A stretch of 64,000 nucleotides of DNA, taken from contig CAIYYT010000235.1 of NCBI GenBank assembly GCA_903930455.1, positions 771 to 64,770 of the forward strand, given 5' to 3'. Every line of letters starts with the position of its first letter. Within the stretch, counting starts at the first letter, position 1. Positions 1 to 64,000 of this stretch are shown piece by piece. The translations under genes were made by a program, and so were the position numbers. The notes under the pieces were generated by a model. It had not been told where the DNA came from. It saw only the letters and a list, made by a program, of their open reading frames with translations, and made no database searches. The stretch comes from an uncultured bacterium (lineage in GTDB: Bacteria; Zixibacteria; MSB-5A5; CAIYYT01).

Positions 1-96
1 ATCCGAATGCGGAAGTTTATCTCTGTTCACCCGATGTAGCTGCAGCCAGCGCAATAGTCGGTGTTATCGCTGATCCAAGAAACGGAGGTCGTTAAG

Positions 97-594
97 ATGG
101 GAAAAGTCGTTCTCAAAATTGGTGATGATGTTTCTACCGATATCATTTATCCCGGCAGATTCATGGCGACCGTTTTGCCAACGGAAACGCCGCAGTATGC
201 TTTCGTCGACAATTCCTATTTCAACAAGAAGCTAAAAGCGAACGAAGTGCCCAAGGGGAGCTTTATTATCGCAGGGCGGAACTTCGGCTGCGGATCGTCC
301 CGAGAGCAGGCGGCATCGTGTCTCCACGGTTGGGGACTCATTATCGTAGCAAAGCACTTTGCCAGGATCTTCCTGCAGAATTCCATCAACCTCGGCTTGC
401 CGATGCTTATCTGTCCCGCAATCGAGGCGGATGAGGGTGACGAGATGGAGATCAAGGGCGAAATGATACGCAACGTGACCAAGGGCAAAGAATTTGCGAT
501 CCAGCCGCTCCCCAAAGCACGTCAGGCGATCATTGACGCCGGCGGTTTGATTCCGTATACCCGTGCGCTGCTGATCAAACGGGCGGGAAAATAG
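97..594 (+). CDS. leuD: 3-isopropylmalate dehydratase small subunit-like (aconitase-family swivel domain, LeuD type)
   Basis: A GGAGG RBS at ~83-87 precedes ATG 97 (the ORF track opens earlier, at 61). Motifs GDDVSTDIIYPGRF and GRNFGCGSSREQA are typical of LeuD/homoaconitase small subunits. The upstream partner leuC would lie off-window. Confidence 0.8.
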   Translation: MGKVVLKIGDDVSTDIIYPGRFMATVLPTETPQYAFVDNSYFNKKLKANEVPKGSFIIAGRNFGCGSSREQAASCLHGWGLIIVAKHFARIFLQNSINLGLPMLICPAIEADEGDEMEIKGEMIRNVTKGKEFAIQPLPKARQAIIDAGGLIPYTRALLIKRAGK

Positions 595-610
595 TCTCAT
601 CAGACGAAAT

Positions 611-637
611 GGGGCCTGCCGACGCAGGCCCCTATTT
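611..637 (+). terminator. Rho-independent terminator after the leuD-like gene
   Basis: Perfect 9-bp stem GGGGCCTGC/GCAGGCCCC with a 4-nt loop (cgac), followed by TATTT. Confidence 0.7.
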
Positions 638-711
638 GAATATTCACCCCATCGTGAATCATTTTCGAATTCCCTTGACAACAAAGATGCGTAGGTATAT
701 ATAGTGGGGAT

Positions 712-785
<74 letters not shown>

Positions 786-863
786 TTACAAATTGTCTCC
801 CAAGCACTTAGCGATTTCCCTTCATCTCCAGCACATGGAAAAAACCTTCGGATTTCAAGGAGT

Positions 864-1814
864 GTGGGAATGTTCCATCTCAGACATGTGCAAGGATTGT
901 ACGACTTGGTCGATAAAAAAAACATGGGGCCAAACAATTGGAAAATATACATCGATGCGTTTCTGTTCGGTTGCAAGGTCAACAACCTGACGGAAAACTC
1001 GATCTCAAGCTACGCTGAACGCCTCGGGTATCTCGTGCGGCATCTGACCGAAAAGGGGATTGATATTGAAGACGTCACTAGGGCACATCTGCAGGAATAC
1101 ATCTGCTCGATGATGGTCAAGCTCAGCGACGCCACGGTCAACGGCCGCATTCAGGCGATGCAACGCTTCTGGAACTACCTCACTGAAGAAGGAATCTGGA
1201 CGAAGCCGAACCCGATGCACAAGATCAAACGCGTCAAGGCAGAGAAGAAACTCAAGGAAGTCATCACTGAGGATCAAATTGCCGAGGTAGTCGGGGCCGC
1301 CAACAAGAAGACTTTTGCTGGCCATCGCAACGTCACTATGCTGATGATGTTTTTTGACACGATGATCCGGCGCAACGAACTGATCACGCTGACTATTGAA
1401 AACGTCGACTTAAAGGCAGGTCTGATTCGGGTCTTCGGCAAAGGGCGAAAATGGCGGGAAGTTGCAATGGGCTCGCGCATGACGAAGATTCTGCACTTTT
1501 ATCTGGCACGCTTTCGCAATGGCATCCCAGGTGATCTGGTCTTTTGCACGAAAGATGGAAAGGCGCTTGATAAGGATAATGTCCGGCATATTGTGCATCG
1601 TATGGGACAGAAGGTCGGGATCCACATCCATCCGCATCTGCTCAGACACTCCGCCGCGACCTGGTTTGTACGACATGGTGGCTCTCCTGCAATTCTGCAG
1701 CGAATCATGGGGCATACCAGCCCAGTCGTGACAGCGGGATACACCCACTTGAATAGCCAAGATATGGTCGATGCATACCAGAAGTACAGTCCGGCAAACA
1801 GTGTCAGGATTTGA
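864..1814 (+). CDS. Tyrosine recombinase/integrase (XerC/D-like, phage integrase family)
   Basis: The C-terminal catalytic region reads HLLRHSAATWFVRHGGSPAILQRIMGHTSPVVTAGYTHL (R-H-R-Y type). An N-terminal SAM-like core-binding region is present. It lies immediately 3' of the tRNA. An alternative start is ATG 924. Confidence 0.85.
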   Translation: MGMFHLRHVQGLYDLVDKKNMGPNNWKIYIDAFLFGCKVNNLTENSISSYAERLGYLVRHLTEKGIDIEDVTRAHLQEYICSMMVKLSDATVNGRIQAMQRFWNYLTEEGIWTKPNPMHKIKRVKAEKKLKEVITEDQIAEVVGAANKKTFAGHRNVTMLMMFFDTMIRRNELITLTIENVDLKAGLIRVFGKGRKWREVAMGSRMTKILHFYLARFRNGIPGDLVFCTKDGKALDKDNVRHIVHRMGQKVGIHIHPHLLRHSAATWFVRHGGSPAILQRIMGHTSPVVTAGYTHLNSQDMVDAYQKYSPANSVRI

Positions 1815-2128
1815 TGAATCTCCGGGGTGACTCGGAGTAGCACAGTAACAGTTAGGCGGATGCTGTTTCAATGCGACGCATTGTCGCACAATAACTTATG
1901 GCAACTGATTCAGCCGGTCAGTGATTGTGTCAGAGGGTCTCCAGTTATGATCCTCTCGCGCGACAGGTCCATCGTTTTTCACATCGCGCCGTAAGTGAAT
2001 CTACAATCTGCTGCCTGAAATCACAAGATAGATTACTTGGCACCCGTTCTTTTTTCCTCGCCACCAAGACTCCAGTCATTTCTGGATTGTTGCAGGGATA
2101 CACACTTCTTGAAACAAGAGATATCAAA

Positions 2129-2803
2129 ATGTTGTATGTCTCTCCTGATGAATTTAGTATTCTCAAAGCCAGATGTAGAATCGAAAGACAGATCAGTAAG
2201 AAGTTCTTGTTTCTTTGCTGTTTGACAAGTCTAGACGATTGCGAGGTCACGCGTGTGAGAGTATCCGTTTCCGGAAGCCATTCAACAGGGAAGACTTCAC
2301 TTTGCGAAAACACCAGTGTGCTTCTCGCTGGCAGCTGTCGAAGTGAAGTAGCAATAATCAGAGAAGTTGCCAGAGATCTGATCTCTGCAGGCATACCACT
2401 CAACAAAGACGCTACAACCGATTCGTATGTGATCTACATCAGGATGCAGTTAGAGAGGGAACGAATGACAAGTGCGAGTACAGTGCTCAGTGATCGCTCG
2501 CTGGTCGATCTCCTAGCTTACATAAGGGCGATCAATAACCCAACCATCTCGAAGGACTTCATTGGAATGGTTGAAGAAGTTGTGCGAGTAGAATCAGGCT
2601 ATTTCGATTTATATTGCTATTTGCCAATTGAGTTTCCCTTAATCGAGGACAACACAAGAATTGTAGACTTTGGCTATCAAAAACAGGTCGACAACTGCTT
2701 GAAAGAAATTCTGGAAGGTTTTGGGCTGAAACACGTATCCTTACATGGAAGTCTACAAGAGCGCTGTGCCAATCTTGTAAAACTATTAGCAATTGGCACC
2801 TGA
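2129..2803 (+). CDS. AAA_28/NadR-like P-loop nucleoside kinase-like ATPase
   Basis: Walker A is GSHSTGKTSL. Downstream pattern EVAIIREVARDLISAGIPL...DRSLVDLLAYIRA matches the AAA_28 (NadR ribosylnicotinamide kinase-like) architecture. The ORF extends upstream to 1925 with no clear start. A GTG at 2255 is also possible. Confidence 0.55.
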   Translation: MLYVSPDEFSILKARCRIERQISKKFLFLCCLTSLDDCEVTRVRVSVSGSHSTGKTSLCENTSVLLAGSCRSEVAIIREVARDLISAGIPLNKDATTDSYVIYIRMQLERERMTSASTVLSDRSLVDLLAYIRAINNPTISKDFIGMVEEVVRVESGYFDLYCYLPIEFPLIEDNTRIVDFGYQKQVDNCLKEILEGFGLKHVSLHGSLQERCANLVKLLAIGT

Positions 2804-2924
2804 AGTAATTTGCATCTTGGAAGTCATTCTCTTGCTCCGACTAGGCTTGGGGAAGTAAAAGCTAACTAGTCAATCATTCAAAGTTTTTGCTTGACAGCCA
2901 TAGCTCACTGATTCATAATTACTT

Positions 2925-3521
2925 ATGGTTCTTAGGCCTCAGAACAAGAAAATAGCGGATAGCTCAACTGACATGGTGATTCTGCTGGAAAATACGGATC
3001 CCGGAACCAATGCAGGGAGCGAATCTTGTTCACTTATGACTCACGATCTCTTTCAGAAAAACACACTTAAGATTTATTTTGCTGGTTCAATCCGTGGAGG
3101 TAGGGAGTTTGTCCGAGTCTACGAAACGATCGTAAAGACTCTAGAGAACTTCGGTCATTTTGTTTTGACGAAGCATGTCGCCGACGGTTCACTCTCAGCC
3201 GAAACAGACCACAGCGACCCGGTCGACGTCTATTCACGAGACATGAAATGGCTACGTGCCGCTGATCTGGTTGTTGCGGAAGTTACAGTACCTAGTCTCG
3301 GAGTCGGTTATGAACTCGGAATGGCAACATCTCTAAGAAAACCGACCCTATGCTTGTACCACGAGAGCAAGGATTTGTCAGCACTTTCAAACCTCATACG
3401 CGGAGTGCGAGAACCCGAATTCTCTGTTCGTCTTTACGAATCAGACACGCAGGTCGAGATAATAATCAGTGAGTTCCTTGAATCTTGCTCCGCGGATAAG
3501 GCCGAAACCCCGCCTAAGTGA
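2925..3521 (+). CDS. DNPH1/Rcl-like 2'-deoxynucleoside 5'-phosphate N-hydrolase (nucleoside 2-deoxyribosyltransferase superfamily; MilB/BlsM-like)
   Basis: IYFAGSIRGGREF and VVAEVTVPSLGVGYELGMA...KPTLCLY are near-identical in pattern to DNPH1 (IYFCGSIRGGR...VVAEVTQPSLGVGYELG). An alternative start is ATG 3036 (MTHDLFQK...). Confidence 0.8.
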   Translation: MVLRPQNKKIADSSTDMVILLENTDPGTNAGSESCSLMTHDLFQKNTLKIYFAGSIRGGREFVRVYETIVKTLENFGHFVLTKHVADGSLSAETDHSDPVDVYSRDMKWLRAADLVVAEVTVPSLGVGYELGMATSLRKPTLCLYHESKDLSALSNLIRGVREPEFSVRLYESDTQVEIIISEFLESCSADKAETPPK

Positions 3522-3525
3522 TAGG

Positions 3526-3936
3526 CTACGAATTGCCTCGGGACAATCGAGGCAGGATTTCGGTTTTCAGAAGTGGAGACAAATCATTTCTATTTGAATC
3601 GATATCTGTCCAGATTATTTCTTCGATCTCGCTTTGAGGTGACGAACACCCAATTATCTCGCCTGAATAGGTTACTAGCACCAACTCCGCGGCTTCGGAC
3701 GCGGCTGGTCCCGTGCACGTGCAAAATGGTTTGATAGAGCCCTGATCGACCTCGACGCCTAGCTCTTCATCGATCTCGCGAATCAGACAGGCAAGATCAG
3801 ACTCCCCGAGATTGGGTTTTCCACCTGGCAAAATCAGGTGTTCGCTATTACGTTTTCGGACCAGAAGAATCCTTCGATCTCTTACGACAATGAGGCCAAT
3901 TTTCGTAATTCGCATCCTATTCATGAGTCCTATCAC
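3526..3936 (-). CDS. NUDIX hydrolase
   Basis: Nudix box GGKPNLGESDLACLIREIDEELGVEV (GX5EX7REUXEEXGU). The 4-bp overlap with the upstream gene suggests an operon. Confidence 0.8.
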   Translation of the reverse strand: MIGLMNRMRITKIGLIVVRDRRILLVRKRNSEHLILPGGKPNLGESDLACLIREIDEELGVEVDQGSIKPFCTCTGPAASEAAELVLVTYSGEIIGCSSPQSEIEEIIWTDIDSNRNDLSPLLKTEILPRLSRGNS

Positions 3937-4706
3937 TCGCTAGGAAAATCAATGACGGATTCAAGACAGGAGGCAACTGCATCACCTAATTGACTGTCGA
4001 TATCGTCTTTCCAGCGTACGCTTGGAGACGATTTCATTTCGGCAATCTGTTCATAAGAACGATTGCACACCAACAGCGCGCCCGCTTTCTTTTCTTTCAA
4101 GCTCACTATAACAAAAATCGGGGCACATTCCAACTCGATGCCTAATACGCCGCGGTCACGCCAATAATCGTAGTCAGCAATGCTGAGTGAACTGTAATAT
4201 GAGTTTTTGGTCAAGATCATTCCTCTGTGATACGTATGTCGGGCTGCATCTAGAGAAGCTCCCAATCTTGTCTGAATCTCATTTGATGGGACTGAGGGAT
4301 AGTTTAGTGATACGTATCCCTCCGACGTGCCGTCTTCTCGGACGAAACCAGTAGGGATGACGAAATCTCCAACCCTCATGGTGTCGGAAATTCCCCCAAC
4401 GCTTCCAAGCTTGCAGAATGAATCTACTCCGAGCCCGATTAGTTCATGCACCATAATACTCGTAGCAAGCGGGCCAATTCCGGTGACACCTATGAGAACA
4501 GTTCTACCGCGATAGACAGCTTCATGGATCTCAAATTGGCTGTGAATTCCAAGACATGTCATGCTATCGCAGTGACGGCTTATGATTTGTGCATATCTCG
4601 TGTTGTGGACTAATATGGCACTTGCAGAGTGACGTCCGCTCCTGTCGATTTCGAAATGAAATGGGATATCCTTTTGCACTCTATAATTGTGTCGCGAAAT
4701 CGTCAA
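3933..4706 (-). CDS. PNP_UDP_1 family nucleoside phosphorylase/nucleosidase (purine/uridine phosphorylase or MTA nucleosidase-like)
   Basis: The fold signature VLIGVTGIGP...GSVGGISDTMRVGDFVIPTGFVRED...GIELECAPIF is typical of the PNP/MTAN family. Confidence 0.65.
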   Translation of the reverse strand: MTISRHNYRVQKDIPFHFEIDRSGRHSASAILVHNTRYAQIISRHCDSMTCLGIHSQFEIHEAVYRGRTVLIGVTGIGPLATSIMVHELIGLGVDSFCKLGSVGGISDTMRVGDFVIPTGFVREDGTSEGYVSLNYPSVPSNEIQTRLGASLDAARHTYHRGMILTKNSYYSSLSIADYDYWRDRGVLGIELECAPIFVIVSLKEKKAGALLVCNRSYEQIAEMKSSPSVRWKDDIDSQLGDAVASCLESVIDFPSE

Positions 4707-5313
4707 GTAGGCGCTCCTTCAACTCGTCGCTCGACACCAAACGGTGAGGGACTTCGATTGCACGTGTCTCAATCATACAGACATCGGTGAACATCAATTC
4801 CTCTATGGCAACAAGCCCATTGGTTCTGGCTGATAGACCTGATGTAAGTAGATCAATAACAAAGTCAACTTCAGGCAGGTAAGCAACGGCTTCGGCAGCT
4901 CCTTTGATCTGGATGATACGGCAATCGGTCAACCCTTTTCTCTCAAGATACTCAGAACAAAGATGGGGATATTCCGTGGCAATAGTAGCTCCGTTGGAAA
5001 GAATGTGACTCGAGTTCTCTCGGCAACATAAGGCTATTCGTGACTGGCGCAGCGAAAGTTTCTCAATGATGTTGACATGAGATTTCGATTCACAGATGCA
5101 GTCAAACCCGCACAGTCCATAGTGTACGAATCCTCGGGTGACCATCGCCGGAATATCCCATCCCCTCAAAAGGAACATCCTTGTACGATCCGAAAAGAAT
5201 GTGAGTCGACTGTCCGTGTGATCTAGGTCTAATCCGAGGAGCGTGATGACCGGACCATGGAGCTTACTAGGGTACGATGGAATAGCAACCCTTAGACTAG
5301 TGTTTATCACCAA
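4681..5313 (-). CDS. HisG-like ATP phosphoribosyltransferase-family protein (short form, type IV PRTase)
   Basis: LRVAIPS..., WDIPAMVTRGFVHYGLCGFDCICE and LPEVDFVIDLLTSGLSARTNGLVAI align with the short-form HisG motifs (LKLAIPKG; DVPTYLVHGVADIGFCGTD; DLIVDITETGRTLKENNL). It sits in a non-histidine context. Confidence 0.65.
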   Translation of the reverse strand: MVINTSLRVAIPSYPSKLHGPVITLLGLDLDHTDSRLTFFSDRTRMFLLRGWDIPAMVTRGFVHYGLCGFDCICESKSHVNIIEKLSLRQSRIALCCRENSSHILSNGATIATEYPHLCSEYLERKGLTDCRIIQIKGAAEAVAYLPEVDFVIDLLTSGLSARTNGLVAIEELMFTDVCMIETRAIEVPHRLVSSDELKERLLDDFATQL

Positions 5314-6271
5314 GCTCCTTTCTCAGCTTAGTAGTAAATGCTGTGACTGCGGAAATCTTCTGTTTCCCTCGAAGCCATGTAACAGGCGAATCCACGAACG
5401 GAAAGATAAGCGACAGGGGAACAAGTACCCCAGCTCCAATCAACGTTACGCCAGTCAGCAAAGTGTTTTTCACCGTATCAATTAACACGCTTTTCATTGA
5501 AAGTTTCGACTGGACCAAATCACCGACTTCTCGGTAGTATCCGTCGAACAACTCACTGACTATACGTCCAAGTTCTTGCTGCTGAATTGATCCATTGCTA
5601 AACGCATTCGTGTGTTTAAGGACCTCATCTCTGAATTTCTGGTGGTGCAAATTTAGATCGATAATCTGGTCCGCGCCCAAGACACTGAGCGTAGGCAGCT
5701 TTTGTCCGACAAGGAATTCGGACACCACTCGTTCTTCGATGTTTTGATAGGACCCTAACGATCTTAATCCGAGAAGGCTATCCATTTCGTTGGGATTGTA
5801 GACGACCCTATCGGATTGGAAATACTGCGAAAGAAAGCAGGGCCATAGAGCGTTACGGAAATAGACCATTTCAGTTGTGCTATGGCTAATGCGTTTGTGA
5901 TCTTTGTCTAAGAGATTTGCACGTTCAATCCTCTGTCGGACTGTATCGGTTACAGAGTCATAGAATTGAACATAAGCGTCATTATCGATGGACTGGATCT
6001 CGATGTCATTAGAAAGAACTCTCTTAGTCGCTTTAAGGATGCCAAGCCCCGGATATTGCCAAAGGACAATTCTTCTGGCTTCGATGAGAGGATTGAGAGT
6101 CCCAATAATTCTCTTCCTTGCATCTTTAGGTATTCCAGGTGCTAACTGCAACGATGCAGGCACAAGCACAACGTCGGCAAACGTCACAACGCTTTGCAGA
6201 ATTCTTTCATACTCATTTAAGCCGATGTAAGCAGTATCTGCCAAGAGTATTTTGAAGGGGGCTTTCGTCAC
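5297..6271 (-). CDS. Hypothetical protein with hydrophobic C-terminal segment, co-operonic with the nucleotide enzymes
   Basis: A 324-aa ORF with no motif recognised. The C-terminal TLLTGVTLIGAGVLVPLSLIFPF looks like a membrane anchor. Start and stop overlap the neighbouring genes. Confidence 0.5.
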   Translation of the reverse strand: MTKAPFKILLADTAYIGLNEYERILQSVVTFADVVLVPASLQLAPGIPKDARKRIIGTLNPLIEARRIVLWQYPGLGILKATKRVLSNDIEIQSIDNDAYVQFYDSVTDTVRQRIERANLLDKDHKRISHSTTEMVYFRNALWPCFLSQYFQSDRVVYNPNEMDSLLGLRSLGSYQNIEERVVSEFLVGQKLPTLSVLGADQIIDLNLHHQKFRDEVLKHTNAFSNGSIQQQELGRIVSELFDGYYREVGDLVQSKLSMKSVLIDTVKNTLLTGVTLIGAGVLVPLSLIFPFVDSPVTWLRGKQKISAVTAFTTKLRKELGDKH

Positions 6272-6897
6272 TTCTCTCCCAAACGCATCCTTACGTAGGC
6301 CAGGTCATGCTGATAAATGTGGTAGTCCCCAACAACATGAGAGTAGTTTCCAGGCGTGAGACGGAGCCGTGTTGCTTCCTGCCTCAGCAAACGACTAAAT
6401 GCTATCATATCCGGATAGGCCGAATTCCAAGCATCATTACTTCGAAGATAGACCGAAAGGTGCAGTGTTTTCCCTTCGCGTATGAAATGGCAATATATCA
6501 TTCCAGGTGGCTCGCTCGACCTGAAATCTGTTGCCGGATTCCAGAAAACAAGAATTGCTCGTCGTGTTGAAGGATTGTCACTTAATTCCCTTCGAACCCA
6601 ATCTAGTTGTGACAAGGAATCATCAGCTTCGGAAAGCATTCGGTCTCTCAGAATATGTACGTTAGGGCCGCCTCGACAAACATGATCAGAGTATTGGTCC
6701 AAGTACTCGGAACCCCACACGGAGAGCCTCGATTGCTCAAGGTGATCCTGGAGTTTATTTATCAGAAGACACAGGTTTAGAATTCGGGTAGTCAGCATGC
6801 CTGATGGAGCTGCCGAATATCGTCCAGAACTTGCAGCCAACATGCCGATACTCTTCTCCCACACGCGCGCAATACTATTACCCTTGATGACTTTCAC
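6268..6897 (-). CDS. Thymidylate synthase-family protein, short form (dUMP/dCMP/CMP hydroxymethylase-like)
   Basis: RRAILVFWNP (compare RRIIVSAWNV), MIYCHF (catalytic Cys-His), SVYLRSNDAWNSAYPDMIAFSRLL (compare [21 protein letters not shown]) and GDYHIYQHD (compare GDAHIY). At 209 aa it is shorter than ThyA by a truncated N-terminus. Confidence 0.75.
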   Translation of the reverse strand: MKVIKGNSIARVWEKSIGMLAASSGRYSAAPSGMLTTRILNLCLLINKLQDHLEQSRLSVWGSEYLDQYSDHVCRGGPNVHILRDRMLSEADDSLSQLDWVRRELSDNPSTRRAILVFWNPATDFRSSEPPGMIYCHFIREGKTLHLSVYLRSNDAWNSAYPDMIAFSRLLRQEATRLRLTPGNYSHVVGDYHIYQHDLAYVRMRLGEK

Positions 6898-7067
6898 TTA
6901 ACCCAAATCCTTTGTGGAATGCCATTCATTTTATTGGGCCTTTCTTTCGATGAAACTACTTTGGAGCATCTCAAAAATCAAGGACTTTCATGAGTGATTC
7001 TGAGGCAGGTGCGAAATCTCATGGCGACTTGATCCCGATTCCTTCATCGAACAGTCGCCCATTACGC

Positions 7068-7460
7068 TCAGGTGGTCATAGACGCCTTGGATTCTACCAT
7101 ACTTCCAGGAGCCCCTTGCTGCCGCGCTGAATAAGCTTCGGATCTTTATTCAGCTTGATCATCAAAGCCTCAACTGAGTCAATAACGGCGTGGTGCACGA
7201 CTGTTACCCATGTTCTGAGGTCCTGGTGAATCAGAATGTTCTTAGGAGCGGAGAGCGCGTCAGCCTAGCCAGTCATCTTCTCCGCTGCCCATTTCTTCAA
7301 GAAAACCGGCTGGACTGTCAGAAATCGGCAACAGCCCAAGTGCACGCTGCAATCGGAATACCAATATACATGTGACAGGTCCGGAATGGGTTTGGGTCAA
7401 CGACGAAGAACTCGCGCCTGACTTTCGCAAACCATCCAAAACTCTTTACTTCTTCAACAG
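7068..7460 (-). pseudogene. Degenerate tandem copy of the 3' part of the 7732-8241 gene
   Basis: Nucleotides 7068-7460 align by eye with 7729-8100. Shared strings include ccaggaNcccttgct, ggtcctggtg and ctttacttcttcaa. The frame is broken by in-frame stops, and no long ORF survives. Confidence 0.55.
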
Positions 7461-7731
7461 ACAACGAGCATTCACCCAGAATGCGAGCCTCTTGTAGCCT
7501 CTTCTAGATGTCTGAAAGCACACTCTGGGCTTGACTTGATACGTGGTCGACAAGCATCGGCCGCAGGGGTCATCAAGAGAAGCAGCGTCTAAAATGTATT
7601 CAACCTCTTATCGGCTGCTCAGCGACATTTTACCGAAACCCGTCAATCAATCATTGACATAGCAGTTCCTTGCGACATGGTCATTTGCATTAAGGCATTA
7701 ATTTTGATTCTAGAATCGGTCATGACGGTTC

Positions 7732-8241
7732 TTACCATACCTCCAGGAACCCCTTGCTTCCACGTTGTAGGAGCTTCGGATCCATGCTCAAGTTCTTCAG
7801 CAGCGCATCTACCGAGTCGACGACGCAATGGTGAACGACCGTGACCCAGGCTCGCAGGTCCTGGTGCACCAAGATATTCTGCGGCGCGGACAACGCGTCG
7901 GCAGCTCCCGTCAGTTTCGCAGACGCCCATTTCTTCAGAAACCCCGGCTCGACTGTGAGGAACCGGCAGCAGTCTAAGTGACTGCCGTAGTCGCGAACAC
8001 CTATGTACATGTGGTAGTCGTGAAACTGGTCAAGACTCACGATGAGGAACTCGCGCCGAACTTTGGCAAAGAACCCCGAGCTCTTTACTTCTTCAAGTTC
8101 CCACGTGCAGCCACCTGGGAAATTCGATGCTGAAAGCCTAGCCTTGATGTGGTCCAAAAGCCAACGACCGTTTCCGGCAGCGTTGTCGACGATCATACTC
8201 CACTCGTTGAGAATTGATTCTTCCTTCAATGTGACGGCCAT
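7732..8241 (-). CDS. Hypothetical protein (169 aa)
   Basis: Intact ORF. A decayed paralogous fragment lies immediately downstream. No recognisable domain. Confidence 0.5.
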   Translation of the reverse strand: MAVTLKEESILNEWSMIVDNAAGNGRWLLDHIKARLSASNFPGGCTWELEEVKSSGFFAKVRREFLIVSLDQFHDYHMYIGVRDYGSHLDCCRFLTVEPGFLKKWASAKLTGAADALSAPQNILVHQDLRAWVTVVHHCVVDSVDALLKNLSMDPKLLQRGSKGFLEVW

Positions 8242-8276
8242 TTGCTTTCCTCTCCCTAGCCCTTAACGTATGGTGG

Positions 8277-9161
8277 TTACCCGATGCGGTAAGTCGTGTT
8301 GTCCTCTGAATCAATCGACTTCCAAATCGGGGTGAATACAATGTCCGGTGTGATTTTGTCCTCCGTCGTTACCCAGAGGAATCGTTTTGCTTTTGGTGGA
8401 ACGTCCATCTCTGTTGATGCTCGCCTGATGTTCTGCAACCTCGCTTGCGTTGGCGTGACGATGAGCGTCCGGAAGCCCTTGAATCCCTCAACGGCAAAGT
8501 CCCTCGCGTAACGTTGGTACTTGCCATCCACAAGATAGCTGGCGTAGAAACGTAGGCACTTCAGTACGCCCTTCCTGGGATCGGCCACGACCTCAGTTCC
8601 TCGGTCAATTTCCAAGAAGAATAGAGCCGCTCTTCCATCCTTTTCCAAGGCAAAGACGCCATCTGGCGTGTGTGATACCTGTTCACGCTCATTTGCAACA
8701 TCGCAGATCACATCCTTGATGTACTTCATCACCCCACCCTTCTCGGTTTTCTCACCGTAGTAGTCGGGGATGAATCCGACCAGACGGACCGGAGACTTCT
8801 CGCAGGCCTGCCGCACCGCAATCCGGAAATCATTGATGGCAAGGAAGTGGCGCATGAAGTAGTAGTCCTTCGGCTTCTCCTTGGCCTCATTCCACTTCAG
8901 GTCATTACGGTCAACGCCCAGTGCGCCCGCTACCACTTCGAGTCCCTTCGCCGTCAAGCTGAAGATACCCTCATCGATATTCGCGACATTGAACCCGCTG
9001 ATGCACCCGTCGCGTTTGAGAACTTTGGTCCGTCGGTACGCTGTCTGGAGTGACGGGAAGTGCAAACGCTGGACTTGGCTGATCGTCAGGTAGCGGTGCT
9101 TGTAGATATCGACCAGCAACGCGACGTCTCGCTTCATCATCTTGACGACACCGGCGGTCAT
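8277..9161 (-). CDS. Replication-relaxation (Replic_Relax) family protein
   Basis: An N-terminal wHTH-like region and the hallmark FLEIDRGTE motif. Its ATG overlaps the stop of the upstream ATPase gene (ATGA), indicating translational coupling. Confidence 0.65.
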   Translation of the reverse strand: MTAGVVKMMKRDVALLVDIYKHRYLTISQVQRLHFPSLQTAYRRTKVLKRDGCISGFNVANIDEGIFSLTAKGLEVVAGALGVDRNDLKWNEAKEKPKDYYFMRHFLAINDFRIAVRQACEKSPVRLVGFIPDYYGEKTEKGGVMKYIKDVICDVANEREQVSHTPDGVFALEKDGRAALFFLEIDRGTEVVADPRKGVLKCLRFYASYLVDGKYQRYARDFAVEGFKGFRTLIVTPTQARLQNIRRASTEMDVPPKAKRFLWVTTEDKITPDIVFTPIWKSIDSEDNTTYRIG

Positions 9162-10792
9162 TCAAAGACTCCTTCTGGATCGATACCAGCTAGAGGATCG
9201 CGACCAGATTCGGACTGCGGTGGTGGCGTCTGCTCGGACTTTCGCAGACGCGGAATGCCAAACTGCGCTCGTGACCGCTCGATCACTGCTTTCGCGCTTT
9301 CAGAATTCGGCTCTACATCTACCAACGGTACACGCATAGGAAACGTGCTCTGGCCGATCCGGCAGTACGCGTCGCCGACTCGCAGGCGCACGAGCTCCTC
9401 CGGCGGCAGCGGTTCAACATCGTAGTCGTATTGGGTCAGGAATTCGTGCGAGAGACGCGACGCGTCTGCTTGTGATACCTGGAAACTCACCATGGTCGAG
9501 ACATTGCCAAAGATCTCGCGTAAGAGCTCTGGTGGTAACTGGCCAGTCTGTTGGTGAGCCAAGATTAGCCCGAGTCGGTACTTCCGTGCCCGTGACAGAA
9601 TCTTTTCATACGACGTTGACGCAGTGCCACAGAAGTTCTGGAACTCATCCAAATACAGATAGAAGGGACGGCGTTCTCCCTTGGCGACATTTGCCCGACT
9701 CATGGTCGCCGTCTGAAACTTCGACACGATGAGTTGGCCGATCAGCTGGCTGGCGGCTTCCCCGAGGATGCCATCCGATAGGTTGAATAGCAGAATCTTT
9801 CCACTGTCCATGGCCCGGCGAATGTTCAGGAGCCTGTGCTGAGCTTCTTCCTTGGTCAACGTCGTGTGCAAAGGTGGGCAGAGGCAGTTACGGGCGAATT
9901 TTGCCCCGACGATCCTTCCGATACGGTTGGTGATCGGCAGGTGGGATTCCTTCGGGAACTGTGGGTAGACCTGTTTGAAGAATCGCCGCGTGCGGTCGTC
10001 TGCCGTTGTCTCAATAATTTCGTCCCGAAGCTTGGTTTCGTGCCGGTCGAGCAGCGTCTCTATGTCGAGCAGTGTCGACCCCGGCCGCTCGATCAGCGCG
10101 TACAGCGTATGCCGAAGAATCTCATCCATCCGGGGGCCGCCTTCGCCCACAACGCGCTGGAGGATGGTGAAGGTCTCGTCAACGTGCAGGTCCACGTCCT
10201 CACCAGCATCGATATGCAGGGGGTTCAGGACGACTGGACACTCGATATCCGCTGGGTTGAAATAGATGACATCATCAGTGCGGTGTTCCGGAATGAATGG
10301 TAGCAGTTCATCAGTCAGCAATTCATACTCCGGCGCGAGAACCCCGATGCCGTGCCCTGCGTGCATGTCCTGCAAGATCATGTACCGCAGGAAATTCGTC
10401 TTGCCATACCCCGACTTGCCGATGACGTAGGCGTGCTTGTCGCGCAGTTCGTCAGGTAGGATGACCGGCACCCCGTAGTCTGAACCTTGGTATCCAAGCT
10501 CGAGGCCCTGCGTGCTGAACATCTTGCTGGCGATGCGACCTCGTAAGTCCTCAGCGGACATGCCGGAAGCAATCATGGTGCGGAGATCCTCTCGCGAAAC
10601 AACCGAGCGCGCCAAATATCCATAGTTATTGGCGAAGTAACGGACGACGTCCTCGCACTCATCCAAGCGTCGATTCTCTGCTTCGTCTCGCTCTCTTTTC
10701 TCTCTGCGTTGTTGTTCAGCGCTCCGGCTTTGCAGTCGCACCGCTGCAAAAATCAGGATGCCGATCAGGGCGATTCCGAGCAGGATTTCCAA
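9158..10792 (-). CDS. VirD4/TraD/TraG-like type IV coupling protein-family ATPase (N-terminal TM anchor)
   Basis: An N-terminal hydrophobic helix, Walker A GKSGYGKTNFL, and YLYLDEFQNF/ARKYRLGLILAHQ C-terminal motifs typical of T4CP/TraG-D_C. A paralogue lies at 43403-44680. Confidence 0.65.
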   Translation of the reverse strand: MEILLGIALIGILIFAAVRLQSRSAEQQRREKRERDEAENRRLDECEDVVRYFANNYGYLARSVVSREDLRTMIASGMSAEDLRGRIASKMFSTQGLELGYQGSDYGVPVILPDELRDKHAYVIGKSGYGKTNFLRYMILQDMHAGHGIGVLAPEYELLTDELLPFIPEHRTDDVIYFNPADIECPVVLNPLHIDAGEDVDLHVDETFTILQRVVGEGGPRMDEILRHTLYALIERPGSTLLDIETLLDRHETKLRDEIIETTADDRTRRFFKQVYPQFPKESHLPITNRIGRIVGAKFARNCLCPPLHTTLTKEEAQHRLLNIRRAMDSGKILLFNLSDGILGEAASQLIGQLIVSKFQTATMSRANVAKGERRPFYLYLDEFQNFCGTASTSYEKILSRARKYRLGLILAHQQTGQLPPELLREIFGNVSTMVSFQVSQADASRLSHEFLTQYDYDVEPLPPEELVRLRVGDAYCRIGQSTFPMRVPLVDVEPNSESAKAVIERSRAQFGIPRLRKSEQTPPPQSESGRDPLAGIDPEGVFE

Positions 10793-11118
10793 AGGATGCC
10801 TCCCTAATGGGTGTATAGGCAGAGTGTATATCTTCTGTAGATCGGCTGTAGATTGACGTTCTACACCCTTATCGCCACACCCTGATGCCTAAGAGCTACT
10901 TAATTATTCTTTGTTCACCCAACTAAACCCGTCTTTTCGACGGTTGTACCACTGCCGCCTACTTAGGCAGATGATGATATGTCACAATTGCCAGGTTCTT
11001 GTTGACAGAGTTGCTTGAATGCGCGACCTTCACAAGACCTATGGGAGGTAAGTTGCTGTTGGACCTCATGTAATCGTGGAAAAGTACAGACAGATCATTG
11101 AAAGGTGAGGACGCTGGA

Positions 11119-11892
11119 ATGGGAGAGAAACTTAGGATTTTTGTAGAGAGAAATCTCAAGCTAGTGAATCTCATCGTGCTTTTGGTTGGCATTCTTCTCA
11201 TGGTAATTGGATTGCTATTGGGCAAGGCTAGTCCTTCTGTTGCCTTGGTAATGGTAGGTGTTGGGAGCTCGGTCGTGGCAAGCGCTCTTGTTTTCTACCT
11301 CTCCAGCTTTATGTTGGTTCGTCAATTGGAGGTTCAAGATATTGTGTCGGAATGGGGACTTGTAGCGGTCTACAGAACTCGCGCGGAAATGAATCAGAAG
11401 AGTAATCAATATTTGGGAAAGGCTAAGGGTAAGCTGGATATTATCGCATTCGGACTGCGTTCACTGCGCGACAATATGTCCTCTGTAATTGAGGAGAGAG
11501 TCAAGTCGGGTCTCTCGATTAGAATACTGACGATTGACCCCAATTCGACCGTCGTGAGTTTAAGGGAGATAGACGAACAGCAGTCTGACGGATCGATCAA
11601 GAAGACTATCTGTGATCTCGCATCTTGGGTGTCACAAATTCGCGCACATCAGGCGAGTGGCTCTCAGGTGGAGATTAGGTTCTATAATGCGTTGCCTCAG
11701 GATTTCTATTACCGGGTAGACGACCATTTATTTGTCGGCCCGTACCTGTTTGGAAAGACTAGTCAGCAGACTATTTCTTACGAGTTTAGGTCCGGCTCTC
11801 TCGGGTTTGACTATTGGACTGAGTATTTTGATTCATTGTGGTCGAACAGGAATTTCTCGGTGATTCATGAAGAATTCGGCAAAAGTGCGTGA
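11119..11892 (+). CDS. 2TM membrane protein with ~200-aa C-terminal soluble domain of unknown function
   Basis: Two N-terminal hydrophobic helices. An AAAGGTGAGGA RBS precedes ATG 11119 (the ORF track starts at TTG 11098). A distant paralogue lies at 22694-23536. Its 3' end overlaps the radical SAM gene. Confidence 0.55.
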   Translation: MGEKLRIFVERNLKLVNLIVLLVGILLMVIGLLLGKASPSVALVMVGVGSSVVASALVFYLSSFMLVRQLEVQDIVSEWGLVAVYRTRAEMNQKSNQYLGKAKGKLDIIAFGLRSLRDNMSSVIEERVKSGLSIRILTIDPNSTVVSLREIDEQQSDGSIKKTICDLASWVSQIRAHQASGSQVEIRFYNALPQDFYYRVDDHLFVGPYLFGKTSQQTISYEFRSGSLGFDYWTEYFDSLWSNRNFSVIHEEFGKSA

Positions 11893-12832
11893 TAGTGAGA
11901 TCCTCTCTGTGGATCGTCGGACACAAAGTGAGATGTTACCCGAATACTCGGATGGCCGATTTTTCATAAGCCCAGTGTTGGGTTGTTCTGCTCATTGCAG
12001 CTACTGTTATATCTACAGTGAAGGATTTGGGTCCAACGTCTGCAAGAATCCGCTTTCTATTGGGCGACTGATTTCTTGGCTTGAATCTCATGAGCGATTT
12101 CGTCTAGGGCGTAAGGGATCAATACTCTCTGTCGGTGCCTGGGGAGATCCATTTGCTCCTGAGGTTTCTGTTGAGGTGACTCTTGAATTGATTCGCCAAC
12201 TTTCGGCTCTAGGAAATCCCATTCAACTTATTACGAAATACCCTATTACTGAAGATGTACTGGATGCCCTGGCCAAAGTCTCGCTGTATCGGGGCCACTT
12301 GTTGTTTTCAACGTCGATCGTATCCATTACAAACTGGCAATCGATTGATCCGAAAGTATCATCCCCAGAAAATAGATTGAAAATGCTTGCGCGAATGGAA
12401 AACCGCCAAATTCCAACGAACTTGATGATCAAACCATTTCTGCGTGGCATTACTGACATTGACACCGTCATCTTTAAGCGTGAATTGATGCTAAACCGCG
12501 TAACGAGTTGTGTGGTTGGCGTGCTCTATTGGAACGCCAAGATAGCTGAACGAATCTATGGTTCTACTCACGACCATAATACCTTCACGAAGATGCTGAG
12601 GAATCGGATATTGGATCACGGACTCGTCTGTCGACCTGCTTCCATTTACAGAACGTTCTCTGGAGAGGCTATGGATGGGTTTTGTGCTGAGTTGATGGAT
12701 GCTGGTATCCGCGTTTTTAAGAACGCGTCTTGCGTCAGTGCATGGTTGACGGACACAAGACATGTGAGTGGACTAAGGCAATCCGATCCGTTAGGACTCT
12801 GCGTGAATTGCGAAAACGCTGCTTGCCAATAA
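11867..12832 (+). CDS. Radical SAM protein, SplB/COG1533 (DNA photolyase-like) family
   Basis: SPVLGCSAHCSYCYIYS matches the COG1533 CxxxCxxC cluster (PY.GCSHGCIYCYA). An alternative start is ATG 11933. Confidence 0.7.
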   Translation: MKNSAKVRDSEILSVDRRTQSEMLPEYSDGRFFISPVLGCSAHCSYCYIYSEGFGSNVCKNPLSIGRLISWLESHERFRLGRKGSILSVGAWGDPFAPEVSVEVTLELIRQLSALGNPIQLITKYPITEDVLDALAKVSLYRGHLLFSTSIVSITNWQSIDPKVSSPENRLKMLARMENRQIPTNLMIKPFLRGITDIDTVIFKRELMLNRVTSCVVGVLYWNAKIAERIYGSTHDHNTFTKMLRNRILDHGLVCRPASIYRTFSGEAMDGFCAELMDAGIRVFKNASCVSAWLTDTRHVSGLRQSDPLGLCVNCENAACQ

Positions 12833-12901
12833 CTACCGCCTTTGGTATTTTTACGGTTAGAAGGTGAACCGATCACTAAGGACATTTCAAGCAAGAGCTT
12901 T

Positions 12902-13555
12902 ATGCGCAAGACAGATGTGATAAAGAAGACAGTCATTCATGTTCGCAGTCTGCAGCAGCAGGAGAGTACTGGGCACGATTGGTGGCACACCCACAGAGTC
13001 TGGCAGATGGCCAAGAAAATAGGTCGGATAGAGAAAGCCGACCTATTAGTTGTTCAGTTATCTGCGCTGCTGCATGACGTTGCAGACTGGAAATCACACG
13101 AAGGCGACTTCGAAGTTGGTGCCAGGGAGGCACGAACGTGGCTCTCGCGATTCAGTCTTGATCCCAAATGCATTGACCATATCTGCTGGATAGTACAGTC
13201 CATTTCATTCAAAGGTGTTGCCGCCAAACGGAGCGATCTAACGCTCGAAGCGATGGTGGTTCAGGATTCAGATCGATTGGATGCGCTTGGAGCAATCGGA
13301 ATCGCCAGAACATTTGCCTACGGTGGAAGCAAGGGGCGGGCCATATATGATCCAAGTGTTCGTCCAGTGAAGCATAAGACGGTCAAGTCGTATGTCGACA
13401 ATAAGAGTCCATCTATTAACCACTTCTATGAGAAACTTCTGCTTCTGAAGACGCGAATGCATACAGAGACTGCTCGCCGTATTGCTTCGAACCGCGATCA
13501 GATCATTCGTGACTTCTTGAGAGAATTCTACGATGAATGGCGGGGTAGGAAATAA
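12902..13555 (+). CDS. HD-domain phosphohydrolase
   Basis: H..H at WWHTHRV and HD at ALLHDVAD, then DSDRLDALGAIGIAR. The ORF could start earlier at 12842. Confidence 0.75.
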   Translation: MRKTDVIKKTVIHVRSLQQQESTGHDWWHTHRVWQMAKKIGRIEKADLLVVQLSALLHDVADWKSHEGDFEVGAREARTWLSRFSLDPKCIDHICWIVQSISFKGVAAKRSDLTLEAMVVQDSDRLDALGAIGIARTFAYGGSKGRAIYDPSVRPVKHKTVKSYVDNKSPSINHFYEKLLLLKTRMHTETARRIASNRDQIIRDFLREFYDEWRGRK

Positions 13556-13626
13556 ACTCTGATAAGAAATCGTCTCGGCTCACCTCAGATGTGTGCAACA
13601 GTAGGATTCATATATAACCACGCGCA

Positions 13627-14634
13627 TCAATACCGCTGAACAATTTCGCTCCCGCCACCCGGCAGACGAGGGCAGCCCTCATCCGCCGGGCCCGGAGGTT
13701 CCTTAGAGCTAGCATCAGGGTTCTGGTCAGCGCACAGGTGGTGTTCCTGGCGCTGTCGGGAGCGGTAAAAGGAAGGCACAGGCAGCGGGCATGACGATAC
13801 AGGGCCGCCCTGTTCGGAAATGGTTTGCCAATTTGCAGCAAAGAGTTTTTCCGGAGTGCTAAACGAGACCGCAGAGGAATCAGTGCAGGCAATCAGGTCT
13901 GGACACGAGGAGTAGGCACGCAGATTCTGGAGCTTGTGTTTGACATGTTCAAGCCGCTTCTGCGTTGTCGTTACCAGCAGAACTCGAAACGACCGGATAC
14001 CGAATCGTCGTTGGGGAGCTTTCTGCTGCCAGAGCCAGTGGTACCCCGCGCATTTCGCGGCAATGCGTCCCAGATCGGTCGTCCCTCGGTCGATTTCGAG
14101 GAAATAGGTGTATGCGCGCCGTTGATGGTGCAGGGTGAACATAGCGTCAGGGATGATCGGCGTTGTCTGGGTTATTACCGGATATCGCGGCGCCGCAACC
14201 ATCTTCAGTTTCCGCCCCTGCGTCCAGGATGAGAGGTTGAGATCGTTTGCCATGCGCACTGCCAACAGCAGACAGATGCGGAAATCGTTGATCCGTTCGC
14301 TGTGCTCACTGAATGAACCTAGTTTGCTCACTGGGACACGGTCTTGAGATTTAAGGTTAGGCAAAATCCGTTGCCCTCTTCGCGAAAGTGCGTAGAGATA
14401 TTGTGACGATCCCTCGCCGAGCCGCGTCGGTCGTACCACACGAGCCAGCAGGCCGTGCCTCCAGAGTTGCGCAAGTCGCTTGCGCGTTCGGTGGAGCGAC
14501 TGGAAAAACAAATGGCAAACCTGAACAGTTGTGAGCACGCGGTAGTCCCTGAGCGCGCAGAAGAGTTCGCGGTCACGGTCAGTGACTTGAATAGGTCGCA
14601 GCTTGTTCGTCGATGTTTTATTGGGAGACGTCAT
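13627..14634 (-). CDS. Replication-relaxation (Replic_Relax) family protein, second copy
   Basis: FLEIDRGTT motif and an N-terminal wHTH-like region. It is a paralogue of 8277-9161. The C-terminal tail may be over-extended. Confidence 0.6.
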   Translation of the reverse strand: MTSPNKTSTNKLRPIQVTDRDRELFCALRDYRVLTTVQVCHLFFQSLHRTRKRLAQLWRHGLLARVVRPTRLGEGSSQYLYALSRRGQRILPNLKSQDRVPVSKLGSFSEHSERINDFRICLLLAVRMANDLNLSSWTQGRKLKMVAAPRYPVITQTTPIIPDAMFTLHHQRRAYTYFLEIDRGTTDLGRIAAKCAGYHWLWQQKAPQRRFGIRSFRVLLVTTTQKRLEHVKHKLQNLRAYSSCPDLIACTDSSAVSFSTPEKLFAANWQTISEQGGPVSSCPLPVPSFYRSRQRQEHHLCADQNPDASSKEPPGPADEGCPRLPGGGSEIVQRY

Positions 14635-15142
14635 AGGCTGAGAGTTTGCTTTGTTTGGCTATTGCCAGGTATGTGAGCCCCACGGCGACGGCGTCAAACA
14701 TGTTCTGGTAGTATCGCTCGCGCCAACGGCGATTGGAGCCGAAATACGTGCGCAACTCGGGGAATTGTGCGCAGATAGCCTTCGCGATCGCGCGCTTCGT
14801 TGCCCGTCCGTCTCCTGTGACCTCTTTCTTGATAGTGTTGGGTGCGAACTCGTAGACTGTTACACCGTGCCTTCTGGCGATTGCCCTAATCTGTTGAATC
14901 GCGATCATTGCCGGCAGATTCTGTTGAATTTGGGGGAAGTTGTTCGTCGCGATAACAACTATTTCCGGAGTCCTCTCTGTCAGAAGCCGATTCATGGTTT
15001 GCGTGAACACATCTACTGGCCTTCTGTTTGGTCGGCGCATTGATTTCACACCATGATCGACAAGCTCCCTGCCGATAAAGTGCGCAATGCCGATTTCCCG
15101 AAGACCAGGGTCGATGGCAAGTAGGCTAGCTTGGTTCTTCAT
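14618..15142 (-). CDS. RuvC-like Holliday junction resolvase-family nuclease
   Basis: LLAIDPGLREIGIA (D-x-G start), IKKEVTGDGRATKRAIAKAI (compare RuvC KQAVTGYGKADKEQV). Start taken at the internal Met (MKNQASLL); the ORF track begins at 15253. Confidence 0.6.
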   Translation of the reverse strand: MKNQASLLAIDPGLREIGIAHFIGRELVDHGVKSMRRPNRRPVDVFTQTMNRLLTERTPEIVVIATNNFPQIQQNLPAMIAIQQIRAIARRHGVTVYEFAPNTIKKEVTGDGRATKRAIAKAICAQFPELRTYFGSNRRWRERYYQNMFDAVAVGLTYLAIAKQSKLSAYDVSQ

Positions 15143-15452
15143 ATTTGTGAATGAGGTAGATAAATAGAGCGCGGCGAGATTTCTTGATACGCCACGGTGG
15201 CGTCGACTGCGCCGCGCGGAAAGCCCGGTACACGATGGCGTGAGTGTGGGCACTGCAGACCTGACGGTAGAACGATAGACGAACTTCGTCTCCGAACTCT
15301 CTGGCGATTTCCAGCGCGAGCGCGTCAGCCTGAGTTTTGGGGATGAATGGTATTGGTCGAGTACTAGTCATGGGTCTGAGAGGGTTGTGATCGCTGTTTG
15401 GTGAGGATGTCATTACGTATTGAGTCAAAGAGATCGAAGAACAGAATTTCAA
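15126..15452 (-). CDS. Hypothetical small protein
   Basis: ORF only. Start uncertain; internal Met codons are available. Confidence 0.35.
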   Translation of the reverse strand: MKFCSSISLTQYVMTSSPNSDHNPLRPMTSTRPIPFIPKTQADALALEIAREFGDEVRLSFYRQVCSAHTHAIVYRAFRAAQSTPPWRIKKSRRALFIYLIHKYEEPS

Positions 15453-15645
15453 CGGGGCACTTAATGATTGCGGATAGCTTGAGAGCGTTTACCAGCGTAG
15501 GCAGTTTTCGACCCTTTTCCCAATGTGAGAGGTGTGAGACACTTCTTAATCCCACGAGCGGTGCGATCTGACACAGCTTGAGATTCTGCCGTCTGCGATA
15601 GCGACGGATCTGATTCGGGAGGGTTTTGTGTTTGCTCTTTGACAT
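15364..15645 (-). CDS. XRE-family HTH transcriptional regulator
   Basis: QIRRYRRRQNLKLCQIAPLVGLRSVSHLSHWEKGRKLPTLVNALKLSAIIKCPVEILF is a classic HTH_3 pattern. Start taken at the internal Met. A paralogue lies at 20910-21164. Confidence 0.7.
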   Translation of the reverse strand: MSKSKHKTLPNQIRRYRRRQNLKLCQIAPLVGLRSVSHLSHWEKGRKLPTLVNALKLSAIIKCPVEILFFDLFDSIRNDILTKQRSQPSQTHD

Positions 15646-15805
15646 GGATGTAATTGCGTGCGATGTCACTGTATGTGGGGATGAAAATCCGTTCAATTGC
15701 CGAAAGCGGCAACATCGTGTGGATATGAGGGAGGAAAACTGGTGAAACATCCAGTAGAACTGGGCATCCGAACAAAAACCGAACACTGCGAACAAAAAAA
15801 TATCG

Positions 15806-16411
15806 CTACCGCTTGTGCAGGCGTAAAATCGCTGTCACCTTTCCTTGAATCTTCAGGCGCTTCACGAAGATTGGCTTCATGGATGCGTTTGCTGGCTGAA
15901 GGCGGATGCGGGCTTTTTCCTTATACACGCGTTTCAGCGTCGCTGTGTTGTCTTCAAGCAGGGCGACAGCGATTTCACCGTTGTTGACGACTGGCTGGGG
16001 TTTGATGATTACAAGATCACCGTCCATGATGTGATCGTCAATCATGCTGTCCCCTCTAACCTTGAGCGCAAATGCCCCAGGTCTGGCGGCCGACTTTGGC
16101 AATGTTAGCGGATCTTCGGGAATTTGGATTGCCTCAATGGGAGAGCCTGCGGCAATCGCTCCGACCACTGGCACAGATACGAGATTCCCACGGTCAATAG
16201 TATCCTCCAGCAATTGAATCCCTCGCGCTGTCCCGTCAACACGAATCCACCCCTTTCTCTTGAGGGTTGCGAGGTGGTCGTGGACGGTTCCAATTGCAGA
16301 CTTCGTGAGCTTGGTCAAATCGCGGATACTTGGCATGTATCCTCTGAACTTGCTATAGGTCCGAATAGCATCGAGCACCCGCTTTTGCTTGGGGGTGAGA
16401 GGTTGTTCCAT
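15806..16411 (-). CDS. lexA: LexA repressor (S24 peptidase)
   Basis: N-terminal DNA-binding region LTPKQKRVLDAIRTY...GYMPSIRDL. Cleavage site VVGAIAAGSP (Ala-Gly). Catalytic Ser in RGDSM and Lys in ATLKRVYK. Start taken at MEQPL. Confidence 0.85.
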   Translation of the reverse strand: MEQPLTPKQKRVLDAIRTYSKFRGYMPSIRDLTKLTKSAIGTVHDHLATLKRKGWIRVDGTARGIQLLEDTIDRGNLVSVPVVGAIAAGSPIEAIQIPEDPLTLPKSAARPGAFALKVRGDSMIDDHIMDGDLVIIKPQPVVNNGEIAVALLEDNTATLKRVYKEKARIRLQPANASMKPIFVKRLKIQGKVTAILRLHKR

Positions 16412-16555
16412 AGGGAGATTCAGTCTACCGAACGATAGCCGAACGGTCAAGGCGGGGTTATCCACAAGCAATCGCGGCAGTGCCTGAGCGCACCCCGTCG
16501 TTGTCGACGGGATACGCTCACCATGATTCGTTCCGGGTATGGTCCGGCAACGCGA

Positions 16556-17302
16556 CTACTTGAGAAACCAAGTATTGTGCAGGTTCGCAGCGTCAGCCGG
16601 GAGCAGCGTCTCCTCAGTGACCATCTGCGGGAAGGAATCGAAAAGCGACCGCGGAGTGTTTGCGAAAATCCACTCGAAGGTGGCTTTCTTCGTCGGGTTA
16701 TTGGCGGCGTCAACCTCTGTCGTGACGTCGTAGAGGGAGAAGGTGATCGTCTTCGCGGTCACCAGCACTGACTTGGTCGTGTCGCCGCTAAGCTGCGGCA
16801 AGCAGGGTGGCCCCATGATGATCAGGTCGAGCGAGCCCTGCGGCAGGATCACCGCCTTCAAGAGATCATCCTGGGTACGCGTATTCAAGGGCAGGCTCTT
16901 GCCGTCGGCGACGAAGGAAACAAGGCTGCCAGCGAAGCGGAGCACGTGCGTCATGTGGTTGGTGACGTGCAGCTGAAAGGTCAAGCTATCCGGCTTGAAG
17001 AGGTAGCCAGCCGGGTCGTCCGTGATAACGTACTTCACACCGTTTCCGACGCTCACCGAAAACAGTCCTTTCGGCTTCTCCCGTACCGTTTTGTGGTAGA
17101 CAACGTGCCACTCAAAGGGTACAGGCACGAGCTTGATCGTCACCCCATCCTTCGTCTGCTCCCAAGAATAGCCCGCCACGGTGTCGAGGACCACCATCTG
17201 CCCACCGAGCGGAATCTGTTTCGGCGGTTGCTCTTTCTTGCCTCCGAGCAAGAGGAACGCCGAAGTCGCAACAACGACAAGTAGGAGTAGGGACTTCTTC
17301 AT
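16556..17302 (-). CDS. Secreted hypothetical protein
   Basis: Signal peptide MKKSLLLLVVVATSAFLLLGG. No catalytic motif recognised. Confidence 0.55.
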   Translation of the reverse strand: MKKSLLLLVVVATSAFLLLGGKKEQPPKQIPLGGQMVVLDTVAGYSWEQTKDGVTIKLVPVPFEWHVVYHKTVREKPKGLFSVSVGNGVKYVITDDPAGYLFKPDSLTFQLHVTNHMTHVLRFAGSLVSFVADGKSLPLNTRTQDDLLKAVILPQGSLDLIIMGPPCLPQLSGDTTKSVLVTAKTITFSLYDVTTEVDAANNPTKKATFEWIFANTPRSLFDSFPQMVTEETLLPADAANLHNTWFLK

Positions 17303-17399
17303 GCGCGCCTCCCTGCGTCCTGCTTGCGAGACTCGCGTGCGCGGAGTGCCAGCGAACATGCCTTCGGTTCCTGTGCCTGGGTCTGCTCCAACTGTGAGT

Positions 17400-18212
17400 T
17401 CATTCAACCTCCTTCGTGGTTTGTTTCTGCTTCTGCGCTGACGGCTGCACGGAGCACTCCGTCCTGCTACTTATGATTCTTCCGCAATGATGCTGGCGTC
17501 CGGCTAAAGGGATTGTGCCAGTCTGCTGCTGTGGAAATAGTCGCCGCAACGTCACCTCGTAGTTGTGCTGCACGTCGGCGAGACACTCGGTGCCGTACAG
17601 GTCCCACGTCGTCTTCACTGACGCGTGGCCGAGGATCTTCGAGAGCGACTCCACCGATCCGCGAACCTGCTTCCAGTGCCTGGCGAAGCTGTGGCGGAGC
17701 AGGTGGCACGTCACTAATGCGTACTTCGGATTCGGATTGCTCACGCCGGCGCGTACTCCGGCCTGAGCCACGATCCTGTTGACTTGGCGCGCACTGAGCG
17801 CACCACCGGTGCGCGACCGGAAGAGCGTACCTTGCGGTTCCGGCGCAAGGACAACCAGTGCCTCGGCGAGTTCGCGGCGCACCGGGACCTGGCGCGTCTT
17901 ATTCCCTTTTGCGCTTCGAATCACGATCAAGTTCCTCGCTGTATCGACATCACACATCTTCAATGCAGCCGCTTCACAACGCCGCATGCCAGTCTCGACC
18001 AGGAGTTGTATGAGAAGCCGGTCACGCGGACACGACGCTGCCGCGATCAAACGTTCCAGTTCCGCAAGGGAGAGGTGGTACTCCGCGTTCGAGAGCTGGT
18101 GGGTCGCTCTCACGAGCGAACGATTGAAAGGTCTGGTGAACCTGCGGAATACGCCGGTAAGCGACAAAAGCAACCGGCCTATCAAACTACGGGTCGAGGT
18201 CGAGTGTCTCAC
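17400..18212 (-). CDS. Tyrosine recombinase, catalytic domain only (FimB/FimE-like architecture or truncated integrase)
   Basis: HLLRHSFARHWKQVRGSVESLSKILGHASVKTTWDLYG (R..H..R..Y). No core-binding domain. The start codon is GTG at 18210-18212, 3 bp from an inverted repeat. Confidence 0.65.
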   Translation of the reverse strand: MRHSTSTRSLIGRLLLSLTGVFRRFTRPFNRSLVRATHQLSNAEYHLSLAELERLIAAASCPRDRLLIQLLVETGMRRCEAAALKMCDVDTARNLIVIRSAKGNKTRQVPVRRELAEALVVLAPEPQGTLFRSRTGGALSARQVNRIVAQAGVRAGVSNPNPKYALVTCHLLRHSFARHWKQVRGSVESLSKILGHASVKTTWDLYGTECLADVQHNYEVTLRRLFPQQQTGTIPLAGRQHHCGRIISSRTECSVQPSAQKQKQTTKEVE

Positions 18213-18214
18213 TC

Positions 18215-18229
18215 TTGCAGAAGTGGGAC
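18215..18229. repeat. Inverted repeat, left arm (ttgcagaagtgggac)
   Basis: Perfect 15-bp reverse complement of 18426-18440. The 196-bp spacer lies between the two recombinase genes. Confidence 0.8.
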
Positions 18230-18425
18230 ATTGGTTGAAGGGTCTGGGATTCTGTAATGCCGGGGATTTTGCCTGAAGCTGGTTGTTATTCAGATGGATA
18301 GAAGGTTAGGACCGGTGATATTCAGCACACCCTTGACGAACAGTGATGATCTGATAGAGTTGAAGCCAAAGTGGCAAAAGTACCGTAAATGCTTGAAATT
18401 GGAGGAGTTATGCGCAGCTAGAAAC

Positions 18426-18440
18426 GTCCCACTTCTGCAA
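18426..18440. repeat. Inverted repeat, right arm (gtcccacttctgcaa)
   Basis: Perfect reverse complement of 18215-18229. A related direct motif (ggacatt.g..g.ttctgt.aat) follows each arm. Confidence 0.8.
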
Positions 18441-18671
18441 ATGTAGGACATTCGTGGGTTCTGTCAATCGAATTTTCGTACTTTCTGCGAAAGTTTCTCC
18501 TAAAAGATACGTTACAGATGGCAGTCTCTCAACTTCATTGAATTCCGCGGGGCAACTTTTCCATCCTTTTCAATGACCGACGAGTTCGTTTACTCTCAAT
18601 TGAGTTCGAGTAATCTCCCGTTTGTATCACTCGCCCCAATTTGATCTAAGGTTCTCTAAGGTCCCAACCCT

Positions 18672-20462
18672 ATGCAAAGAGCCATTGTCTATTGCCGTGT
18701 CTCGACCGAAGAGCAAGCCGAGGACGGTCACCACTCGCTCGCCGCGCAAGAGTCGCTCTGCCGACGCTGCGCTTCTGAAAAGCAATTTGAGATTGTTGAA
18801 GTTTTCCGCGATCCCGGCAAGAGCGCTACTACGATGAACCGGCCAGGACTGCAAGACGCGCTTGCTCGCTGCCAGTCGGATCATTCTATCAAGGCCGTCT
18901 TCGTACAAGACACAGATCGGCTTGCTCGAAATACAAAGGATCATCTCACTATTCGAGCAATGCTCAAGAAGCACGACGTGCGACTCATTTCGGTATCACA
19001 ACCAATGCTTGAAGATAGCGCCGAAGGCATGATGATTGACACTATCATCGCGAGCGTGAATCAGTTTCAATCTGATATCACTTCCCGCAAGACCATGAAA
19101 GGGCTTGAGGAAAAAGTCAGAAACGGCGGCTGGCCAGCGCTCGCTCCAGTAGGCTACAAGAATGTTGGCGTGGGACCTGAGGGCCAATCCCGAATCGTTG
19201 TCGTTGACAATGAATCGGCTCCTCTCGTGCAAAAACTGTTCCGATCGTATGCAACCGGTAACTATTCCGCGCGAGAACTTAATGACATCTTCTACAAACA
19301 AGGTCTCCGGTCCCGAACCGGAAGGAAGCTCCAAGACAGCAAGATCTTCGACATGCTTGAAAACAAATTCTATCTTGGTGAGGTACGCTGGGGCGGAATC
19401 GTCGCCAAAGGACAACATGAACCATTGATTGATGCCAGTCTATTCGCGGCTGTAAAGGCGGTCTTGATGGCACACGGTGGTAACAGAAGTAGAAAGCGAA
19501 AGCACGATTTCCTACTCCGTGGCTATCTCTTCTGCGGCAGTTGCGGCGGGCGGCTAATTGGCGAGAAGCATATTCTGAAGGGAGTAGCCTACTATCGTTG
19601 TCACAAGCGCGGCGGCTGTGAACCGTTGTGTTCAGCCCCTGAACTGGAATCAGAAGTTGCTGACCTATTCAGTCATTTGCAGCCTTCTCCTGGGCTCCTC
19701 AAGGCAACGGAGACAGCCTTGCGGGCACGCGCTAATGCTCATAAGAGTAACTTTGAAGCCGAGCGATCTTCGCTTCTGAAGCGAAAAGCTGTTGTTGATA
19801 CAAAGCTGCACAAGCTGGAAAGCAAATGGCTTGACGGGCTTCTTGATGATGCTGATTTCAAGAGGCTCCGCGTCGATCTTAAGAAACTGCAATCGGATAT
19901 GGAGAACCAAATTGCTGGTATGGAATCGAAAAGATCACTGGACTATGATGCCCTCGCAGAAGTTGTTGCCTTCGCACGCGATCTTGGGAACTCATACTCA
20001 AGAATCCCAGATCATCTCAAGAGATTGTTGCTGAAGTTTGCTTGGGAAAGACTTGAGGTTGCCAATAGGCAAATCACAGTGGCTCTCCCGACGATGCTGT
20101 TCCGTAGTCTTAGCAATTTTGAGGAAGGCTCTCCTCGGGGAACACAGAAACCCGTCCAATATGAACGGGCTTCTATGCAAGGGGGTGACTGTCACCCCAC
20201 ACGGTTCCCAATGAACCAAGACTTGGTTCGATTAGGCACCGAGTGGGGTCGCAAGCCAACACATAATCGTCCAGAGAAAACGCAAGAAGTTCCTTTTGCA
20301 GGCAACATTTCCGACCTCATGCAGCTCCTTGATTCTGATCCAGGCTACATTCAGCATGTCCTGACTCTCTTTGCGGAGATTCGGGATGGGATGAAGGCGT
20401 GGAAGGAAGGTTTGAATTCTTCCGATCCTGTCTCTGTCGATGCCAAATCCATTGCTCGATGA
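18672..20462 (+). CDS. Large serine recombinase (resolvase/invertase N-terminal domain, recombinase domain and zinc ribbon)
   Basis: Catalytic N-terminus AIVYCRVSTEEQ, a recombinase domain, and a zinc-ribbon (YLFCGSCGG...YYRCHKRGGC) followed by a coiled-coil. Confidence 0.85.
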   Translation: MQRAIVYCRVSTEEQAEDGHHSLAAQESLCRRCASEKQFEIVEVFRDPGKSATTMNRPGLQDALARCQSDHSIKAVFVQDTDRLARNTKDHLTIRAMLKKHDVRLISVSQPMLEDSAEGMMIDTIIASVNQFQSDITSRKTMKGLEEKVRNGGWPALAPVGYKNVGVGPEGQSRIVVVDNESAPLVQKLFRSYATGNYSARELNDIFYKQGLRSRTGRKLQDSKIFDMLENKFYLGEVRWGGIVAKGQHEPLIDASLFAAVKAVLMAHGGNRSRKRKHDFLLRGYLFCGSCGGRLIGEKHILKGVAYYRCHKRGGCEPLCSAPELESEVADLFSHLQPSPGLLKATETALRARANAHKSNFEAERSSLLKRKAVVDTKLHKLESKWLDGLLDDADFKRLRVDLKKLQSDMENQIAGMESKRSLDYDALAEVVAFARDLGNSYSRIPDHLKRLLLKFAWERLEVANRQITVALPTMLFRSLSNFEEGSPRGTQKPVQYERASMQGGDCHPTRFPMNQDLVRLGTEWGRKPTHNRPEKTQEVPFAGNISDLMQLLDSDPGYIQHVLTLFAEIRDGMKAWKEGLNSSDPVSVDAKSIAR

Positions 20463-20652
20463 TATCGGCCAACTGCTCTGCCCCGCGTTGGAGGATTGAC
20501 TCATCAGATTCGATGTTCTCAATTCCCAGCATGTGGGGATTGTAACCAACGCTCGAATATTTGAAAGGGAGGAATAGTTACCGATTGAGGCAAGTGATGG
20601 GGATAACAAAGGGTTTGACGGAATTTCTCCTCTTCGCTACCCTAAGTAAGCT

Positions 20653-20904
20653 ATGCTCACAAGTGAAGACATAAAAAATATCGTTGCGGCGGAGCGTGAA
20701 GTCTTCGCGACTAGGGCTGACCTCGAACAGGTCGGAGAGAACCTGCGCGCCGACTTCGCTAAGCTCATGGAGTCTGTTGATGCCTATAGCAAGAAGGCCG
20801 ATACATTCTTCCAGGAACTCGTAGTCGCTACGCACCGCATCGACCGCCACGATAAGTGGATTCACAAGATCGCCGAGAAACTCGGGGTGGCCTTGGAATA
20901 CTAA
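20653..20904 (+). CDS. Hypothetical small protein (83 aa)
   Basis: ORF only. Confidence 0.35.
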   Translation: MLTSEDIKNIVAAEREVFATRADLEQVGENLRADFAKLMESVDAYSKKADTFFQELVVATHRIDRHDKWIHKIAEKLGVALEY

Positions 20905-20909
20905 GGTAG

Positions 20910-21164
20910 TCAGTAGGCCCAGCGCGTGGGACATGGATGGAAGTCAGGGTAACGTCTAGCCGGCAGCTTCGCCATCTGTTTGCGAACCTCTTTTCGGATT
21001 TCTTTGAATTGCTCCAAGAAAAGGATTTCTACGGGACAGCCGAGGGCGGCGGAAATGGCCAAAGCTGATTCGAGTAGCGGTGTGACATTGCCATGTTCCC
21101 ACTTGCTAACGGAAATTTGCCCTCGACCCACAATCGAAGCGAGTTCCGTGGAGCGGAGGAACAT
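20910..21164 (-). CDS. XRE-family HTH transcriptional regulator (paralogue of 15364-15645)
   Basis: LASIVGRGQISVSKWEHGNVTPLLESALAISAALGCPVEILF shares the CPVEILF tail with the other copy. Confidence 0.65.
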   Translation of the reverse strand: MFLRSTELASIVGRGQISVSKWEHGNVTPLLESALAISAALGCPVEILFLEQFKEIRKEVRKQMAKLPARRYPDFHPCPTRWAY

Positions 21165-21268
21165 GCGGCGACGATAGCACTTGATAGAGTTCGGGAAACA
21201 CCTGTTGGTCGTACGAAGCATAATTATAGAGTATTCGTTAATTCGAGATCACTGACGGGCCTGGTGAT

Positions 21269-22222
21269 TCATCTCACACGTCCAGTAGAAAGAAACAGTT
21301 GGAGATGCGTAGCGAAGTCCCAAACAGCTAAACGGTCTTCAGTGTTCATCCCAAGTGTCTTGAAGACGATGACCTCTGTGAGGTCCTCGAAGAATCTCAT
21401 ATATTCATCAACTCCCCAATCAAGCGAGGCATAAGGACTACTCACTGGGAGCAACTTCATCCAGGGTTCCGCGTACGGTCGGTCAATGGGTAGCTGCCCG
21501 TTGTGCGCAAGCTGATTCCGAAGCACATAGAGAATATTCTTGGATAGTCCGTTTTCCTTGTGAGTAAGAAAGATGGTCTTATTAATCGCGCCAGGCCAAA
21601 AGTGTTCCAGAAGTTTGGCTACGATTTCGTGAAGATTGTTGCTTTCTTTCTGAAATATCCTCGTATAAAGAAATTCCCAAATGACAAAATAAGCAAGTAC
21701 GCGCGATTCGGAGTTACCAACGTTGCTCGAATTGAGGAGCATCCTGATATGAAACCCATTCTTGAACTTAGCGCACCACGCTTGATCTTGCAGCATACCA
21801 ATTGCGTCAGAACAATCTTCGGCCAACTGTCGCTTGTCGTGGCTCACCATACGAAGGTGGTTTGCTGCTGCGACGGGAAAATCTCGATCCTCCCACCGCC
21901 TGGAATGCAATACCCAGTTAGCACCTGTTAGTACAGACCCAATCATGAGTATGTCGTGCAGTAACTTGGCCTTTCTATATTTGTCTGGAGCCCAGTAATA
22001 GCGACGGTTACAGTTAATAATCGCATCCTGCTGCTTACCGTGCCAGACTACATAGGCGTTTCGTCTGATCTTACGATTGTCGCGAGAGGCCATTATCGAT
22101 GTGTAGACGCGTCCAGATTGTTCTGGCTTGGCAAGGGAATGAAAGGTGTATCCGACAACAGAAAACGGTTGAAAGAAAGAGTTACTGCTGCCGACTAGTA
22201 CATTACACAAGTATTGTTTCAT
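21269..22222 (-). CDS. Hypothetical protein, possible Abi/HEPN-like
   Basis: LRNQLAHNG gives an Rx4H HEPN-type motif. It lies adjacent to an XRE regulator. Weak, motif-level only. Confidence 0.3.
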   Translation of the reverse strand: MKQYLCNVLVGSSNSFFQPFSVVGYTFHSLAKPEQSGRVYTSIMASRDNRKIRRNAYVVWHGKQQDAIINCNRRYYWAPDKYRKAKLLHDILMIGSVLTGANWVLHSRRWEDRDFPVAAANHLRMVSHDKRQLAEDCSDAIGMLQDQAWCAKFKNGFHIRMLLNSSNVGNSESRVLAYFVIWEFLYTRIFQKESNNLHEIVAKLLEHFWPGAINKTIFLTHKENGLSKNILYVLRNQLAHNGQLPIDRPYAEPWMKLLPVSSPYASLDWGVDEYMRFFEDLTEVIVFKTLGMNTEDRLAVWDFATHLQLFLSTGRVR

Positions 22223-22693
22223 AGCCGAGTCCGATTAGTTGGATGACTGAAACCTCTATAATATAATAGGTTAAGAATTAGCTGACCGCATTTGCAGGTA
22301 TTATTCTCTCCTTGTTTTTGAAACAAATCAAGCTCCACATTGAAGCTTGTATTCAGAAAGTAATACCCAATTGACACGATCTGCAACAGGAGTACGTCTA
22401 GATCGCAGAGAGAAATTGTTGTGAAGGAAGGAAATAACACCAATATATTATGTTGGTATTAGTCGATAGGGACTGACAACCGAGGCTCTCCACGAGGAGA
22501 TCAAGTCCGGCACCAGCAAGGGATGTGGCAAATGCTCATCAACCTAGTAGCGGTAAGAGGCCTCCGCTGTCTCGACACTTCCCGTGGACCACTGGAGTTA
22601 AGTATCCCTGACGGCCATCGGCCTGGCAGCGAGTACTAGTCATAATTGACTATGAGAATGGCATTTGTATATTAACTTGGAAGCGGAGGAGCA

Positions 22694-23536
22694 ATGTTGA
22701 GGAAGCCAAAGTTAGCAGTCACGATGAAAAGGAAATTGCTGCAGATCTTAGTGGCGATTGCGAAGCGTTGGAAGGAAATCTCACTGTTGATATGCGTTCT
22801 GGGTGCTCTGCTCAGCTACGCGATACCACCCTTGAGAAAGCATACTAATGCATTCCTCGTGCTTTGCGCAATTGTGGTCGTGCAATTGGTCCTCGATATT
22901 AGGCAAATTGTCTCGAAATCACCGTTGCCCGCGAAGTATACTTCCTTACATGAGGCGATTACAGACATTGACACGGCTATGAGAAAGGCGATGGCTAAGA
23001 AACGCAAGAAGCCATTAGAAATTCGTATAGTTGCAGGACGCACGATGACCGTTGCAAACATGCTGAAGACACTGGGCGAGGATGTAAGAGTCGGCAGGCT
23101 TCTTTGCCGAGAAACGAAGGTCATGCTGTTTTGTGTGGATCCAAGCTTTGCAATGAATCTGGATTTGTCGATTGTAAGAGATAAGGATGCATTCCAAAGG
23201 AATATGGGCATCTACGCGGCCACAATCGAATCCAATTGTAAGACGCTGGCGCAATTCAACTTGGACGAAGAGTGCAAGAGACAGGGACTCTCTTTTGAGG
23301 TCGTCCATTACAAATTTATGCCGACGTTTTTCTCATTTCTAATTGGGAATGAGTTGTTGTATTGGGGAAGCTATACGTGGGATGATGTTCGCCAAGACTT
23401 TGATGGGCCAATTAACCCCTGCTTTCGAGTTGACCACAGCAACGAATTCTTTGTGGACACTTACGAATGGCAGTATAATAGAACTGAGTTTTTGTGGTCG
23501 CTTGCCAAAAGAGAAGAAGAAACGCTCAGTGCATAG
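22694..23536 (+). CDS. 2TM membrane protein with C-terminal soluble domain (distant paralogue of 11119-11892)
   Basis: Two N-terminal TM helices. The soluble domain shares the spacing of hydrophobic/Gly/Asp-Pro patterns with the first copy. Confidence 0.5.
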   Translation: MLRKPKLAVTMKRKLLQILVAIAKRWKEISLLICVLGALLSYAIPPLRKHTNAFLVLCAIVVVQLVLDIRQIVSKSPLPAKYTSLHEAITDIDTAMRKAMAKKRKKPLEIRIVAGRTMTVANMLKTLGEDVRVGRLLCRETKVMLFCVDPSFAMNLDLSIVRDKDAFQRNMGIYAATIESNCKTLAQFNLDEECKRQGLSFEVVHYKFMPTFFSFLIGNELLYWGSYTWDDVRQDFDGPINPCFRVDHSNEFFVDTYEWQYNRTEFLWSLAKREEETLSA

Positions 23537-23553
23537 AATTCGAATCCACCTAT

Positions 23554-24471
23554 ATGACAGGTAAAATCGACTTGAGATCAGTCTTACCCTACGACTCTTC
23601 AAGCCAACGTCGATTCCGCTCATCAACCGGAATCGAAAAGGCTGCAGTCGGGAGCACCTACTGGCAGAGTCGTGCTAAACACTACGAGGAATACTCCTCT
23701 TGGTGTCGAGATCTTGGTCTTTTTGCCAAATGCACAGAACCTTTGAAAAGCTTGGGTGAAGCATCTCGATGCCTCGATCTCGGAGGAGGAACTGGTTGGG
23801 TCGCGCGTCATGACAATGAACTGACGGGTCGACAATGGACCGTCTTGGATCAGTGCGCAGACTATGGGAAGTACATTCGCCCCCCAATCACTTTTGTGGT
23901 CGGTGATGCGCACAGAACACGATTTCCGAATTCTTCTTTCGATTTCATACTAGCGAGGTCACTCCTTCACTATGTGGACTGCCCACGCGTACTTGCAGAA
24001 GCTCGTCGACTTCTTTGCTCAAAAGGAACACTAGTCGTTGCACAGAAGATATTAGCGTACAGGGGAAGCGAGTCTGAATGGTTCAGCGAACTTGATCGGC
24101 TGAAGCGCCCCGAACCCACGAAGGCTTGGAGTGCTAAGCAACTCTTGATTGCTATTACCTCGGCAGGATACATTCTTCACAAAGTATCATTCTTGACAAT
24201 GCCTCGCAAAATAATGGTACGAGAGTGGTTCGAATCCGGCGGTAAGCTCTCAAACCCCAATCAACATAGGATAAACAAACTATTCCGTACGGCTCCGAAA
24301 TCGGTAAGAAATTACCTGAAATTGAACTTCACTGACGACGAAATATCTTATCTGGAACAATGGATGGTAGTTGCCTGTCAGCCATTGACTAGCGAAGCCG
24401 TATACAAGGCTACTAAGAGTAGACTTCCTCGCGGGCGCACGCACGGCGTATTGCATGGGCTGCAACTGTAA
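23554..24471 (+). CDS. Class I SAM-dependent methyltransferase
   Basis: Motif I is CLDLGGGTGWV and the post-I acidic residue VLDQ. Motif IV-like is FDFILARSLLHYV. Confidence 0.7.
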   Translation: MTGKIDLRSVLPYDSSSQRRFRSSTGIEKAAVGSTYWQSRAKHYEEYSSWCRDLGLFAKCTEPLKSLGEASRCLDLGGGTGWVARHDNELTGRQWTVLDQCADYGKYIRPPITFVVGDAHRTRFPNSSFDFILARSLLHYVDCPRVLAEARRLLCSKGTLVVAQKILAYRGSESEWFSELDRLKRPEPTKAWSAKQLLIAITSAGYILHKVSFLTMPRKIMVREWFESGGKLSNPNQHRINKLFRTAPKSVRNYLKLNFTDDEISYLEQWMVVACQPLTSEAVYKATKSRLPRGRTHGVLHGLQL

Positions 24472-24582
24472 TGCTTCTGGCAATAGTGGCATTGCTTTCG
24501 CTCGCTTGACTGGTGACGATGCCCCGGTTGATCTGTCAGTTGTGTTGTGGAAAAAACCAGACGTCTCCATTGCGTTGTCACC

Positions 24583-26124
24583 TCACCGCGCGGTGTAAGA
24601 TAAATGAATGTCTGCAGTAACCTGCTTACCCGACAGAATCGCGTCTCGGTTATCAAAGATGAGGTAGTACTTCGCCGGTTTCGGGAATTTGTAGTCGAGG
24701 TCAAAGAGCGTCACCTTGTCGGAACCAAAGAGCTCGGTAGCCTTGTTGCCATTCGCCCAATTCACGTAGTTCACCTCGTCCATGATGTGGAATTTGATGT
24801 CGTTGCGTGAGCCTCCGGAAGCGAGGAATCTTCCTTTTAGCGTCGGGTTCTTGGTTGTCGCCTGAGCGAGGTCCAATATCCGTGCCACGTATTGTCCGGC
24901 TCCGATATTCATGGATTCCACCCAGACCGGCATCGTGAGCTGCGGCGGCGGCAAAGCAGACACGTAATTCTTGATCCAGTCGAACTGATCGGCGTCTACA
25001 GTCAAGCCATCTGCATCGATTTCGGACAACTCAACCGAAACGTTCTCCTGTCGCTCACTGGGTTTCGGGTGCGTAGCTCCCCATTGGTCGAGAGTACTAC
25101 CGCTTGATCCTGGAAGCTTCTTGAAGGTGTCGAATAGGGTGAGCATACCGTGGGGATCAAATCCAGCCTGATACATATTGTAGAAGCCAAGGAGGTCTGC
25201 TTCCCGTTCATCATCGCGGCTGTACTTCATCAGGGCAAAGAACGCAACTGCACCCCCAGCTTCCTTAAGGCTCTGCACCCATCTGTTGTGAGCCTGGTTG
25301 AGAAGGATGCCGCTTGCTTCGATGATGCCCGTGTAGAGGAGTCGCTTGGAGAGCTGCTGGCTCGTATGGTTCCCGACGTTGTGCCCGATCTCATGAGCCA
25401 GAACTCCTGCAAGCTCAGCCTCTGATCCAAGCTTTTCCAGGAGACCTCGGTAGATGAATATCATGCCACCGCCAACGGTGAAAGCGTTGACCTCGTCGCT
25501 ATTGATGGCTTTGCAGGCATAGACGGTTCCGGGTTGCTTGCTGAACTTGCCGATGTACTTGGTTAGGCTGTCCAGGTAGCCATCAACGATGGGATTGCTG
25601 AGCATTGGTGCCTGTTGCTCGATTTCGGCGGCGCTGACTTCTGCCAGTTGAAAGATCGTGGAGGAATCCAACAAGTTGAATCCCGATGCGTAGTCGAGAC
25701 GGTCAACGTTCAATACACTTGGGTTGAAGCAGAAAGACTTGATTGAAGCAACGGGAATAGATCGCTTGTCTCCGCGTACGGTCGAGCTCACCTGAAACTT
25801 TTTGCGATCCATCTTTGAAATCAGGGCCGGAATTTCTGAGCCGCTTCTGTATCGAATTCGGTCGCCAGCTATTGAGTCGGTTGGACAATTGCAGTCCAAC
25901 AAAGTAGTATCGAACGCAATCGACGAGATCTTGGCAATACGCCACGTCTCTTTTTGATCATTGCTTTTGAATTCAAACCGGAATTTCTTGTCGTCGTATT
26001 TGATGAATTCGTAGACACCGCTAATGTTGTCTCTGAAGGACACTCGTACAAACAATTTGTCCTTCGCAGCACAGTGATTCGCAGCAGAGACAAGAACTAG
26101 CCCTATGATTATTGGGATTCGCAT
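24583..26124 (-). CDS. M48-family zinc metallopeptidase (secreted/periplasmic)
   Basis: Signal peptide MRIPIIIGLVLVSAANHCAA. HEIGHNVGNH HExxH motif and downstream SRDDEREADLLG (Glu ligand). Confidence 0.75.
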   Translation of the reverse strand: MRIPIIIGLVLVSAANHCAAKDKLFVRVSFRDNISGVYEFIKYDDKKFRFEFKSNDQKETWRIAKISSIAFDTTLLDCNCPTDSIAGDRIRYRSGSEIPALISKMDRKKFQVSSTVRGDKRSIPVASIKSFCFNPSVLNVDRLDYASGFNLLDSSTIFQLAEVSAAEIEQQAPMLSNPIVDGYLDSLTKYIGKFSKQPGTVYACKAINSDEVNAFTVGGGMIFIYRGLLEKLGSEAELAGVLAHEIGHNVGNHTSQQLSKRLLYTGIIEASGILLNQAHNRWVQSLKEAGGAVAFFALMKYSRDDEREADLLGFYNMYQAGFDPHGMLTLFDTFKKLPGSSGSTLDQWGATHPKPSERQENVSVELSEIDADGLTVDADQFDWIKNYVSALPPPQLTMPVWVESMNIGAGQYVARILDLAQATTKNPTLKGRFLASGGSRNDIKFHIMDEVNYVNWANGNKATELFGSDKVTLFDLDYKFPKPAKYYLIFDNRDAILSGKQVTADIHLSYTAR

Positions 26125-26232
26125 GCTGTTATACTCCCCTAGATTGGTATATGATCTTCCCACGACAAAGTGTCGTAAGTCAGGAGCCCTGGCCTCTTGA
26201 CCTACAAGACCGTACTATCAATCCACCTCCAG

Positions 26233-26751
26233 TCATCCGCCATATGTAAAGAACCACGCCTGTAGCTTCTTGTCCGGCCCTATGCCACAAATGCAGTGGC
26301 CGCCATATTTGTTTCTGAGGAGTTCACCATATATGAAGTAAGTTGGCGGATTATCCGCTACAACTGGTATGATAAGAACCGTGCCAGTGTCAGGTTGGAT
26401 TAAGCCGTTCTTGTTTCGTTGCAAGTCCGACAGAAGGTAGATTTTCGTGTAATCAAGATTCACGCCTTGAAAGACTATTCTCCCATTCGCCTTAAGCACT
26501 GGCCACGTGACCGCATCCCCTAAACGCTCAGTTCCCTTGAACCCCCCATTGTGCTGCGGAATTAGACCAAGAAACTCTGATTCGGCTTGGTAGTCGAAAC
26601 CCTGAAGGAGAACATACGGCTCGCCCGGGTTCTTTACAAATACTCCGACCATTGGCGGTGGTCCGTCCCCGCAGCCAAGTATTGTAGCAGTCAGGATCGC
26701 AGCCGCCAGAAGGCTTGTGCTGCTTCGACAAGATATGAGTAAACGTAGCAT
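26233..26751 (-). CDS. Lipoprotein, hypothetical
   Basis: Lipobox LLAAAILTATILGCG. Confidence 0.55.
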   Translation of the reverse strand: MLRLLISCRSSTSLLAAAILTATILGCGDGPPPMVGVFVKNPGEPYVLLQGFDYQAESEFLGLIPQHNGGFKGTERLGDAVTWPVLKANGRIVFQGVNLDYTKIYLLSDLQRNKNGLIQPDTGTVLIIPVVADNPPTYFIYGELLRNKYGGHCICGIGPDKKLQAWFFTYGG

Positions 26752-27000
26752 AGCTCACCCTCCATATGGCGTTTTCGGCGGTTTAACCTTCCCACGAAAG
26801 CGTGGACACATGCACAAAATAGGAAGCCGCTTTTTCGAAGTCAAGCGGGCTTTTGTAGCCCTACGTCATAGATCAGCAGTCCTGTGTTCTTGACCTCAAA
26901 ACACCATCGCCAAAGATGATTTTATGATCTCGTCAAAATTGTGAGTAGGATAGGTGTGAGAATTCACGGATACCGCCTCACCATTGAATTCACTTAGCAT

Positions 27001-27276
27001 TTATCGGGGATCTCGCTGCCCACGTGGAAATCTCCACGGATCGATTACCCATGGCATGAGATCCGCCTTCATGGTGTTGCAGCGTACGCACGCAGGTACG
27101 AGGTTTCTCAACTGGTCAGCGCCGTTCCTAGAAAACGGAATGAAGTGGTCAATATGCCATGCTCCTCGTGCGCCAACTCTGCCGTGATTCTGAAACGACA
27201 GCCGCTTGCCACAGTAATAACAGTACCCGTTTGTCCGGTCGTACACCAGGTTGATCTCAATCTCACGTTCGGTCAC
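27001..27276 (-). CDS. HNH endonuclease
   Basis: CYYCGKRL...HIDHFIPFSRNG...NLVPACVRCNTMK (C-x2-C...H-N...H...C-x2-C). Confidence 0.8.
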   Translation of the reverse strand: MTEREIEINLVYDRTNGYCYYCGKRLSFQNHGRVGARGAWHIDHFIPFSRNGADQLRNLVPACVRCNTMKADLMPWVIDPWRFPRGQRDPR

Positions 27277-27470
27277 GTTTTCTCTCCTATCGTCAGCACA
27301 CAGGGAAGTTGGACAGTGCTTTTCTCCTAATCAAGGTAATAAAGCGCGCGGCGGTGAAAAGTTGGTATAGCTCATTATTCCAAATCGTTGCCGGATTCTG
27401 AGCAGTTGCTGCCTTTGTGAGAGCGTAGCTTGAGGCTCTCTCGTCGGGATGGATTTTTCCGAACGTTCGG

Positions 27471-28301
27471 TTACTCGGGAAATATCTTAGTGAGAAGCTC
27501 CCGCAACTCCAACAGAACGCTTTCGAATGTTGGCAGATTGTCAACTTGATGCGCCAATCCGCGCTCCCAGAACGGGGCTGCTTCATTGACCCGATCAGGC
27601 GCAAAGAAATCCTCGACGACAGGGAGTGTTATTTCTTTGAATTCACATTTCTTTTCCAATATACCGAGCGTGTCATCGATGACAATGTCTTTCTTGTGCT
27701 GCTTCAGTAGAATCCAGACGTCATAGTAATCCCGACTCTTCCCGCGCTGGAGGATACTCCTGAGTTTCTCTGCGACAATTTCCTCAAGTGAGTACACTGA
27801 TAGTCGTGCATCGATGTCGTCCGTGTAGTCTCGGTGGACGAGTCTGCTGTTGGATGACGTAATAATCTTCTCGTCGAAAGCGATGTCTACACGAATGTTG
27901 TTCTTCTGGCCACTGGCTTTGCGTAAGGGACCATCGTAGCCAAGCTTGAGCTGCACGCTTGTGAGTGTGTCGCCCGTTTTCGGATACTGCGAATACTCGA
28001 TAACCCGCATTGGAACTCCAAATAGCCGTGTGGCATTTTCAGTTGTCGTCTGAAAGATCGCCTTGATTTTCTTTGGTTTCAAGATAACCCGGGAGGTGAA
28101 ATCCAAATCTTCTGAGAATCGCCACTCTGGGAAGTAGCACTTTTTGAGTGCTGTTCCACCCTTGAAGAGCAAGGACTTTTGCACCTGCTCGCTCTGCGAC
28201 AGAGCCATGAGGGCTTTCGAAAGCACGTAGTCCTTCTCCACGATGCCGGGGTCGATCTTGGCTTGCGCTGCCTTGGTGCGGATTTCCGTAGGGTCGATCA
28301 T
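27471..28301 (-). CDS. AbiEii/AbiGii-family nucleotidyltransferase toxin (type IV TA / abortive infection)
   Basis: EKDYVLSKAL...LFKGGTALKKCY...RFSEDLDF is the DUF1814/AbiEii signature. Confidence 0.75.
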   Translation of the reverse strand: MIDPTEIRTKAAQAKIDPGIVEKDYVLSKALMALSQSEQVQKSLLFKGGTALKKCYFPEWRFSEDLDFTSRVILKPKKIKAIFQTTTENATRLFGVPMRVIEYSQYPKTGDTLTSVQLKLGYDGPLRKASGQKNNIRVDIAFDEKIITSSNSRLVHRDYTDDIDARLSVYSLEEIVAEKLRSILQRGKSRDYYDVWILLKQHKKDIVIDDTLGILEKKCEFKEITLPVVEDFFAPDRVNEAAPFWERGLAHQVDNLPTFESVLLELRELLTKIFPE

Positions 28302-28305
28302 AAAC

Positions 28306-29127
28306 TCAAGTCAGTCGCCAGTCAGTAAGACTTTTGGGGGTTACGTTTACGCGGACATGCCAATCAGCACAGATGAAACCAGTTTTGTTCTTGTTTGGGT
28401 CCAACAGCACAATGCTCGGTGTAACTAGCTTGAGTGCTTCTTTACGCGATCTGGCAGTCCAGAGGTCGAGGGTGTCAAGAAGAAATCCCAAACGCTTGAT
28501 AATCGAGACGTTTTCCATACGGACAGCATAGTCAACCACGGTTTCAAGGTTGGTGTCTTTCCTTCCGTTCCAAATGCCTTTGGCCACCTCGACGATCTCA
28601 CCACAATAGCGGGGCTGGTCGAGACAGTCGGCAATAGTCTTCTCTTTGTCAGCGACGGCAATTTTGCGGGTATCTACCCAATGCTCTGAAAACCCAAAAA
28701 AACGAGATTCTTTTAAGCGAACGAAGCGAATGGCGATTCCCTTAAGTTCTAACGGCAACTTCATTCTCTGCGTAGCAACATAGATCGTGCGTGACGGTTG
28801 TTCCGTCCAGCCGTAGAACTGCAGCGCTGTCCAGTAGCTCACGTAGTAGGGCTTGATCAGCTGGGAGGCGATGATAATACCTTCCTCTGTGTATTCTCCG
28901 GTCTTCCAAGCTGCAGGGGGAATGACCAAGTATTTCGCTTTCTCGATGCGAAGGAGTTTCTGCTTTTCGACAAGCCTATGAACGATCTGTGAGACCGTCT
29001 TGTTGCCAAACCCAAGCAGGCGGGCTGCTTCCTCAACAGAGAAAACCTTCAGCCCACTACTGCCGATGGTTGCGATGAGTTCTGCCTCCTGAGAACCTAT
29101 TCCGGTCATCTTTTTACGATTTATCAT
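28306..29127 (-). CDS. AbiEi-family antitoxin/transcriptional regulator
   Basis: An N-terminal wHTH (FSVEEAARLLGFGNKTVSQIVHRLVEKQKLLRIEKAKYLV) and a C-terminal AbiEi domain, with a 4-bp gap to AbiEii. Start taken at MINRKK. Confidence 0.7.
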   Translation of the reverse strand: MINRKKMTGIGSQEAELIATIGSSGLKVFSVEEAARLLGFGNKTVSQIVHRLVEKQKLLRIEKAKYLVIPPAAWKTGEYTEEGIIIASQLIKPYYVSYWTALQFYGWTEQPSRTIYVATQRMKLPLELKGIAIRFVRLKESRFFGFSEHWVDTRKIAVADKEKTIADCLDQPRYCGEIVEVAKGIWNGRKDTNLETVVDYAVRMENVSIIKRLGFLLDTLDLWTARSRKEALKLVTPSIVLLDPNKNKTGFICADWHVRVNVTPKSLTDWRLT

Positions 29128-29818
29128 TATTGCCTCAACGACAACAATCATAAACCGATGAAATCTGGTTGTCAAGTATAATTTGCCACAGAAAGAGGGC
29201 TTGAAATCAGAAGACTCCAAGCCCTTGCAAAAAACTTCGCCTTTCCCTGATTTGGTTTTGAAAAGGGCTGATTTGGCTGCGCCTTCAGCTGAGCAGTACA
29301 CCGGCCCCGCGCTCCAGGTCCACACGCCAGTTAGCTACAAGCAGAGTGCAGGAGTACGGAGTTAAGGGCTGCCCAGTGCGTGAATACCTCCTCGCCTTCC
29401 CGGAGTCCGGTGTTCCAGACAGCTTCGATTTTGTTTCCGGCCCAGAGACAATCATCAAGTTAGCCGTTCTCATCGACTCGGGCCACGGGATAATCCGAAT
29501 AGCGACCTCCAATGGTGATTTAAGCAAGTCAGTTACCACTCTTAGTGCGAAAACCGTCTGTCCCTCAAGTCTCCTCCGGAAGGGATTAACAAATTCTGGA
29601 AAGATGCAAACAGACTGAAGAACATTCCTCCAATTTCTGAAGAAATCAAGACCAGAAAATGATTGCCACTACTCAATCCATCTCTTAGTTTTCGGCACAC
29701 TTCGTCCGACTTGAATTGACGACGTACAGACCATGAAGGGGGAGATGAGTTCAGTAGAACGTGCTGCGAAATTGAAACAGGAGAGACAAGTTTACTGTAT
29801 ACTCTAGGAGAGGTAGGG

Positions 29819-31552
29819 ATGCTAGAACAGATAAGACAAGAAATTGTGAACGATCCATACTATCAACAGAACTTTGCCAACGATGGAGAGCGGTTCGTTG
29901 CATGGTATTTGAGACGTGTGCTACTCAGAGATGCAATCGCTACGCGCGACGACATCACTGATGGACAGAACGATAAGCAGATGGACGCCGTCATTGTCGA
30001 CGACGAGGATCGGAAAATCCTGATAATTCAGGGCAAATTCATCACCTCCAATCAGGTAGATTCCGAGCCACTCCGGGAGATCTTAGGAGCTTGGGTTCGT
30101 CTGCAGGACCTGCACTCGCTGCAGCAAGACTGCAACGAGAAACTGAAACTCAAACTTGAGGCAGTTCGTAAGGCACTTGATGATGAATACCGAGTCGAGT
30201 TTGTACTCTTGACGACTGGAACACTCACAGACGCTGCGAAGGCTGATTTGAAAGTGTTCGGAGACAAACTTGAAGATTTCGAGGAACTCTCAGCAAGCCT
30301 CCAGCTAGTTGATACGGAGGTTCTCGAAACGCAGCTAGCTGAAGCGGAAGCACAAGAACTGCCTTCGCTTGAACACGTTCTGACTACAGACCCCCAAAAG
30401 ACACTGGTCACGGAGCTTCAGGGGACCAAGACGATAGTAACAATCCTCCCACTTAAGGAGTGCCTGCGCATTCCTGGAATCACGGACGGCCGCTTATTTC
30501 GCAAGAATGTCCGGCAGTCACTTGGCGCGAACAATAGAGTCAACAAGTCGCTCCGAGCGACCATAAACGGCGAACGAGTTCGTGACTTCTTCTATTACCA
30601 CAACGGGATCACGGCAATCTGCGATTCTGCCATTTATTCACCTGAAAGTGGTACCCTCACCGTCAAGGGACTAAGCGTTGTAAATGGCTGCCAATCGCTT
30701 TCCACAATTTACTCCGTATCTGAACGAGTTCGGGCAACCGAGGCGAAAGATGCTCACATACTCTTCCGTTTCTATGAGATTCCGGATCGGGCGCTCGCTG
30801 ACCGAATCAGTATCAATACGAATTCACAAAGTGCAGTTAAGCCACGGGATCTTCGTAGTAATGACAAGGTCATGATGGGTCTGAAGCGAGCATTCGAAAC
30901 GCGCTATGCTGATGGCTTCTTCATGACGAAGCGGGGCGAGGAACGACCAGCGGACAAAGACGCTCAGAAATCGGTTGACGTAGCAGTGTTGGCCAAAATG
31001 CTGATGGCTTGGCATTGTCAACGGCCAAACATTTCTTACAACGAGAAGAAGTTGTTCGATGAGTATTACAAGACACTCTTTCACACCGGCTATAACCCTG
31101 CTTCGATTTTGGCTCTTCTGACCTGGCTAAACGCTATCGACAACGCGTGGCCGAATCTAGCTCTCAATGATGTGTTAAAAGCCGGGCGGTCGAACGTAAA
31201 ATTCCACGTGCTTTTCTCCGTCTCGTCTATTTTCGCGGCAGTGAACAAGCAGCCCATGCTCGTTGTGGACCCAAGCTCTACGATGATGGCAGCGGAGAAT
31301 CCGAGTGATGTCTTGCCCTTAGCAGCAAACTGCGTTGAGAACGCTCTTCAGAGCGCTCTCAACCAAGCGCAAATGAGTGGCAAGGTGTTTAGTCCTCAGA
31401 ACTGGTTGAAGAGTAACGCAAGTGTCCAAGGAGAAACTCTGGTTGCCGGTACAGTGGCTGGCTTGCTTCACAGCTTCCCCAACGGGAAGGCTTTGATGGA
31501 ACTCCTTCAAGTTCCTGCCGCGGCAATGTCAAACCGGTGGTCGGCAGACTAG
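29819..31552 (+). CDS. AIPR-family abortive infection protein
   Basis: FYYHNGITAICDSAIYSPESGTLTVKGLSVVNGCQS matches the AIPR INGxQT core. ~577 aa is typical. Confidence 0.7.
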   Translation: MLEQIRQEIVNDPYYQQNFANDGERFVAWYLRRVLLRDAIATRDDITDGQNDKQMDAVIVDDEDRKILIIQGKFITSNQVDSEPLREILGAWVRLQDLHSLQQDCNEKLKLKLEAVRKALDDEYRVEFVLLTTGTLTDAAKADLKVFGDKLEDFEELSASLQLVDTEVLETQLAEAEAQELPSLEHVLTTDPQKTLVTELQGTKTIVTILPLKECLRIPGITDGRLFRKNVRQSLGANNRVNKSLRATINGERVRDFFYYHNGITAICDSAIYSPESGTLTVKGLSVVNGCQSLSTIYSVSERVRATEAKDAHILFRFYEIPDRALADRISINTNSQSAVKPRDLRSNDKVMMGLKRAFETRYADGFFMTKRGEERPADKDAQKSVDVAVLAKMLMAWHCQRPNISYNEKKLFDEYYKTLFHTGYNPASILALLTWLNAIDNAWPNLALNDVLKAGRSNVKFHVLFSVSSIFAAVNKQPMLVVDPSSTMMAAENPSDVLPLAANCVENALQSALNQAQMSGKVFSPQNWLKSNASVQGETLVAGTVAGLLHSFPNGKALMELLQVPAAAMSNRWSAD

Positions 31553-32070
31553 GCAGAGAGGAGTGTCAGTTTGGAACGGTATTCCGCGCCCGGTAGATGT
31601 GGATAAACGTCACCTGTCAGGTCCGGGTACAGAAAATGAAGCATATTCTGGTTGGGATGATTTCAATTGATTGTGAAAGGGCAACTGCAAGCGGTCGGAC
31701 AAACGCGTCTACAATTGTGGACTGTAGAGGAAGGAAGAATTCTCTCAATTGCCGAACTCGACCATGAGTGTAGATAACCTGTAGGCTAGCACAGGATATT
31801 GAATGCTATTCTGGGAGAAGGGTTAGGAGCGAGTTTTGATAGGTTTGCTTGACATTCCAAAGGGTGGGTCGAGGAACTGGACTTGAGAATGAGGGAAAAG
31901 CTACTCATCCAGGCAACTAAGTATTGAAGGTTACAGGGTTGGAATGGTAATGCCTCTCCTTTTCCACGGCGCTAAACCATACAGAACAAATTGTTCGCAG
32001 ATGGTACTACTGTGGAGAATCTTCAGTGCCTGAACGGCATTCACATACCGACTCTACGTTCTGTTTGTTC

Positions 32071-33972
32071 CTATTTTAGAAGGATCATCTTCTTTGAATC
32101 AATCAAGGTCTTGTTTACGGTGAGTCTACAGATGTAAACTCCGCTCGAGACGTCGTGCCCGTTTCTATCACAGCCGTTCCAATTGACATAATGAGAACCG
32201 GCCAATTGCCTCTGCTGAATCAACGCTACCACTGTCTGCCCTGCAAGATTATAGACTGAGATATCAATGTGAGCATTCGTTCGTAGCTGATAGCTTATCA
32301 TCGTTGAGGAGTTAAAAGGATTGGGGTAGTTTTGATTCAGCGAGAAATCGGTAGGGACCGTGCTCTCGTCGTCTGCTACATCTGTTGGCGGTGTCTTAAG
32401 CTCAAGAATGATTTCATCAAGATAGATGGTGGCTCCTTGAGGATTCTGGCTGTAATTTGTAACCCATACGAATCCCCCTATAACCATACTGAGATTTCGG
32501 CCAGTTAGTTCGATGGAGCGCTCTTCCCATTCCTTTTTCAGCGTGATGATGCCGGTAGTGCAAGGTCCGTAAGAGTCGCTGTAGGTCAGATTGGGATCAT
32601 AAATCCCGCCTGTCTTGAATTCAGCTTTTTCCCCTCCATTTTTCCCTCTCACACGAAACTTCAGTTTTACCGAATCGCTCGAACCTATGCACTCAGAAAG
32701 ATCGTAGCCTGGGTAGGCACCCCAGTTATTAACCGGGAACTGCCAATAGATCCCGCCCCATTGTCCAGGAGAAGGCTTGTAGGAAATTCGTATGCAACTG
32801 CTTCCTGCGAAGGGATTTTCCGTGCACAGCTCGTCTATTATGTCAATCGGATTGATGGTTGAATCATTCTCTGTCAAAGTCGCAAGTTCACCCATCCAAC
32901 CACTAGAGAAGAAGCTATTCGAAGAATCGCACCCATCATGATAGACATACAATGGGAAGCATGCCTTTGTAGGCTTGACTACTCTAGGTTGTCTGCTCAT
33001 GCCATTCTGCGCTTCATCCGGAATAAGATCCTTCAGAAGAGGTTTCGGTGACCCACTTGAGTAATATAAACCCCAATGCGGTCCAGTCTCGCCTTCGAGT
33101 TTGCTTTTCCATTTCTCGTCGAAAGCCCCAAAATAGAAGTAGCCGATGTGGTTGCTACTAGCCATCGAGACAAAATCAGAAAGATATCGTTTCTGATTCT
33201 CTTCGCTTGGAATTGCATTACCAAGAATTTTGCCCTGCGATGGCCAACCAGCTTCACCAATGACCAGAGTCTTATCTGGATATCGTGTCCTTAGTGCATT
33301 CCATTTCTCCAATACATAGTTTGCGCCCTGTTCGACTGTAGTTCCAACCCAATAGGGGTAAATGTGAACAAATAGGACATCAACAGCTTGTGCCAGTGCT
33401 GGGTGTTCAAGCCAGACATCCCAGGTCTCGGCTGAGGCAACAGGTAAGCTTGTTGAGTCTCTTACTCTTGATATGAACTCAATTAGTCCTTGTTCGGATA
33501 TATCTTTTCTAAGTAGAACTTCATTCCCGACGATCAAACCTTTCACGTGGGTTAGGTTCGACTTTGCTATTCGAATTAAGTTCTTCATCTGTCGTTCGTT
33601 CTCACACACATCAATTGAAATCCAGGCTCCTGGGTAACAATCAATCCCGAGCTGTTCACACAGAAAAGGTATCTGCTCCAAATTACCTGTAACCCCATAC
33701 GTGCGGATCGAATTTGTCAGATTCTTGATAAACGCGATGTCTTCTGAAAGCTCGCCAATTGTAGGCGGGATACCAGCATCTGGATTCTCATTGTCCCGAT
33801 ACGGGCTGTAGCATAATCCGGCAAACTTCACTGTATTAGCGTTTGATTCTGATTTCGTTGCGGTTCCCAGCCGCATACTTAAAGGGGTGTCCTCAGGCCT
33901 TGATGACGAGGGACCTCCGAGAAACAACATTGCCGCGGCAAGCAACAATACGGAATGGAATTGGGCTGTCAT
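32071..33972 (-). CDS. Secreted glycoside hydrolase (GH17/GH5-like (beta/alpha)8) with Por/T9SS C-terminal sorting domain
   Basis: Signal peptide MTAQFHSVLLLAAAMLFLG. GLCYSPY...IVGNEVLL are glycosidase-like. The C-terminal NYPNPFNSSTMISYQL...SVYNLAGQTVV...GSHYVNWNG...SGVYICRL is a classic T9SS CTD. Confidence 0.7.
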   Translation of the reverse strand: MTAQFHSVLLLAAAMLFLGGPSSSRPEDTPLSMRLGTATKSESNANTVKFAGLCYSPYRDNENPDAGIPPTIGELSEDIAFIKNLTNSIRTYGVTGNLEQIPFLCEQLGIDCYPGAWISIDVCENERQMKNLIRIAKSNLTHVKGLIVGNEVLLRKDISEQGLIEFISRVRDSTSLPVASAETWDVWLEHPALAQAVDVLFVHIYPYWVGTTVEQGANYVLEKWNALRTRYPDKTLVIGEAGWPSQGKILGNAIPSEENQKRYLSDFVSMASSNHIGYFYFGAFDEKWKSKLEGETGPHWGLYYSSGSPKPLLKDLIPDEAQNGMSRQPRVVKPTKACFPLYVYHDGCDSSNSFFSSGWMGELATLTENDSTINPIDIIDELCTENPFAGSSCIRISYKPSPGQWGGIYWQFPVNNWGAYPGYDLSECIGSSDSVKLKFRVRGKNGGEKAEFKTGGIYDPNLTYSDSYGPCTTGIITLKKEWEERSIELTGRNLSMVIGGFVWVTNYSQNPQGATIYLDEIILELKTPPTDVADDESTVPTDFSLNQNYPNPFNSSTMISYQLRTNAHIDISVYNLAGQTVVALIQQRQLAGSHYVNWNGCDRNGHDVSSGVYICRLTVNKTLIDSKKMILLK

Positions 33973-34019
33973 CGTTTCCTCCTTGTCTTGATACGCAAGC
34001 GTATAAACGCGAATCACTT

Positions 34020-35159
34020 TCAAATTAAGCATGTCATGTTTAGCCTAATCAAAAAGAGCCATCTATCTTCTGATTCAAGAGACAGTGGAACCTTGAGACT
34101 CTCCTGATAAACCGTGTACACCAACATGAACTGAATTCCAAGTTTGAGATCTTTCACTGCAGTTCTTTCGAAGTCGATGCCACCGAACCATTCTATTTCC
34201 TTTAGCTCTCCCAGATCACGAGCCTGTTGGACTTGTCGTTCACCGAACCTATCCCAGCCTTGTTCTGATTGAAGGTCGATTCTCTGGGGAAGTATTGTGT
34301 TCGTGCCCAGAACGATTCGAGAGATGATTTCTTTGTTCTCTCCAAAGTATAAGGCCGGATAAGTCAGAAAAATCGGCAGACTAAAACTACTTCTGTCCAA
34401 GAACTGCTTCTTTCTTGATTCCACTGAATAGTAAATCATAGCTTTCCCGAAATACTCAGGGCGGATATAGTCCTTTCTAAAGTAATTCTGGCCCTCAACC
34501 TTTTCGGAGTGCCGAATCGAGGAGGTTCTGACGGCGACATTTATGATTCCCCAGAAAGAAATGAAGATGTCAATATTTGCCCTATACCCTACTTCAATAC
34601 GTACAGCGTTCTCGTGAACTAGATAATTATCCAGCACATTCGGTGGCAGGATTTCGGTCGAGCGATCTCTGAGGTCATCCGGGTGTGGGGGAACGGTTCT
34701 TATATCACTGGGCACATTTCCCAGGAGTACATGATCACTTCCCTCGACCCCGAACCCCAGTCCCAGACCTATGGCATACCCTCTTCTACCTTTGATATAG
34801 TCGTTTAGCTGCAGAAAGCCCCACTTGGGACAGTACATCACAAATTCAGTGTAGTTCGAAGAGACAAGCGTATCCTTGGTTGTGTAGCCGCGCGAACCGT
34901 TCTTCATGCGATAACCGACAAGTACACCGGTGATCGAGATTTCTCTGCCAACTCCAATGTCCTTCATTTCGAAGTACACTCTGCCATCGTCATCAGTCAA
35001 ACGAGGGGCGAATTCCCACCCTGCAATCGTGACTTTTACATCTCTCAAGGGTTGCTGCTTATCGTCAATAGCTCTGATTATCAGGAGGCTTTGACCGAAA
35101 CAGTTGGGGAAACTCCAACATATGATGCAGATTAGCGCAGCCAGACCAACGCGTTTCAT
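34020..35159 (-). CDS. Secreted/outer-membrane protein with N-terminal carboxypeptidase-regulatory-like domain
   Basis: Signal peptide, then VKVTIAGWEF...TDDDGRVYFE (CarbopepD_reg-like), then a beta-rich region. Confidence 0.5.
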   Translation of the reverse strand: MKRVGLAALICIICWSFPNCFGQSLLIIRAIDDKQQPLRDVKVTIAGWEFAPRLTDDDGRVYFEMKDIGVGREISITGVLVGYRMKNGSRGYTTKDTLVSSNYTEFVMYCPKWGFLQLNDYIKGRRGYAIGLGLGFGVEGSDHVLLGNVPSDIRTVPPHPDDLRDRSTEILPPNVLDNYLVHENAVRIEVGYRANIDIFISFWGIINVAVRTSSIRHSEKVEGQNYFRKDYIRPEYFGKAMIYYSVESRKKQFLDRSSFSLPIFLTYPALYFGENKEIISRIVLGTNTILPQRIDLQSEQGWDRFGERQVQQARDLGELKEIEWFGGIDFERTAVKDLKLGIQFMLVYTVYQESLKVPLSLESEDRWLFLIRLNMTCLI

Positions 35160-35160
35160 C

Positions 35161-35961
35161 CTATTCGCCCTTTTCTAATACTTGCTCAATGTTAAAGTTG
35201 GGTGGTCTTAAGGAACTACTACTTTCCTTATATCCAGGTTTCGTGAAAATCAATTTCACAACAGAACCAGCGTCTGCCGGAACTCTGAGTTTGAAGTTGC
35301 CGTATGCGTCTGATGTGTCTCTGACGGAACCGTCAAGGATCGAAACCAGCACTCCCTCAAGTGGAAATGTACTTCCATCTGCACGGGCTGTAATGCGGCC
35401 TGATAATATCGATAAATCGGGAACTTCTCTTATTTGCTTCTTCTCAGTTTCCGCCCGTTCTAAACTAGTCTCGAGGGTCACCTTCTGTGATGTCAATTCA
35501 TCAATTCGTTTCTGATCTATCTGTGCGTTTGCTCGCTCCTTTTCGAGTGCTAAGTGAATTGATTCAAGCTCGGCCGTGATAACCCTAATCACCGAATCCT
35601 GTTGAGTGGCTATTGTCTTAATTTTGGCACGAAGCAGAGCCTCTTGCTCTTTAGCTAAAGCTTCTCGATTTTTGGCTTCCGCCAGCAGAGACTCCGCTTT
35701 GGCTCTTTCAATAAGTGCCTCCTCCTTCTGGGCCGCTGCCAGTCTTATGTTAATTTCTGCTAGAGGCACGAGCACACTTATCGCCCAAGCCACAATCAGT
35801 GCCGTTGCAACCAAAAGAGCTATGGTCCTAGTCCACGCATCATACCATCTCTGTCTTACCCGTTTCTCAATTTCGAGGCGTTCTACTTCAAGTTTTCTAA
35901 TCTCGCCTTGTATCCGTTCCCGCTCCAGTTCTTCAAGAGTTTTGTCGTTTCGCTCTGCCAT
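35161..35961 (-). CDS. Membrane-anchored coiled-coil protein with C-terminal carboxypeptidase-regulatory-like domain
   Basis: One TM helix (IALLVATALIVAWAISVLVPLA), a long E/A/K-rich coiled-coil, and a C-terminal ITARADGSTFPLEGVLVSILDGSVRDTSDAYGNFKL. Confidence 0.5.
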   Translation of the reverse strand: MAERNDKTLEELERERIQGEIRKLEVERLEIEKRVRQRWYDAWTRTIALLVATALIVAWAISVLVPLAEINIRLAAAQKEEALIERAKAESLLAEAKNREALAKEQEALLRAKIKTIATQQDSVIRVITAELESIHLALEKERANAQIDQKRIDELTSQKVTLETSLERAETEKKQIREVPDLSILSGRITARADGSTFPLEGVLVSILDGSVRDTSDAYGNFKLRVPADAGSVVKLIFTKPGYKESSSSLRPPNFNIEQVLEKGE

Positions 35962-36510
35962 TTTTCTCGCTCCACTCTAACACAAGAGAAACAACTGTCC
36001 CTGTTTCTCGCGCTGTCGCAAATCCCTGCTGACTGCAACTAGGTAGGTCAAGCTCCAAGTGTCTGTGAATTGCTTTACGTCAAGGTGTCGTGCCCAAAAC
36101 GGACTTGACTTGCGTCGCCAAACCAGATTGGACAGCTTGTAATGAAATTTAAGAAACAGCAGGGCTGTAGTCAATCTTTTTCTGAAAGTATGATGTATCA
36201 AAAACAGCATAGAGGATATTAGCTATGACAGCTTATCGACTCCACGATTGACATACACCTCTCGCTAACATTTTGCTAACAGACTTAGCTAAAATACCAT
36301 GAAATAGGGGACAACACCGGACAAATCGGACTTGCGTAAGCTCTTGGCGCTGTTACAGTTTGTTGTCCGGTGCTGCCTACTGGTTGGGCGGCAGGACAGG
36401 CGCATGACCCGAAGGTTTGCTTCTTGTCGCAGACAAGCATCATAATTTCACCGCAGAATGACCGAGACTAGGAAATGTGTCCGGAAGGATTGAGTCCTTA
36501 ATCTCGCCAT

Positions 36511-36540
36511 ATAAAAAACCAGTCGACTGTTGTCGACTGG
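36511..36540 (-). terminator. Rho-independent terminator downstream of 36554-37126
   Basis: 9-bp stem CCAGTCGAC/GTCGACTGG with a 4-nt loop, adjacent to an A6 run (U-tract on the minus strand). Confidence 0.6.
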
Positions 36541-36553
36541 CTGTGAATGTTCG

Positions 36554-37126
36554 TTACCCGGCATCTACTCCGAGCATATGTAGTTTGATTTGTGTTTCTC
36601 TACTTCTCCTTTCTTCGAACGTAGTGTAGGTTTCCTGTTTGTGTTTCCAAGGTGGTGACCATTTCTCTTCGTCATGCCCGAGAAGGAAGCTCTCAGGGTT
36701 CACAACGTCTGCTATAGCGATTAATCCTTCAATCCGCCCTGACATGACTGCAGTTACTGCTGTTTGTGGAAATCTGAAGGATTCTCCTAATTGCTCCTTT
36801 TTCAGCCACTCAACCAGGTTGTGGATTAAACTTGGAGCCCAGAAGATCTCTAACCCGCAAACATTGTATACCTGATGGGCAGTTGAGATAATCGCCTGCC
36901 CGCCTGAGACAGTGAGCACGCTGAAAGGCATGTCTTGTTCATGGTACTCAGAGATGAAATCTTTGACGTCGACTGGCTCGTCCGTAGCAAAGTAGGCCTT
37001 CAGAATCTCCTTACATCGCGGGCAAATGAAGCCCGAAAGCAGAGGACGGCGTAATTCACTCTGTTGGTTACCATTGTCCCTGAATACTATTTCTCTTCCT
37101 TCAATTCGCATGCTCACTTTCCACAC
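36554..37126 (-). CDS. Hypothetical protein (190 aa), co-transcribed with the methyltransferase-helicase
   Basis: ORF overlapping the stop of the upstream gene by 13 nt. C-x2-C (CPRC) is present. No family recognised. Confidence 0.45.
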   Translation of the reverse strand: MWKVSMRIEGREIVFRDNGNQQSELRRPLLSGFICPRCKEILKAYFATDEPVDVKDFISEYHEQDMPFSVLTVSGGQAIISTAHQVYNVCGLEIFWAPSLIHNLVEWLKKEQLGESFRFPQTAVTAVMSGRIEGLIAIADVVNPESFLLGHDEEKWSPPWKHKQETYTTFEERRSRETQIKLHMLGVDAG

Positions 37127-40100
37127 TCCTTTCTTTTGAGCATCTCATTGACGAAGTCCCGGATTGAGAGTGGGTGCACCTTTTCGGTTTGCATCTTGTG
37201 GTCAATGGCCTCATTGATAGCTGCTTGCTTCAGATAGAGCAATTCGTACATGTCCTCATCAATGGTACCTTTAGACAACAGATAGGTAACCTGTACCGAC
37301 TGTTCCTGAGAGATTCGGAGCAACCTTCCTTCAGCTTGGACCATCGAACTCGGGCACCAGTCAAGGTCGGTCATAAGAGCGTGGTTTGCCCGGGTAAGAG
37401 TCTGTCCAAGATTCATGGCGAGAAGTCCCGCGACAAGTGCCTTTGGTTCAGGCTGTTTCTGGAACTCCTCAATAACTTCGTTGCGGACATCGATGGGTGT
37501 CGACCCAATCAGCAGAGGTGCCTTCAATGTGCCTGAGATCAATATCGCGTTAGGGTTGTAGCCGGTGAATATGACTGCCTTGTTATTCTGAGGAATATTC
37601 TCCAGAATGTCATTCAGTGCTTTGTGCTTGTTGGTAAGCCTTCCTCTGAACGCCGGTCCACCATCTTCTCCTGTGAATATGTGCGGACAAGTAGCGGCCT
37701 GACGAAGTTTCCAGAGCTGCCCGAGAATAGCAGCATTCTTCATGGTGTAATTGGCGTCGCGCTCTTCAAGCTCTAGCTGCTCCCTATACCACTCCACAAA
37801 GTTCTCATACCACCAGTCATAGACAGCTTTCTGGTCGACATCCATTTCCACCATGATGACTTTGACCTCCTTCGCCGGCAACTGGATCGATTGTTTGACC
37901 ATCGGGTCATCGACCAACCTTCTTATGACTTTCGGGCCCATCAGCTGCCAGAATGCGGGAAGGTTGTTCACTTTTGGCACCATCTTCTTCTTGCCCTGGA
38001 TACGATCTTGATATTCATCCGAAACGTATTCGTAGGTAGCGAATTGGCTAATAAACCTTTTCGCTCCTCCACGCCAGGGGTATGGAAATCCCGGCGATCC
38101 GCCGCCAAAGCACCAGTGAAGTTGCCAAAACATATCCGGGACGTACCCTTTGATCAGTGTACCTGTAAGAAGAAGCTTCCGCTTGGCCTTCAGGGACGAA
38201 ACTGCCTGAGAACGCAAGCTATTCTTTGTCTTCATCATCTGGCTCTCATCGACAATGATCATGCCCCAGGTCCTCCGTTTCAGCCTCTTGACAAGCGACG
38301 GAATCCAAGCACGATCAACATAGCCACACGATCTACAACCGTGCCCTGACCACGCTTCACTCTTGCATTGCGGGCAGACTAAAGCTCCCGTTCTTCGCCA
38401 GCCACAAATACAGCATTCGCCTCTGACTGTCTTGCCACAGGAAGGACAGACGATCGGATCGAGCGAGGCAACTCCTTGCCGGCTCAGCTTCTCGTACGAC
38501 ACAATAGTAAACCGCGACGTGTTTTCTATGTCCCTGGCAGATTTGATGACAGCTACACTGTCAATGCCCAGCTTCGCCAACTCGTCCGTCCAGACTTTGA
38601 CTAGGCGAGAAAGACAAATGACGAGCACTCGTCGGCTGCCGGCAATCAGGGCCGTGGCTATGGACGTACGTGTCTTACCGAGCCCCATGTCATAGAGAAG
38701 CGCGTTAAACGGCTTGCACGCCAGACGCGCAGCATCCATTTGCTGGTACTCGAAAAGGAAAGGTGACAGGCCCAACAAATCCAGTTTGCGTCGGTTTACT
38801 CCGTATGCATCGGGGATGTGGTCTTGGAGTAACGGGGAAGAAGACTCCTTGTACTGAGCTTTGCGCTTTTTCTTGATTTTTGGTGGCTCTGAGTAGGTCT
38901 GATAGACAAACTGTTGCCTTTGCCACCAGCGACGCTTACGAGCTATCCAATGAGCAAGCCCGGTATCGTATTGCCAGTTGATCTGATATGCCTCAAGCAA
39001 ATCAAGGACCTTAGGCTTGTTCGCAGAAGTATAGAACGCGCTCAACGATATAAGTTCCTGATACGGATCATCATCACGCCAATGGTCCTTTGAACAACGT
39101 ACTTCACGGATTTCTGCCAGCTTCAATGCTGTGAGGATATCGCCGGAGAAAGGAATGACAGAATATCGGCCTTTCTTGAGAAGAAGACCTTCGGCTGAGG
39201 ACGAATCTGCCGGTTTCTCTTTTGCTATCGAGACGACATTCAGTGAGTTCTTTCGCTCCGGCTCAACCGGACCGAGGTCTCGAATTTCAGCCGCAAAGGC
39301 AAGAGCGTCGACGTAGGATTGTTCTGCAAACCAGGCATTCCTGACTCGGGCAAAGCAGCCCTCATCTCCACTGCCATTTGCAGGAAGAAGGTCGCTAGCG
39401 CCAACGACAATTCTGAACGCGGGCCGGTCAGGTGCAGGCAACTTCCGCATGACCAGCAGAGTCGTCCTTGCTTCGACCCCCTGCTCCTTGAAGGTCTCTT
39501 TTGGCAGGTCAATTTCTGCTGCTATTCTGGTCTGGCCGCGATACCAGCGACGAAAAGACACCATGTCGGGTCGCTTCAGCGAGCCTTTTGGTAATATGAC
39601 CGCAAGGTATCCCGACGGCATCACCGCCCGAATCGCTAATTCCAGACAAGCAACGTGTGACAGAATCTTCCCGCCGAAACCCACGAGATCAAGCTTGAGA
39701 TTCGTCTTCCAGTTCAGCCCAAAAGGCGGGTTGAGCAGGGCATAATGAAACTGATTCTCAAACAGATACTCCAAGCAGTCACCTTGGATTACAGTCTGAC
39801 CGGGGAAAAGCGCTCGTGCCACAAGACACGCTTCTTCCTGGAACTCGATACCAGTAGCATAACAACCTTGCGGAAGGTGCCAGAACATCGCTCCGTGTCC
39901 GCAGGTGTTATCAAGAACTCTGGCTCCCTTTGGAATGGACAACATGTCTACCATGAGTTTTGTAACTGAGGCAGGTGTGAAGTACTGGCCCAGCGCCTTA
40001 TGTGAGGCTGCCAGGAAGTTCTCCCCTTCTTCTTTTTCCAGGAGCCCTCCAACTCCAGTGTAGAGTCGAAAGACTTCCTCTCGATCAAATGCACCTGAGG

Positions 40101-40251
40101 AGACCAGTTCCAATGCTTGTGTGTTGTCGTGGCGGCGCTTTGCCTTTAGATCACACGGTTGATCCTCGTTGCGCCTTTGCCCCCCAGGTGGACCAGTCGT
40201 TACTTGACTGACCCAAAGTGATAGTTGCAGCTCATGTGTATGTTGCGACAC
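37114..40251 (-). CDS. Fused N6-adenine DNA methyltransferase / SNF2-family helicase with inserted zinc ribbon
   Basis: N-terminal region: GARVLDNTCGHGAMF (motif I) and LLNPPFG (NPPF motif IV). C-terminal region: DMGLGKTRTSIA (SNF2 motif I), VDESQMMK (DExx) and a helicase-C region. Zinc ribbon: CPSCGKT...CCICGW...CPQCKS...CRSCG. Confidence 0.8.
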   Translation of the reverse strand: MSQHTHELQLSLWVSQVTTGPPGGQRRNEDQPCDLKAKRRHDNTQALELVSSGAFDREEVFRLYTGVGGLLEKEEGENFLAASHKALGQYFTPASVTKLMVDMLSIPKGARVLDNTCGHGAMFWHLPQGCYATGIEFQEEACLVARALFPGQTVIQGDCLEYLFENQFHYALLNPPFGLNWKTNLKLDLVGFGGKILSHVACLELAIRAVMPSGYLAVILPKGSLKRPDMVSFRRWYRGQTRIAAEIDLPKETFKEQGVEARTTLLVMRKLPAPDRPAFRIVVGASDLLPANGSGDEGCFARVRNAWFAEQSYVDALAFAAEIRDLGPVEPERKNSLNVVSIAKEKPADSSSAEGLLLKKGRYSVIPFSGDILTALKLAEIREVRCSKDHWRDDDPYQELISLSAFYTSANKPKVLDLLEAYQINWQYDTGLAHWIARKRRWWQRQQFVYQTYSEPPKIKKKRKAQYKESSSPLLQDHIPDAYGVNRRKLDLLGLSPFLFEYQQMDAARLACKPFNALLYDMGLGKTRTSIATALIAGSRRVLVICLSRLVKVWTDELAKLGIDSVAVIKSARDIENTSRFTIVSYEKLSRQGVASLDPIVCPSCGKTVRGECCICGWRRTGALVCPQCKSEAWSGHGCRSCGYVDRAWIPSLVKRLKRRTWGMIIVDESQMMKTKNSLRSQAVSSLKAKRKLLLTGTLIKGYVPDMFWQLHWCFGGGSPGFPYPWRGGAKRFISQFATYEYVSDEYQDRIQGKKKMVPKVNNLPAFWQLMGPKVIRRLVDDPMVKQSIQLPAKEVKVIMVEMDVDQKAVYDWWYENFVEWYREQLELEERDANYTMKNAAILGQLWKLRQAATCPHIFTGEDGGPAFRGRLTNKHKALNDILENIPQNNKAVIFTGYNPNAILISGTLKAPLLIGSTPIDVRNEVIEEFQKQPEPKALVAGLLAMNLGQTLTRANHALMTDLDWCPSSMVQAEGRLLRISQEQSVQVTYLLSKGTIDEDMYELLYLKQAAINEAIDHKMQTEKVHPLSIRDFVNEMLKRKECGK

Positions 40252-40579
40252 AGGTATTCTCCTTTCTTCGCAGTCATTGGCGTTGTTACTAGCCTGAAGG
40301 CTTTTGCTGTGATTCGTGATGCCTGAGTGGGTGGAGTGATGCTAAGTCATTGAGGGCTATCTTGTGGTTCTGTCATCTTCCAGTTCCCCAGAACGAAAGC
40401 GCAATTGTGGGACTGTGGATGATACAGGGCTCTTTTTGAGACAAGGAAGTTCTCTGTTAGTATCTTTTCGCAGTTCGCTCAGAGTCTCCCTCAAAGTTTC
40501 AGGCATTTCGCTCGCAATTGTGAGGAAAACGTCACTTCTCGTATGCAGGCTATCTGTTCGAGAAAGTCAGCGAGTACTG

Positions 40580-40609
40580 AGAAAGAGTAAGAGGGCTTGA
40601 ATTCGATTC
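40580..40609. terminator. Strong hairpin (possible bidirectional terminator)
   Basis: 11-bp perfect stem GAGGGCTTGAA/TTCAAGCCCTC with an 8-nt loop. On the minus-strand transcript it is followed by a T-rich run, ~70 nt downstream of the DUF932 gene. Confidence 0.5.
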
Positions 40610-40679
40610 TTCAAGCCCTCGCGAACGTGCATTGCCCTTCCCATTCCATACTTTCAAAGGTGCTGCAGTCTAGTTTTGC

Positions 40680-41744
40680 TCAATTAAGCAGAGCGCCTGC
40701 CCGGCGTTCGAGGTTTACTCGTTTATCCGCAAACGGCAGAGTCCGGGCAAATGCGGTCAGACCCTGGGTCAGACCCCAACGGGTGGTCACATCTTCGCCT
40801 TCTGCAAGACCAACGTTCCAAGCGCTCGTGAGTTCATTTTTGGTGAACGGCAGCTGCTTATTCGAATACATTACCTCCTCAAGCGTAGCTCCGAGACGAT
40901 CATTCATCGCCTGCGTGACTGAGTCTCTAATGCGATCATCGAGATTTCGGTTCTCGACAAATGTGTTTAGGACCGGGATCGCGTCGCGATAGAATCGGGA
41001 AAGCGCCCGATTGCGATGAACGATTTTCAGTTCCTGCACCTCTTCGGCTCCCCAGACAATGTGATTACCGCAGATGAAGTTGTACAAGAATATCGTGAGA
41101 CCGAACGTCGCCGAACCAGTCTCAGAGTTCCAGAGGAAGAACCCCTTGCCGAGCCGTGCATTTCCGACTTCGACCGGATGTTCGTCGTTGATGAGAAAGA
41201 CGAACATATCCCGATCGGAAGCGTAGAGGCCTGCAGAGCCAGCCTTGGAATCTGGTGGATGCCAGTTCGTGTCTCTAACGGCTTCCAGAAGCTCCGAAAT
41301 GACATCGTAGTCCCATATGCGGCCGTAGGTAGTGCTGGTAAAAGCAGAGACGGCGTTGCTGAAACTGCTTTCATCGGACTCGGGGCTGTCGTCTTTCCTT
41401 ATGAGTAGCTTCGCTTCGCCGCCCGCCTTTGCCATGCCGTATTCGAGGCACTGCACAGCCATGTCTGCTGACAGAGTTCTCAAGTATCCAGCCGGAGCCC
41501 TCACTTGCTGGCACAGTTGTGAAAACGACCAGTTGGTGAGTGCGGAGTGCGGAACGTGGCCGTTCAGGAACATTCCGCCGCCGTGCGTTGCATGAAGTCG
41601 CAAATCTCGCAATGCATAGATCTCTTCCAGTGCGTTACGCTTGCGTCTTCCGGTGAATTCGAGGATCTCGTCAAGTGACTTGAAACGTTCATCTAGTGGC
41701 CTCTTCACCCATTGCTTGTGGGCGTCGATGAGAATCGTGGACAT
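40680..41744 (-). CDS. DUF932/DUF945-type phage/plasmid-like protein
   Basis: GLYASDRDMFVF...GKGFFLWNSETGSATFGLTIFLYNFICGNHIVWG resembles the DUF932 family common in ICEs. Start taken at MSTILID. Confidence 0.6.
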   Translation of the reverse strand: MSTILIDAHKQWVKRPLDERFKSLDEILEFTGRRKRNALEEIYALRDLRLHATHGGGMFLNGHVPHSALTNWSFSQLCQQVRAPAGYLRTLSADMAVQCLEYGMAKAGGEAKLLIRKDDSPESDESSFSNAVSAFTSTTYGRIWDYDVISELLEAVRDTNWHPPDSKAGSAGLYASDRDMFVFLINDEHPVEVGNARLGKGFFLWNSETGSATFGLTIFLYNFICGNHIVWGAEEVQELKIVHRNRALSRFYRDAIPVLNTFVENRNLDDRIRDSVTQAMNDRLGATLEEVMYSNKQLPFTKNELTSAWNVGLAEGEDVTTRWGLTQGLTAFARTLPFADKRVNLERRAGALLN

Positions 41745-41767
41745 AGTGTTTTGCTCCTTTCTTGGAA

Positions 41768-42532
41768 TCATCCACGCCATTTCTGGCAAACATCAAAGTA
41801 CTCGCAGCTAGGGCACAGCCATCCGGCACTTGGGTAGAAATGTCCAGAGTGAATGCCCTCGATCACGCGCTTGGCCAGGTGAAAGAAACGAACCTTGTCG
41901 TTCTGATCCCGGAAGACTTCGAAGCTATGCAGTTGTGGTTTCTTAGTCTTCGTGAGGATGTCGAGACGAAGATTTGGCTCGCGTTTCCGTAGCCAGCTGA
42001 AGGCATAGGCGTATGCGGTGAGTTGGAGATGCTGGGTGATAGTTGTGAGGTCGTACACTTTGGCAGCTGTCTTTAGCTCCACCACTGTGTCGCCTTCTTC
42101 CAGAAGATCGAAGTAGCCGTCCAGCGGAAGATCAATTCTCTCGCCCGTCTCTAGGTCAACAAGGGGTACTCGGAAACCTTGCTCGACCGCTTTCGGCGTT
42201 GTCCCTTTGTATTCTTTGACGTATACGGCAAGAAGCTCTTTGCCCTTGTCAATCAGAGAGCTGAGATCGTCTCCGTTCTTGAAGCGAATTTCATCCACAG
42301 CTTGCGCATTCAAATCAGCTTCGAATACCGATGCAATATCCTGCCATTCGCGATTTCGCTCGGCCTGCCGTTCCTTATGCCACCATTCGATGGCTGAGTG
42401 GATGGCACTGCCGAATGCGAGTTCAGCGGCTTTGAAAGGCTTTGGCAATTTGTCGATGTAGTTGAACCGGTATTTCAGCGGGCACAACAGGTACAGATTG
42501 ATCTGTGAAACGGAAATGTGGTCCCGCATCAC
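41768..42532 (-). CDS. PD-(D/E)XK nuclease, Cas4/RecB/YqaJ-like (PDDEXK_1)
   Basis: N-terminal SVSQINLYLLCPLKYRF, ELKT (catalytic E-x-K), and a C-terminal Cys cluster YPSAGWLCPSCEYFDVC. Confidence 0.7.
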   Translation of the reverse strand: MMRDHISVSQINLYLLCPLKYRFNYIDKLPKPFKAAELAFGSAIHSAIEWWHKERQAERNREWQDIASVFEADLNAQAVDEIRFKNGDDLSSLIDKGKELLAVYVKEYKGTTPKAVEQGFRVPLVDLETGERIDLPLDGYFDLLEEGDTVVELKTAAKVYDLTTITQHLQLTAYAYAFSWLRKREPNLRLDILTKTKKPQLHSFEVFRDQNDKVRFFHLAKRVIEGIHSGHFYPSAGWLCPSCEYFDVCQKWRG

Positions 42533-43236
42533 GCTGGCACTCCTTCCAAGCCGACATTCAGAATGTGGTCGATCAGGGTGCTGGCGTCAGGTTTTGAGGC
42601 ATCCTTGAGGGACTCCACGCCGAGCGTCCGCTTCAGGTAGTCGTGGGCATCATCGCCAGTGACCCCACGTTCGGCAAGTAGGCGGAACAAATAGCGACGT
42701 TGATTTTCGGTCATGGGCTCGTCTGGTGGACCCTGGCTGGAGTGATGGCTGTTTCCGTTGCTGTCGGAACCATCGTTGCCGTTTCCCCCGGCTGCCGTCG
42801 CGGCTGCACCCCTCGTCCCATTTCCATGGCCGTTATCCCCAGCGCCGTTGGTGAACTCATCAGTCAGTTCTTCGAGGGCAATAACGCCGACGTTCACAGC
42901 GTCCCGCAAGGCCCTCGCCTTGGCGCGGGTAAATGCCATGCGGATGATGTGCGGAGCAATGATGGCGTCGACGTTGTTGGGGTTGGCATCCCCGCACTCG
43001 GTGAATACCCCTTTTTCTGTCACCACTTTCGCCATAGAAATCGCGGTCATTTCGTTGTCCGCGGAAGGGGCTTGCAGAAGCTTGGTTTCGATCTCTTTCA
43101 AGCCTTCCTGGTGGGCGCGATTGAGCAAGCCAGCGTAAGTGACAACCTCTTTGGTCGCCACAACCCGGCCTTGGCGGTCCTTGATCTCGATGGTCGTGAC
43201 CAAGTTCGACTGGGTGGTCATGAGACCTCCTCTCAT
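42529..43236 (-). CDS. Hypothetical protein with Gly/Asn-rich linker, possible ssDNA-annealing partner of the nuclease
   Basis: A ~120-aa N-terminal domain, a low-complexity NGAGDNGHGNGTRGAAATAAGGNGNDGSDSNGN linker, and a conserved-looking C-terminal helical domain. The SSAP assignment is by context only. An internal start at 43221 is possible. Confidence 0.35.
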   Translation of the reverse strand: MRGGLMTTQSNLVTTIEIKDRQGRVVATKEVVTYAGLLNRAHQEGLKEIETKLLQAPSADNEMTAISMAKVVTEKGVFTECGDANPNNVDAIIAPHIIRMAFTRAKARALRDAVNVGVIALEELTDEFTNGAGDNGHGNGTRGAAATAAGGNGNDGSDSNGNSHHSSQGPPDEPMTENQRRYLFRLLAERGVTGDDAHDYLKRTLGVESLKDASKPDASTLIDHILNVGLEGVPA

Positions 43237-43402
43237 TTGTTTGTTTTGGTGTCTAAATTGGGAAAGGACTGGGGTGGAAAGTGAAACCTTTACAGACCAC
43301 CTTCGAGAGGGAGCGTACAGGTCTCATAGACGCAATCAATTGCCTGCAGAGGCAACTTTTCCGCACTGACGAAGCGAGAACCTCTCGGCTAACCTGAAAA
43401 CC

Positions 43403-44680
43403 ATGACGAATAGAGAACTCCTCATCCTCGGAGAGACAAACTACCGCAATGACCGAAAGCGGTTCGGTATACTCAAAGAAGATCGCCGGCGACATATGTA
43501 TATCGTTGGCAAGACAGGCATGGGGAAGTCTACACTTCTACTGAACTGCATTGTGCAGGATATTCAGCGCGGGAACGGCGTCGCAGTACTTGACCCGCAT
43601 GGTGACCTTGTGGAGCGCGTCTTGGACTACATCCCGCCGAAACGGATTAACGAAACAATCTATTTCAATCCCGCTGACACCGAGTACCCGATTGCCTTCA
43701 ACCCTCTGTATCACAAAGATGTGTTTCAAGGACACCTTGTGGCCTCGGGTCTGATTCAGGTCTTTAGGAAGATCTGGGCTGATTCCTGGGGACCACGGCT
43801 GGAGTATGTCCTGCGGAATGCAATTCTGGCGCTCCTGGAGAATCCCGGCAACACGTTGCTTGGCATTCCTCGGTTATTGACCGATGATTTGTTTCGCCAG
43901 AAGATCATTAGAGGTGTCAAGGATCCGATTGTGCGGAACTTCTGGGAAGTGGAGTTTGAGCAATATCCCAAGGTCTTCCGGACCGAAACAATCTCACCTA
44001 TTCAGAACAAAGTTGGGCAGTTTCTGTCAACGCCGATCATTCGCAATATTGTCGGGCAGACGAAAGCAAAGTTCGACCTTAGCGATGTACTTGATTCAGG
44101 CAAGATTCTGCTGATGAATCTTTCCAAAGGTAAGATTGGCGAGGATAATTCTTCGCTCCTCGGCGCGCTGATGATTACGCAAATCCACTTGGCCGCTGTC
44201 AAGCGGGCTTCGATGCCTGAAGAGAGACGGCGCGATTTCTACTTGTATGTTGACGAACTGCAATCGTTCGTGACGGAGGACTTTCCTTCGATATTATCAG
44301 AGGCACGAAAGTACCGACTCTGCGTGATTGCCTCGAATCAATTTATCTCGCAATTGCCTGAATCAATTTCAGCATCACTACTTGGAAACGTAGGGACACT
44401 GATATCGTTCACTGTTGGATTTGAAGATGCGGAAACTCTTTCCCATGAGCTTGACTCTGTGTTCAGTGCTGATGATCTCCGGGGATTGCCGAGATACAAT
44501 GTTTACTTGAAGCTATCGATTGGAGGATCTACCTCACGCTCATTTAGTGGCGAGACCTTGCCACCATATCCGGCGAGCTTCCGATCAGGGACAGCGAGAG
44601 TCATTGAGCAGAGTCGCCAAAGGTACTGCTTGGGATGCACGCACGCGGACAGCAAGATCAGGAAGTGGATTGCAGGCTGA
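43403..44680 (+). CDS. VirD4/TraD-like coupling-protein-family ATPase, soluble paralogue of 9158-10792
   Basis: Walker A GKTGMGKSTLL. Shared motifs with the first copy: IYFNPAD, GKILLMNLS, FYLYVDELQSF, ARKYRLCVIASNQ. Confidence 0.65.
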   Translation: MTNRELLILGETNYRNDRKRFGILKEDRRRHMYIVGKTGMGKSTLLLNCIVQDIQRGNGVAVLDPHGDLVERVLDYIPPKRINETIYFNPADTEYPIAFNPLYHKDVFQGHLVASGLIQVFRKIWADSWGPRLEYVLRNAILALLENPGNTLLGIPRLLTDDLFRQKIIRGVKDPIVRNFWEVEFEQYPKVFRTETISPIQNKVGQFLSTPIIRNIVGQTKAKFDLSDVLDSGKILLMNLSKGKIGEDNSSLLGALMITQIHLAAVKRASMPEERRRDFYLYVDELQSFVTEDFPSILSEARKYRLCVIASNQFISQLPESISASLLGNVGTLISFTVGFEDAETLSHELDSVFSADDLRGLPRYNVYLKLSIGGSTSRSFSGETLPPYPASFRSGTARVIEQSRQRYCLGCTHADSKIRKWIAG

Positions 44681-44691
44681 CCACGCTCTCG

Positions 44692-46821
44692 TTACAGGCT
44701 TAGCAGATAGGATATTTTGCCGAAAACAATCTCGGAGTCCTTTGCGAACGTTTGCTCCCCATTGTCGTAACCGGAGTTGTAGGCAAGATAGAATGTGCTT
44801 CCAGGAAGGAACGTGTATCCAAGCAGAAGATTGGCAGTGAAGTAGTCAGATTCGCTATTCCACTGAAGGAAGGCCCTGATGAACAGGTCGCTTGAGGAAT
44901 TGTAGGCACCCTGCAATACTCCAATCCATTGACTAAGTGTCCTGGTGCCGCCTCTCTCGACATACTGGCACACGTGATTGATCGAGGGAGACACTTCGAC
45001 CCTTGGACTTGGTCTCAGACTAAGGGAGAGTGATTCCTCTCGCTGCCACACGGTCTGGGCATTCCAGTAGTCAAGCGCTTGTCCTTCGGCAACCTGCGCC
45101 GAGGAGGTGAAGTACTTTGTGGGATTTGCGGAAACGCTCACGTAGTAGTCATACGTGTCATGGCTAGTTTTCTCCCAGAGGGTCTGATTTCTCCGCGTAC
45201 CGAATTCCGCCGTGACGTTTCCACTGAATTCGGTAGTCAGCCGGACATATCCTCCACGATCCAATGGAGAGCCCAAGTACAACTCTGCAAGAGAGTAGCG
45301 TCCGTACGGCGTGACACGTCTGAGCCAGCCATTGTTAACTTGCCAAGTATATGACACAGAGCCAAGGTGTTCCCTGTATGATACGGGCTCCATATCGAGG
45401 CCACTGTACATTGGCGTAACAAAACCCGAAGCTGCCTCAAAACGGCTTTCCTGAAATCGGTATGAATAGAGCAGATTCCAGTTGTTCCTGCCGAAATTCA
45501 CGGAAGAGTTGCCGATCCATGTGAGTCTACCGTTAGTATTTGAGAAGCTTTTGGCAGCCTGTCCTTCGAATAGGATGCTCTTGTGAATGATTCTCCAGTC
45601 GACTGCCGCTACCCGGTTGTGGCGTCCATCTGTTTCTTTGGCCGTGCCAATGAAGCCGATCCTTGACTGTGCCAAGATATCCCGCTCCAGTCTGACGACA
45701 CCGAAATGCTCTTTTTCAGACAAGCCCTGATTGTCATTGAGAGCGTACAGTCCACCGATTCCGTACTTGCCAAGTTTGCCGCTTACTTTGAGTCCGACCA
45801 ACGGTTTTGAAATCCTGCGACTGTAGAAGAGATCTTCCGGAGTGTCGAATATGTCCATTCGTTCGAGGAAGAATGGTCTCTTCTCCTGCAAGTAAAGCTC
45901 ATACGGTCCCAGATTGATCTGATCGATGTCTGCCTCAACTTGACCGAAGTCGGGGTTGGCGGTCAAATCCGCGACCAGGCTCGTATTCAGGGCGTATTTG
46001 AGGTCACCACCAAATTCAACTTGTCGTCGCGATCCATCCCCCTTGTCACTCTTGACGGTGAGGTATGGAAGCACGGTTGCTCGCTGTCCTGCTGATATTC
46101 CCGTGATTCCACGCAACTCGGCGGTCCGCGAGAGGAAATTGTTGTCCACGACCCTGAAGGGTACATATGTGGACATTTCGCCTCTCTGGGTGATCTGTCT
46201 CATAAGCTGGAATCGCCAGGTCTGCATGCTGCTGTTTGGGAATCTGATTGACTCCAAGGGAATGGCCAACTCAGTCTGCCAGCCCGAGTCGGTCATAACT
46301 GACCTGGAGGACCAGATTCCATCCCAACTTGGATCGTCGCGATCTCCGAACTGCAGCAAGTCGGCCTGGATTCCGTATGGATTGACGACAAACTCGTACC
46401 CGGAACGCATGTCGTTGTACGTGTTCAGAAGCAGCATGATCCAATCGTCACCAAAGACTGCATCTCGGTTGTCTATATTAGCAGTGATTTGCCTGGGGTC
46501 TGAATGGAAGCATAAGGCAGCGAAGTACAGATTGTGCTCGTCATAGGCGAAATAGCAGACTGTCTTCTCGCTAGATGGCTTTCCTTGATCGGGTTTCCAC
46601 TGTGTGAAACCTGTTACCGCGGATGCCTGCTGCCAGCACAGTTCATCCAAGGTGCCATCGACGTTTACAGGAGTTGATGCTCTGATGGCGGTCACGGCAA
46701 GCCTGTCCAGCGCCACAGAGTTTGTATCGCTTGCGCGGCTCGTGCTTGCCGGAATGACGATGACAACAGTCAATACCGAAATCGCTAATTGTCGGACGGT
46801 TTGCGCTTTTATCATGTTCAT
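44692..46821 (-). CDS. Large secreted protein, probable outer-membrane beta-barrel (DUF5916/CBM9-like guess)
   Basis: Signal peptide. A ~700-aa beta-rich sequence with alternating aromatic patterns. C-terminus ends ...FGKISYLLSL. Confidence 0.45.
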   Translation of the reverse strand: MNMIKAQTVRQLAISVLTVVIVIPASTSRASDTNSVALDRLAVTAIRASTPVNVDGTLDELCWQQASAVTGFTQWKPDQGKPSSEKTVCYFAYDEHNLYFAALCFHSDPRQITANIDNRDAVFGDDWIMLLLNTYNDMRSGYEFVVNPYGIQADLLQFGDRDDPSWDGIWSSRSVMTDSGWQTELAIPLESIRFPNSSMQTWRFQLMRQITQRGEMSTYVPFRVVDNNFLSRTAELRGITGISAGQRATVLPYLTVKSDKGDGSRRQVEFGGDLKYALNTSLVADLTANPDFGQVEADIDQINLGPYELYLQEKRPFFLERMDIFDTPEDLFYSRRISKPLVGLKVSGKLGKYGIGGLYALNDNQGLSEKEHFGVVRLERDILAQSRIGFIGTAKETDGRHNRVAAVDWRIIHKSILFEGQAAKSFSNTNGRLTWIGNSSVNFGRNNWNLLYSYRFQESRFEAASGFVTPMYSGLDMEPVSYREHLGSVSYTWQVNNGWLRRVTPYGRYSLAELYLGSPLDRGGYVRLTTEFSGNVTAEFGTRRNQTLWEKTSHDTYDYYVSVSANPTKYFTSSAQVAEGQALDYWNAQTVWQREESLSLSLRPSPRVEVSPSINHVCQYVERGGTRTLSQWIGVLQGAYNSSSDLFIRAFLQWNSESDYFTANLLLGYTFLPGSTFYLAYNSGYDNGEQTFAKDSEIVFGKISYLLSL

Positions 46822-46879
46822 TTCAATTCTCCCTAGTGACTAACAGAACTGGTAGCTGAGACAGAGCGCCAATATGGCA

Positions 46880-48097
46880 TCAGGCGCTGACTTCTGCTGT
46901 GCTTGCTGGAATGCACACGAACCGTGAAGCAAGCAACGCCGCGCAACAGACAATTATCCCTGCGCCGACATAGACGGCCCGAATCCCAACGATGTCCGCA
47001 AGAATTCCGCCTGCGCCCATGGACAGAAGCTGGCTGAGTTGCCCGAGCACGCCCATCGTCGCGAACGTTCGACCCATGACGGCTTCATGTACATGTTTCT
47101 GAAGCACGGTATCGATAGTAATTGAGAGGAGCGTTTGAGAGACGCCGACAATCGCGAAAAGAACCAGGGCAATCCATGCATACGAACAAAGGGAGATGAG
47201 AAGCAGAGACAAACCTAACGCTATGTATGCAGATCGCAAGACGGCTTCCTCGCTGAGCCTGCCGCGAAACCAGGTGACAAAAGCACCAACGAAGCTGCCT
47301 ACGGCGGTTGCGGAGATGATCATGCCGTACAAAGCGTCACTGCCATTGAGCAATTCCTTCACGAATATGACGGCCAGTACAACGATAGCGCCCGCGCCAA
47401 GCTGCATACCCGCGTCAGTAACTAGCACCCATTTCACGAGGCTGTTGCTCCGTATCTGTCTAAATCCCTCAATTGCATCGAGCCAAGGAGCCTTCATGCT
47501 CTTCCACTCGCGTCTCTCGTGCTGAGTCTGCGGGATTGGAATCGATAAGATGACAACGGCCGAAATGAAATAGGTCACGGTGTTGAAAACGCAGACGAAA
47601 GTGAATCCGAACTGAGCATACATGATCCCCGCCAAGCCCGGACCGACAATTCTCACTAGCTGACTGCTCATTTCTCTTAGTGAATTCGCCTCCAATAAGG
47701 CTTTCTTCCCAAGAATCATGGGCAGCGACGCTGAGTAAGCAGGGCTGAAAAAAAGCCCCACCAGAGTAGAAGCAAATACGATCACGTAGAAAGCGGGAAT
47801 ACTGGGAGTAAACGCCATGATCAGGAAAAGCAATGCTCGAACAACGTCAGAGATCACCATTACCCATTTACGGCTATATCGGTCTACGATTACTCCCGCA
47901 AAAACGCCAATGACTACGGAAGGAATGGCCATGGCGATCTCGAGGAATCCGACTGCTGCTCCAGAGCGTGTTTTGTCGTAGACATACAGGCTGAGCGCAA
48001 TCAGGTTGATCAGCGTGCCGAGTTGTGACTGAGTCAATCCGATCCACAGTCTCAAGAACTGTCTGTTGGATACCAACAGGCCTATTCGCTCACGCAT
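46880..48097 (-). CDS. MFS transporter (probable exporter of the RiPP product)
   Basis: 12 predicted TM segments and an MFS motif-like DRYSRKW between TM2 and TM3. Confidence 0.75.
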   Translation of the reverse strand: MRERIGLLVSNRQFLRLWIGLTQSQLGTLINLIALSLYVYDKTRSGAAVGFLEIAMAIPSVVIGVFAGVIVDRYSRKWVMVISDVVRALLFLIMAFTPSIPAFYVIVFASTLVGLFFSPAYSASLPMILGKKALLEANSLREMSSQLVRIVGPGLAGIMYAQFGFTFVCVFNTVTYFISAVVILSIPIPQTQHERREWKSMKAPWLDAIEGFRQIRSNSLVKWVLVTDAGMQLGAGAIVVLAVIFVKELLNGSDALYGMIISATAVGSFVGAFVTWFRGRLSEEAVLRSAYIALGLSLLLISLCSYAWIALVLFAIVGVSQTLLSITIDTVLQKHVHEAVMGRTFATMGVLGQLSQLLSMGAGGILADIVGIRAVYVGAGIIVCCAALLASRFVCIPASTAEVSA

Positions 48098-48105
48098 TCC
48101 GTCAC

Positions 48106-48462
48106 CTAGACCGTGTCTTCGTCCGCAGCAGAATACTCGCCAGAACCATCGTCTGCAAGTATCCTGATGATTCCGGCAACGCGCAGTTGACTAACGAATT
48201 CTCTGGTATCCTGCTCAAGCGCAGCTCGTGTTTGTTGCTGACCAAACAGGTCCTCCATCCTTTTGAGCAGGTCACTGAGGGAAACGGCGGTACGTGATCC
48301 GACGCCTGCTATGGACTTCCAGATTTCGATTCCCGCGGCGGACTTGATTGCCGCTTCCTTGCTCTCGCCTCGCCTGTTGAAGATCTTGATCGCGCCCAGC
48401 TTGTCCTGTGACCAGCGTATATGGCGTTCAACTTGCATCAACACTGTACGCACTCCTTGCAT
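48106..48462 (-). CDS. PqqD-family protein (RiPP recognition element)
   Basis: A ~100-aa protein with a PqqD-like pattern (IWKSIAGVGSRTAVSLSDLLKRMEDLF...EFVSQL). It overlaps the radical SAM gene by 25 nt. Confidence 0.6.
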   Translation of the reverse strand: MQGVRTVLMQVERHIRWSQDKLGAIKIFNRRGESKEAAIKSAAGIEIWKSIAGVGSRTAVSLSDLLKRMEDLFGQQQTRAALEQDTREFVSQLRVAGIIRILADDGSGEYSAADEDTV

Positions 48463-49568
48463 TCAAACGGACCATGGCCGTTTCGTTTCCCCTCTGCGAT
48501 GTACTGGTCGAACTGCCTGCATTCAGTGTTCACGCCCTCGCCATATCTAGCTACGTCCAATGGACACGGCTCGCAAGTCTCAAACAGCGGACAGTCCTTG
48601 CAGTAAGGTAGATGCTCATACAGGGCACCATAGTGTGCGAATGTATAGAACGATTTCAAGTACTCGGAGTCAACTATTTCCTCAAACGTGTGCCTGGCCA
48701 CACTAAGTTCTTGATGCTGAACGGCACCGTGAAGAATGTCGAGCGGAAAGTCAGAGCAGTAGTTACAGGGAGACACCAGGCCATCTGCGCGAATGTACAT
48801 CGTCTCGGAGCCCGCGGGGCAGTACCGATCCACCTGCAGTTTGAGTCCATATTTCTCGTTCAAGAGGTGTCGTATCCGGGGAGAACCAAAGTTGAGAACC
48901 GAGATGTCGATTGCTCGTTCCTGTGCCATTAGCCGGGCAATCTGATGGAGGCAGTCCCATGTCTGCTCGCGACTCGGAAGGAATGCCCTCGCCTCTTCAT
49001 GCAGCGCCTTCAACGCATCGAAGCTAACGAAATCAAGGCTCTGCGACTTGGCCAGTGTGACAATAGGGGTGATCTCCGCAATGTTTGCTTGATTGATGGT
49101 GCACTGAATGCCAATCTGGGACGTGCAGCCCTTCTCGTGGAAGTACTTTGAGAGCCTTCCGAGGCAGCCGACGGACTTTTCGAAGGAACCCTTTCCTCTG
49201 AGGCAGTCGTTGGATGCTGGCGTCGCGCCATCAATGCTGAAGGCAATCTGACTGGGAGCGATCTCCGCCAGGTCTACGATTGTCTCGTCGTCGAGCAGAA
49301 TTCCGTTTGTTGCCACATTGCAGCAAATTCCTGTGCCCTGGGCGTATCTCAGAATCTCAAGCATGTCTTGACGGGCGAACGGTTCTCCACCTAGAAACTG
49401 GATGTGCTCGACTTCGTCTCTCGGGAGTGTTTGGAGGAATGCGAGTATGTCTGACGTTGACAAGTCGCCAGTTTTCGCGGCCACTCCGGCGGCATCATAG
49501 AGTCGAAAGTTATAACAATGTTTGCACGACAGATTGCACTTGCTCGTTATATCCCAAGCAATGATCAT
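48438..49568 (-). CDS. Radical SAM/SPASM-domain peptide maturase
   Basis: N-terminal CNLSCKHCY (CxxxCxxC). C-terminal Cys-rich SPASM-like region CPAGSETMYIRADGLVSPCNYC...YCKDCPLFETCEPCPLD. Confidence 0.8.
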   Translation of the reverse strand: MIIAWDITSKCNLSCKHCYNFRLYDAAGVAAKTGDLSTSDILAFLQTLPRDEVEHIQFLGGEPFARQDMLEILRYAQGTGICCNVATNGILLDDETIVDLAEIAPSQIAFSIDGATPASNDCLRGKGSFEKSVGCLGRLSKYFHEKGCTSQIGIQCTINQANIAEITPIVTLAKSQSLDFVSFDALKALHEEARAFLPSREQTWDCLHQIARLMAQERAIDISVLNFGSPRIRHLLNEKYGLKLQVDRYCPAGSETMYIRADGLVSPCNYCSDFPLDILHGAVQHQELSVARHTFEEIVDSEYLKSFYTFAHYGALYEHLPYCKDCPLFETCEPCPLDVARYGEGVNTECRQFDQYIAEGKRNGHGPFECKECVQC

Positions 49569-49593
49569 TAGTCTCCCTTCAATTGCGGCCTCA

Positions 49594-49621
49594 GACTAAC
49601 CGGGGATGCGCAAGAGAGCAT
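49594..49621 (-). promoter_or_regulatory. Intergenic stem-loop between precursor and maturase genes (attenuator/processing hairpin)
   Basis: Perfect 10-bp stem CCGGGGATGC/GCATCCCCGG with an 8-nt loop and no U-tract. The position is typical for precursor:enzyme stoichiometry control in RiPP operons. Confidence 0.45.
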
Positions 49622-49673
49622 CCCCGGCTGCACTCAGTGTTCGTATCGTTGGAAGCCCAGAGAGCTCTCCACC

Positions 49674-49775
49674 TCGGTGTTAGTTTGCCTGGCCCGCGCA
49701 GTTGAGACACACCACATTACCCCTCCGGGCCTTTGGTCGTGCGTCCTTTGGCACCAACAGTTCTGGTTTCTCGTA
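49674..49775 (-). CDS. RiPP precursor peptide, 33 aa (MMYEKPELLVPKDARPKARRGNVVCLNCAGQAN)
   Basis: This small ORF is below the ORF-track cutoff. A consensus RBS AAAGGAGGTG sits 9 nt upstream of ATG. The C-terminal core CLNCAG carries two Cys. It lies immediately upstream of the rSAM/SPASM, PqqD and MFS genes. Confidence 0.65.
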
Positions 49776-49924
49776 CATCATTTCTTTTTCACCTCCTTTC
49801 GTGACCGTTATGGTTCTTGTGGTGCACCACAGAACCATGGATTGTGTCTATCATTTCATCCGGATTCAAGCTGCTCCTTAGCTCATCAAAGAAGCTTCAA
49901 ACGTCGACTAACTACCGATCACAC

Positions 49925-49939
49925 TCCGTAGCGAACTCC
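49925..49939 (-). promoter_or_regulatory. Sigma54-type (-24/-12) promoter candidate upstream of the precursor peptide
   Basis: The minus strand reads TGGCACGGAGTTCGC against consensus TGGCACG-N4-TTGC, with one mismatch in the -12 element and the GC retained. It lies ~150 nt upstream of the precursor ATG and downstream of the sigma54 activator gene. Confidence 0.5.
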
Positions 49940-49940
49940 G

Positions 49941-49959
49941 TGCCAAGACAAAATTACAT
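49941..49959. promoter_or_regulatory. Perfect palindrome GACAAAAT-tac-ATTTTGTC (overlapping TGTCGACA) next to the sigma54 promoter
   Basis: Seen directly: 8-bp inverted repeat with a 3-bp spacer. Candidate regulator or IHF-type site. Confidence 0.4.
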
Positions 49960-50171
49960 TTTGTCGACACATGCTAAGTCAAAGGTTAGCAATAGAATTG
50001 GGTGATTTGCCAGTTACGGAAATTGAATCGGCGGTCCGACAAAAGCGTGATTTCCGCAGATTGCTCCGTTAGTGTCAGTGAACCAGCGGGTAAAGCTATG
50101 AGGGATAGAACGATAGTTCCGTGAACAAAACCGTTAGCGGCTGCTCGGAGTGTGAAGGCATCAAGCCAGAA

Positions 50172-52343
50172 TCACTTGCTGATTCCGTGCTTTTGTAACC
50201 AATCCCGGAAAGTCGACAATGGCACGCCCAAGTCCCGCGCTGCGCGAGTCTGGTTGTCGTTGTTGCGCTTCAGAGCCGCCAGCATCCGATCCTTTCTGGA
50301 TAGTCCAGGTTGCTCTGCTATCAAAGTCCCAAGAGCGGCAAGAAAGCCGTGGAAGTCCTTCGGTGGAGATAGGGCTGCGGCCAGAGACACTAAGTTCTCG
50401 ATTTCCCTTACATTCCCTGGCCAATGATAGCCGTGCAACTCGCCAAGTAGTTCGGCCAGGTCGTTCCCGTCTATCGACTCAGGTGCAAGCCCTTCGTCGG
50501 CAAGAAATTGTTCCACGAGCGGCACCAGATCCTCGGGCCGTTCACGAAGCGGCGGCAGATGATGATGCACCTTGCTGAACCGATGCCAGAGGTCCACTCT
50601 GAACGAACCGTCCCTAATCATGTCGTCGATATTACGGTTGGTTAGCGCAAGAAAGCGGATGTCGATTGAACGCTCGCGTTTTTCTCCCAATGGCAGAATT
50701 CTCTTCTTGTCTACGACTCGAAGAAGCTTGGCCTGGATGATCGGCGGAATCTCACCGATTTCGTCAAAGCAGAACGTGCCGCCGTCTGCTTCTTCTATCA
50801 TTCCCGTTTGGTCCGCAGTCGCACCAGAGTGAACACCTTTGCGGCAGCCAAAGAGCAACGACTCCACCAGAGTCTCAGGGAGATTGGCGCAATTGACAAT
50901 ACGGAAAGGCTTGTCGCGCCTGGGAGAAATGTCATGCATGTGCCGCGCCAGGAGTTCCTTGCCGGTACCGGTCTCGCCCGTGATCATCACATTCTGTTCA
51001 CCGTTCCGGAGTCGATAGGCCAATTCGAGAAGCTTCAACATCTTATTGTTCTTGGTTACGATGAGGGGAACTGTCTCGCGGAATTCTTCACTGCGATGCT
51101 TTCGATGCCCTGATTTTGAAATCGCGACCTTGGCAACCGCCTTCTCCACCTGTGCCACTCGCTTGGGAACATCCAACTCGGTAAACAGTGTCTTGGCCTG
51201 GTGGAGACGCTCTTTCTTTGTCTCGGCGTCAAGACAGCCCGCTTCCCCTGCCGCCAGATAAGTCACCGCCAGTTCATATCGCGCGCCATGGCGGGTAAGA
51301 ATCTCCACCGACTTGCCGAAGTGTTCGCTGGCCAACTGAGCGTCGTCGCGTTTGTCTGAGAGCAGAGCCAGAGCGCGGTGCAAAGCACCCAACTCAACCA
51401 ATTCCTTCGTCTTGGTGATGGCTGCTTCGGCTTTGACCGCTGTTTCCATCGCCTTGGAGAAATCGCCCTCGGCGATATAGACATCAGTCAGCATTCGCAG
51501 GGTTTGTGCCATCGCCGAAGCGGTCGGTTCCGGCATCGCAAAGACTTGCTTGTAGTATTCCTTGGCTTTGCTGTGGTTCCCATGGAAATACTCGTTTAGT
51601 CCGAGGTACTCGAGACAGACAGCGTTGTCGCGCGACTGGCCAACATCCAGGAAATATCGTTGCGAATCCAAGAGGAGCTCGTGGGCCCGTTGGTAGTTCA
51701 GGCGGTAAAGATCCAGCATCCCTCGGAAAAGATTAACATATGCCTTATCAGCTGCGCCCAAGTCTTCTGAATCAAAACCGTCAAGAGCTGCTTGGATTCT
51801 ACCAAAATCACCGAGCAAAAATGAGACTCGGCACAGGTTGAATTCACAAGTCCTCATTTGGGTCAGCATATTATGATCTTTGCAGAACTGAAGGGCTTCT
51901 TCGAGTACGTCAAGCGATTGATGGAGATTGCCGCCCAGGAAGTGAAGTCCGGCGAGATTCATTAGCGCTGTAGCTGCTGACCGGTGATCGTCGACTCTCT
52001 TGAAAAAAACATACGATTCTACGTACGCTTCACGGGCTTCTGATGCTCTCCCCTGTTGCTGGTAGATGCGTCCGAAGTACAGTTTTATCGATGCGAAAAG
52101 TGAGTGATCGGCTGAACTCTTGGCGACTGGGGATACCTGTTCCAAGGTCTCAAGGGTCGACTGATACTGACCAGTGTGGTACTGGCACTGGGCTCGCATG
52201 AACTTGAGACGCAGGATATCAGCATCAGGTCTGTCACTCTTCTCAAGTTGGGTGAGGTCTAGAAGCGACAGAGCTTCTTGATACCGTTTTTCGGAGACCA
52301 AGTACTTTACTTGCTGTATCTCGGCTTCAAGCACCGAACTCAT
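50172..52343 (-). CDS. Sigma54-dependent transcriptional activator with N-terminal TPR repeats (bEBP, AAA+ and Fis-type HTH)
   Basis: TPR-like repeats fill the N-terminal half. The AAA+ region reads VMITGETGTGKELLARHMH with a GAFTGA-like GVHSGA loop. The C-terminus is an HTH (RAARDLGVPLSTFRDWLQKHGI). Start assigned to ATG 52343 (AAGAGGGG RBS). The ORF is open to 52490. Confidence 0.75.
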   Translation of the reverse strand: MSSVLEAEIQQVKYLVSEKRYQEALSLLDLTQLEKSDRPDADILRLKFMRAQCQYHTGQYQSTLETLEQVSPVAKSSADHSLFASIKLYFGRIYQQQGRASEAREAYVESYVFFKRVDDHRSAATALMNLAGLHFLGGNLHQSLDVLEEALQFCKDHNMLTQMRTCEFNLCRVSFLLGDFGRIQAALDGFDSEDLGAADKAYVNLFRGMLDLYRLNYQRAHELLLDSQRYFLDVGQSRDNAVCLEYLGLNEYFHGNHSKAKEYYKQVFAMPEPTASAMAQTLRMLTDVYIAEGDFSKAMETAVKAEAAITKTKELVELGALHRALALLSDKRDDAQLASEHFGKSVEILTRHGARYELAVTYLAAGEAGCLDAETKKERLHQAKTLFTELDVPKRVAQVEKAVAKVAISKSGHRKHRSEEFRETVPLIVTKNNKMLKLLELAYRLRNGEQNVMITGETGTGKELLARHMHDISPRRDKPFRIVNCANLPETLVESLLFGCRKGVHSGATADQTGMIEEADGGTFCFDEIGEIPPIIQAKLLRVVDKKRILPLGEKRERSIDIRFLALTNRNIDDMIRDGSFRVDLWHRFSKVHHHLPPLRERPEDLVPLVEQFLADEGLAPESIDGNDLAELLGELHGYHWPGNVREIENLVSLAAALSPPKDFHGFLAALGTLIAEQPGLSRKDRMLAALKRNNDNQTRAARDLGVPLSTFRDWLQKHGISK

Positions 52344-52359
52344 TTCGTGCCCCTCTTGG

Positions 52360-52707
52360 TCAAATGGCGTCCTCGTTCCAGCCATGGTCTCTGGCAATAT
52401 CTGTCCAGGGCTTGTGCGGATCGGTGCCGCTTTTCTGAGGCTCGTCTGGAATCGGCGGCTTGCCTTCCACGATTGTGAAAGGTAGACCAAACCAACTGCG
52501 GAAGCAGTACTTCAGGATGGAAATAATCGTCTTCCCAGTCGGAGCCGGCATACTCGTCTCTGGCGATGCAAGTGTCGGCTTGACCTGGCTGATTGCGTGC
52601 GCACATTCCTTGGGTGAGTGCACCTTGCCGTCCGCCAACAAGGGCGTGCAAAGGACCAACATCCCGATGAGGACCAACGGGATAAAACAATGGACCATCT
52701 TTCTCAT
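52360..52707 (-). CDS. Small secreted protein, hypothetical
   Basis: Signal peptide MRKMVHCFIPLVLIGMLVLCTPLLADG. ~115 aa. Confidence 0.4.
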   Translation of the reverse strand: MRKMVHCFIPLVLIGMLVLCTPLLADGKVHSPKECAHAISQVKPTLASPETSMPAPTGKTIISILKYCFRSWFGLPFTIVEGKPPIPDEPQKSGTDPHKPWTDIARDHGWNEDAI

Positions 52708-53330
52708 TGAATTTCTACTCACTCTCCTGAATTGAGGGCACACCAAAATACACCAATGCAGCAACTGCGCCAAAAGTGCTACAGCCTCCCCAGACTAACA
52801 GCGCCGATCCAAATGTCCGAGCTAGCACGATGCCCTCCGGCCATTACTTGGTTCCTGCCCCGTCATATGTACACCCAATGCTAGCAACTAAATGTCTCCT
52901 TTCGTGTTGTCAAGCTTTTTCTGGGCTATTTTCAAGGAATTTGCCGAATATGCGTGACAGAGGCCCGGCGATTTTAGGCTCAATCTGGGCGGCACCTGGC
53001 CTAGATTCCCAGTTGTGCTGTCGGGTTGAATCGACTGCGGACGGCATGACTCTTTTCGCTCGACACAAAGGCGAATCGCTATGCAATCGACAGGGACGAA
53101 TGCTGAGGGATTATGCGCAACAACAGCGGGCTTTCTTGATATGGATTAGCTGCTATGAATTGAATTTTTGTTGCATCTAGAGCAATAGAGTGCTTTATTG
53201 CGTCCGTCAGAGTGCTGGAGCTGAAGAAGTGTGTGACCTTCGGATTTTGCTTCTGGTAGGGAAAAGCAAGGAAGCTAAGTTATTGGTAGACAAGCGAATT
53301 GTAAATAGAGATTTGAAAAATCGACCTTGA

Positions 53331-53374
53331 GGCTCATAACCCGAAGGTCGCAGGTTCAAATCCTGCCCCCGCTA
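53331..53374. repeat. Direct repeat (attR core): displaced 3' half of tRNA-fMet, followed by CCA
   Basis: 44 bp identical to 742-785. Here the repeat continues gctaCCA, matching a native tRNA 3' end. There is no 5' half upstream. Confidence 0.85.
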
Positions 53375-54534
53375 CCAAACCTAAGCCCTTGAAGAGCAAC
53401 ACCTTCAGGGGCTTCATTATAGACAGTGGAGTCTTGGTTGGCGGGTTCTTCTAACAATCTTCTAACAGAATTGCCGAAAACTGTTTGATCTAACCTCCGC
53501 GCCGCCTCTTTGTGCGTGCCGGGGAAGAGATGTCCGTAACGGTCCAGCGTCGTCTTGGCCGAACTATGGCCCAGCTGCGACTGCACGAACTTGATATCCT
53601 CTCCCTGCGCGATCAGAAGCGATGCGTAGGTATGCCTCAGGTCATGGAAGCGTATTCGTCGTATCCCAGCTCTGTCGAGTGTCGGCAGGAACTGCCGCTT
53701 GACGAGATTATCAGGGTCGAGTGGACCACCATTCACATCGCAGAAAACCAGATCTAACTCAGTGGATTTACTAACAGTGCGGTGATACATGAGAGTCCGA
53801 CTCAACAGCGGCGACAGCATGATCCGTCGGATCGAATACGCCGATTTCGGTGTCTGAAAAGTACCTCGATACAGCGATCGCCGCACACTGATCTGGGACG
53901 AATTCCAGTCGATATCGCCCCACTTCAACGCCATCAACTCGCCGCGGCGCATTCCTGTCAATACGGCGGTCATGAACAGTGGCTGATAGCGCGAATCCGC
54001 ATGCTCCAGGAACAGGCAGACTTCTTCGGGTAAAAGAAAGTCCATCTCTTCCATCTCAACACGCGGGCGTTTCACGTACGTTGCCGGATTGCTGCGCAGA
54101 TACCTCCATTCAACTGCGTGTTCCAGCATTTCCTTCAGCGGGACCAATATGTTCACTACCGACTTCGGACTGAGGCCGTCAATCCTGATCTTTCTCGCAA
54201 GTAGGCGCTGGATGTCGGAACCGGAAATCTGATGCAGCCATAGCTTGCCCAGAGAAGGTAAGAGATGACGCCGCGTAATCGCTTCATAACTAACAAACGT
54301 TGACTGCTTGACACTCACTTTCGCATAGTCTTGCAGCCACATCTCAGCGAACTCCGCAAACGTCGCCTTCTTGAGCTCGGCAACAGCTTCCTCGTAGACT
54401 TCGGTAACCCGCCTGACGAGCAAGCGTTCAGCTCTTTTCTTGCTCGGTCCTGCGGATTCCCATCGTTGACGGCCGTTTACTCGATAAACGGCATACCAAC
54501 ATCCAGCGCGTTCAACAACGCTTCCTTTTGCCAT
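53356..54534 (-). CDS. Tyrosine integrase (phage type, with N-terminal arm-binding domain)
   Basis: AGGAGGTG RBS before ATG 54534. N-terminal GSVVERAGCWYAVYRVNGRQRWE is an AP2-like arm-binding domain. The catalytic region reads HDLRHTYASLLIAQGEDIKFVQSQLGHSSAKTTLDRYGHL. The last codons lie inside the 44-bp att repeat. Confidence 0.85.
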   Translation of the reverse strand: MAKGSVVERAGCWYAVYRVNGRQRWESAGPSKKRAERLLVRRVTEVYEEAVAELKKATFAEFAEMWLQDYAKVSVKQSTFVSYEAITRRHLLPSLGKLWLHQISGSDIQRLLARKIRIDGLSPKSVVNILVPLKEMLEHAVEWRYLRSNPATYVKRPRVEMEEMDFLLPEEVCLFLEHADSRYQPLFMTAVLTGMRRGELMALKWGDIDWNSSQISVRRSLYRGTFQTPKSAYSIRRIMLSPLLSRTLMYHRTVSKSTELDLVFCDVNGGPLDPDNLVKRQFLPTLDRAGIRRIRFHDLRHTYASLLIAQGEDIKFVQSQLGHSSAKTTLDRYGHLFPGTHKEAARRLDQTVFGNSVRRLLEEPANQDSTVYNEAPEGVALQGLRFGSGGRI

Positions 54535-54819
54535 TTGCTTTTCACCTCCTTTCAGTCTGGCATGGCTATAAGGTTTAAGGGCCTGGAGTTCATTGCAGTG
54601 CCTAGCGAAGTCACAGCGCAGCGATTGCAGCGAGACCGAGACCGAAGGTCGGTTGGCAACTAAAAACCGCGTTGCCAGATACGATACTGCAGAACGGCTG
54701 ACAAAATCTGGCCGGTGCGATGCGTTCGAAAAAGCACTCATTATGAAGCAACATACGGCAATTCTCCCGCGATTTCAAGTGCTGTTTGCCCTTTGGTGAT
54801 TCTGACTGCCGGCGCAGTA

Positions 54820-55008
54820 TCATTTGGCTCCTCCTTTGGACTTCGCCTTTAGATATTCGAGTACTTCCTTTTCAAGAAACCTCACGTACTTGCCAAATTT
54901 GTAGTGAGGAATCTGTTCGGTGCCGTTTTTCCGGGTGCGGTCATATATCCATGTCACTGGAACCCTCAGGCGTTTGGCCAACTCATTGATGTCGAGATAC
55001 GTGTCCAT
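54820..55008 (-). CDS. Excisionase/AlpA-family HTH DNA-binding protein
   Basis: YLDINELAKRLRVPVTWIYDRTRKNG...IPHYKFGKYVRF is an Xis/AlpA-like HTH_17 pattern. It is adjacent to the integrase. Confidence 0.65.
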   Translation of the reverse strand: MDTYLDINELAKRLRVPVTWIYDRTRKNGTEQIPHYKFGKYVRFLEKEVLEYLKAKSKGGAK

Positions 55009-55015
55009 CGTCTCT

Positions 55016-55630
55016 TCAATCTGCGTCTGTCTTGCGATGCCAGCATATAGTGATCGAGATAAAGTGACACCAGTTGTTGGTGACTTGGTGTTTTCCGAGT
55101 GGGGCTTTGACGAGGTTTCCAAGTTTGCCTGTTTCGATGTGGTCTTGTTTGGGGAAGATCTCGTGACTTGGGCTGATTTCCTGTCCCAGTGCTCTGACGA
55201 TTCGGTTTGGGTAGGGTTTGTCGAAGAATATCCAGATGTGGTAGCCTTTTTTTCCGGAGAATTCGGTCAGACATGGAATCCTCAACTGGCTGACGCGCTG
55301 TTGTACCTTGCGGAGTTCGGCTTCGTCCAAAGTGTCGATGTCGATGCAAAGCCACTTGGTGGTACTGTCTGGTGAGGAGTGAAGGCTGATGGTTTTGCTG
55401 CCTTGTGGGTGGTCTGCTTTGATGGCGTCGGTTATTGGTTCTCGGATGACGGTGTAGCCGCCGTTGCCAGCTATTTGTAGTGGGTAGCAGTCTTCGCGCT
55501 GGATGAAGCGTTGGCGAAATAGGTTGATGATATCTTGACTCGGTGTTGTTGTCATTTGTTCCATTTCCTCCCTACTGACTCTCAAGCGGATGGTTTGGTG
55601 CTTCGGTTTCAGATCGGAGCACTTAGCCAC
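55016..55630 (-). CDS. Primase-polymerase (Prim-Pol/AEP) domain protein
   Basis: WLCIDIDTLDEAE (DxD) and SGKKGYHIWIFF (sGxGyHhW motif). The N-terminal boundary is uncertain. Confidence 0.6.
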   Translation of the reverse strand: MAKCSDLKPKHQTIRLRVSREEMEQMTTTPSQDIINLFRQRFIQREDCYPLQIAGNGGYTVIREPITDAIKADHPQGSKTISLHSSPDSTTKWLCIDIDTLDEAELRKVQQRVSQLRIPCLTEFSGKKGYHIWIFFDKPYPNRIVRALGQEISPSHEIFPKQDHIETGKLGNLVKAPLGKHQVTNNWCHFISITICWHRKTDAD

Positions 55631-56138
55631 CTGCTTTGTTGTGTTTGCTTTTAGACTTGGCCGGCGCTCTGGAGTAGCGCTATCAAGTCTTGATATGTGT
55701 TGGTGAAGCGAGACGGGTTGGACTCGCGAATCACTTTAAGTAGTGAGTCCCCGAAAAGCTTTATCAAGTGGGTGACTATCTGCTTCTGCAGTGGCCAATC
55801 GGTGGGATTGATGAGATTGGTTGTGCGCCATTCGATCAGCCGGATGAGTGTTCAAGAGGTGGGCGTATCCCGAGTTGGGGGAAAGCTTCACTGAACAGTT
55901 TGCGTTGGAGCGAATCTGTCAGCTAAAGCTTCTGCCCCCTTGAGAGAATGGGTCTGGTTTCCGGTGACTCGGAGGTTTTCGATTATTGTGTGGCATTGTG
56001 GTAGATAGCGCGTTGGAGAGATTGTTGACACCGTTTTCCGGCTTTCCAAATGGGTAAACTGTGGGAAGATCACGAATAGCAGACTGTAAAGGCTTCTGCA
56101 GCCAAACACAGGAAAAAAAGACAAAGGAACTCGAGTTA

Positions 56139-56336
56139 CTACTGGTAAGCCTCCTCTAAATAAACTGGATAATCATCATAGCAGAAGTCTGGGTACCAGA
56201 TGTCGCGTCTTAGTTCCTCCTCAGGGGAGGTGTCTGGTTCGTACTCTAGTCGTATCTTGCGTCGTTGGAGTAGGCTGGCTACTTGTCGTTCTCCCTGGCT
56301 TCGATATTGCTGGTTGAGCTTGTTTTCGAGCGTCAT
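56139..56336 (-). CDS. Hypothetical small protein
   Basis: ORF. Its start overlaps the stop of the upstream gene by 4 nt. Confidence 0.35.
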   Translation of the reverse strand: MTLENKLNQQYRSQGERQVASLLQRRKIRLEYEPDTSPEEELRRDIWYPDFCYDDYPVYLEEAYQ

Positions 56337-57415
56337 TTTGTGAGTTTGTTCATGATTTCGACTTCTCCTCGTGTGAGGCGTAGTAGCTGCTTTTGGACGT
56401 TTCTGAGTTTGTCGAGCAAGTTTTGTAATTCGTCTTGCAGTCTTTGTGCTTGGATTAGGTAGGTTATGGCTTGTTTCGCGTTGCTGTGTCCCAATTCGTT
56501 CAACGCCAAGTTTAGGTTTCGTTGGAATTCTTGGTGGTATTGTTCTATGCGTTTTTCGATGAGTTGGATGGCTTGGTTGGCCATTATGCTTTGTCGTTCA
56601 ACTTGGATGGCTTCCTTGAGGAGTCGTTGGTTGTCTGGCGTGAGTTGGTTGTAGGTTTGCGAGAGCCGTGTGAATCCTGCGATATCCCACTGCTCGAGTT
56701 TCTGGTTGATGACTTTGAGCTGGTTCATGGAGCGACTGAGTTCGCTGTCCTGTCTTTGAAGGTCTGATAGTACTTCTCTTATGGCTGGGGCCGTCGTTGG
56801 CGTGATGCCTTTGGTCTTGAGTACGTCGATGACGGTTTTGATGTCTCGTCCGATGACTTTTTCGGTTTTGGCTGCTTGCTTTTCTTCCTTAGTGGATTGT
56901 TCAGTGAGATTTTCCCTTTCCCGATACTTTCCGGTGTCGGGCTTTGGGGCAGTTTTCTGCGTCGCTTTGCCGGTGAGGTCGATTTCGGACAGTACGTCTT
57001 TGCCTGATGGGAAGTGGCTTTTGGCCTTCATGACGAGCATGACGATTAATACTGGTATGGTTATGAGTACTGCGGAATCAACCCAGGCTGCGAATTGGTT
57101 GCTTTGCGCCCATTGGTAGATTTCGGGGAATGTGGCTCTGGTGAGGAAGTACGTAATGATAAAAGCAGCGAGTCCCGAGGTGGCGGTGTTTCCGCCGATG
57201 TGCTTGATGAAGATGAATACTGTTAGTGCGACGAGGCTGAGCAAGATGACTGCCGCAAGCGGGGCGAGGTTTCCGAGTCTGAATCCGGTCGTGTAGGAGA
57301 AGACCGTCATGGCAATGCTGAGGATAACTGCAATGCCGGAATTGATCATCTTTCCTTCTTTTCCCGGAAACTTCTTTGAAAGAACGAACCGCGAAAGGCC
57401 TGTGAAGATGATCAA
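56333..57415 (-). CDS. Polytopic membrane protein with C-terminal coiled-coil
   Basis: 4-5 TM segments in the first ~150 aa, then a K/E/Q-rich coiled-coil. Confidence 0.5.
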   Translation of the reverse strand: MIIFTGLSRFVLSKKFPGKEGKMINSGIAVILSIAMTVFSYTTGFRLGNLAPLAAVILLSLVALTVFIFIKHIGGNTATSGLAAFIITYFLTRATFPEIYQWAQSNQFAAWVDSAVLITIPVLIVMLVMKAKSHFPSGKDVLSEIDLTGKATQKTAPKPDTGKYRERENLTEQSTKEEKQAAKTEKVIGRDIKTVIDVLKTKGITPTTAPAIREVLSDLQRQDSELSRSMNQLKVINQKLEQWDIAGFTRLSQTYNQLTPDNQRLLKEAIQVERQSIMANQAIQLIEKRIEQYHQEFQRNLNLALNELGHSNAKQAITYLIQAQRLQDELQNLLDKLRNVQKQLLRLTRGEVEIMNKLTK

Positions 57416-57536
57416 GTAAACGACGAAATCGATGAAAGTGCTGTATTGCTGATATGTTGATGCGATGTTGATGTCTCGGAATGGTTGAAGTATGGTTTCG
57501 AGCGGATTCGCGATGTTGGATTCACCTCGTGGTTTT

Positions 57537-58730
57537 TTATTGTAGTGCTTCGAGTAGTCTGTTGATGCAGTTGTTTTTGGTTTCTTCAGGCATGGTGAGC
57601 GTGATGCGCTTGGACTTTTTCTTGAGAGTTTTGAGCCAGCCAGTATCGGCGTAGATCAATCCCATGTCACTGAAGTAGATCAAGAAGTTGCGGACCATGC
57701 GGTCAGTTAGGGGTGTGTATTTGTATTTGTGGCAGTGCTGGGTGTAGTCTTTGTAGATGTCTTCTGAAGGAATAATCCGCTTCGAGTTGAGCAGTATTGA
57801 TAGGAAGAGGATTTTTTGGTGTGTGGGTAGGGCGCCAACTATTCCAGTGTAGGCTTCGCTTTCTCCACGCTCCTGGGCTTCCTCAAAGATGCTCAGCGGA
57901 ATGGTCGGGAGCCTTCTTTCGATGGCGACGAGTGCACAGTAATACAACAGCTTCAAGGCTTCTCTTGCGTCTCCTCTCTTTGTTGTTTCTGCGGCGGCGA
58001 TCTTTTCGAGCAGTCCTTCTCCTATGACGTTGGGTTTGAAGCAGTAGTTGATTCTGTCTTGCATGATTTTGAGCAGGTCTTGGGCGTTGTAGGGAGTGAA
58101 GATGATCTTGTTGCGTCCAAAGCTGCTCGTGACTCTGGGTTTGATGTAGTTGGAAACGTTTACGTCATTGGAAATAATGATTGTAGTGACACGACTGGAA
58201 ACAAAGTCGTTAATGCGGCTAAGCAGGTAGAGAATGTCGTCTCCAGACTGCTTGAGCGTGTGGTCGATCTCATCCAAGACGATCAACAAATTCATCTTCT
58301 CCCTGTTCAAGTACTCTTTGAATTCATCAATCAACTTGGCTCGATTCCACCCGACTCGAGGAATCTTGCGATCCGGGTTCAGGATCTTGAGAGTGCTGGA
58401 TAGGATGGTGGCGTCGGTCTTGTTCTCCTCGCAGTTGATGTAGACCGTCTTGAGGTTGACTCCTCTTTTTTCTGCTTCTGTTTCCAGCTTGCAAGTGATG
58501 TCGAGGGTCAGCGCCGTCTTGCCAGTACCTGGGAAACCGTAGATGAACAAGTTGCTGGCTGCCTGATTCAGAAGAATCGGGCTGAGTTGGATGACGAGGT
58601 CGTTGTGCTGTTTCTCGCGATGAATGAACTTGCCCGACGGTGGCTTGAGCTGAAAGAGAGCCTGTTGGTTAACGAGAAGCCTGTTTTCCGCTGTGTCCTT
58701 GAATTCCAAAAGGGAAATACATATCACCAC
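57537..58730 (-). CDS. Orc1/Cdc6-like AAA+ ATPase with C-terminal winged helix
   Basis: LFIYGFPGTGKTA (Walker A), LLIVLDEIDHT (Walker B) and a sensor region. The length and arrangement resemble archaeal Orc1/Cdc6. It is unusual in bacteria. Confidence 0.6.
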   Translation of the reverse strand: MVICISLLEFKDTAENRLLVNQQALFQLKPPSGKFIHREKQHNDLVIQLSPILLNQAASNLFIYGFPGTGKTALTLDITCKLETEAEKRGVNLKTVYINCEENKTDATILSSTLKILNPDRKIPRVGWNRAKLIDEFKEYLNREKMNLLIVLDEIDHTLKQSGDDILYLLSRINDFVSSRVTTIIISNDVNVSNYIKPRVTSSFGRNKIIFTPYNAQDLLKIMQDRINYCFKPNVIGEGLLEKIAAAETTKRGDAREALKLLYYCALVAIERRLPTIPLSIFEEAQERGESEAYTGIVGALPTHQKILFLSILLNSKRIIPSEDIYKDYTQHCHKYKYTPLTDRMVRNFLIYFSDMGLIYADTGWLKTLKKKSKRITLTMPEETKNNCINRLLEALQ

Positions 58731-59075
58731 AATTGTCAGAACACCGCTCCCTTATATAGTTTTCCATCTCAGACAAGATTTCCATTCCCGCCCATTGGTG
58801 GGAGGCCCAGAACTCGATTTCGTTGTCAGCGATCACAATCTGATCATGCCGGCCAACTATGAGATTGATTTGAAGACACTGAGGGAGTTTTCGCAATGGC
58901 TTGGCTGACCATTTATTTTCCATATGGAAGGAATTGACTTGGGACACAATAGCTAATACTGGCGTCGACTCGTAGGTTGGAAAAGCACTGGCACTGACAT
59001 CGACTTCCTCTATGTCGGGACTGGTAAGGGTGATCCAGGCAGGGTTGTTCGCGCTCTAGTGTAGTGCCATACCTA

Positions 59076-62042
59076 TCAGACAATCAACACAGCGTCAGAG
59101 CCGTCCTCGCCCTTTTTGAGGGCTAAAATGGCCGGGAACTTGCTGGAATCCGCAGTTGGCGCAGGTTTCAAACCTTTGAGCATCTTGTATACGTTCTTGG
59201 CATTTGACGTCCTGATGAGAAGGCTGATGTTTTCCGATTTTACCGGAAAGGTACTGTTGCTATCCGTAGTGAGGGTTTTGGTGGCGGTGATGACTTCCTG
59301 GACGAATGCCTCATAAGTACCTTTGTAAACGATTTCTGGCAGGACCCAACGGTTTCTCAGATAGCTGATGTGTTTCTTGAGGTAGTTGAAGGCTAGAGGG
59401 CCGGCGCCAGCATATCTGATGATGGCGCAAAGCCAGGAACAGGGATACTCGCGGATGAAGCCCGTGCCGCTTCCTGCTTCCGACGATGGGTAAAATGGAG
59501 GTTTCTTAGTGGATTGTGTCAGTTTCTCGATGCGAATGGACTGCAGCAGAACACCATGCCCGGTCACAACCACCTTCTTAGCTCTTTGGATGATCATCGT
59601 TCTCGATAGCCACAGCCGAAGCTTAAGCTCTATTGAAACGCTCTGGGATGTGTCTTTGGCGATTTGGTCAAAGAGGGTCTTGGCATCGGTCCCTCGTTCA
59701 GTATCCTGATTCGACGAGCGTGAGAACAGTCGTAGTCCAAGCTTTCTGGTTGCCACGGTTTTCGGATCTGGTGGTTCAGCAAGCGCTTCCAGCTGTTTTT
59801 GCTGGGTACTCTCCAGGTGCACCTTTTCGTCGAGAAGGGCTTTGGCAATGGCGGGCAGGAATGGCTTTAGTTGTGTCGAAGTGGTCCCGCTGGTCGCAGA
59901 CTTCTTGTCAGAGAAGTCGAATTCCTTGGTGCTCTTGATTGTTAGGTCGTAAGCGTTTTTTGTTAAACCAAAGGAGACACAGTTTGACAGTTTGTACTCT
60001 ATCTTTTGGCCTTGACCACTGGCTAAGGGGACAAGGTTTTCCATTGATAGCCGTCTGATGCAATTGTGACAGTCATATTTTGGCGAATAAGTGCAACTTC
60101 GTTTTTCCCGAGTGTCGCCGTCGAATTTTTCACGGAGAAGCTTGACTCCCCTTTTGGTATTCCATTCGGCGTCGGAGGCGTATTTAACCTTGGGCCGTTT
60201 TCCAGTCTTCTTGTCATCGAAGGGAAGGCCTGCCCAGTGTTTGAAACCGTCAACAGTTTCCTGCCGTGGAGTATATTGTGATCCGCCCCAGCCTCGGGAG
60301 TAGGCCCACGACCTGTTTGGGTCTCCCTTTACGGGCACAGTTCGGGTGCGTTCGGCGTCAAAGACGTGTTTTCCTCCTGTGTTGCTCCAGTCAACTCCCA
60401 TCAGGACTATTCGCTTGATTCCGAGGTGGTTGTCGGCCCAGGGTCGCCAGGCATTGATGACATGTTTTCCTCCAGATTCATGACCCATGACGGACACGAT
60501 AAGCTTGTCCGGAACAGTATCACCGTGTCCTGAAGTGAACTCCTGGGTGGATTCTCGCAGAATCTGAACGAAAGTCTTGTCTTCTTTCACCGTTAATTCG
60601 TCATTGATCGGGACGCGAAAAACCCCCTTACCCTTCAGGGGGGCGTCAACGCCAATCATGTGCTTGATATAGAGTGCGGTTTCCCAATCTACTGCGGAGT
60701 AATGTTTGAGTTGTTCCTCGTAAGTTCCCGCTTCTGGGGCCTTAGTCTGGTAAAATGTGTTTAGCCTTTCGACCAAGACTTGGGTCTTTCTCAAGCAGAT
60801 GTAAAGATCGTTTCTCAGTTTGATCAGGGCCTCAAGGTGCGATTGGCGGTTTTTGAGGATTTTCTCGCGCAGCTTGTCGCTGCCTTCAGCAGCATTTCCT
60901 GATTCAGCTGTGCTCTCTTTGAGTTTCCGTATGTCCAGACGAATCCAGTTTATACCATCCAGGGCATGGTCGAGTTGAACCAACCGGTTGTTGGTTTCGA
61001 CAAGGAATTGCTGCAGAGAGGCAATATTGTTTTCAACCTTATCAGGAACGATCTTCTCAAGCTTCACGGCGCTGAATTTTGTCCCGCTCTGGTATGAGGA
61101 AGTGCTGTTACCCAATGTGGATGAGCCTTTTTCCGATGTCTCCGCGGCATCTTGGCAAAGTGATTTCAGCTCAGACTGGTAGTCAGGCTGCTTGGCCTGC
61201 CCCAATTCTTTACGGTTGAGTATCTTATCAAGTCCTTTGGTTGCGCCTGCAATCCGCTGACATGCTCCTTTGATGGGCAGGGTCAGATCAAGCTTTAGGG
61301 TGCGAGATTTTGGCTGCGCCTGTTTGGTGCAGGCTGTCTTTAGTTGCGCGGTAATGCTTTTAAGGAACGACTCGATGCTAATGTAGACCCGTTTGGACTT
61401 CTGGTCGACTTTGGTACCGGCGATGATGGCGGCAAATTTCGTAAAGGCAGCCTGGCTCTCCCCTGGATAGGCAAGAGAATTGTCGTAAATGATTTTCCCC
61501 TTGGCCTCCAATTTCTTGGGTTTCTCTGTATAAAGGGTCTTCCTCGTGTCAATTTCGACACCATAGCGAAAGTGCAGGTCCCATTTCAGCGCCAATACTG
61601 CGCCTGCCAGATGCCAGTGGAATTTGCCCCATTCCTCTTCGGCCATAAAGCGGCCGAATGGCTCGTAGTAACCTAGGCGCATTAAGTCTACTTTCAACTC
61701 GAACACGTAGTGGTTCTTACCCGGGCGCACCTTTCCTTCGTAGGTTTGGGTGGCATCATCGTCACCAAACGCTAACTGGTATTCTCCGTAAGGTAGGCGC
61801 GTCATAGCAAGGGCCAGTGTCCCAGCGGGCCTACGGGCCTGAGCGGTCGGGACTTTGTCTTTGTCCTTTGCTTCAATCAGTTCTAAGCCGCACTGGTTGC
61901 ACTTTGGTTTGCCCGAGCCAGGCGATAGGTTGACTTCGATGCAGTGTCCTTGGCGGTTGGCAGCGGAGTTGATACAGTCGGGGTTTGGGCAGAAATAACA
62001 GCTCTCACCGGACATAAGATCCCCTGTCGCTACGGTTCTCAA
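59076..62042 (-). CDS. Large (988 aa) protein: N-terminal zinc ribbon, peptidoglycan-binding-like repeat, coiled-coil, lysozyme/transglycosylase-like region
   Basis: CYFCPNPDC...CNQCG zinc ribbon. LKVDLMRLGYYEPFGRF...AVLALKWDLHF resembles PG_binding_1. VMGHESGGKHVINAW...GIKRIVLMGVD is a lytic-transglycosylase-like E-S motif. Function is inferred loosely. Confidence 0.4.
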   Translation of the reverse strand: MRTVATGDLMSGESCYFCPNPDCINSAANRQGHCIEVNLSPGSGKPKCNQCGLELIEAKDKDKVPTAQARRPAGTLALAMTRLPYGEYQLAFGDDDATQTYEGKVRPGKNHYVFELKVDLMRLGYYEPFGRFMAEEEWGKFHWHLAGAVLALKWDLHFRYGVEIDTRKTLYTEKPKKLEAKGKIIYDNSLAYPGESQAAFTKFAAIIAGTKVDQKSKRVYISIESFLKSITAQLKTACTKQAQPKSRTLKLDLTLPIKGACQRIAGATKGLDKILNRKELGQAKQPDYQSELKSLCQDAAETSEKGSSTLGNSTSSYQSGTKFSAVKLEKIVPDKVENNIASLQQFLVETNNRLVQLDHALDGINWIRLDIRKLKESTAESGNAAEGSDKLREKILKNRQSHLEALIKLRNDLYICLRKTQVLVERLNTFYQTKAPEAGTYEEQLKHYSAVDWETALYIKHMIGVDAPLKGKGVFRVPINDELTVKEDKTFVQILRESTQEFTSGHGDTVPDKLIVSVMGHESGGKHVINAWRPWADNHLGIKRIVLMGVDWSNTGGKHVFDAERTRTVPVKGDPNRSWAYSRGWGGSQYTPRQETVDGFKHWAGLPFDDKKTGKRPKVKYASDAEWNTKRGVKLLREKFDGDTREKRSCTYSPKYDCHNCIRRLSMENLVPLASGQGQKIEYKLSNCVSFGLTKNAYDLTIKSTKEFDFSDKKSATSGTTSTQLKPFLPAIAKALLDEKVHLESTQQKQLEALAEPPDPKTVATRKLGLRLFSRSSNQDTERGTDAKTLFDQIAKDTSQSVSIELKLRLWLSRTMIIQRAKKVVVTGHGVLLQSIRIEKLTQSTKKPPFYPSSEAGSGTGFIREYPCSWLCAIIRYAGAGPLAFNYLKKHISYLRNRWVLPEIVYKGTYEAFVQEVITATKTLTTDSNSTFPVKSENISLLIRTSNAKNVYKMLKGLKPAPTADSSKFPAILALKKGEDGSDAVLIV

Positions 62043-62050
62043 CGGCTGTT

Positions 62051-62677
62051 TCAGGCGGCAGCATCTGGCGTTGCCTCTTGTTGGTCAGAAGTCTCTTCCG
62101 AGGACTCAGATTCCTCTTCTGGTTCTTCTTCGAAGTCTTCTGAGGTGTCTTCTTCTTCCACGCAGTCTACTTCTTCGTATTCGATGTTCTCGTCAGCCTC
62201 TTCCAGTTCATCATAGAATTCAAGATCATCTTCTGCAAGGTCTTCTAGCTCGACATCCTCTTCATAGTCCTCGTCTGTCAGATCCTCTTCCCATAGCTCT
62301 TCTTCGACGCTGATGAGCTCATCCGGATGGTCGGGAATATAAGTGGCATTTTCCTCGGCTGAATCATCTACGAGGGATTGCTCAAACTTTGTTCGCTCTT
62401 CTTCGTTGAGCACTCTTATTACCCGGCCGTCGGCAAGTTCGATTTGGACGTCGGCGTTGAGATCGACGCTTTCTTTCAACCATCCTTCTTCGTCCGTCTT
62501 GCCTTTGATCTCCTTGGAACCAGCAGTCAATGTGTATTCACAGTCTGCCTGGGGTTCTCCCGCGCAGTCGACGACGCGAACTTTGAGGCGCGTATCGTAC
62601 GTAAAGGTATACTTGTTTCCAGACGACAACTTTGCTTCCGAGGAATTCAAGCTAATGTGCTTCTCGTCCTTATTCAC
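62051..62677 (-). CDS. Highly acidic protein (D/E-rich C-terminal half)
   Basis: A ~90-aa N-terminal beta-rich domain followed by a ~110-aa run that is >50% Asp/Glu. Confidence 0.45.
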   Translation of the reverse strand: MNKDEKHISLNSSEAKLSSGNKYTFTYDTRLKVRVVDCAGEPQADCEYTLTAGSKEIKGKTDEEGWLKESVDLNADVQIELADGRVIRVLNEEERTKFEQSLVDDSAEENATYIPDHPDELISVEEELWEEDLTDEDYEEDVELEDLAEDDLEFYDELEEADENIEYEEVDCVEEEDTSEDFEEEPEEESESSEETSDQQEATPDAAA

Positions 62678-63485
62678 GTTCTTCCTCTCTTTCAGTCACC
62701 TGCCACTCCGCTCTGGATAGATTGACTTGGATAGTGGAGCGGTAAGATTCCGTTGACTTGGAAGCTTCGTCTTCATCTCGAGAGGGTAGCACTTGGCTAT
62801 GATAACGATAGGCAAGTCTGACAGATGATCCCCATTTTTCCAGCGGAAGTCCTTCGGTCTGCATGGTGATTGATGTAATGAGGGAATCGAAAGGATCTTG
62901 GGAATATTCTCTGAGAGTGTGAGCGAGTCTCGTAAACCCTATAAGGGTTTTCTTCTGTTGAAGGCTGAGAATTAGGATCATCTGGCCGCTGGCCAACCAG
63001 GTCCAAGGTTCGGTGTCATCTGCTTCGACAAAGTTAGCCTGCTTGGTCTCGTCCGTCTGATAGTTAAAGGAGAATTGACAGATGGCTTCTTGATTTCCAT
63101 CGCCGTCAATGTCCTGCAATATGATTCTCACATCCTTTAGTTCTGATGCTGGCATGTAATTGAACACTTCATTGACGGCCTCTTCTGTGTAGAGTCCGAA
63201 ATAGCTGAGTTCGAGTTTCTCTATGGTGCCGCCAGAGGCCACTAAGCAGCAGAAGAGCTCTTCCCCCGTGCTGCCGATAAACACTAGCTGATCGCCAATC
63301 GCGATGAGTTGTCCGTCCTGAACCGAGGTCGCAGCAGGAGTCGTCTGACTGGTATGGTTTTGCGAATAGACGGGTGGGGCTAGAATTAGCAGCCCCCAAA
63401 GAAACAAGCAGATCAATCGTCTGCCATTGCCCAGGAGGAGCTTTCTGCTTGGTGTATGTCGAGCACCTGGCATACTCTTTGCCAT
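62670..63485 (-). CDS. Secreted hypothetical protein
   Basis: Signal peptide ...LICLFLWGLLILAPPVYSQ. Confidence 0.45.
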   Translation of the reverse strand: MAKSMPGARHTPSRKLLLGNGRRLICLFLWGLLILAPPVYSQNHTSQTTPAATSVQDGQLIAIGDQLVFIGSTGEELFCCLVASGGTIEKLELSYFGLYTEEAVNEVFNYMPASELKDVRIILQDIDGDGNQEAICQFSFNYQTDETKQANFVEADDTEPWTWLASGQMILILSLQQKKTLIGFTRLAHTLREYSQDPFDSLITSITMQTEGLPLEKWGSSVRLAYRYHSQVLPSRDEDEASKSTESYRSTIQVNLSRAEWQVTEREEERE

Positions 63486-64000
63486 GAACCTCCGTGAAAC
63501 TAAAATAAGCTAACAATTACTGTTTCCTCGTCAAGGGCTTCTTGGTCGAATAATCGTTTGAAATTCTGTATGTGGCCTCCGCGTGCCAGAGAACAAGGTG
63601 TGGGCAGTTTTGAGCGAAGTCAAAGGTGCGTCTTCTACAGGACGAATTCGGAAAAGCAGAAGAGGCCTACTTAGTAAGTCTGGTGAAGGTATAGTGGAGA
63701 GCGCATACGCCAAGTTCGGCCTATGAGCGAAACGTTTACGTTGTGAGAATCTTCCCCACTATTAGATCGATCTCATCCATGAGGGTCTTGAGATGCCCCC
63801 GGACCGCAGCACGTTGTCGGGCAAGTGACTTTTGGAGAGTCGCGGAGGCGACAAAATCGGCGGCGGCTTGATGCGCCTCAGCCGAGAGCACCGCGAGCCG
63901 TGAATGAAGCTTGTTGGTCGATTGGTATAGGGGTATCGGAAGCTCGAGTACCTTTTTGTGAACGTGACGCTCTCCCTGAAGACCCATTGACTGGAAAGGC

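What the first reader, a model, noticed from the sequence alone, without database searches (positions are those of the whole stretch)
2129..6897. Compact island-borne cluster of nucleotide/nucleoside-remodelling enzymes
These proteins sit immediately inside the integrase end of the island. Five are overlapping, co-directional minus-strand genes: TS-like, a 324-aa unknown, HisG-like, PNP/MTAN-like and NUDIX. Two plus-strand genes converge on them: the DNPH1-like hydrolase and a NadR-like kinase. Established knowledge: the pairing of a TS-family CMP/dCMP hydroxymethylase with a DNPH1-like nucleotide N-glycosidase is what MilA/MilB and BlsM do in cytosine-nucleoside antibiotic pathways. TS-like hydroxymethylases plus kinases also underlie phage DNA hypermodification. 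Inference: adding a phosphoribosyltransferase, a phosphorylase and a kinase would allow a modified base to be released and re-attached to another sugar, or a nucleotide pool to be depleted or rebuilt. That would fit anti-phage defence, counter-defence (NAD or nucleotide reconstitution), a nucleoside natural product, or DNA hypermodification. I do not recognise this gene combination as a described system.
Basis: partly seen in the sequence, partly recalled or inferred. Interest (0 to 1): 0.8.

Follow-up and report, generated by a model that had tools for sequence, protein, structure and literature searches.

The report
Mobile deoxypyrimidine-nucleotide processing gene cassette
A rare six-gene nucleotide-enzyme operon on an integrated mobile element is real and conserved, is built around a thymidylate-synthase-like protein with no conserved catalytic cysteine and an undescribed partner protein, and matches no described system.

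Summary
All seven ORFs and their domain assignments are confirmed. The cluster lies just inside the integrase end of a 52.6-kb element bounded by a perfect 44-nt tRNA-Met repeat.

Six genes recur in the same order in three other loci, at only 35-57% protein identity: TS-like, 324-aa "unknown", HisG, uridine-phosphorylase-like and NUDIX, with a convergent DNPH1-like gene. The AAA_28 kinase is absent from the two of these loci whose sequence extends past the DNPH1-like gene, so it is accessory.

Three findings change the picture.
- The TS-like protein keeps a dCMP-type binding pocket, but the nucleophilic cysteine is glycine in all four versions. It is unlikely to be a MilA- or T4-type hydroxymethylase.
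- The glycosidase is DNPH1-type (deoxy-selective tyrosine), not MilB-type.
- The "unknown" defines a new family of about 87 cluster representatives. It has no Pfam match and no structural homologue despite a confident model. It sat directly after a TS-like gene in all 9 independent contexts read, usually with NUDIX nearby.

Contexts are mobile elements and defence islands (Dsr1, a restriction-modification system, AbiE, AbiU).

Best guess, at low confidence: a conflict system that intercepts and dismantles deoxypyrimidine nucleotides. The function remains untested.

The parts
742..785 (+). attL: 44-nt 3' part of tRNA-Met (gene at 711-786). It repeats perfectly at 53331-53374.
864..1814 (+). Tyrosine integrase of the element (XerC/D-like).
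   Evidence: Phage_integrase, 1e-34
2129..2803 (+). AAA_28 P-loop nucleoside/nucleotide kinase. Accessory: absent from L005 and L008 (cannot be assessed in L004, whose contig ends within the DNPH1-like gene).
   Evidence: 7e-16, full-length profile match; PHROG 'thymidylate kinase', 6e-18. The short gene calls in L001/L002 are gene-calling artefacts, because the DNA is 100% identical.
2925..3521 (+). DNPH1-like 2'-deoxynucleoside 5'-monophosphate N-glycosidase, convergent on the operon. Homology starts at residue 48, so the true start may be Met38 (nt 3036).
   Evidence: 4e-28 to Rcl/DNPH1; motifs YFAGSIRGGR and PSLGVGYELG are invariant in the four orthologues; promoter-like site at 2891-2919
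3526..3936 (-). NUDIX pyrophosphohydrolase with an intact NUDIX box. Last gene of the operon.
   Evidence: PADLOC PDC-S07, 6e-12
3933..4706 (-). Uridine-phosphorylase-like NP-I family enzyme with an altered base pocket.
4681..5313 (-). Short-form HisG-type (type IV) phosphoribosyltransferase.
   Evidence: (TIGR00070, 102 bits against a cut-off of 75.75)
5297..6271 (-). 'Partner' protein: member of a new ~320-aa family with an N-terminal Rossmannoid domain, a helical bundle and a C-terminal hydrophobic segment (about residues 270-295). Found directly downstream of a TS-like gene in every context read.
6268..6897 (-). TS-fold protein with a dCMP-type nucleotide pocket and Gly at the catalytic Cys position. 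First gene of the operon.
53331..53374 (+). attR: second copy of the 44-nt tRNA-Met repeat, marking the far end of the 52.6-kb element.

Best explanation
**What it is.** The cassette is cargo of an integrative mobile element. It most likely acts in genetic conflict (anti-phage defence) by intercepting and dismantling 2'-deoxypyrimidine nucleotides. The preferred targets may be cytosine-type or 5-hydroxymethyl-type DNA precursors.

**Proposed steps.**
1. NUDIX converts the (modified) dNTP to the dNMP.
2. The TS-fold protein can still bind a dCMP-type nucleotide but is unlikely to alkylate it. It works as the specificity, sensing or substrate-presenting subunit. It forms a complex with its partner, which may be anchored in the membrane by its C-terminal tail.
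3. The DNPH1-like enzyme cleaves the dNMP into free base plus deoxyribose 5-phosphate.
4. The uridine-phosphorylase-like enzyme does the same for the nucleoside forms.
5. The HisG-type phosphoribosyltransferase spends PRPP. It either re-attaches the released base as a ribonucleotide or makes phosphoribosyl-ATP, which drains PRPP and ATP.

**Net effect.** DNA precursors are withdrawn from a replicating invader.

**Shown.** Gene content, conserved order, intact catalytic motifs in five enzymes, no conserved TS nucleophile, the new partner family, and the mobile-element/defence-island context.

**Inferred.** Every substrate, the TS-partner complex, membrane anchoring, and the biological role.
For: - **Conserved unit.** The six-gene unit recurs in four lineages, and all six proteins are diverged to a similar degree (35-57% identity). 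This points to selection on the whole unit.
- **TS-like pocket.** The protein retains the dNMP clamp: R112/R113, R152, S153, D155, H193 and Y195. It has Asp163 where E. coli TS has Asn177 (cytosine type). Its Arg/Ser selectors are the deoxy type described in PMC5175136.
- **Lost nucleophile.** The nucleophile position is Gly in all four versions.
- **Glycosidase.** It is a close DNPH1 homologue (4e-28). PDB depositors name DNPH1 a '5-hydroxymethyl-dUMP N-hydrolase'. It has Tyr at the position where the MilB F17Y mutation switches specificity from CMP to dCMP. It has Arg at the position of MilB Arg23, which recognises the 5-hydroxymethyl group.
- **Other enzymes.** The NUDIX box is intact and the HisG PRPP loop is conserved.
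- **Pyrimidine theme in related cassettes.** Cassettes built on the same TS-like + partner core recruit other pyrimidine-nucleotide enzymes independently. Examples are udk, dNK, a HAD nucleotidase-like protein, and BlsM-like glycosidases that have Phe where MilB has Phe17 and Thr where it has Arg23.
- **Context.** The window element carries AbiE (AbiEi 2e-75, AbiEii 6e-76) and AbiU. L015 has Dsr1 (9e-287) about 6 kb away. L011 abuts a Tsp45I restriction-modification system. Integrases or a primase flank L005, L008, L014 and L017.
- **Precedent.** A CMP-hydrolase-type domain is the predicted nucleotide-pool effector of type VIII Thoeris (bioRxiv 10.64898/2025.12.03.692087).
Against: - No component other than NUDIX (PDC-S07) matches any PADLOC model.
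- No trigger or sensor typical of defence systems is recognisable.
- HisG has no obvious role in pyrimidine dismantling.
- Constitutive dNMP hydrolysis would be toxic, and no regulator is evident.
- In 5 of 12 related TS-like proteins the canonical Cys is present. The wider family therefore includes probable active C5-alkylating enzymes, which fits biosynthesis better than degradation.
- The window's own protein has Cys136 four residues downstream of the canonical position. A gapped BLASTP alignment pairs it with T4 Cys148.
- L018 lies in an apparently ordinary chromosomal context.
- The family is very rare, so defence-island enrichment cannot be quantified from the 9 contexts read.
Confidence: 0.33

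Rival explanations
1. **Biosynthesis of a free modified pyrimidine base or nucleoside (MilA/MilB- or bacimethrin-like antimetabolite or signal).** NUDIX supplies the monophosphate. The TS-like enzyme modifies C5. The glycosidase releases the modified base. The phosphoribosyltransferase and phosphorylase then re-attach it to another sugar.
For: - Linkage of TS homologues with NDT-family glycosidases that carry the Arg/Lys motif is documented for MilB homologues (PMC4081090).
- 5 of 12 TS-like proteins of the wider family keep the canonical Cys.
- Related cassettes carry tailoring-type oxidoreductases: AKR, SDR and TauD.
- They may also carry further base-releasing or base-attaching enzymes, on weak hits to Q_salvage and Pribosyltran.
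- From memory: a HisG homologue (PenA) works in pentostatin biosynthesis.
Against: - In this subfamily the TS nucleophile is Gly in all four members, and no Cys is invariant.
- The pocket selectors and the glycosidase are deoxy-type, unlike MilA/BcmA and MilB.
- No methyltransferase, glycosyltransferase, peptide-forming enzyme, exporter or resistance gene is present in any of the four loci.
Confidence: 0.22
2. **Salvage or catabolism of (modified) deoxynucleotides and nucleosides as a metabolic trait carried by the element.** Foreign or damaged pyrimidine deoxynucleotides are broken into base and sugar phosphate and recycled through PRPP.
For: - The enzyme set (NUDIX, dNMP glycosidase, nucleoside phosphorylase, phosphoribosyltransferase, kinase) is what a salvage route needs.
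- L018 pairs the core with RpiB and a phosphomutase, in a context that is not obviously mobile.
- L017 has uridine kinase.
- Human DNPH1 is a sanitising enzyme for hmdUMP (named as such in PDB entries).
Against: - No transporter or regulator lies in the four six-gene loci.
- The family is extremely rare: 4 proteins of this subfamily among 5.8 billion clusters.
- Its location is consistently next to recombinases.
- A non-catalytic TS-fold protein and a possibly tail-anchored partner have no role in simple salvage.
Confidence: 0.18
3. **Counter-defence for the mobile element.** The cassette rebuilds or protects a nucleotide pool (ATP, NAD-related or dNTP) that host immune effectors deplete. This would be analogous to the phage NAD-reconstitution pathways.
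For: - A PRPP-dependent transferase, a NUDIX and a NadR-C-like kinase resemble the logic of pool reconstitution.
- The element has relaxases and coupling proteins, so it enters new hosts.
Against: - No NamPT, NMNAT or PRPP-synthetase-like protein is present.
- The kinase is not conserved.
- The partner family was not found in phage, plasmid or IMG/VR collections.
- The dNMP glycosidase destroys nucleotides rather than rebuilding them.
Confidence: 0.1
4. **Synthesis of a modified dCTP to hypermodify the element's DNA (T4-like dCTPase + hydroxymethylase + kinase logic).**
For: NUDIX + TS-like + kinase mirrors the logic of T4 gp56/gp42/gp1 (from memory). The RSND...D motif is shared with T4 dCMP hydroxymethylase.
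Against: - No conserved nucleophile.
- The kinase is dispensable.
- A dNMP glycosidase would destroy the product.
- No DNA-level modification enzymes are present.
- The partner family is absent from phage collections.
Confidence: 0.05

Closest known systems
MilA/MilB (mildiomycin) and BcmA/BcmB (bacimethrin): TS-family CMP hydroxymethylase plus NDT-family hmCMP N-glycosidase
   Same: A TS-fold gene is genetically linked to a Nuc_deoxyrib_tr-family N-glycosidase. The TS-like protein has Asp at the cytosine-selecting position. The glycosidase has Arg at the position of MilB Arg23.
   Different: - The nucleophilic Cys is Gly here.
- The selector residues are Arg/Ser (deoxy), not Lys/Ala (ribo).
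- The glycosidase has Tyr (DNPH1/Rcl type), not Phe17, and is far closer to DNPH1 (4e-28). MilB does not appear among its PDB hits at E <= 0.01.
- There are no tailoring genes.
- HisG, a UP-like enzyme, NUDIX and the partner protein are additional.
Phage T4 dCMP hydroxymethylase (gp42) pathway
   Same: The RSND...D motif, the deoxy-type pocket and cytosine-type Asp are shared. A pyrophosphohydrolase that could supply dCMP is present.
   Different: There is no conserved catalytic Cys. The protein is short (about 210 aa) and its best model is the archaeal TS model TIGR03283, below cut-off. The cassette is not in a phage, and it carries a dNMP glycosidase that would destroy the product.
Mammalian DNPH1/Rcl (dNMP and hmdUMP N-hydrolase)
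   Same: The match is E = 4e-28 over the whole catalytic domain. The Tyr, Asp, Ser and GYELG-Glu positions are conserved in all four orthologues.
   Different: This is a bacterial mobile-element gene with an N-terminal extension, embedded in a six-gene cassette. Its substrate is untested.
Nucleotide-pool-manipulating defence effectors: dCTP deaminase and dGTPase, PNP-domain ATP nucleosidases of Detocs/CBASS, and the CMP-hydrolase domain effector ThsI of type VIII Thoeris
   Same: The enzymology destroys nucleotides, and the genes sit on mobile elements or defence islands. A CMP-hydrolase/NDT-type domain is already proposed as an immune effector.
   Different: These are separate single-domain enzymes in an operon. 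There is no recognisable signalling or sensor module and no PADLOC match. The role of dCTP deaminase, dGTPase and Detocs is recalled from memory, not tested here.
HisG (ATP phosphoribosyltransferase) of histidine biosynthesis, and the HisG homologue PenA of pentostatin biosynthesis
   Same: The protein scores above the TIGR00070 cut-off. The motifs RGWDIP, ATEYP and D-x3-[ST]-G-x-[ST] are retained.
   Different: There is no his operon or HisZ nearby. The gene lies inside an att-bounded element. It has an unusual invariant CG.DC motif. Only 69 bits to the best solved HisG. PenA is recalled from memory.

Membership tests
Catalytic thymidylate synthase / pyrimidine-nucleotide hydroxymethylase (PF00303) | Sequence match to the TS fold family | tested here: met
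   PF00303, 1.3e-14 and 54 bits against a cut-off of 24. TIGR03283, 2e-23 over the full length but below its cut-off.
Catalytic thymidylate synthase / pyrimidine-nucleotide hydroxymethylase (PF00303) | Nucleophilic Cys (E. coli C146, T4 C148, MilA C155), described as 'extremely conserved' in PMC5175136 | tested here: not met
   Gly at this column in all four cassette versions, and no Cys column is invariant. Caveat: the window protein has C136 at +4. A gapped BLASTP alignment pairs it with T4 C148, but L004 and L008 have Leu at that position.
Catalytic thymidylate synthase / pyrimidine-nucleotide hydroxymethylase (PF00303) | Nucleotide phosphate and sugar ligands (E. coli R126', R127', R166, S167, H207, Y209) | tested here: met
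   R112, R113, R152, S153, H193 and Y195 are invariant.
Catalytic thymidylate synthase / pyrimidine-nucleotide hydroxymethylase (PF00303) | Catalytic Glu (E. coli E58, T4 E60) | tested here: inconclusive
   This region is shortened and aligns poorly.
MilA/BcmA-type CMP hydroxymethylase | Ribo-selecting Lys133' and Ala176, with Asp186 for cytosine (PMC5175136) | tested here: not met
   Arg and Ser (deoxy type) occupy the two selector positions. Only the Asp is shared.
MilB/BcmB-type hmCMP N-glycosidase | Motif F-L-(G/A)-(G/A)-P-F-(R/K)-x-L, with Phe17 conferring CMP over dCMP (PMC4081090) | tested here: not met
   The motif here is Y-F-A-G-S-I-R-G-G. Tyr replaces Phe17 and the Arg is retained. 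No MilB chain appears among PDB hits at E <= 0.01.
DNPH1/Rcl dNMP N-hydrolase | Close sequence similarity over the catalytic domain, with conserved Tyr, Asp, Ser and nucleophilic Glu (GYELG) | tested here: met
   4e-28 to rat Rcl and about 1e-27 to human DNPH1. The residues are invariant in four orthologues. The residue roles are recalled from the Rcl literature.
DNPH1/Rcl dNMP N-hydrolase | Hydrolysis of dNMP/hmdUMP to base plus deoxyribose 5-phosphate | not testable with these tools
   Needs an enzyme assay.
HisG ATP phosphoribosyltransferase (histidine biosynthesis) | Equivalog-level HMM score and PRPP-loop signature | tested here: met
   TIGR00070, 102.4 bits against a cut-off of 75.75. 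D-L-x-T-[ST]-G-x-[ST] is conserved.
HisG ATP phosphoribosyltransferase (histidine biosynthesis) | Genomic association with his genes, or with HisZ for short-form HisG | tested here: not met
   No his gene or HisZ lies in any of the four loci within the sequence available. The gene is inside the att-bounded element.
Uridine phosphorylase (NP-I) | Uracil-binding Gln166 and Arg168; phosphate ligands Arg30, Arg48', Arg91 and Thr94 (residue roles from memory) | tested here: not met
   Gln166 and Arg168 are replaced (Leu and Ile in the window protein; not conserved in the orthologues). Arg48 is replaced by Ser or Asp, Arg91 by Lys and Thr94 by Ser. Glu198 and Arg223 are kept. The fold family itself is met (PF01048, 1e-20).
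NUDIX hydrolase | NUDIX box G-x5-E-x7-R-E-U-x-E-E-x-G-U | tested here: met
   GKPNLGESDLACLIREIDEELGV in the window protein. All four orthologues keep the catalytic Glu and Arg-Glu positions of the box, with one substitution in L005, where the final Gly is Gln.
Described anti-phage defence systems (PADLOC-DB v2) | HMM match of the component proteins to a catalogued system | tested here: not met
   Only NUDIX matches, to the candidate single-gene entry PDC-S07 (6e-12). TS-like, HisG, the UP-like protein and the DNPH1-like protein have no hit; the partner (WH_III-A, E = 0.038) and the kinase (LmuB, E = 0.0047) have only marginal ones.
Phage NAD-reconstitution pathways (NARP1/NARP2) | PRPP-synthetase-like Adps + Namat, or NamPT + NMNAT (from memory) | tested here: not met
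   No such Pfam or NCBIfam families appear among the cassette proteins.

The most novel reading that the evidence does not exclude
The TS-fold protein and its partner form a new two-protein sensor/effector core of an immune system. The core recognises phage-specific deoxypyrimidine nucleotides such as hm-dCMP or hm-dUMP. In this cassette it directs a dedicated enzyme set (NUDIX, DNPH1-like, UP-like, HisG-type PRT) to destroy them. This would be a defence aimed at the precursor pool of hypermodified phage DNA, using a thymidylate synthase turned into a pseudoenzyme receptor.
Probability: 0.2. Interest if true: 0.88.

Novelty: new variant of a known kind. Interest (0 to 1): 0.68.

Why it matters
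**What it would add if functional as proposed.**
- A new way of manipulating nucleotide pools in bacterial conflicts.
- The first role for a DNPH1-type dNMP glycosidase and for a HisG-type transferase outside housekeeping or antibiotic pathways.
- An example of a thymidylate-synthase fold kept for binding rather than catalysis.

**What stands whatever the function.**
- The work defines a new protein family of about 320 aa. It has a confident predicted structure and no structural homologue in the PDB.
- This family was coupled to TS-like genes in every context read. That gives a concrete handle for experiments.

**Practical interest.** The enzymes could also be useful tools for detecting or removing 5-substituted deoxypyrimidine nucleotides.

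Tried and rejected
- **Partner as a HisZ-like activator of short HisG.** Rejected, because there is no class II aaRS-like similarity.
- **Scans that found no partner homologue.** GTDB representative genomes and IMG/VR with the partner alignment; plasmids and phages by tblastn. Two further alignments were too diverse for the scanner.
- **TS-like protein against phages.** Only ordinary thymidylate synthases, at no more than 33% identity.
- **Riboswitch upstream of the operon.** None in Rfam.
- **Apparent truncation of the kinase, HisG and PNP genes in other contigs.** For L001 and L002 this is a gene-calling artefact, because the DNA is 100% identical to the window. L003 differs at 12 positions and its shorter HisG and PNP calls were not checked.
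- **Thiamine/HMP link through the ABC transporter in L014.** Rejected. The binding protein is SsuA/taurine-like and sits beside a sulfopyruvate-decarboxylase-like pair, so it is probably an unrelated neighbouring operon.
- **Literature.** Searches for the gene combination found nothing.
- **Host organism.** Not identified. T9SS sorting domains suggest the FCB group.

Full report
**Observation**

Each matches the predicted Pfam family above the gathering threshold:
- AAA_28 at 2129-2803 (+)
- Nuc_deoxyrib_tr at 2925-3521 (+)
- NUDIX at 3526-3936 (-)
- PNP_UDP_1 at 3933-4706 (-)
- HisG at 4681-5313 (-)
- a 324-aa protein with no Pfam match at 5297-6271 (-)
- Thymidylat_synt at 6268-6897 (-)

The five minus-strand genes overlap by 4, 17, 26 and 4 nt. 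This is the layout of a translationally coupled operon.

The cluster is island-borne. tRNA-Met lies at 711-786 and an XerC/D-like integrase follows it. The last 44 nt of the tRNA recur perfectly at 53331-53374, which is never seen in shuffles. This delimits a 52.6-kb integrated element.

The element also carries:
- two Replic_Relax relaxases, a VirD4-like protein and a TrwB-like coupling protein
- the known defence systems AbiE and AbiU

**Conservation**

The 324-aa protein has only three relatives among 5.8 billion protein clusters. The contigs that encode them carry the same six genes in the same order: TS-like, 324-aa protein, HisG, PNP family and NUDIX, with a convergent Nuc_deoxyrib_tr gene.
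- L004
- L005/L006/L007
- L008

Pairwise identity is 35-57% for every one of the six proteins. There is no detectable DNA similarity. The unit has therefore been kept intact over a long divergence.

L005 and L008 also lie next to recombinases. L004 is too short a contig to tell. The AAA_28 kinase is absent from L005 and L008, so it is accessory. The short kinase calls in L001 and L002 are gene-calling artefacts on DNA identical to the window.

**The enzymes**

*DNPH1-like glycosidase.*
- It is a close homologue of mammalian DNPH1/Rcl (4e-28). PDB depositors call that enzyme a 5-hydroxymethyl-dUMP N-hydrolase.
- The motifs YFAGSIRGGR and PSLGVGYELG are invariant in the four orthologues.
- The MilB paper reports that the F17Y mutation switches MilB from CMP to dCMP. 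It also reports that Arg23 recognises the 5-hydroxymethyl group (PMC4081090).
- The cassette enzyme has Tyr and Arg at these two positions. That is the DNPH1 pattern: deoxy-specific and possibly hydroxymethyl-preferring.

*NUDIX.* The NUDIX box is intact.

*HisG.* It is the short form. It scores above the TIGR00070 cut-off and keeps the PRPP loop. No his gene is nearby.

*PNP-family enzyme.* It is closest to uridine phosphorylase (2e-25). It lacks the uracil ligands Gln166 and Arg168 and one phosphate ligand. Both its base specificity and its use of phosphate are open.

**The TS-like protein**

The MilA structure paper gives the discriminating residues (PMC5175136):
- a nucleophilic Cys that is 'extremely conserved'
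- Asp versus Asn for cytosine versus uracil
- Lys/Ala versus Arg/Ser for ribo versus deoxyribo

The four cassette proteins retain the phosphate clamp (R112, R113, R152, S153), the sugar ligands (H193, Y195) and D155. They have Asp163 (cytosine type) and Arg/Ser (deoxy type). This is the pocket of a dCMP-binding enzyme such as T4 gp42.

The nucleophile column, however, is Gly in all four, and no Cys column is invariant. Three alignment methods agree on this:
- HMMER alignments to solved TS structures
- the tool's own four-sequence alignment

There is a caveat. The window protein and L005 have a Cys four residues downstream, and a gapped BLASTP alignment pairs it with T4 C148. L004 and L008 have Leu at that position. 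An ungapped alignment also preserves the length of the beta-hairpin.

I conclude that this subfamily binds a dCMP-like nucleotide but is unlikely to perform canonical covalent C5 alkylation.

**The 'unknown' protein**

A full HMMER scan of 1.84 billion representatives found 87 remote homologues (31 at E <= 1e-10). Most are 295-355 aa; a handful of short hits look like fragments. None of the 81 members scanned hits Pfam above noise.

With this deeper alignment AlphaFold gave a confident model (pLDDT 85.3, pTM 0.84). It has three parts:
- an N-terminal Rossmannoid domain
- a helical bundle
- a low-confidence C-terminal hydrophobic segment, which is a family feature

No structural or sequence relative was found:
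- Foldseek against viral structures gave nothing.
- A sequence profile against the PDB gave nothing.

The family is new at both the sequence and structure level.

**Wider family of cassettes**

I read nine independent contexts: the window type, L009, L011, L012, L013, L014, L015/16, L017 and L018. In every one the partner gene lies directly downstream of a short TS-like gene. In L009 the partner homology is weak (hhalign E = 2e-4). NUDIX is present in most.

The other genes vary but stay within pyrimidine-nucleotide or sugar-phosphate metabolism:
- dNK, uridine kinase, a guanylate-kinase-like protein
- a HAD nucleotidase-like protein
- BlsM-like glycosidases that have Phe where MilB has Phe17 and Thr where it has Arg23
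- AKR, SDR and TauD oxidoreductases
- RpiB and a phosphomutase

The nucleophile position varies among the 12 TS-like proteins.

| State at the nucleophile position | Number of proteins | Loci |
|---|---|---|
| Canonical Cys | 5 | L009, L012, L014, L015, L018 |
| Gly, with a Cys at +2 | 2 | L011, L013 |
| Ser | 1 | L017 |
| Gly | 4 | window, L004, L005, L008 |

HisG and the UP-like enzyme occur only in the Cys-less window subfamily.

The contexts are mobile or defence-rich:
- Dsr1 about 6 kb from the cassette in L015
- a Tsp45I restriction-modification system beside L011
- an AbiEii-like gene in L009
- integrases or a primase in L005, L008, L014 and L017
- AbiE and AbiU on the window element

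The partner family was not found in phage, plasmid or IMG/VR collections.

**Interpretation**

The evidence fits a conserved, mobile, pyrimidine-deoxynucleotide-centred module whose function is untested.

I favour a conflict role at about one-third confidence.
1. NUDIX makes the monophosphate.
2. The Cys-less TS-fold protein, with its partner, provides recognition.
3. The DNPH1-like and UP-like enzymes cut base from sugar.
4. The HisG-type enzyme consumes PRPP, either to recycle the base or to make PR-ATP.

A CMP-hydrolase-type domain has recently been proposed as a nucleotide-pool effector in type VIII Thoeris, which gives a precedent.

The main rival is biosynthesis of a free modified pyrimidine, as in MilA/MilB. 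It suits the Cys-bearing relatives. It fits this subfamily poorly, because the nucleophile is lost, the specificity residues are deoxy-type and there are no tailoring genes.

Salvage, counter-defence and DNA hypermodification are less likely. The reasons are given under the rival explanations.

**Comparison with known systems and novelty**

The cassette fails the defining tests for several known families:
- an active TS or hydroxymethylase
- MilA/MilB
- uridine phosphorylase
- housekeeping HisG
- any PADLOC system

It passes the tests for DNPH1-type glycosidase, NUDIX and HisG-fold PRT.

I found no paper that describes the combination. I file it as a new variant of known kinds (TS + NDT-glycosidase modules; nucleotide-pool manipulation by mobile elements). 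Its TS-like + partner core is previously undescribed.

Noticed in passing
window 742-785 and 53331-53374: A perfect 44-nt direct repeat of the tRNA-Met 3' end delimits a 52.6-kb integrated element. The element looks composite: it has two relaxases, two coupling proteins, a second integrase and a large serine recombinase.
   Followed up: partly
window 27471-31552: Known defence genes lie on the same element: AbiEii (6e-76) and AbiEi (2e-75) at 27471-29325, and an AIPR/AbiU protein (2e-38) at 29819-31552.
   Followed up: partly
window 11098-13555 (+): A compact co-directional triad of DUF5919, a radical-SAM protein and an HD-domain protein has no PADLOC match. It is also called in L001, which is the same DNA as the window. 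It may be another uncharacterised cargo system.
   Followed up: partly
window ~7130-7480 (-), compared with 7732-8241 (-): The 834-bp gap upstream of the TS-like gene holds a frame-disrupted remnant copy of the neighbouring 169-aa ORF. The evidence is a 77-nt repeat at 75% identity (7400-7476 and 8039-8115) and a recognisable '...DPKLIQRGSKGLLEVW' tail. L008 has a 169-aa ORF in the corresponding position, followed by an intact 254-aa ORF in that gap; their sequences were not compared with the window's.
   Followed up: partly
window 17400-20462; L005 3296-6124: A tyrosine integrase next to a large serine recombinase occurs both in the window element and directly upstream of the cassette in L005. 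This hints at a shared mobile backbone.
   Followed up: no
window 37114-40251 (-): A 1045-aa fusion of an N6 DNA methylase and an SNF2 helicase hits ZorD and DpdE helicase models in PADLOC.
   Followed up: no
window 32071-34032 (-); L005 1494-3200: Proteins with T9SS C-terminal sorting domains (Por_Secre_tail) suggest hosts in the FCB group (Bacteroidota and relatives). The host organism was not identified.
   Followed up: no
window ~55000-59000: Outside the element there is a strong strand-composition shift (GC skew up to +0.21, AT skew down to -0.33).
   Followed up: no
L017 8121-9107; L013 2860-3873 (-); L012 1490-1951: Accessory genes of related cassettes give sub-threshold hints: a Q_salvage-like protein (queuosine-monophosphate glycosidase family, E = 0.002) and a type I phosphoribosyltransferase-like protein (E = 0.009). 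L012 has a B12-binding domain (9e-12). If real, base release and re-ribosylation recur across the family.
   Followed up: no
HisG orthologues (window 4681-5313 and L004, L005, L008): An invariant CG.DC motif with two cysteines replaces the usual G-I-T-G-x-D segment of HisG. No explanation.
   Followed up: no

Follow-up and report, generated by a model that had tools for sequence, protein, structure and literature searches.

Two recombinase genes lie back to back in the region described here, which is part of a 64-kb stretch of DNA that we refer to as the window. One encodes a short tyrosine recombinase on the minus strand and the other a large serine recombinase on the plus strand, and between them are a perfect inverted repeat, two candidate promoters, and a conserved mini-ORF. 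These features are listed below by position in the window.

16556–17302, minus strand: 248-aa protein with a signal peptide, N-terminus MKKSLLLLVVVATSAFLLLGG (gene calls on L001–L003)
17299–17403, minus strand: 34-aa ORF downstream of the tyrosine recombinase, overlapping/abutting (gene calls on L001–L003)
17400–18212, minus strand: short Xer-like tyrosine recombinase (PF00589, 9.9e-27, residues 50–206)
18205–18230: proximal core site P, TGTCTCAC-TCTTGCAGAA-GTGGGACA (dyad scan 15/16)
18221–18434: candidate invertible segment, with the two crossover regions as approximate bounds (its L253 homologue aligns in reverse-complement form only)
18333–18360, plus strand: candidate internal promoter P_in, TTGACG-16-TGaTAGAGT (promoter scan 9/12, with upstream TG)
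18401–18421, plus strand: Shine-Dalgarno GGAGGAG and mini-ORF ATG CGC AGC TAG (M-R-S-stop), conserved in 10 lineages
18425–18450: distal core site D, CGTCCCAC-TTCTGCAAAT-GTAGGACA (dyad scan 14/16)
18440–18467, minus strand: candidate fixed external promoter P_out, TTGACA-16-TACATT (promoter scan 10/12)
18672–20462, plus strand: large serine recombinase, 596 aa (Resolvase, Recombinase, and Zn_ribbon_recom domains)

A large serine recombinase gene beside the segment had already been recognized in a first-pass annotation of this DNA, and its domain content agrees with that assignment; the identical protein is encoded on at least 19 contigs. In relatives, variable proteins that carry a Por_Secre_tail, FlgD_ig, or Fib_succ_major domain occupy the place of the genes at 16556–17403. 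Genes for LexA-like, RuvC-like, and Replic_Relax proteins are located further downstream of the tyrosine recombinase, whose operon probably extends into them.

The short tyrosine recombinase

Counted from its GTG start codon, the tyrosine recombinase has 270 aa; gene callers elsewhere picked 255, 195, or 174 aa. Pfam searches identified the PF00589 catalytic domain only, as the first-pass annotation had proposed, with neither PF02899 nor PF13495 found. The AlphaFold model (pLDDT 83) consists of a single N-terminal helix and the catalytic domain, with the core-binding domain missing, and its closest structural matches are XerA, XerH, and IntI4. The catalytic residues (R, K, HxxR, H, and Y) are invariant among 29 family members. 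A likeness to FimB/FimE, also suggested in the first-pass annotation, holds for the size of the protein and fails for its family: the FimB/FimE models of NCBIfam (NF007370 and NF007371), with cut-offs of 221 and 222 bits, returned scores of 29.4 and 32. Xer models were the best NCBIfam matches, yet their scores were far under cut-off (105 vs. 220 for XerA, 89 vs. 335 for XerC), as they were for every NCBIfam Xer model. The tyrosine recombinase is Xer-like and stands outside both the FimB/FimE and the Xer chromosome-dimer-resolution families.

Among 5.8 billion proteins, this rare family accounts for about 70 clusters. The short homologues, about 70 in number and 183–257 aa in length, have a common N-terminus, and the possibility of an integrase truncated by insertion at the repeat was ruled out because these homologues are equally short. 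We also rejected the idea that inversion supplies an N-terminal domain or a start codon, since the ORF is extended in neither orientation; an ATG on the segment runs into an in-frame stop. Among IMG/VR viral contigs, no family member above 36% identity was found save for a partial match on L175 (75 residues, 52%), and the family was not found among PLSDB plasmids or INPHARED phages. Protein-pattern scans of genomes and metagenomes were swamped by XerC/D and gave only three and seven family loci, respectively. The hosts appear to be FCB-group bacteria outside the Bacteroidota (Zixibacteria, Ignavibacteria, and Eisenbacteria MAGs).

Paired dyad sites at the recombinase start

The perfect 15-bp inverted repeat reported in the first-pass annotation was matched exactly, with TTGCAGAAGTGGGAC at 18215–18229 and its reverse complement at 18426–18440 enclosing 196 bp (18230–18425). 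The left arm is near the GTG start of the tyrosine recombinase, as had been stated, at a distance of two bases instead of three. Similarity between the arms reaches outward to 32 nt at 81% (18201–18232 and 18423–18454). The expected number of perfect inverted repeats of at least 15 bp within 500 bp is about 0.03 per 64 kb (64000 x 500 / 4^15), and a scan of the whole window (12-nt seed, within 1.5 kb) identified three inverted repeats, of which this pair is the longest. Terminal repeats of a MITE or insertion sequence were considered and rejected: the flanking direct repeats do not match (cactc vs. atgta), each arm is single-copy in the window, and in every lineage the segment keeps its syntenic place in the module.

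Both arms belong to 26-bp dyad sites with the consensus TGTCYCAY-N10-GTGRGAC, for which the dyad scan had a background of 18 matches scoring at least 12 per 1.03 Mb. Sites P and D, separated by 220 bp, are in opposite orientation, and the outer arm of P includes the GTG start codon of the recombinase. The putative 6-bp crossover region of P is TTGCAG (18215–18220), and that of D is its reverse complement, CTGCAA (18435–18440); the dyad centre is the palindromic dinucleotide GC. A related motif that the first-pass annotation had noted after each arm, GGACATT, is retained as a recombinase half-site, being the inner arm of the left site and the outer arm of the right site. On the right, TTCTGTCAAT corresponds, read as the reverse complement, to the -35 element of the conserved outward-lying candidate promoter (18467–18440, minus strand); its left-hand counterpart shows no conservation among relatives.

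Comparison with related contigs, a check proposed in the first-pass annotation, identified the inverted site pair in at least 13 lineages: the window together with L164, L165, L166/L167, L250, L168, L251/L252, L169, L084, L253, L255/L256, L085, and L006. Their tyrosine recombinases are 49–82% identical, in all 13 the recombinase gene starts at a pair of dyads with a spacing of 199–225 bp, and the equivalent of the proximal site overlaps that start in each. The central 6 bp (spacer positions 3–8) vary between lineages (TTGCAG, TGGCAG, TTCCAG, and TTGGCA), while D is the reverse complement of P at these positions in nine of the nine lineages tabulated. Such a centre, matched between the two sites and variable between lineages, is characteristic of the crossover region of tyrosine recombinases. 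The outer arms of D and P differ from each other consistently. In the Eisenbacteria-type L004 and L086, one site-like sequence was found near the gene start (GTCCCACT.T.CCAGGAAG), and a convincing partner was not.

A divergent large serine recombinase adjoins the candidate switch in L164–L169, L250, L251, L084, and L006. That such a gene always adjoins would be expected if the repeats were attL/attR halves or an attP of the serine recombinase, or if this enzyme were itself the invertase; att half-sites had been the alternative offered in the first-pass annotation, and serine recombinase sites are also imperfect dyads. The adjoining serine recombinases are, however, non-orthologous between lineages and only 23–26% identical where the sites are identical. 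L164 has the same core sites as the window with a 23%-identical serine recombinase, whereas L168 has different cores with a 51%-identical one. By these sequence comparisons, the core sites follow the phylogeny of the tyrosine recombinase and not the adjoining serine recombinases. The sites also flank neither the serine recombinase gene nor any element, enclosing instead about 200 bp of non-coding DNA, and a GC dyad centre would presumably give a serine recombinase no polarity. We therefore attach very little probability to a role for the serine recombinase at these sites and regard the tyrosine recombinase as their probable partner.

Candidate promoters and the inverted segment of L253

The promoter scan independently found the internal promoter that the first-pass annotation had read as facing the serine recombinase (TTGACG-16-TAGAGT). 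P_in points to site D and the serine recombinase gene in the window, and its position and polarity relative to the mini-ORF are kept in relatives. Because the same scan found no plus-strand promoter between D and the serine recombinase ATG, we take P_in as the putative promoter of this gene in the present orientation. The mini-ORF lies at the inner end of the segment and reads outward through D; a Shine-Dalgarno sequence, an ATG, one to three codons, and a stop occupy the same place in 10 lineages, with the TAG stop changed to TAA in L251. P_out is directed into the segment, toward the tyrosine recombinase, and its -10 element overlaps the outer arm of D. It scores 11/12 in L253 and L166, its TTGAC and TGTCCTA are invariant in an alignment of seven lineages, and it is also visible in L250, L251, L085, and L006. 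Both candidate promoters are conserved matches to consensus only, in uncultured FCB-group hosts for which promoter rules are not established.

The position of P_out bears on a possible RNA-level function, in which the mRNA leader of the tyrosine recombinase folds into a long-range stem that sequesters the start codon, and the concerted changes reflect base pairing. In a transcript spanning both arms, the arm beside the GTG start would be paired, and concerted changes would be expected from an RNA stem as well. Yet with the P_out -10 element in the outer arm of D, the transcript would be expected to begin no earlier than the core and to miss most of one arm, and the similarity between the arms continues into the outer arm that is not transcribed. 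A stem would also leave the internal dyad symmetry of each site unexplained, a search of 17900–18900 matched no Rfam family, and the arrangement in L253 described below would have no explanation. An RNA stem thus seems a very improbable basis for the repeats, as compared with recombination sites.

Twelve of the 13 lineages are oriented as the window (orientation A), and in L253 the bracketed segment alone is inverted. To align with the window, L255, and L164, the 185-bp interior of L253 has to be reverse-complemented (score 86 vs. -6), while the flanks are collinear, with P_out plus D and P plus the recombinase gene aligning forward at 76–83%. The breakpoints fall exactly within the repeats. 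As a result, P_in points to the tyrosine recombinase in L253, and P_in and P_out, which are convergent in the window, are in tandem. The mini-ORF always travels with the segment, and L253 is the only lineage in which it adjoins P, facing the tyrosine recombinase. The evidence from L253 comes from one metagenomic contig, and the contrast in orientation is one between lineages and not inside one population. The proposal in the first-pass annotation that promoter inversion toggles recombinase expression fits well with the paired sites in 13 lineages, the concerted 6 bp, the conserved promoter, and the flipped segment of L253.

The three further assemblies of the window's element (L001–L003) are identical and all in orientation A. 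An antisense ORF diagnostic of orientation A was found on 16 contigs by exact look-up, and the nine ORF variants predicted for the opposite orientation (B) were absent from the collection by the same look-up. Distant homologues with M..KRPVSGK N-termini had been candidates for orientation B and were ruled out, as L168, L169, and L251 are all in A; the resemblance of their N-termini arises because the repeat extends inward. The predominance of A among lineages indicates either that the switch is heavily biased or that inversion is rare.

This predominance, seen in every assembly of the window's element as well, would also fit a fixed regulatory architecture in which the sites are operators, P_out and the translation start of the recombinase are repressed by the recombinase itself or by a different dimeric protein (perhaps via looping of the 220 bp), and the segment is normally static, with L253 a rare evolutionary accident. 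D on the P_out -10 element and P on the start codon are classic operator positions. Operators, however, would have no need of an identical asymmetric centre, inverted polarity, or concerted change, and the catalytic residues of the recombinase are all invariant. The breakpoints of L253 lie precisely in the repeats, and homologous recombination would be inefficient on a repeat of just 15 bp. We thus consider a purely operator function unlikely, and site-specific inversion of the segment the better account of these features.

The sites could instead serve intermolecular or resolution-type recombination, such as Xer-like multimer resolution of a circular element or the exchange of serine-recombinase modules between elements, with inversion as a by-product. 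In favour of this are the Xer-like nature of the recombinase and the dif-like build of the sites, whose arms surround a 6-bp centre. Homology between lineages stops just upstream of P_out, the adjoining serine recombinases are non-orthologous, GC content falls at P, and contigs L255 and L256 terminate 2 nt before D. Against this, one site per replicon suffices for resolution systems, whereas here there are two inverted sites with a conserved spacing of about 220 bp, and what changes is the polarity of the promoter and mini-ORF that they enclose. Tyrosine recombinases acting on paired inverted sites of one molecule produce inversion. Resolution or exchange as the main role of the sites appears distinctly improbable to us, more so than the operator function.

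A proposed promoter switch on a mobile element

We consider it probable, from the sequence comparisons above, that the locus is an invertible promoter switch driven by the tyrosine recombinase and carried on an integrative or conjugative-type mobile element. As in known invertons, there is an inverted site pair with an identical crossover region, an internal candidate promoter that changes direction, and an occurrence of both orientations in nature. The short Xer-like recombinase would bind the inverted 26-bp dyads P and D, 220 bp apart, and strand exchange inside the identical asymmetric 6-bp centre (TTGCAG) would flip the segment of about 200 bp. That the adjoining tyrosine recombinase is the invertase is suggested by adjacency and co-evolution. 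The flipping segment would bring with it the sigma70-type P_in and, about 40 nt downstream, a strong Shine-Dalgarno sequence and the 3-codon mini-ORF. In orientation A, as in the window and 11 further lineages, P_in would read through D into the large serine recombinase gene, convergent with P_out, which would read across the segment to the tyrosine recombinase. In orientation B (L253), P_in and the Shine-Dalgarno/mini-ORF would stand in tandem with P_out straight before the tyrosine recombinase operon, and the serine recombinase would lose P_in. Orientation A may accordingly correspond to serine recombinase on and tyrosine-recombinase operon low, with the reverse in B, and the segment may switch in this way inside populations. 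A strong bias to A could arise if B raises recombinase expression and thereby resets itself.

More tentatively, these elements together could form a self-resetting bistable switch in the life cycle of the mobile element, a reading that we regard as possible and rather less than even in likelihood. In the common state, the flipped promoter would drive the large serine recombinase, for maintenance or integration functions. In the rare state, transcription of the tyrosine recombinase operon would continue into the secreted/T9SS protein, LexA-like, RuvC-like, and relaxase (Replic_Relax) genes, activating replication or transfer in a subpopulation, and the raised recombinase expression would then flip the switch back. 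The Shine-Dalgarno sequence with its 2–3-codon mini-ORF might act as a portable translational element that swaps partners on inversion. If the invertible switch itself is confirmed, a mobile element would set its own state by DNA inversion, and the recombinase and site pair would be a small orthogonal system for synthetic biology, with natural specificity variants in the 6-bp core.

Invertible promoters as such are well known. Distinct here are a miniature Xer-like recombinase family, a location on mobile elements of uncultured FCB-group bacteria, a promoter that apparently toggles between two targets, a large serine recombinase and the operon of the tyrosine recombinase itself, with replication/transfer genes beyond, and a compact anatomy of two 26-bp sites, two promoters, and one mini-ORF. 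A limited search of the full-text literature found no description of the recombinase family or of the module.

The closest parallels in layout are fimS with FimB/FimE (type 1 fimbriae of E. coli) and mrp with MrpI (Proteus mirabilis). These systems likewise have a short tyrosine recombinase without an N-terminal core-binding domain, whose gene adjoins a promoter-bearing invertible segment of 200–300 bp, and a strong bias to one orientation (here across lineages); as for mrpI, the recombinase gene and the target gene are on opposite sides of the switch. Unlike them, the recombinase described here is Xer-like (29–32 bits vs. FimB/FimE cut-offs of 221–222), and its sites are complete dyads of 26 bp around a 6-bp centre, where those systems have 9-bp inverted repeats accompanied by half-sites on the flanks. 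The start codon of the recombinase falls in the proximal site, the distal site is overlapped by a second, fixed candidate promoter, and a Shine-Dalgarno sequence and mini-ORF move with the segment. The far-side gene is a large serine recombinase, and the module is on a mobile element.

In both sequence and structure, the catalytic domain is most similar to those of the Xer systems (XerC/D, XerA, XerH, and XerS), and dif-type sites also have inverted arms around a 6-bp central region. In contrast to Xer, with one dif site per replicon, the present recombinase has no N-terminal core-binding domain, scores under every NCBIfam Xer cut-off, and is encoded on a mobile element beside its own two inverted sites, 220 bp apart. 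Small promoter-bearing invertible segments are also found in the Bacteroidales (Tsr, Mpi) and in the RecV switches of Clostridioides difficile. Those invertons are often beside a recombinase gene and control surface or secreted proteins. They differ from the present locus in recombinase family and in hosts, which here are Zixibacteria-, Ignavibacteria-, and Eisenbacteria-like MAGs, and the target on one side here would be a mobile-element recombinase gene. As a point of similarity, a signal-peptide or T9SS-type protein is encoded after the recombinase at this locus.

Two dyad sites beside a short tyrosine recombinase

We recovered the main parts of the arrangement that the first-pass annotation had described: a perfect 15-bp inverted repeat around 196 bp, a catalytic-domain-only tyrosine recombinase, an internal TTGACG promoter, and a large serine recombinase gene beside the segment. 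The GTG start does adjoin the left arm, at a measured 2 nt and not the 3 bp first given. Sites were scored with a half-site scan and promoters were located with a promoter scan.

Features of the proposed switch region
17400-18212, minus strand: tyrosine recombinase ORF (GTG start, 270 aa, PF00589 as sole domain)
18205-18230: site P, the proximal core site, at the tyrosine recombinase start; TGTCTCAC-TCTTGCAGAA-GTGGGACA, dyad score 15/16
18333-18360, plus strand: P_in, promoter inside the segment; TTGACG-16-TAGAGT with an upstream TG
18401-18421: Shine-Dalgarno GGAGGAG and mini-ORF ATG CGC AGC TAG, about 40 nt downstream of P_in
18425-18450: site D, the distal core site, on the serine recombinase side; CGTCCCAC-TTCTGCAAAT-GTAGGACA, dyad score 14/16
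18467-18440, minus strand: P_out, promoter outside the segment; TTGACA-16-TACATT
18672-20462, plus strand: large serine recombinase (Resolvase, Recombinase and Zn_ribbon_recom domains)

The left arm, TTGCAGAAGTGGGAC, spans 18215-18229 and the right arm, its exact reverse complement, spans 18426-18440; each occurs once in the 64-kb window. A simple calculation puts the chance expectation in 64 kb at about 0.03 for 15-bp inverted repeats at most 500 bp apart, and a whole-window scan with a 12-nt seed found only three short-range inverted repeats, of which this pair is the longest. Extended outward, the similarity of the arms spans 32 nt in all (81%), and each arm is part of a 26-bp dyad; the background of the half-site scan was 18 matches scoring at least 12 in 1.03 Mb of unrelated loci. 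Tyrosine-recombinase core sites, for instance dif, loxP and FRT, are known to consist of inverted arms around an identical 6-bp centre. The centres of P and D are asymmetric and opposite in polarity, so recombination between them by a tyrosine recombinase would invert the intervening DNA.

The tyrosine recombinase is a member of a short family and not a fragment. In a search of 5.8 billion proteins, all 69 matches at E ≤6e-34 were 183-257 aa long with PF00589 only, followed by a gap in E-value before ordinary XerC/D-like proteins at about 1e-15. The catalytic residues (R77/R78, K102, H170-x-x-R173, H196, Y206) were invariant in a 29-member alignment. In the AlphaFold model (pLDDT 83) a single N-terminal helix (residues 8-26) is joined by a linker to the catalytic domain, and a core-binding domain is absent. 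Searches of the PDB by sequence and by fold returned XerA, XerH and IntI4, and the nearest NCBIfam models, XerA and XerC, scored far under every cut-off. The FimB/FimE likeness suggested earlier does not extend beyond size, as the models for these invertases gave 29-32 bits against cut-offs of 221-222. No relatives were found in sequenced plasmids, phages or IMG/VR.

Conservation and ownership of the sites

Homologous loci were obtained through exact-protein look-up and pattern scans. Dyads paired 199-225 bp apart were found in the window and in the loci of relatives L164, L165, L166/L167, L250, L168, L251/L252, L169, L084, L253, L255/L256, L085 and L006, with recombinases 49-82% identical to that of the window and the proximal dyad overlapping the recombinase start in every lineage. 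Spacer positions 3-8 of D matched the reverse complement of P in 9/9 tabulated lineages, while the core itself differs among lineages (TTGCAG, TGGCAG, TTCCAG, TTGGCA, with distinct cores in L085 and L006). For the five lineages nearest the window, the 7-bp inner arm beside the core is also the same in D and P, as GTGGGAC or GTGAGAC depending on the lineage; in the four more distant lineages the inner arm of D is unlike that of P. The outer arms of D and P differ consistently across the nine.

A large serine recombinase gene adjoins divergently at nearly all switch loci, and the first-pass annotation had offered, as an alternative, that the repeats are att half-sites of a serine-recombinase element. 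These adjoining serine recombinases are not orthologous between lineages. That of the window is 51% identical to its counterpart in L168 but only 23-26% identical to those in L164, L165, L166 and L250, where the tyrosine recombinases are 60-75% identical and the sites essentially identical to those of the window. Since the sites are kept with the tyrosine recombinase and not with the serine recombinase, we rejected the att-site reading; by sequence comparison, P and D belong to the tyrosine recombinase.

A 17-nt inverted repeat (94%) was also seen, with CAACCGGTAACTATTCC (19252-19268) inside the serine recombinase gene and GGAATAGTTACCGATTG (20571-20587) 110 bp beyond its stop codon; this may be chance. 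Five lineages carry a 52-67-aa ORF between the switch and a second type of serine recombinase (L164 2890-3060, L165 1605-1796, L169 5551-5709, L251 5437-5640, L253 1738-1929), which is absent from the window and L168. Its translations look alike by eye, unaligned, in several lineages (e.g., MPIQQRHIEELKRIY... in L164) and matched nothing in Pfam or NCBIfam; the ORF might encode a regulator or a recombination directionality factor.

Inversion between lineages and a proposed promoter switch

The relative L253 (JGI 3300038466; recombinase 77% identical) differs in the segment. Both its flanks align in the forward sense at 71-83%: the upstream one, which holds P_out and D, with the window, L164 and L165; the downstream one, which holds P and the gene, with these three and L255. 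To align its 185-bp interior with any of the other lineages, the reverse complement has to be taken (score against the window 86, versus -6 forward), and the change of register lies within the repeats. The alignments indicate that the segment has been inverted between lineages, which bears out the promoter-inversion reading of the first-pass annotation at that level. Site-specific inversion is the likely cause, because general recombination would be inefficient across a repeat of only 15 bp. We also weighed a fixed operator pair, a role in resolution or module exchange, sites of the serine recombinase, and an RNA stem (no Rfam family matches the switch region). No single one of these explains at once why an asymmetric core changes in concert, why each site is a dyad and why the segment is inverted in L253.

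The window's arrangement (orientation A, with P_in toward the serine recombinase gene) is common to 12 of the 13 lineages, L253 being the exception (orientation B). Three further assemblies of the window's element are identical and in orientation A. An antisense ORF diagnostic of this orientation was found on 16 contigs, and exact look-up found none of the nine ORF variants that orientation B should produce. The switch is therefore strongly biased or rarely used, with both orientations known from comparison between lineages. Two contigs from different samples (L255 1-30, L256 1-30) end 2 nt before D, and another (L254 1-20) begins within the segment; these ends may be assembly-graph breaks from orientation or module heterogeneity, or could be coincidence.

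The promoter scan gave three matches, against 0.7 expected from shuffles. P_in is conserved in place and polarity among relatives. The -10 of P_out overlaps the outer arm of D; its TTGAC and TGTCCTA are invariant in seven lineages, and it is recognisable too in L250, L251, L253, L085 and L006. P_in and P_out converge in the window; in L253 they stand in tandem, both directed toward the tyrosine recombinase. No promoter on the serine recombinase strand was found between D and the gene in the window, L166 or L253. Ten lineages have a Shine-Dalgarno and a 1-3-codon ORF at the equivalent place (MRS, MGS, MGR or MR; the stop is TAA instead of TAG in L251). In L253 this mini-ORF is immediately ahead of P and the recombinase start. 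Once inverted, the mini-ORF has its stop in the recombinase reading frame, 7 codons ahead of the GTG.

We infer every expression step of the following scheme. The recombinase would invert the segment through crossover in the 6-bp centre. In orientation A, P_in and the mini-ORF would face the serine recombinase, with P_in opposed to P_out; in orientation B, P_in and the Shine-Dalgarno/mini-ORF would stand in tandem with P_out before the recombinase operon, and the serine recombinase would lose P_in. Recombinase binding at D should additionally repress P_out. More recombinase in B would make B short-lived, which would explain the bias toward A. Invertible promoters as a kind are already known; the literature searched gave no description of this recombinase family or site type, of the design with two promoters and a mini-ORF, or of the pairing with a serine recombinase on a mobile element.

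The surrounding mobile element

The element appears to begin at a tRNA-Met and to extend to about 44.7 kb.

Features of the element
711-786: tRNA-Met, immediately before the integrase
864-1814, plus strand: full-length tyrosine integrase (SAM-like and catalytic domains)
8277-9161 and 13627-14634: Replic_Relax genes
9158-10792 and 43403-44680: TraG/TrwB-like coupling proteins

The tRNA-Met and integrase (711-1814) are probably the integration end of the ~44-kb element containing the switch, which, with the two recombinases at the switch, thus encodes three recombinases. The tyrosine recombinase gene overlaps or abuts genes downstream: in the window a 34-aa ORF and then a 248-aa protein with a signal peptide, in relatives variable proteins with Por_Secre_tail, FlgD_ig or Fib_succ_major domains. 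Further on, the same strand carries a LexA-like S24 repressor, a RuvC-like nuclease, Replic_Relax and, after an interruption by three opposite-strand genes (11098-13555), a TraG/TrwB-like protein, a backbone common to the lineages. The window's element showed no complete type IV secretion system. Backbone genes are partly duplicated (8277-16471 and 40680-44680), and a DUF932 gene also occurs with the RuvC-like gene and the LexA-like S24 repressor.

GC content, about 60% at 17-18 kb, drops to about 50% at site P of the switch (~18200), and between-lineage homology stops just upstream of P_out, past which the serine recombinases are non-orthologous; together these mark the switch as the border of a module. 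A defence or cargo island lies on the right-hand side of the serine recombinase (20910-31552 and 37114-40251), with an HTH_3 paralogue, a methyltransferase, an M48 peptidase, an HNH protein, AbiEii and its partner, and AIPR; further on comes a 1045-aa SNF2-helicase/N6-methylase fusion.

Where relatives have a named host, it is a Zixibacteria, Ignavibacteria or Eisenbacteria MAG. A GH17-like protein at 32071-34032 has a Por_Secre_tail (T9SS sorting) domain, which, with the T9SS-tail proteins of relatives, points to an FCB-group host. A nucleotide-metabolism cluster (2925-6897: nucleoside 2-deoxyribosyltransferase, PNP_UDP phosphorylase, HisG-like and thymidylate-synthase-like proteins) could serve the element as a module for DNA base modification; in L250, DCD, HMUDK_hel and ThyA adjoin the serine recombinase.

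Follow-up and report, generated by a model that had tools for sequence, protein, structure and literature searches.

In a 64,000-nucleotide stretch of DNA from an uncultured bacterium of the Zixibacteria (the window), two proteins that we call A and B each appear to place a pair of N-terminal transmembrane (TM) helices ahead of a soluble domain, and each is followed directly by an enzyme that uses SAM. This arrangement raises the question of whether the two are copies of one membrane component with exchangeable enzymes and, if so, what such a component might do. A sequence-only reading of the window had proposed a modular family of this kind.

Two cassettes with a common layout

Protein A (22694–23536, plus strand) has 280 aa, with two predicted TM helices and a catalytically dead PLD-fold domain; an alternative start is ATG 22724, the position where its relatives begin. 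The sequence GGAGG sits 4 nt 5' of ATG 22694, and a putative sigma-70-like promoter, TTGACT-16-TATATT, lies at 22646–22673 (plus strand), where it is a consensus match only, in a region with no more such sites than shuffled sequence. Hydropathy and AF2 place the helices at 22769–22903 (plus strand; about residues 26–43 and 49–70), with one hydropathy peak for each (2.1 and 2.3) and AF2 helices at 26–43 and 45–75; taken together, Kyte-Doolittle windows and AF2 give limits of 26–48 and 49–75. The predicted soluble domain occupies 22925–23503 (plus strand; residues ~78–270). The SLATT 2TM domain was considered for the two-helix module and set aside, as neither A and B nor their family members gave a Pfam match to it.

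Protein B (11119–11892, plus strand; 257 aa, or 264 aa from TTG 11098) likewise combines two predicted TM helices with a dead PLD-fold domain. Its hydrophobic block at residues 7–70 corresponds to two helices, 3–33 and 39–79, by the same Kyte-Doolittle and AF2 analysis. The claim that A repeats the layout of B, with two N-terminal helices and a soluble domain of ~200 aa in each, is thus borne out by hydropathy and AF2, and the two SAM-dependent neighbors named in the earlier reading were also found in their expected places. Beginning 18 nt past the stop of A is a class I SAM-dependent methyltransferase (MTase; 23554–24471, plus strand; 305 aa from ATG 23554), for which gene callers choose GTG 23494, giving a product of 325 aa that overlaps A. 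It matched Methyltransf_11 with an E value of 1.7e-12 and a score of 48.3 bits, well above the cut-off of 21.2, and contains the SAM motif LDLGGGTG. The usual substrates of Methyltransf_11/25-type enzymes are small molecules, lipids or proteins, and a nucleotide substrate for this MTase is suggested only by the NUDIX and kinase partners described below.

The gene after B encodes a radical SAM protein with a CxxxCxxC motif (11867–12832, plus strand) that overlaps the 3' end of B. Its Pfam match was below threshold, and its best NCBIfam models were of the PA0069, Rv2578c and mobile-pair-B types (E 2e-10 to 2e-6), making it SplB/PA0069/Rv2578c/mobile-pair-B-like. The third gene of this cassette encodes a YedJ/PRK10119-like HD-domain phosphohydrolase (12842–13555, plus strand).

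Distant paralogy of A and B

Direct comparison of A and B by BLASTP gave a colinear alignment with 23% identity over 171 aa that was not significant (E 0.35), and a single sequence set against the B profile with hhalign was not significant either (E 0.077), so at the pairwise level the likeness seen by eye is indistinguishable from chance. Protein A is divergent even within its own family: it shares at most 31% identity with any representative and lacks several residues that the family conserves (R86H, G114A, R118M), the conserved set including R116, P150, Y206, P210, W224-G225, W229, D235, G238-P239, N241, C243 and R263. A word-indexed homology search with A returned nothing beyond A itself, and the same search with the A-family profile returned only two proteins. 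The family was therefore gathered by exhaustive HMMER search and comprised 97 representatives at 50% identity. No A relatives were found in viral contigs with a 14-sequence alignment that did yield metagenome loci, and PDB sequence searches with the A and B profiles found no relative of either family.

Alignment of the A family (49 sequences) to the B family (42 sequences) with hhalign was significant (probability 95.9%, E 5.5e-9, 242 columns). It remained so with the TM helices removed (probability 95%, E 4.1e-8, 131 columns), which was the soluble-domain comparison set in advance as the test of the proposed kinship. HMM matches between the two families scored 20–32 bits, and when the A-family soluble-domain HMM was run against all stop-to-stop ORFs of at least 60 aa in the window, the sole ORFs recovered were A, at 208 bits, and B, at 25.6 bits (E 2e-7); the third-ranked ORF had an E value of 0.9. 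At the level of sequence profiles, these comparisons establish A and B as distantly related paralogues. We give virtually no credence to the opposing idea that the likeness reflects TM helices and composition, with the SAM enzymes as chance neighbors: the insignificant pairwise BLAST and single-sequence scores favor it, but it is already refuted by the profile alignment without TM helices, the exclusive recovery of A and B in the window scan, the PLD fold predicted for both and eleven domain fusions with MTase. As a separate observation, reliance on pairwise BLAST or single-sequence hhalign alone would have wrongly dismissed a true relationship.

Protein B is best described as a divergent DUF5919-like paralogue of A. 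It scored 22.8 bits against Pfam DUF5919 (PF19319), for which the gathering threshold is 23.5, and 33 of 42 B relatives matched the same model at E ≤ 0.01. The Pfam scan gave no DUF5919 match in A or in any of the 49 aligned members of its family, and A is tied to DUF5919 only via its profile-profile similarity to the B family. Our literature search found no mention of DUF5919.

A PLD fold without its catalytic residues

The predicted structures of the soluble domains of A and B have the alpha/beta sandwich of the PLD fold. The catalytic motif HxK(x)4D(x)6GSxN is absent from both families: no alignment column in either has His at 30% or more, there is no conserved His or Lys, and no Lys is kept in the equivalent strand (A 210–218, B 193–201). 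Judged from these alignments, the catalytic HKD residues have been lost and the domain is a pseudoenzyme, whose most likely task is therefore to bind a ligand and not to cleave it. This separates both families from the nuclease domains of Nuc, NucT, Zucchini, SauUSI and BfiI, which have a catalytic HKD, and likens them to FAM83 DUF1669, which is a pseudoenzyme too. Among the closest known counterparts are DUF5919 and the effector-binding domain of the TrmB family; TrmB proteins are transcription regulators with an N-terminal DNA-binding domain, whereas relatives of A and B have 2TM, TIR or DUF4062 at the N-terminus. In BFVD no viral protein was significantly similar in fold, and the top match was a giant-virus PLD (E 3.6e-3). 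Some sources name two B relatives (P0032, P0047) as SAVED proteins; we found no SAVED match in Pfam across 42 B-family members, these two among them, or in NCBIfam, and the predicted fold of B relatives is PLD, not CARF-like.

Partner enzymes of the two branches

The A domain is fused to a class I MTase in 11 of the 97 representatives (P0064, P0066, P0073, P0078, P0084, P0090, P0091, P0092, P0101, P0103 and P0129), among them single-polypeptide 2TM-PLD-MTase proteins, and these fusions show that the A domain and the MTase are functionally linked. The contigs that carry P0064, P0078 and P0084 were of insufficient length to reveal flanking genes. In most unfused relatives the adjacent gene encodes an MTase-NUDIX fusion, a dTMP-kinase-like protein or a NUDIX protein: the MTase, with or without NUDIX, was found at loci L031, L033, L034, L037, L041, L043, L046 and L047, the dTMP-kinase-like gene at L031, L032, L034, L035, L043, L046 and L047, and a stand-alone NUDIX gene at L038, L044, L045, L046 and L047. 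The operon at L046 (4346–7661) is fuller than the window cassette, comprising NUDIX, an A homologue, the kinase and MTase-NUDIX. Homologues of the window MTase adjoin A relatives with E values of 1e-29 to 1e-61, and the MTase fused in P0084 is of the same subfamily (E 1e-25). The window MTase is without the NUDIX domain fused in most of its relatives, and the window cassette is minimal, with neither NUDIX nor kinase. A TIR-containing A protein had no obvious partner at its locus (L048). Across the sampled genomes, conserved fusion or adjacency of the A branch with MTase, NUDIX and kinase is well established by gene content.

The pairing of membrane component and SAM enzyme, as first proposed for both proteins, is therefore strong in the A branch and holds in part for the B branch, where a radical SAM neighbor was present at only 10 of 26 loci. 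The HD phosphohydrolase is kept after the radical SAM gene at two loci (L003, L006), and at L027 a NUDIX domain fused to the radical SAM protein takes the place of HD. Other B relatives have a CYTH/CyaB-like-guanylate kinase partner (L005, with relatives of it at L013 and L015), Thg1 (L049) or further nucleotide or phosphate enzymes, and many adjoin apparently unrelated genes, such as those for LepA and GDP-mannose dehydratase.

Exchange of the N-terminal module and island context

In both branches the two-helix module is exchanged for other domains. DUF4062 replaces it in two A relatives (P0078, P0091) and five B-branch proteins (P0053, P0055, P0057–59), and the CAP12/Pycsar TIR domain (PF10137) replaces it in P0102, P0112 and P0125. 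Domain composition thus demonstrates effector swapping in the family, and it upholds the idea of modularity in an extended form, in that the dead PLD domain is constant and both the N-terminal module and the enzyme partner are swapped. DUF4062 has been shown experimentally to be a TIR-like NADase anti-phage effector, and DUF4062 proteins are reported to consist of an effector core and a variable auxiliary or sensor region (bioRxiv 10.64898/2026.05.01.722283; bioRxiv 10.64898/2026.06.25.731849). Both window cassettes lie within a mobile island with genes for integrases, a serine recombinase, Replic_Relax, a TraD-like ATPase, AbiEii, AIPR, HNH and SNF2-MTase, a defense-island context that is suggestive of a defense role.

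Comparison with known defense systems

To judge by their domains, the A and B proteins resemble effectors of CBASS and Pycsar, such as the TIR-SAVED protein Cap12 and PycTM/PycTIR, in joining a putative N-terminal killing module (2TM, or TIR or DUF4062 in relatives) to a C-terminal non-catalytic domain of presumed ligand-binding type, beside a nucleotide enzyme, and some relatives carry the TIR domain PF10137 of those systems itself. They differ in that, by Pfam and PADLOC, genes for a CD-NTase or a pyrimidine cyclase are absent from the cassettes, as are SAVED and cNMP-binding domains from A and B; the putative sensor here is a dead PLD fold, partnered either by MTase(-NUDIX) together with a dTMP-kinase-like protein or by radical SAM together with HD.

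Prokaryotic viperins belong to the radical SAM enzymes and are often linked to nucleotide kinases, and in Panoptes a constitutive small-nucleotide signal restrains a 2TM-SAVED effector. Both systems share with our cassettes the use of nucleotide-modifying enzymes in what may here also be defense, but they draw on other enzyme families and another sensor fold, and no viperin or mCpol model matched in PADLOC. The radical SAM partner of B was considered as a prokaryotic viperin and rejected, since it had no pVip match in PADLOC and its best NCBIfam models were those given above. The MADS component mad2 gave the window MTase a local PADLOC match of 22.4 bits only, at positions 289–427 of 492, which is the generic MTase/Rossmann core, and there were no other mad matches.

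Relatives of A and B with DUF4062 in place of 2TM fit the plan reported for the DUF4062 defense systems Swarozyc and Evangelion; the window proteins differ in being without DUF4062. A PLD-like domain, methyltransferase, radical SAM, NUDIX and TM variants are unmentioned in the DUF4062 preprints (bioRxiv 10.64898/2026.05.01.722283; bioRxiv 10.64898/2026.06.25.731849), and our literature search for anti-phage systems with MTase, NUDIX, kinase and TM components turned up no description of one like this. Neither A nor B matched any PADLOC or NCBIfam model, and apart from the weak mad2 match the cassette genes had none in PADLOC, so that a defense role is without independent annotation.

Proposed function and alternatives

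We suggest, at a little less than even confidence, that A and B are sensor-effectors of undescribed conflict systems, probably of the anti-phage abortive-infection type. In each, a two-helix membrane module at the N-terminus would be followed by a cytoplasmic PLD-fold domain without HKD, and the neighboring enzyme would make or handle a modified nucleotide-like small molecule. In the A branch this enzyme would be the class I SAM MTase, in relatives usually NUDIX-fused and accompanied by the dTMP-kinase-like kinase, and in the B branch the radical SAM protein with the HD phosphohydrolase. The dead PLD domain, probably as a dimer or oligomer (the usual state of PLD domains, in which the active site ordinarily lies at the dimer interface), would sense this molecule and switch the N-terminal module, permeabilizing the membrane; in relatives with DUF4062 or TIR, NAD+ would be destroyed instead. 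We infer the role in defense, the identity of the ligand as a nucleotide, which protein acts as effector or sensor, and the direction of signaling, be it through an activating product or through loss of an inhibitory one.

More doubtfully, the cassettes may represent a new class of immune signaling, in which a SAM-dependent enzyme, a kinase and a NUDIX or HD protein yield a methylated or radical-modified nucleotide that serves as the ligand of the dead PLD domain and gates a pore or a TIR-like NADase. In a guard variant of this scheme, the product would be a short-lived "all is well" signal turned over by NUDIX or HD, and phage SAM-degrading enzymes or takeover of the nucleotide pool would release the effector, so that the system would guard the SAM or nucleotide pool.

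The same partners would also suit a viperin-like factory of toxic nucleotides, in which phage polymerases are poisoned by a modified (d)NTP analogue from the SAM enzyme, kinase and NUDIX or HD protein, and the 2TM-PLD protein serves the pathway as regulator, scaffold or membrane tether and not as the killer. The A branch does combine a SAM enzyme with nucleotide kinase and pyrophosphatase partners, the B branch radical SAM with HD or NUDIX, and FAM83 is a precedent for a pseudo-PLD domain as a protein scaffold. We nevertheless consider this explanation unlikely, as NADase-type effectors (DUF4062, CAP12-type TIR) would not replace a mere tether, and the radical SAM protein, without a viperin match, is closer to SplB/PA0069-type enzymes.

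A marking system is distinctly unlikely: here the MTase or radical SAM enzyme would mark host RNA or DNA, and a dead PLD domain derived from Nuc, Zucchini or SauUSI would bind unmarked invader nucleic acid and trigger the effector. The window MTase does not contain the (D/N/S)PP(Y/F) motif of amino-DNA methyltransferases, nor did it match N6_Mtase or MethyltransfD12 in Pfam; the mad2 match is confined to the Rossmann core; and the recurrent NUDIX and dTMP-kinase-like partners indicate mononucleotides, not polymers. Ordinary modification of membrane lipids or metabolites would have the PLD-like domain, much like those of cardiolipin and phosphatidylserine synthases, bind the head group of a phospholipid for modification by an MTase resembling the phospholipid N-methyltransferase PmtA, with no role in conflict. 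This we regard as highly improbable, since the catalytic HKD is gone, soluble TIR or DUF4062 effector domains replace the 2TM anchor in relatives, the cassettes are mobile-island cargo, and the NUDIX, dTMP-kinase-like, radical SAM, HD, CYTH-GK and Thg1 partners include no lipid enzyme.

Implications

If the sensor-effector reading is true, bacteria would have another route from a small-molecule signal to cell suicide, with a receptor fold (the dead PLD domain) and a signal chemistry (SAM-dependent methylation or radical modification of a nucleotide) unseen in CBASS, Pycsar, Thoeris and type III CRISPR. It would offer a testable function for an unannotated family made up of the A branch, with its 97 representatives, and the divergent DUF5919 branch of B, and it would nominate sensor domains for the DUF4062 and TIR effectors, the triggers of which are under current study. 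The two-gene, four-gene and single-polypeptide versions form a compact experimental set. Even without a role in defense, the fusions leave a firm connection between nucleotide metabolism and a new pseudo-PLD domain.

Two membrane proteins with a phospholipase-D fold

Two proteins in the window, A (22694-23536, +, 280 aa) and B (11098/11119-11892, +), each carry two membrane helices (2TM) at the N-terminus, seen in hydropathy and as AlphaFold2 helices, ahead of a soluble domain. Pairwise BLASTP of A against B (E 0.35) and the single A sequence against the B-family profile (E 0.077) gave values no better than chance, and A was an apparent orphan in a word-indexed search; an exhaustive HMMER scan of 1.84 billion representatives recovered 97 A relatives, 66 at E <= 1e-10. 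Comparison of the family alignments (A, n = 49 sequences; B, n = 42) by hhalign gave a probability of 95.9% and E 5.5e-9 over 242 columns. Transmembrane helices, which can inflate such scores, were removed for a repeat, and the soluble-domain alignment, named beforehand as the refuting test, found significant similarity (probability 95%, E 4.1e-8, 131 columns). HMM matches between the families go both ways (12-32 bits), and among all window ORFs of at least 60 aa the A-family soluble-domain HMM matched only A and B (B: E 2e-7), the next-best ORF scoring E 0.9. The shared 2TM region and the full-length profile match bear out the sequence-only reading that A repeats the architecture of B, and the profiles show the soluble domains to be, on sequence grounds, paralogous.

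The fold relatives listed for these domains are the TrmB sugar-binding domain, Nuc, NucT, the SauUSI PLD domain, Zucchini, bacterial and plant phospholipases D (PLDs) and the human FAM83 pseudo-PLD domain, which places both in the PLD fold. The catalytic HKD motif is kept in neither family alignment, no column of either has His at 30% or above, and hydrophobic or aromatic residues occupy the strand where HxK normally sits; the alignments show loss of catalysis in both families. TrmB offers a precedent for a PLD fold serving as a ligand sensor, and the pseudoenzyme FAM83 for a dead PLD domain. Pfam DUF5919 is matched by 33 of 42 B-family members, with B itself slightly below threshold; no A-family member matched a relevant Pfam, NCBIfam or PADLOC model, and no PDB sequence matched either family profile. 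Public sources call two B relatives (P0032 and P0047) 'SMODS-associated and fused to various effectors (SAVED) domain-containing'; they matched no SAVED model and have the PLD fold, and these names look like mis-annotations.

Enzyme partners of A and B

The gene after A encodes a class I SAM-dependent methyltransferase (MTase, +, ending at 24471), whose start in gene-caller predictions, GTG 23494, overlaps A; a second possible start in the same frame, ATG 23554, lies 18 nt past the stop of A. A Pfam scan matched Methyltransf_11 well over threshold (E 1.7e-12), the motif LDLGGGTG is present, and a promoter-like site and GGAGG lie closely upstream of A. Because the flanking genes are on the opposite strand, A and the MTase form a two-gene cassette. 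A radical SAM gene (11867-12832) comes directly after B, a pairing already proposed together with that of A and the methyltransferase; its product has CxxxCxxC, and an HD phosphohydrolase (12842-13555) stands next.

Of the 97 A-family representatives, 11 carry a class I MTase fused to the C-terminal side of the A domain, and the fused MTase of P0084 belongs to the same subfamily as that of the window (E 1e-25). Since domain fusion is the strongest genomic criterion, the MTase is a true partner of A. The neighbourhoods sampled were few, about 20 for A and 26 for B, and several contigs are short. MTases homologous to that of the window (E 1e-29 to 1e-61) adjoin unfused A relatives in L031, L033, L034, L037, L043, L046 and L047, each as an MTase-NUDIX fusion of ~410-420 aa; in L041 the adjacent MTase, cut by the contig end, is called by Pfam only. 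A dTMP-kinase-like P-loop gene adjoins unfused A relatives in seven loci and a stand-alone NUDIX gene in five, and the only ones of these loci with none of the three partners are those cut by contig ends. Compared with the fullest operon (NUDIX, 2TM-PLD, kinase, MTase-NUDIX; L046 and L047), the window cassette is minimal: neither NUDIX nor kinase gene is adjacent, the MTase has none of the NUDIX fusion seen in most of its relatives, and A deviates at family-conserved residues (R86H, G114A, R118M, R125K, E184T, Y213F). The cassette may be a reduced or re-specialised form of the system. An identical A protein is present on 27 contigs from several samples.

Homologues of the window radical SAM gene are directly adjacent at 10 of the 26 B genome loci (8 downstream overlapping, 2 upstream), two of which add an HD gene, while in one the radical SAM protein is itself fused to NUDIX. 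B relatives are also closely linked to a CYTH (CyaB-like)-guanylate kinase fusion, an ARMT1-like phosphatase, a GuaA-like protein and an alkaline phosphatase, and at L049 (4083-4889) a Thg1-family nucleotidyltransferase gene precedes a DUF4062-B fusion; many B loci have no evident partner. The CYTH (class IV adenylate-cyclase-like)-guanylate kinase fusion lies beside a B relative at L005 6768-7898, with related genes at L013 6656-7318 and L015 6784-7386. Members of the CYTH-guanylate kinase and Thg1 families are able to produce unusual nucleotides and might here serve as other sources of a signal. The partner sets across both branches support the earlier proposal of a constant membrane component with an exchangeable enzyme, better restated as a constant dead-PLD sensor domain for which both effector and nucleotide-handling enzyme are exchangeable.

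Exchangeable N-terminal modules

In CBASS and Pycsar, effectors that disrupt membranes are usually of this kind, with a two-helix membrane module placed as in A and B. The 2TM region is replaced by DUF4062 in A relatives P0078 and P0091 and by a CAP12/Pycsar-type TIR in P0102, P0112 and P0125, and DUF4062 is fused to B relatives P0053, P0055 and P0057-59, showing that relatives swap effectors. The preprints on Swarozyc and Evangelion (bioRxiv 10.64898/2026.05.01.722283, 10.64898/2026.06.25.731849) recently showed DUF4062 to be a TIR-like NADase through which abortive infection is carried out. Since 2TM alternates with NADase effectors, it is itself most simply an effector.

Mobile-island context

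Both cassettes lie among mobile-island genes (integrases, serine recombinase, Replic_Relax, TraD-like ATPase, AbiEii, AIPR, HNH). The B/radical SAM/HD cassette (within 8277-14634) is flanked by two Replic_Relax paralogues (8277-9161, -; 13627-14634, -) and adjoined by a TraD/TrwB-like coupling ATPase (9158-10792, -), an arrangement that suggests cargo carried within a mobilisation module.

We detected a third nucleotide-centric cluster in the same island (864-6897), located behind a housekeeping aconitase/LeuD-like fragment (61-594) and beside a tyrosine integrase (864-1814). It comprises an AAA_28 NadR-like kinase (1925-2803), nucleoside 2-deoxyribosyltransferase (2925-3521), PNP/UDP-type phosphorylase (3933-4706, -), HisG-like phosphoribosyltransferase (4681-5313, -), a 324-aa protein with no assigned function (5297-6271, -) and a thymidylate-synthase-like protein (6268-6897, -); the cluster could encode a further module, for nucleotide-modifying defence or for DNA hypermodification. 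A 317-aa protein divergent from A (21269-22222, -) matched no Pfam or NCBIfam model; its RNQLAH is an Rx4H motif of the type usual in HEPN RNases, and the protein weakly matches Cas13d in PADLOC (E 0.0056). An M48 metallopeptidase (BepA/LoiP-like; 24583-26163, -), convergent with the MTase and with a C-terminal extension weakly like a GOLD/emp24 domain, occurs in none of the related loci and shows no sign of belonging to the A cassette. More defence or mobile genes lie downstream (27001-31552 and 37114-41789): HNH (27001-27276, -), AbiEii (27471-28301, -) with an unannotated upstream partner (28306-29325, -), AIPR (29819-31552, +), a 1045-aa N6-MTase and SNF2 helicase fusion (37114-40251, -) and DUF932 (40680-41789, -).

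A candidate conflict system

We infer function throughout from architecture and neighbourhood. The best-supported reading, which we hold tentatively, is a conflict system with a CBASS- or Pycsar-like build from different parts: a modified nucleotide-like molecule, formed or processed by the enzymes, would be bound by the dead-PLD domain, after which the N-terminal module would kill or arrest the cell. A defence role is suggested, the ligand may be nucleotide in nature, and the product may activate the effector or its loss release it. We consider it possible but doubtful that a methylated or radical-modified nucleotide is a second messenger; it might guard the SAM pool, given that both window paralogues are paired with SAM-consuming enzymes.

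It seems unlikely that the enzymes form a toxic-nucleotide pathway of the viperin type, regulated by the membrane protein. Two other rivals fit poorly with the effector swaps and with the NUDIX and kinase partners: self/non-self marking, in which the dead nuclease fold would sense nucleic acid, is rather improbable, and ordinary lipid modification we consider highly improbable. That the likeness of A and B and their SAM neighbours arose by chance is effectively excluded by the profile match that persists without the helices, by the window scan and by the MTase fusions.

We found no description of the A/B system in PADLOC 2.0, NCBIfam or the literature, the first two having no model for A or B. 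DUF5919 is not mentioned in the literature searched, a keyword search on the enzyme combination returned nothing relevant, the DUF4062 preprints mention none of the PLD, MTase, radical SAM, NUDIX or TM variants, and no viral homologues of A or B were found by sequence or fold. The plan of a sensor-effector with a small-molecule-making enzyme is known; the putative sensor fold and the enzyme classes would be new to it.
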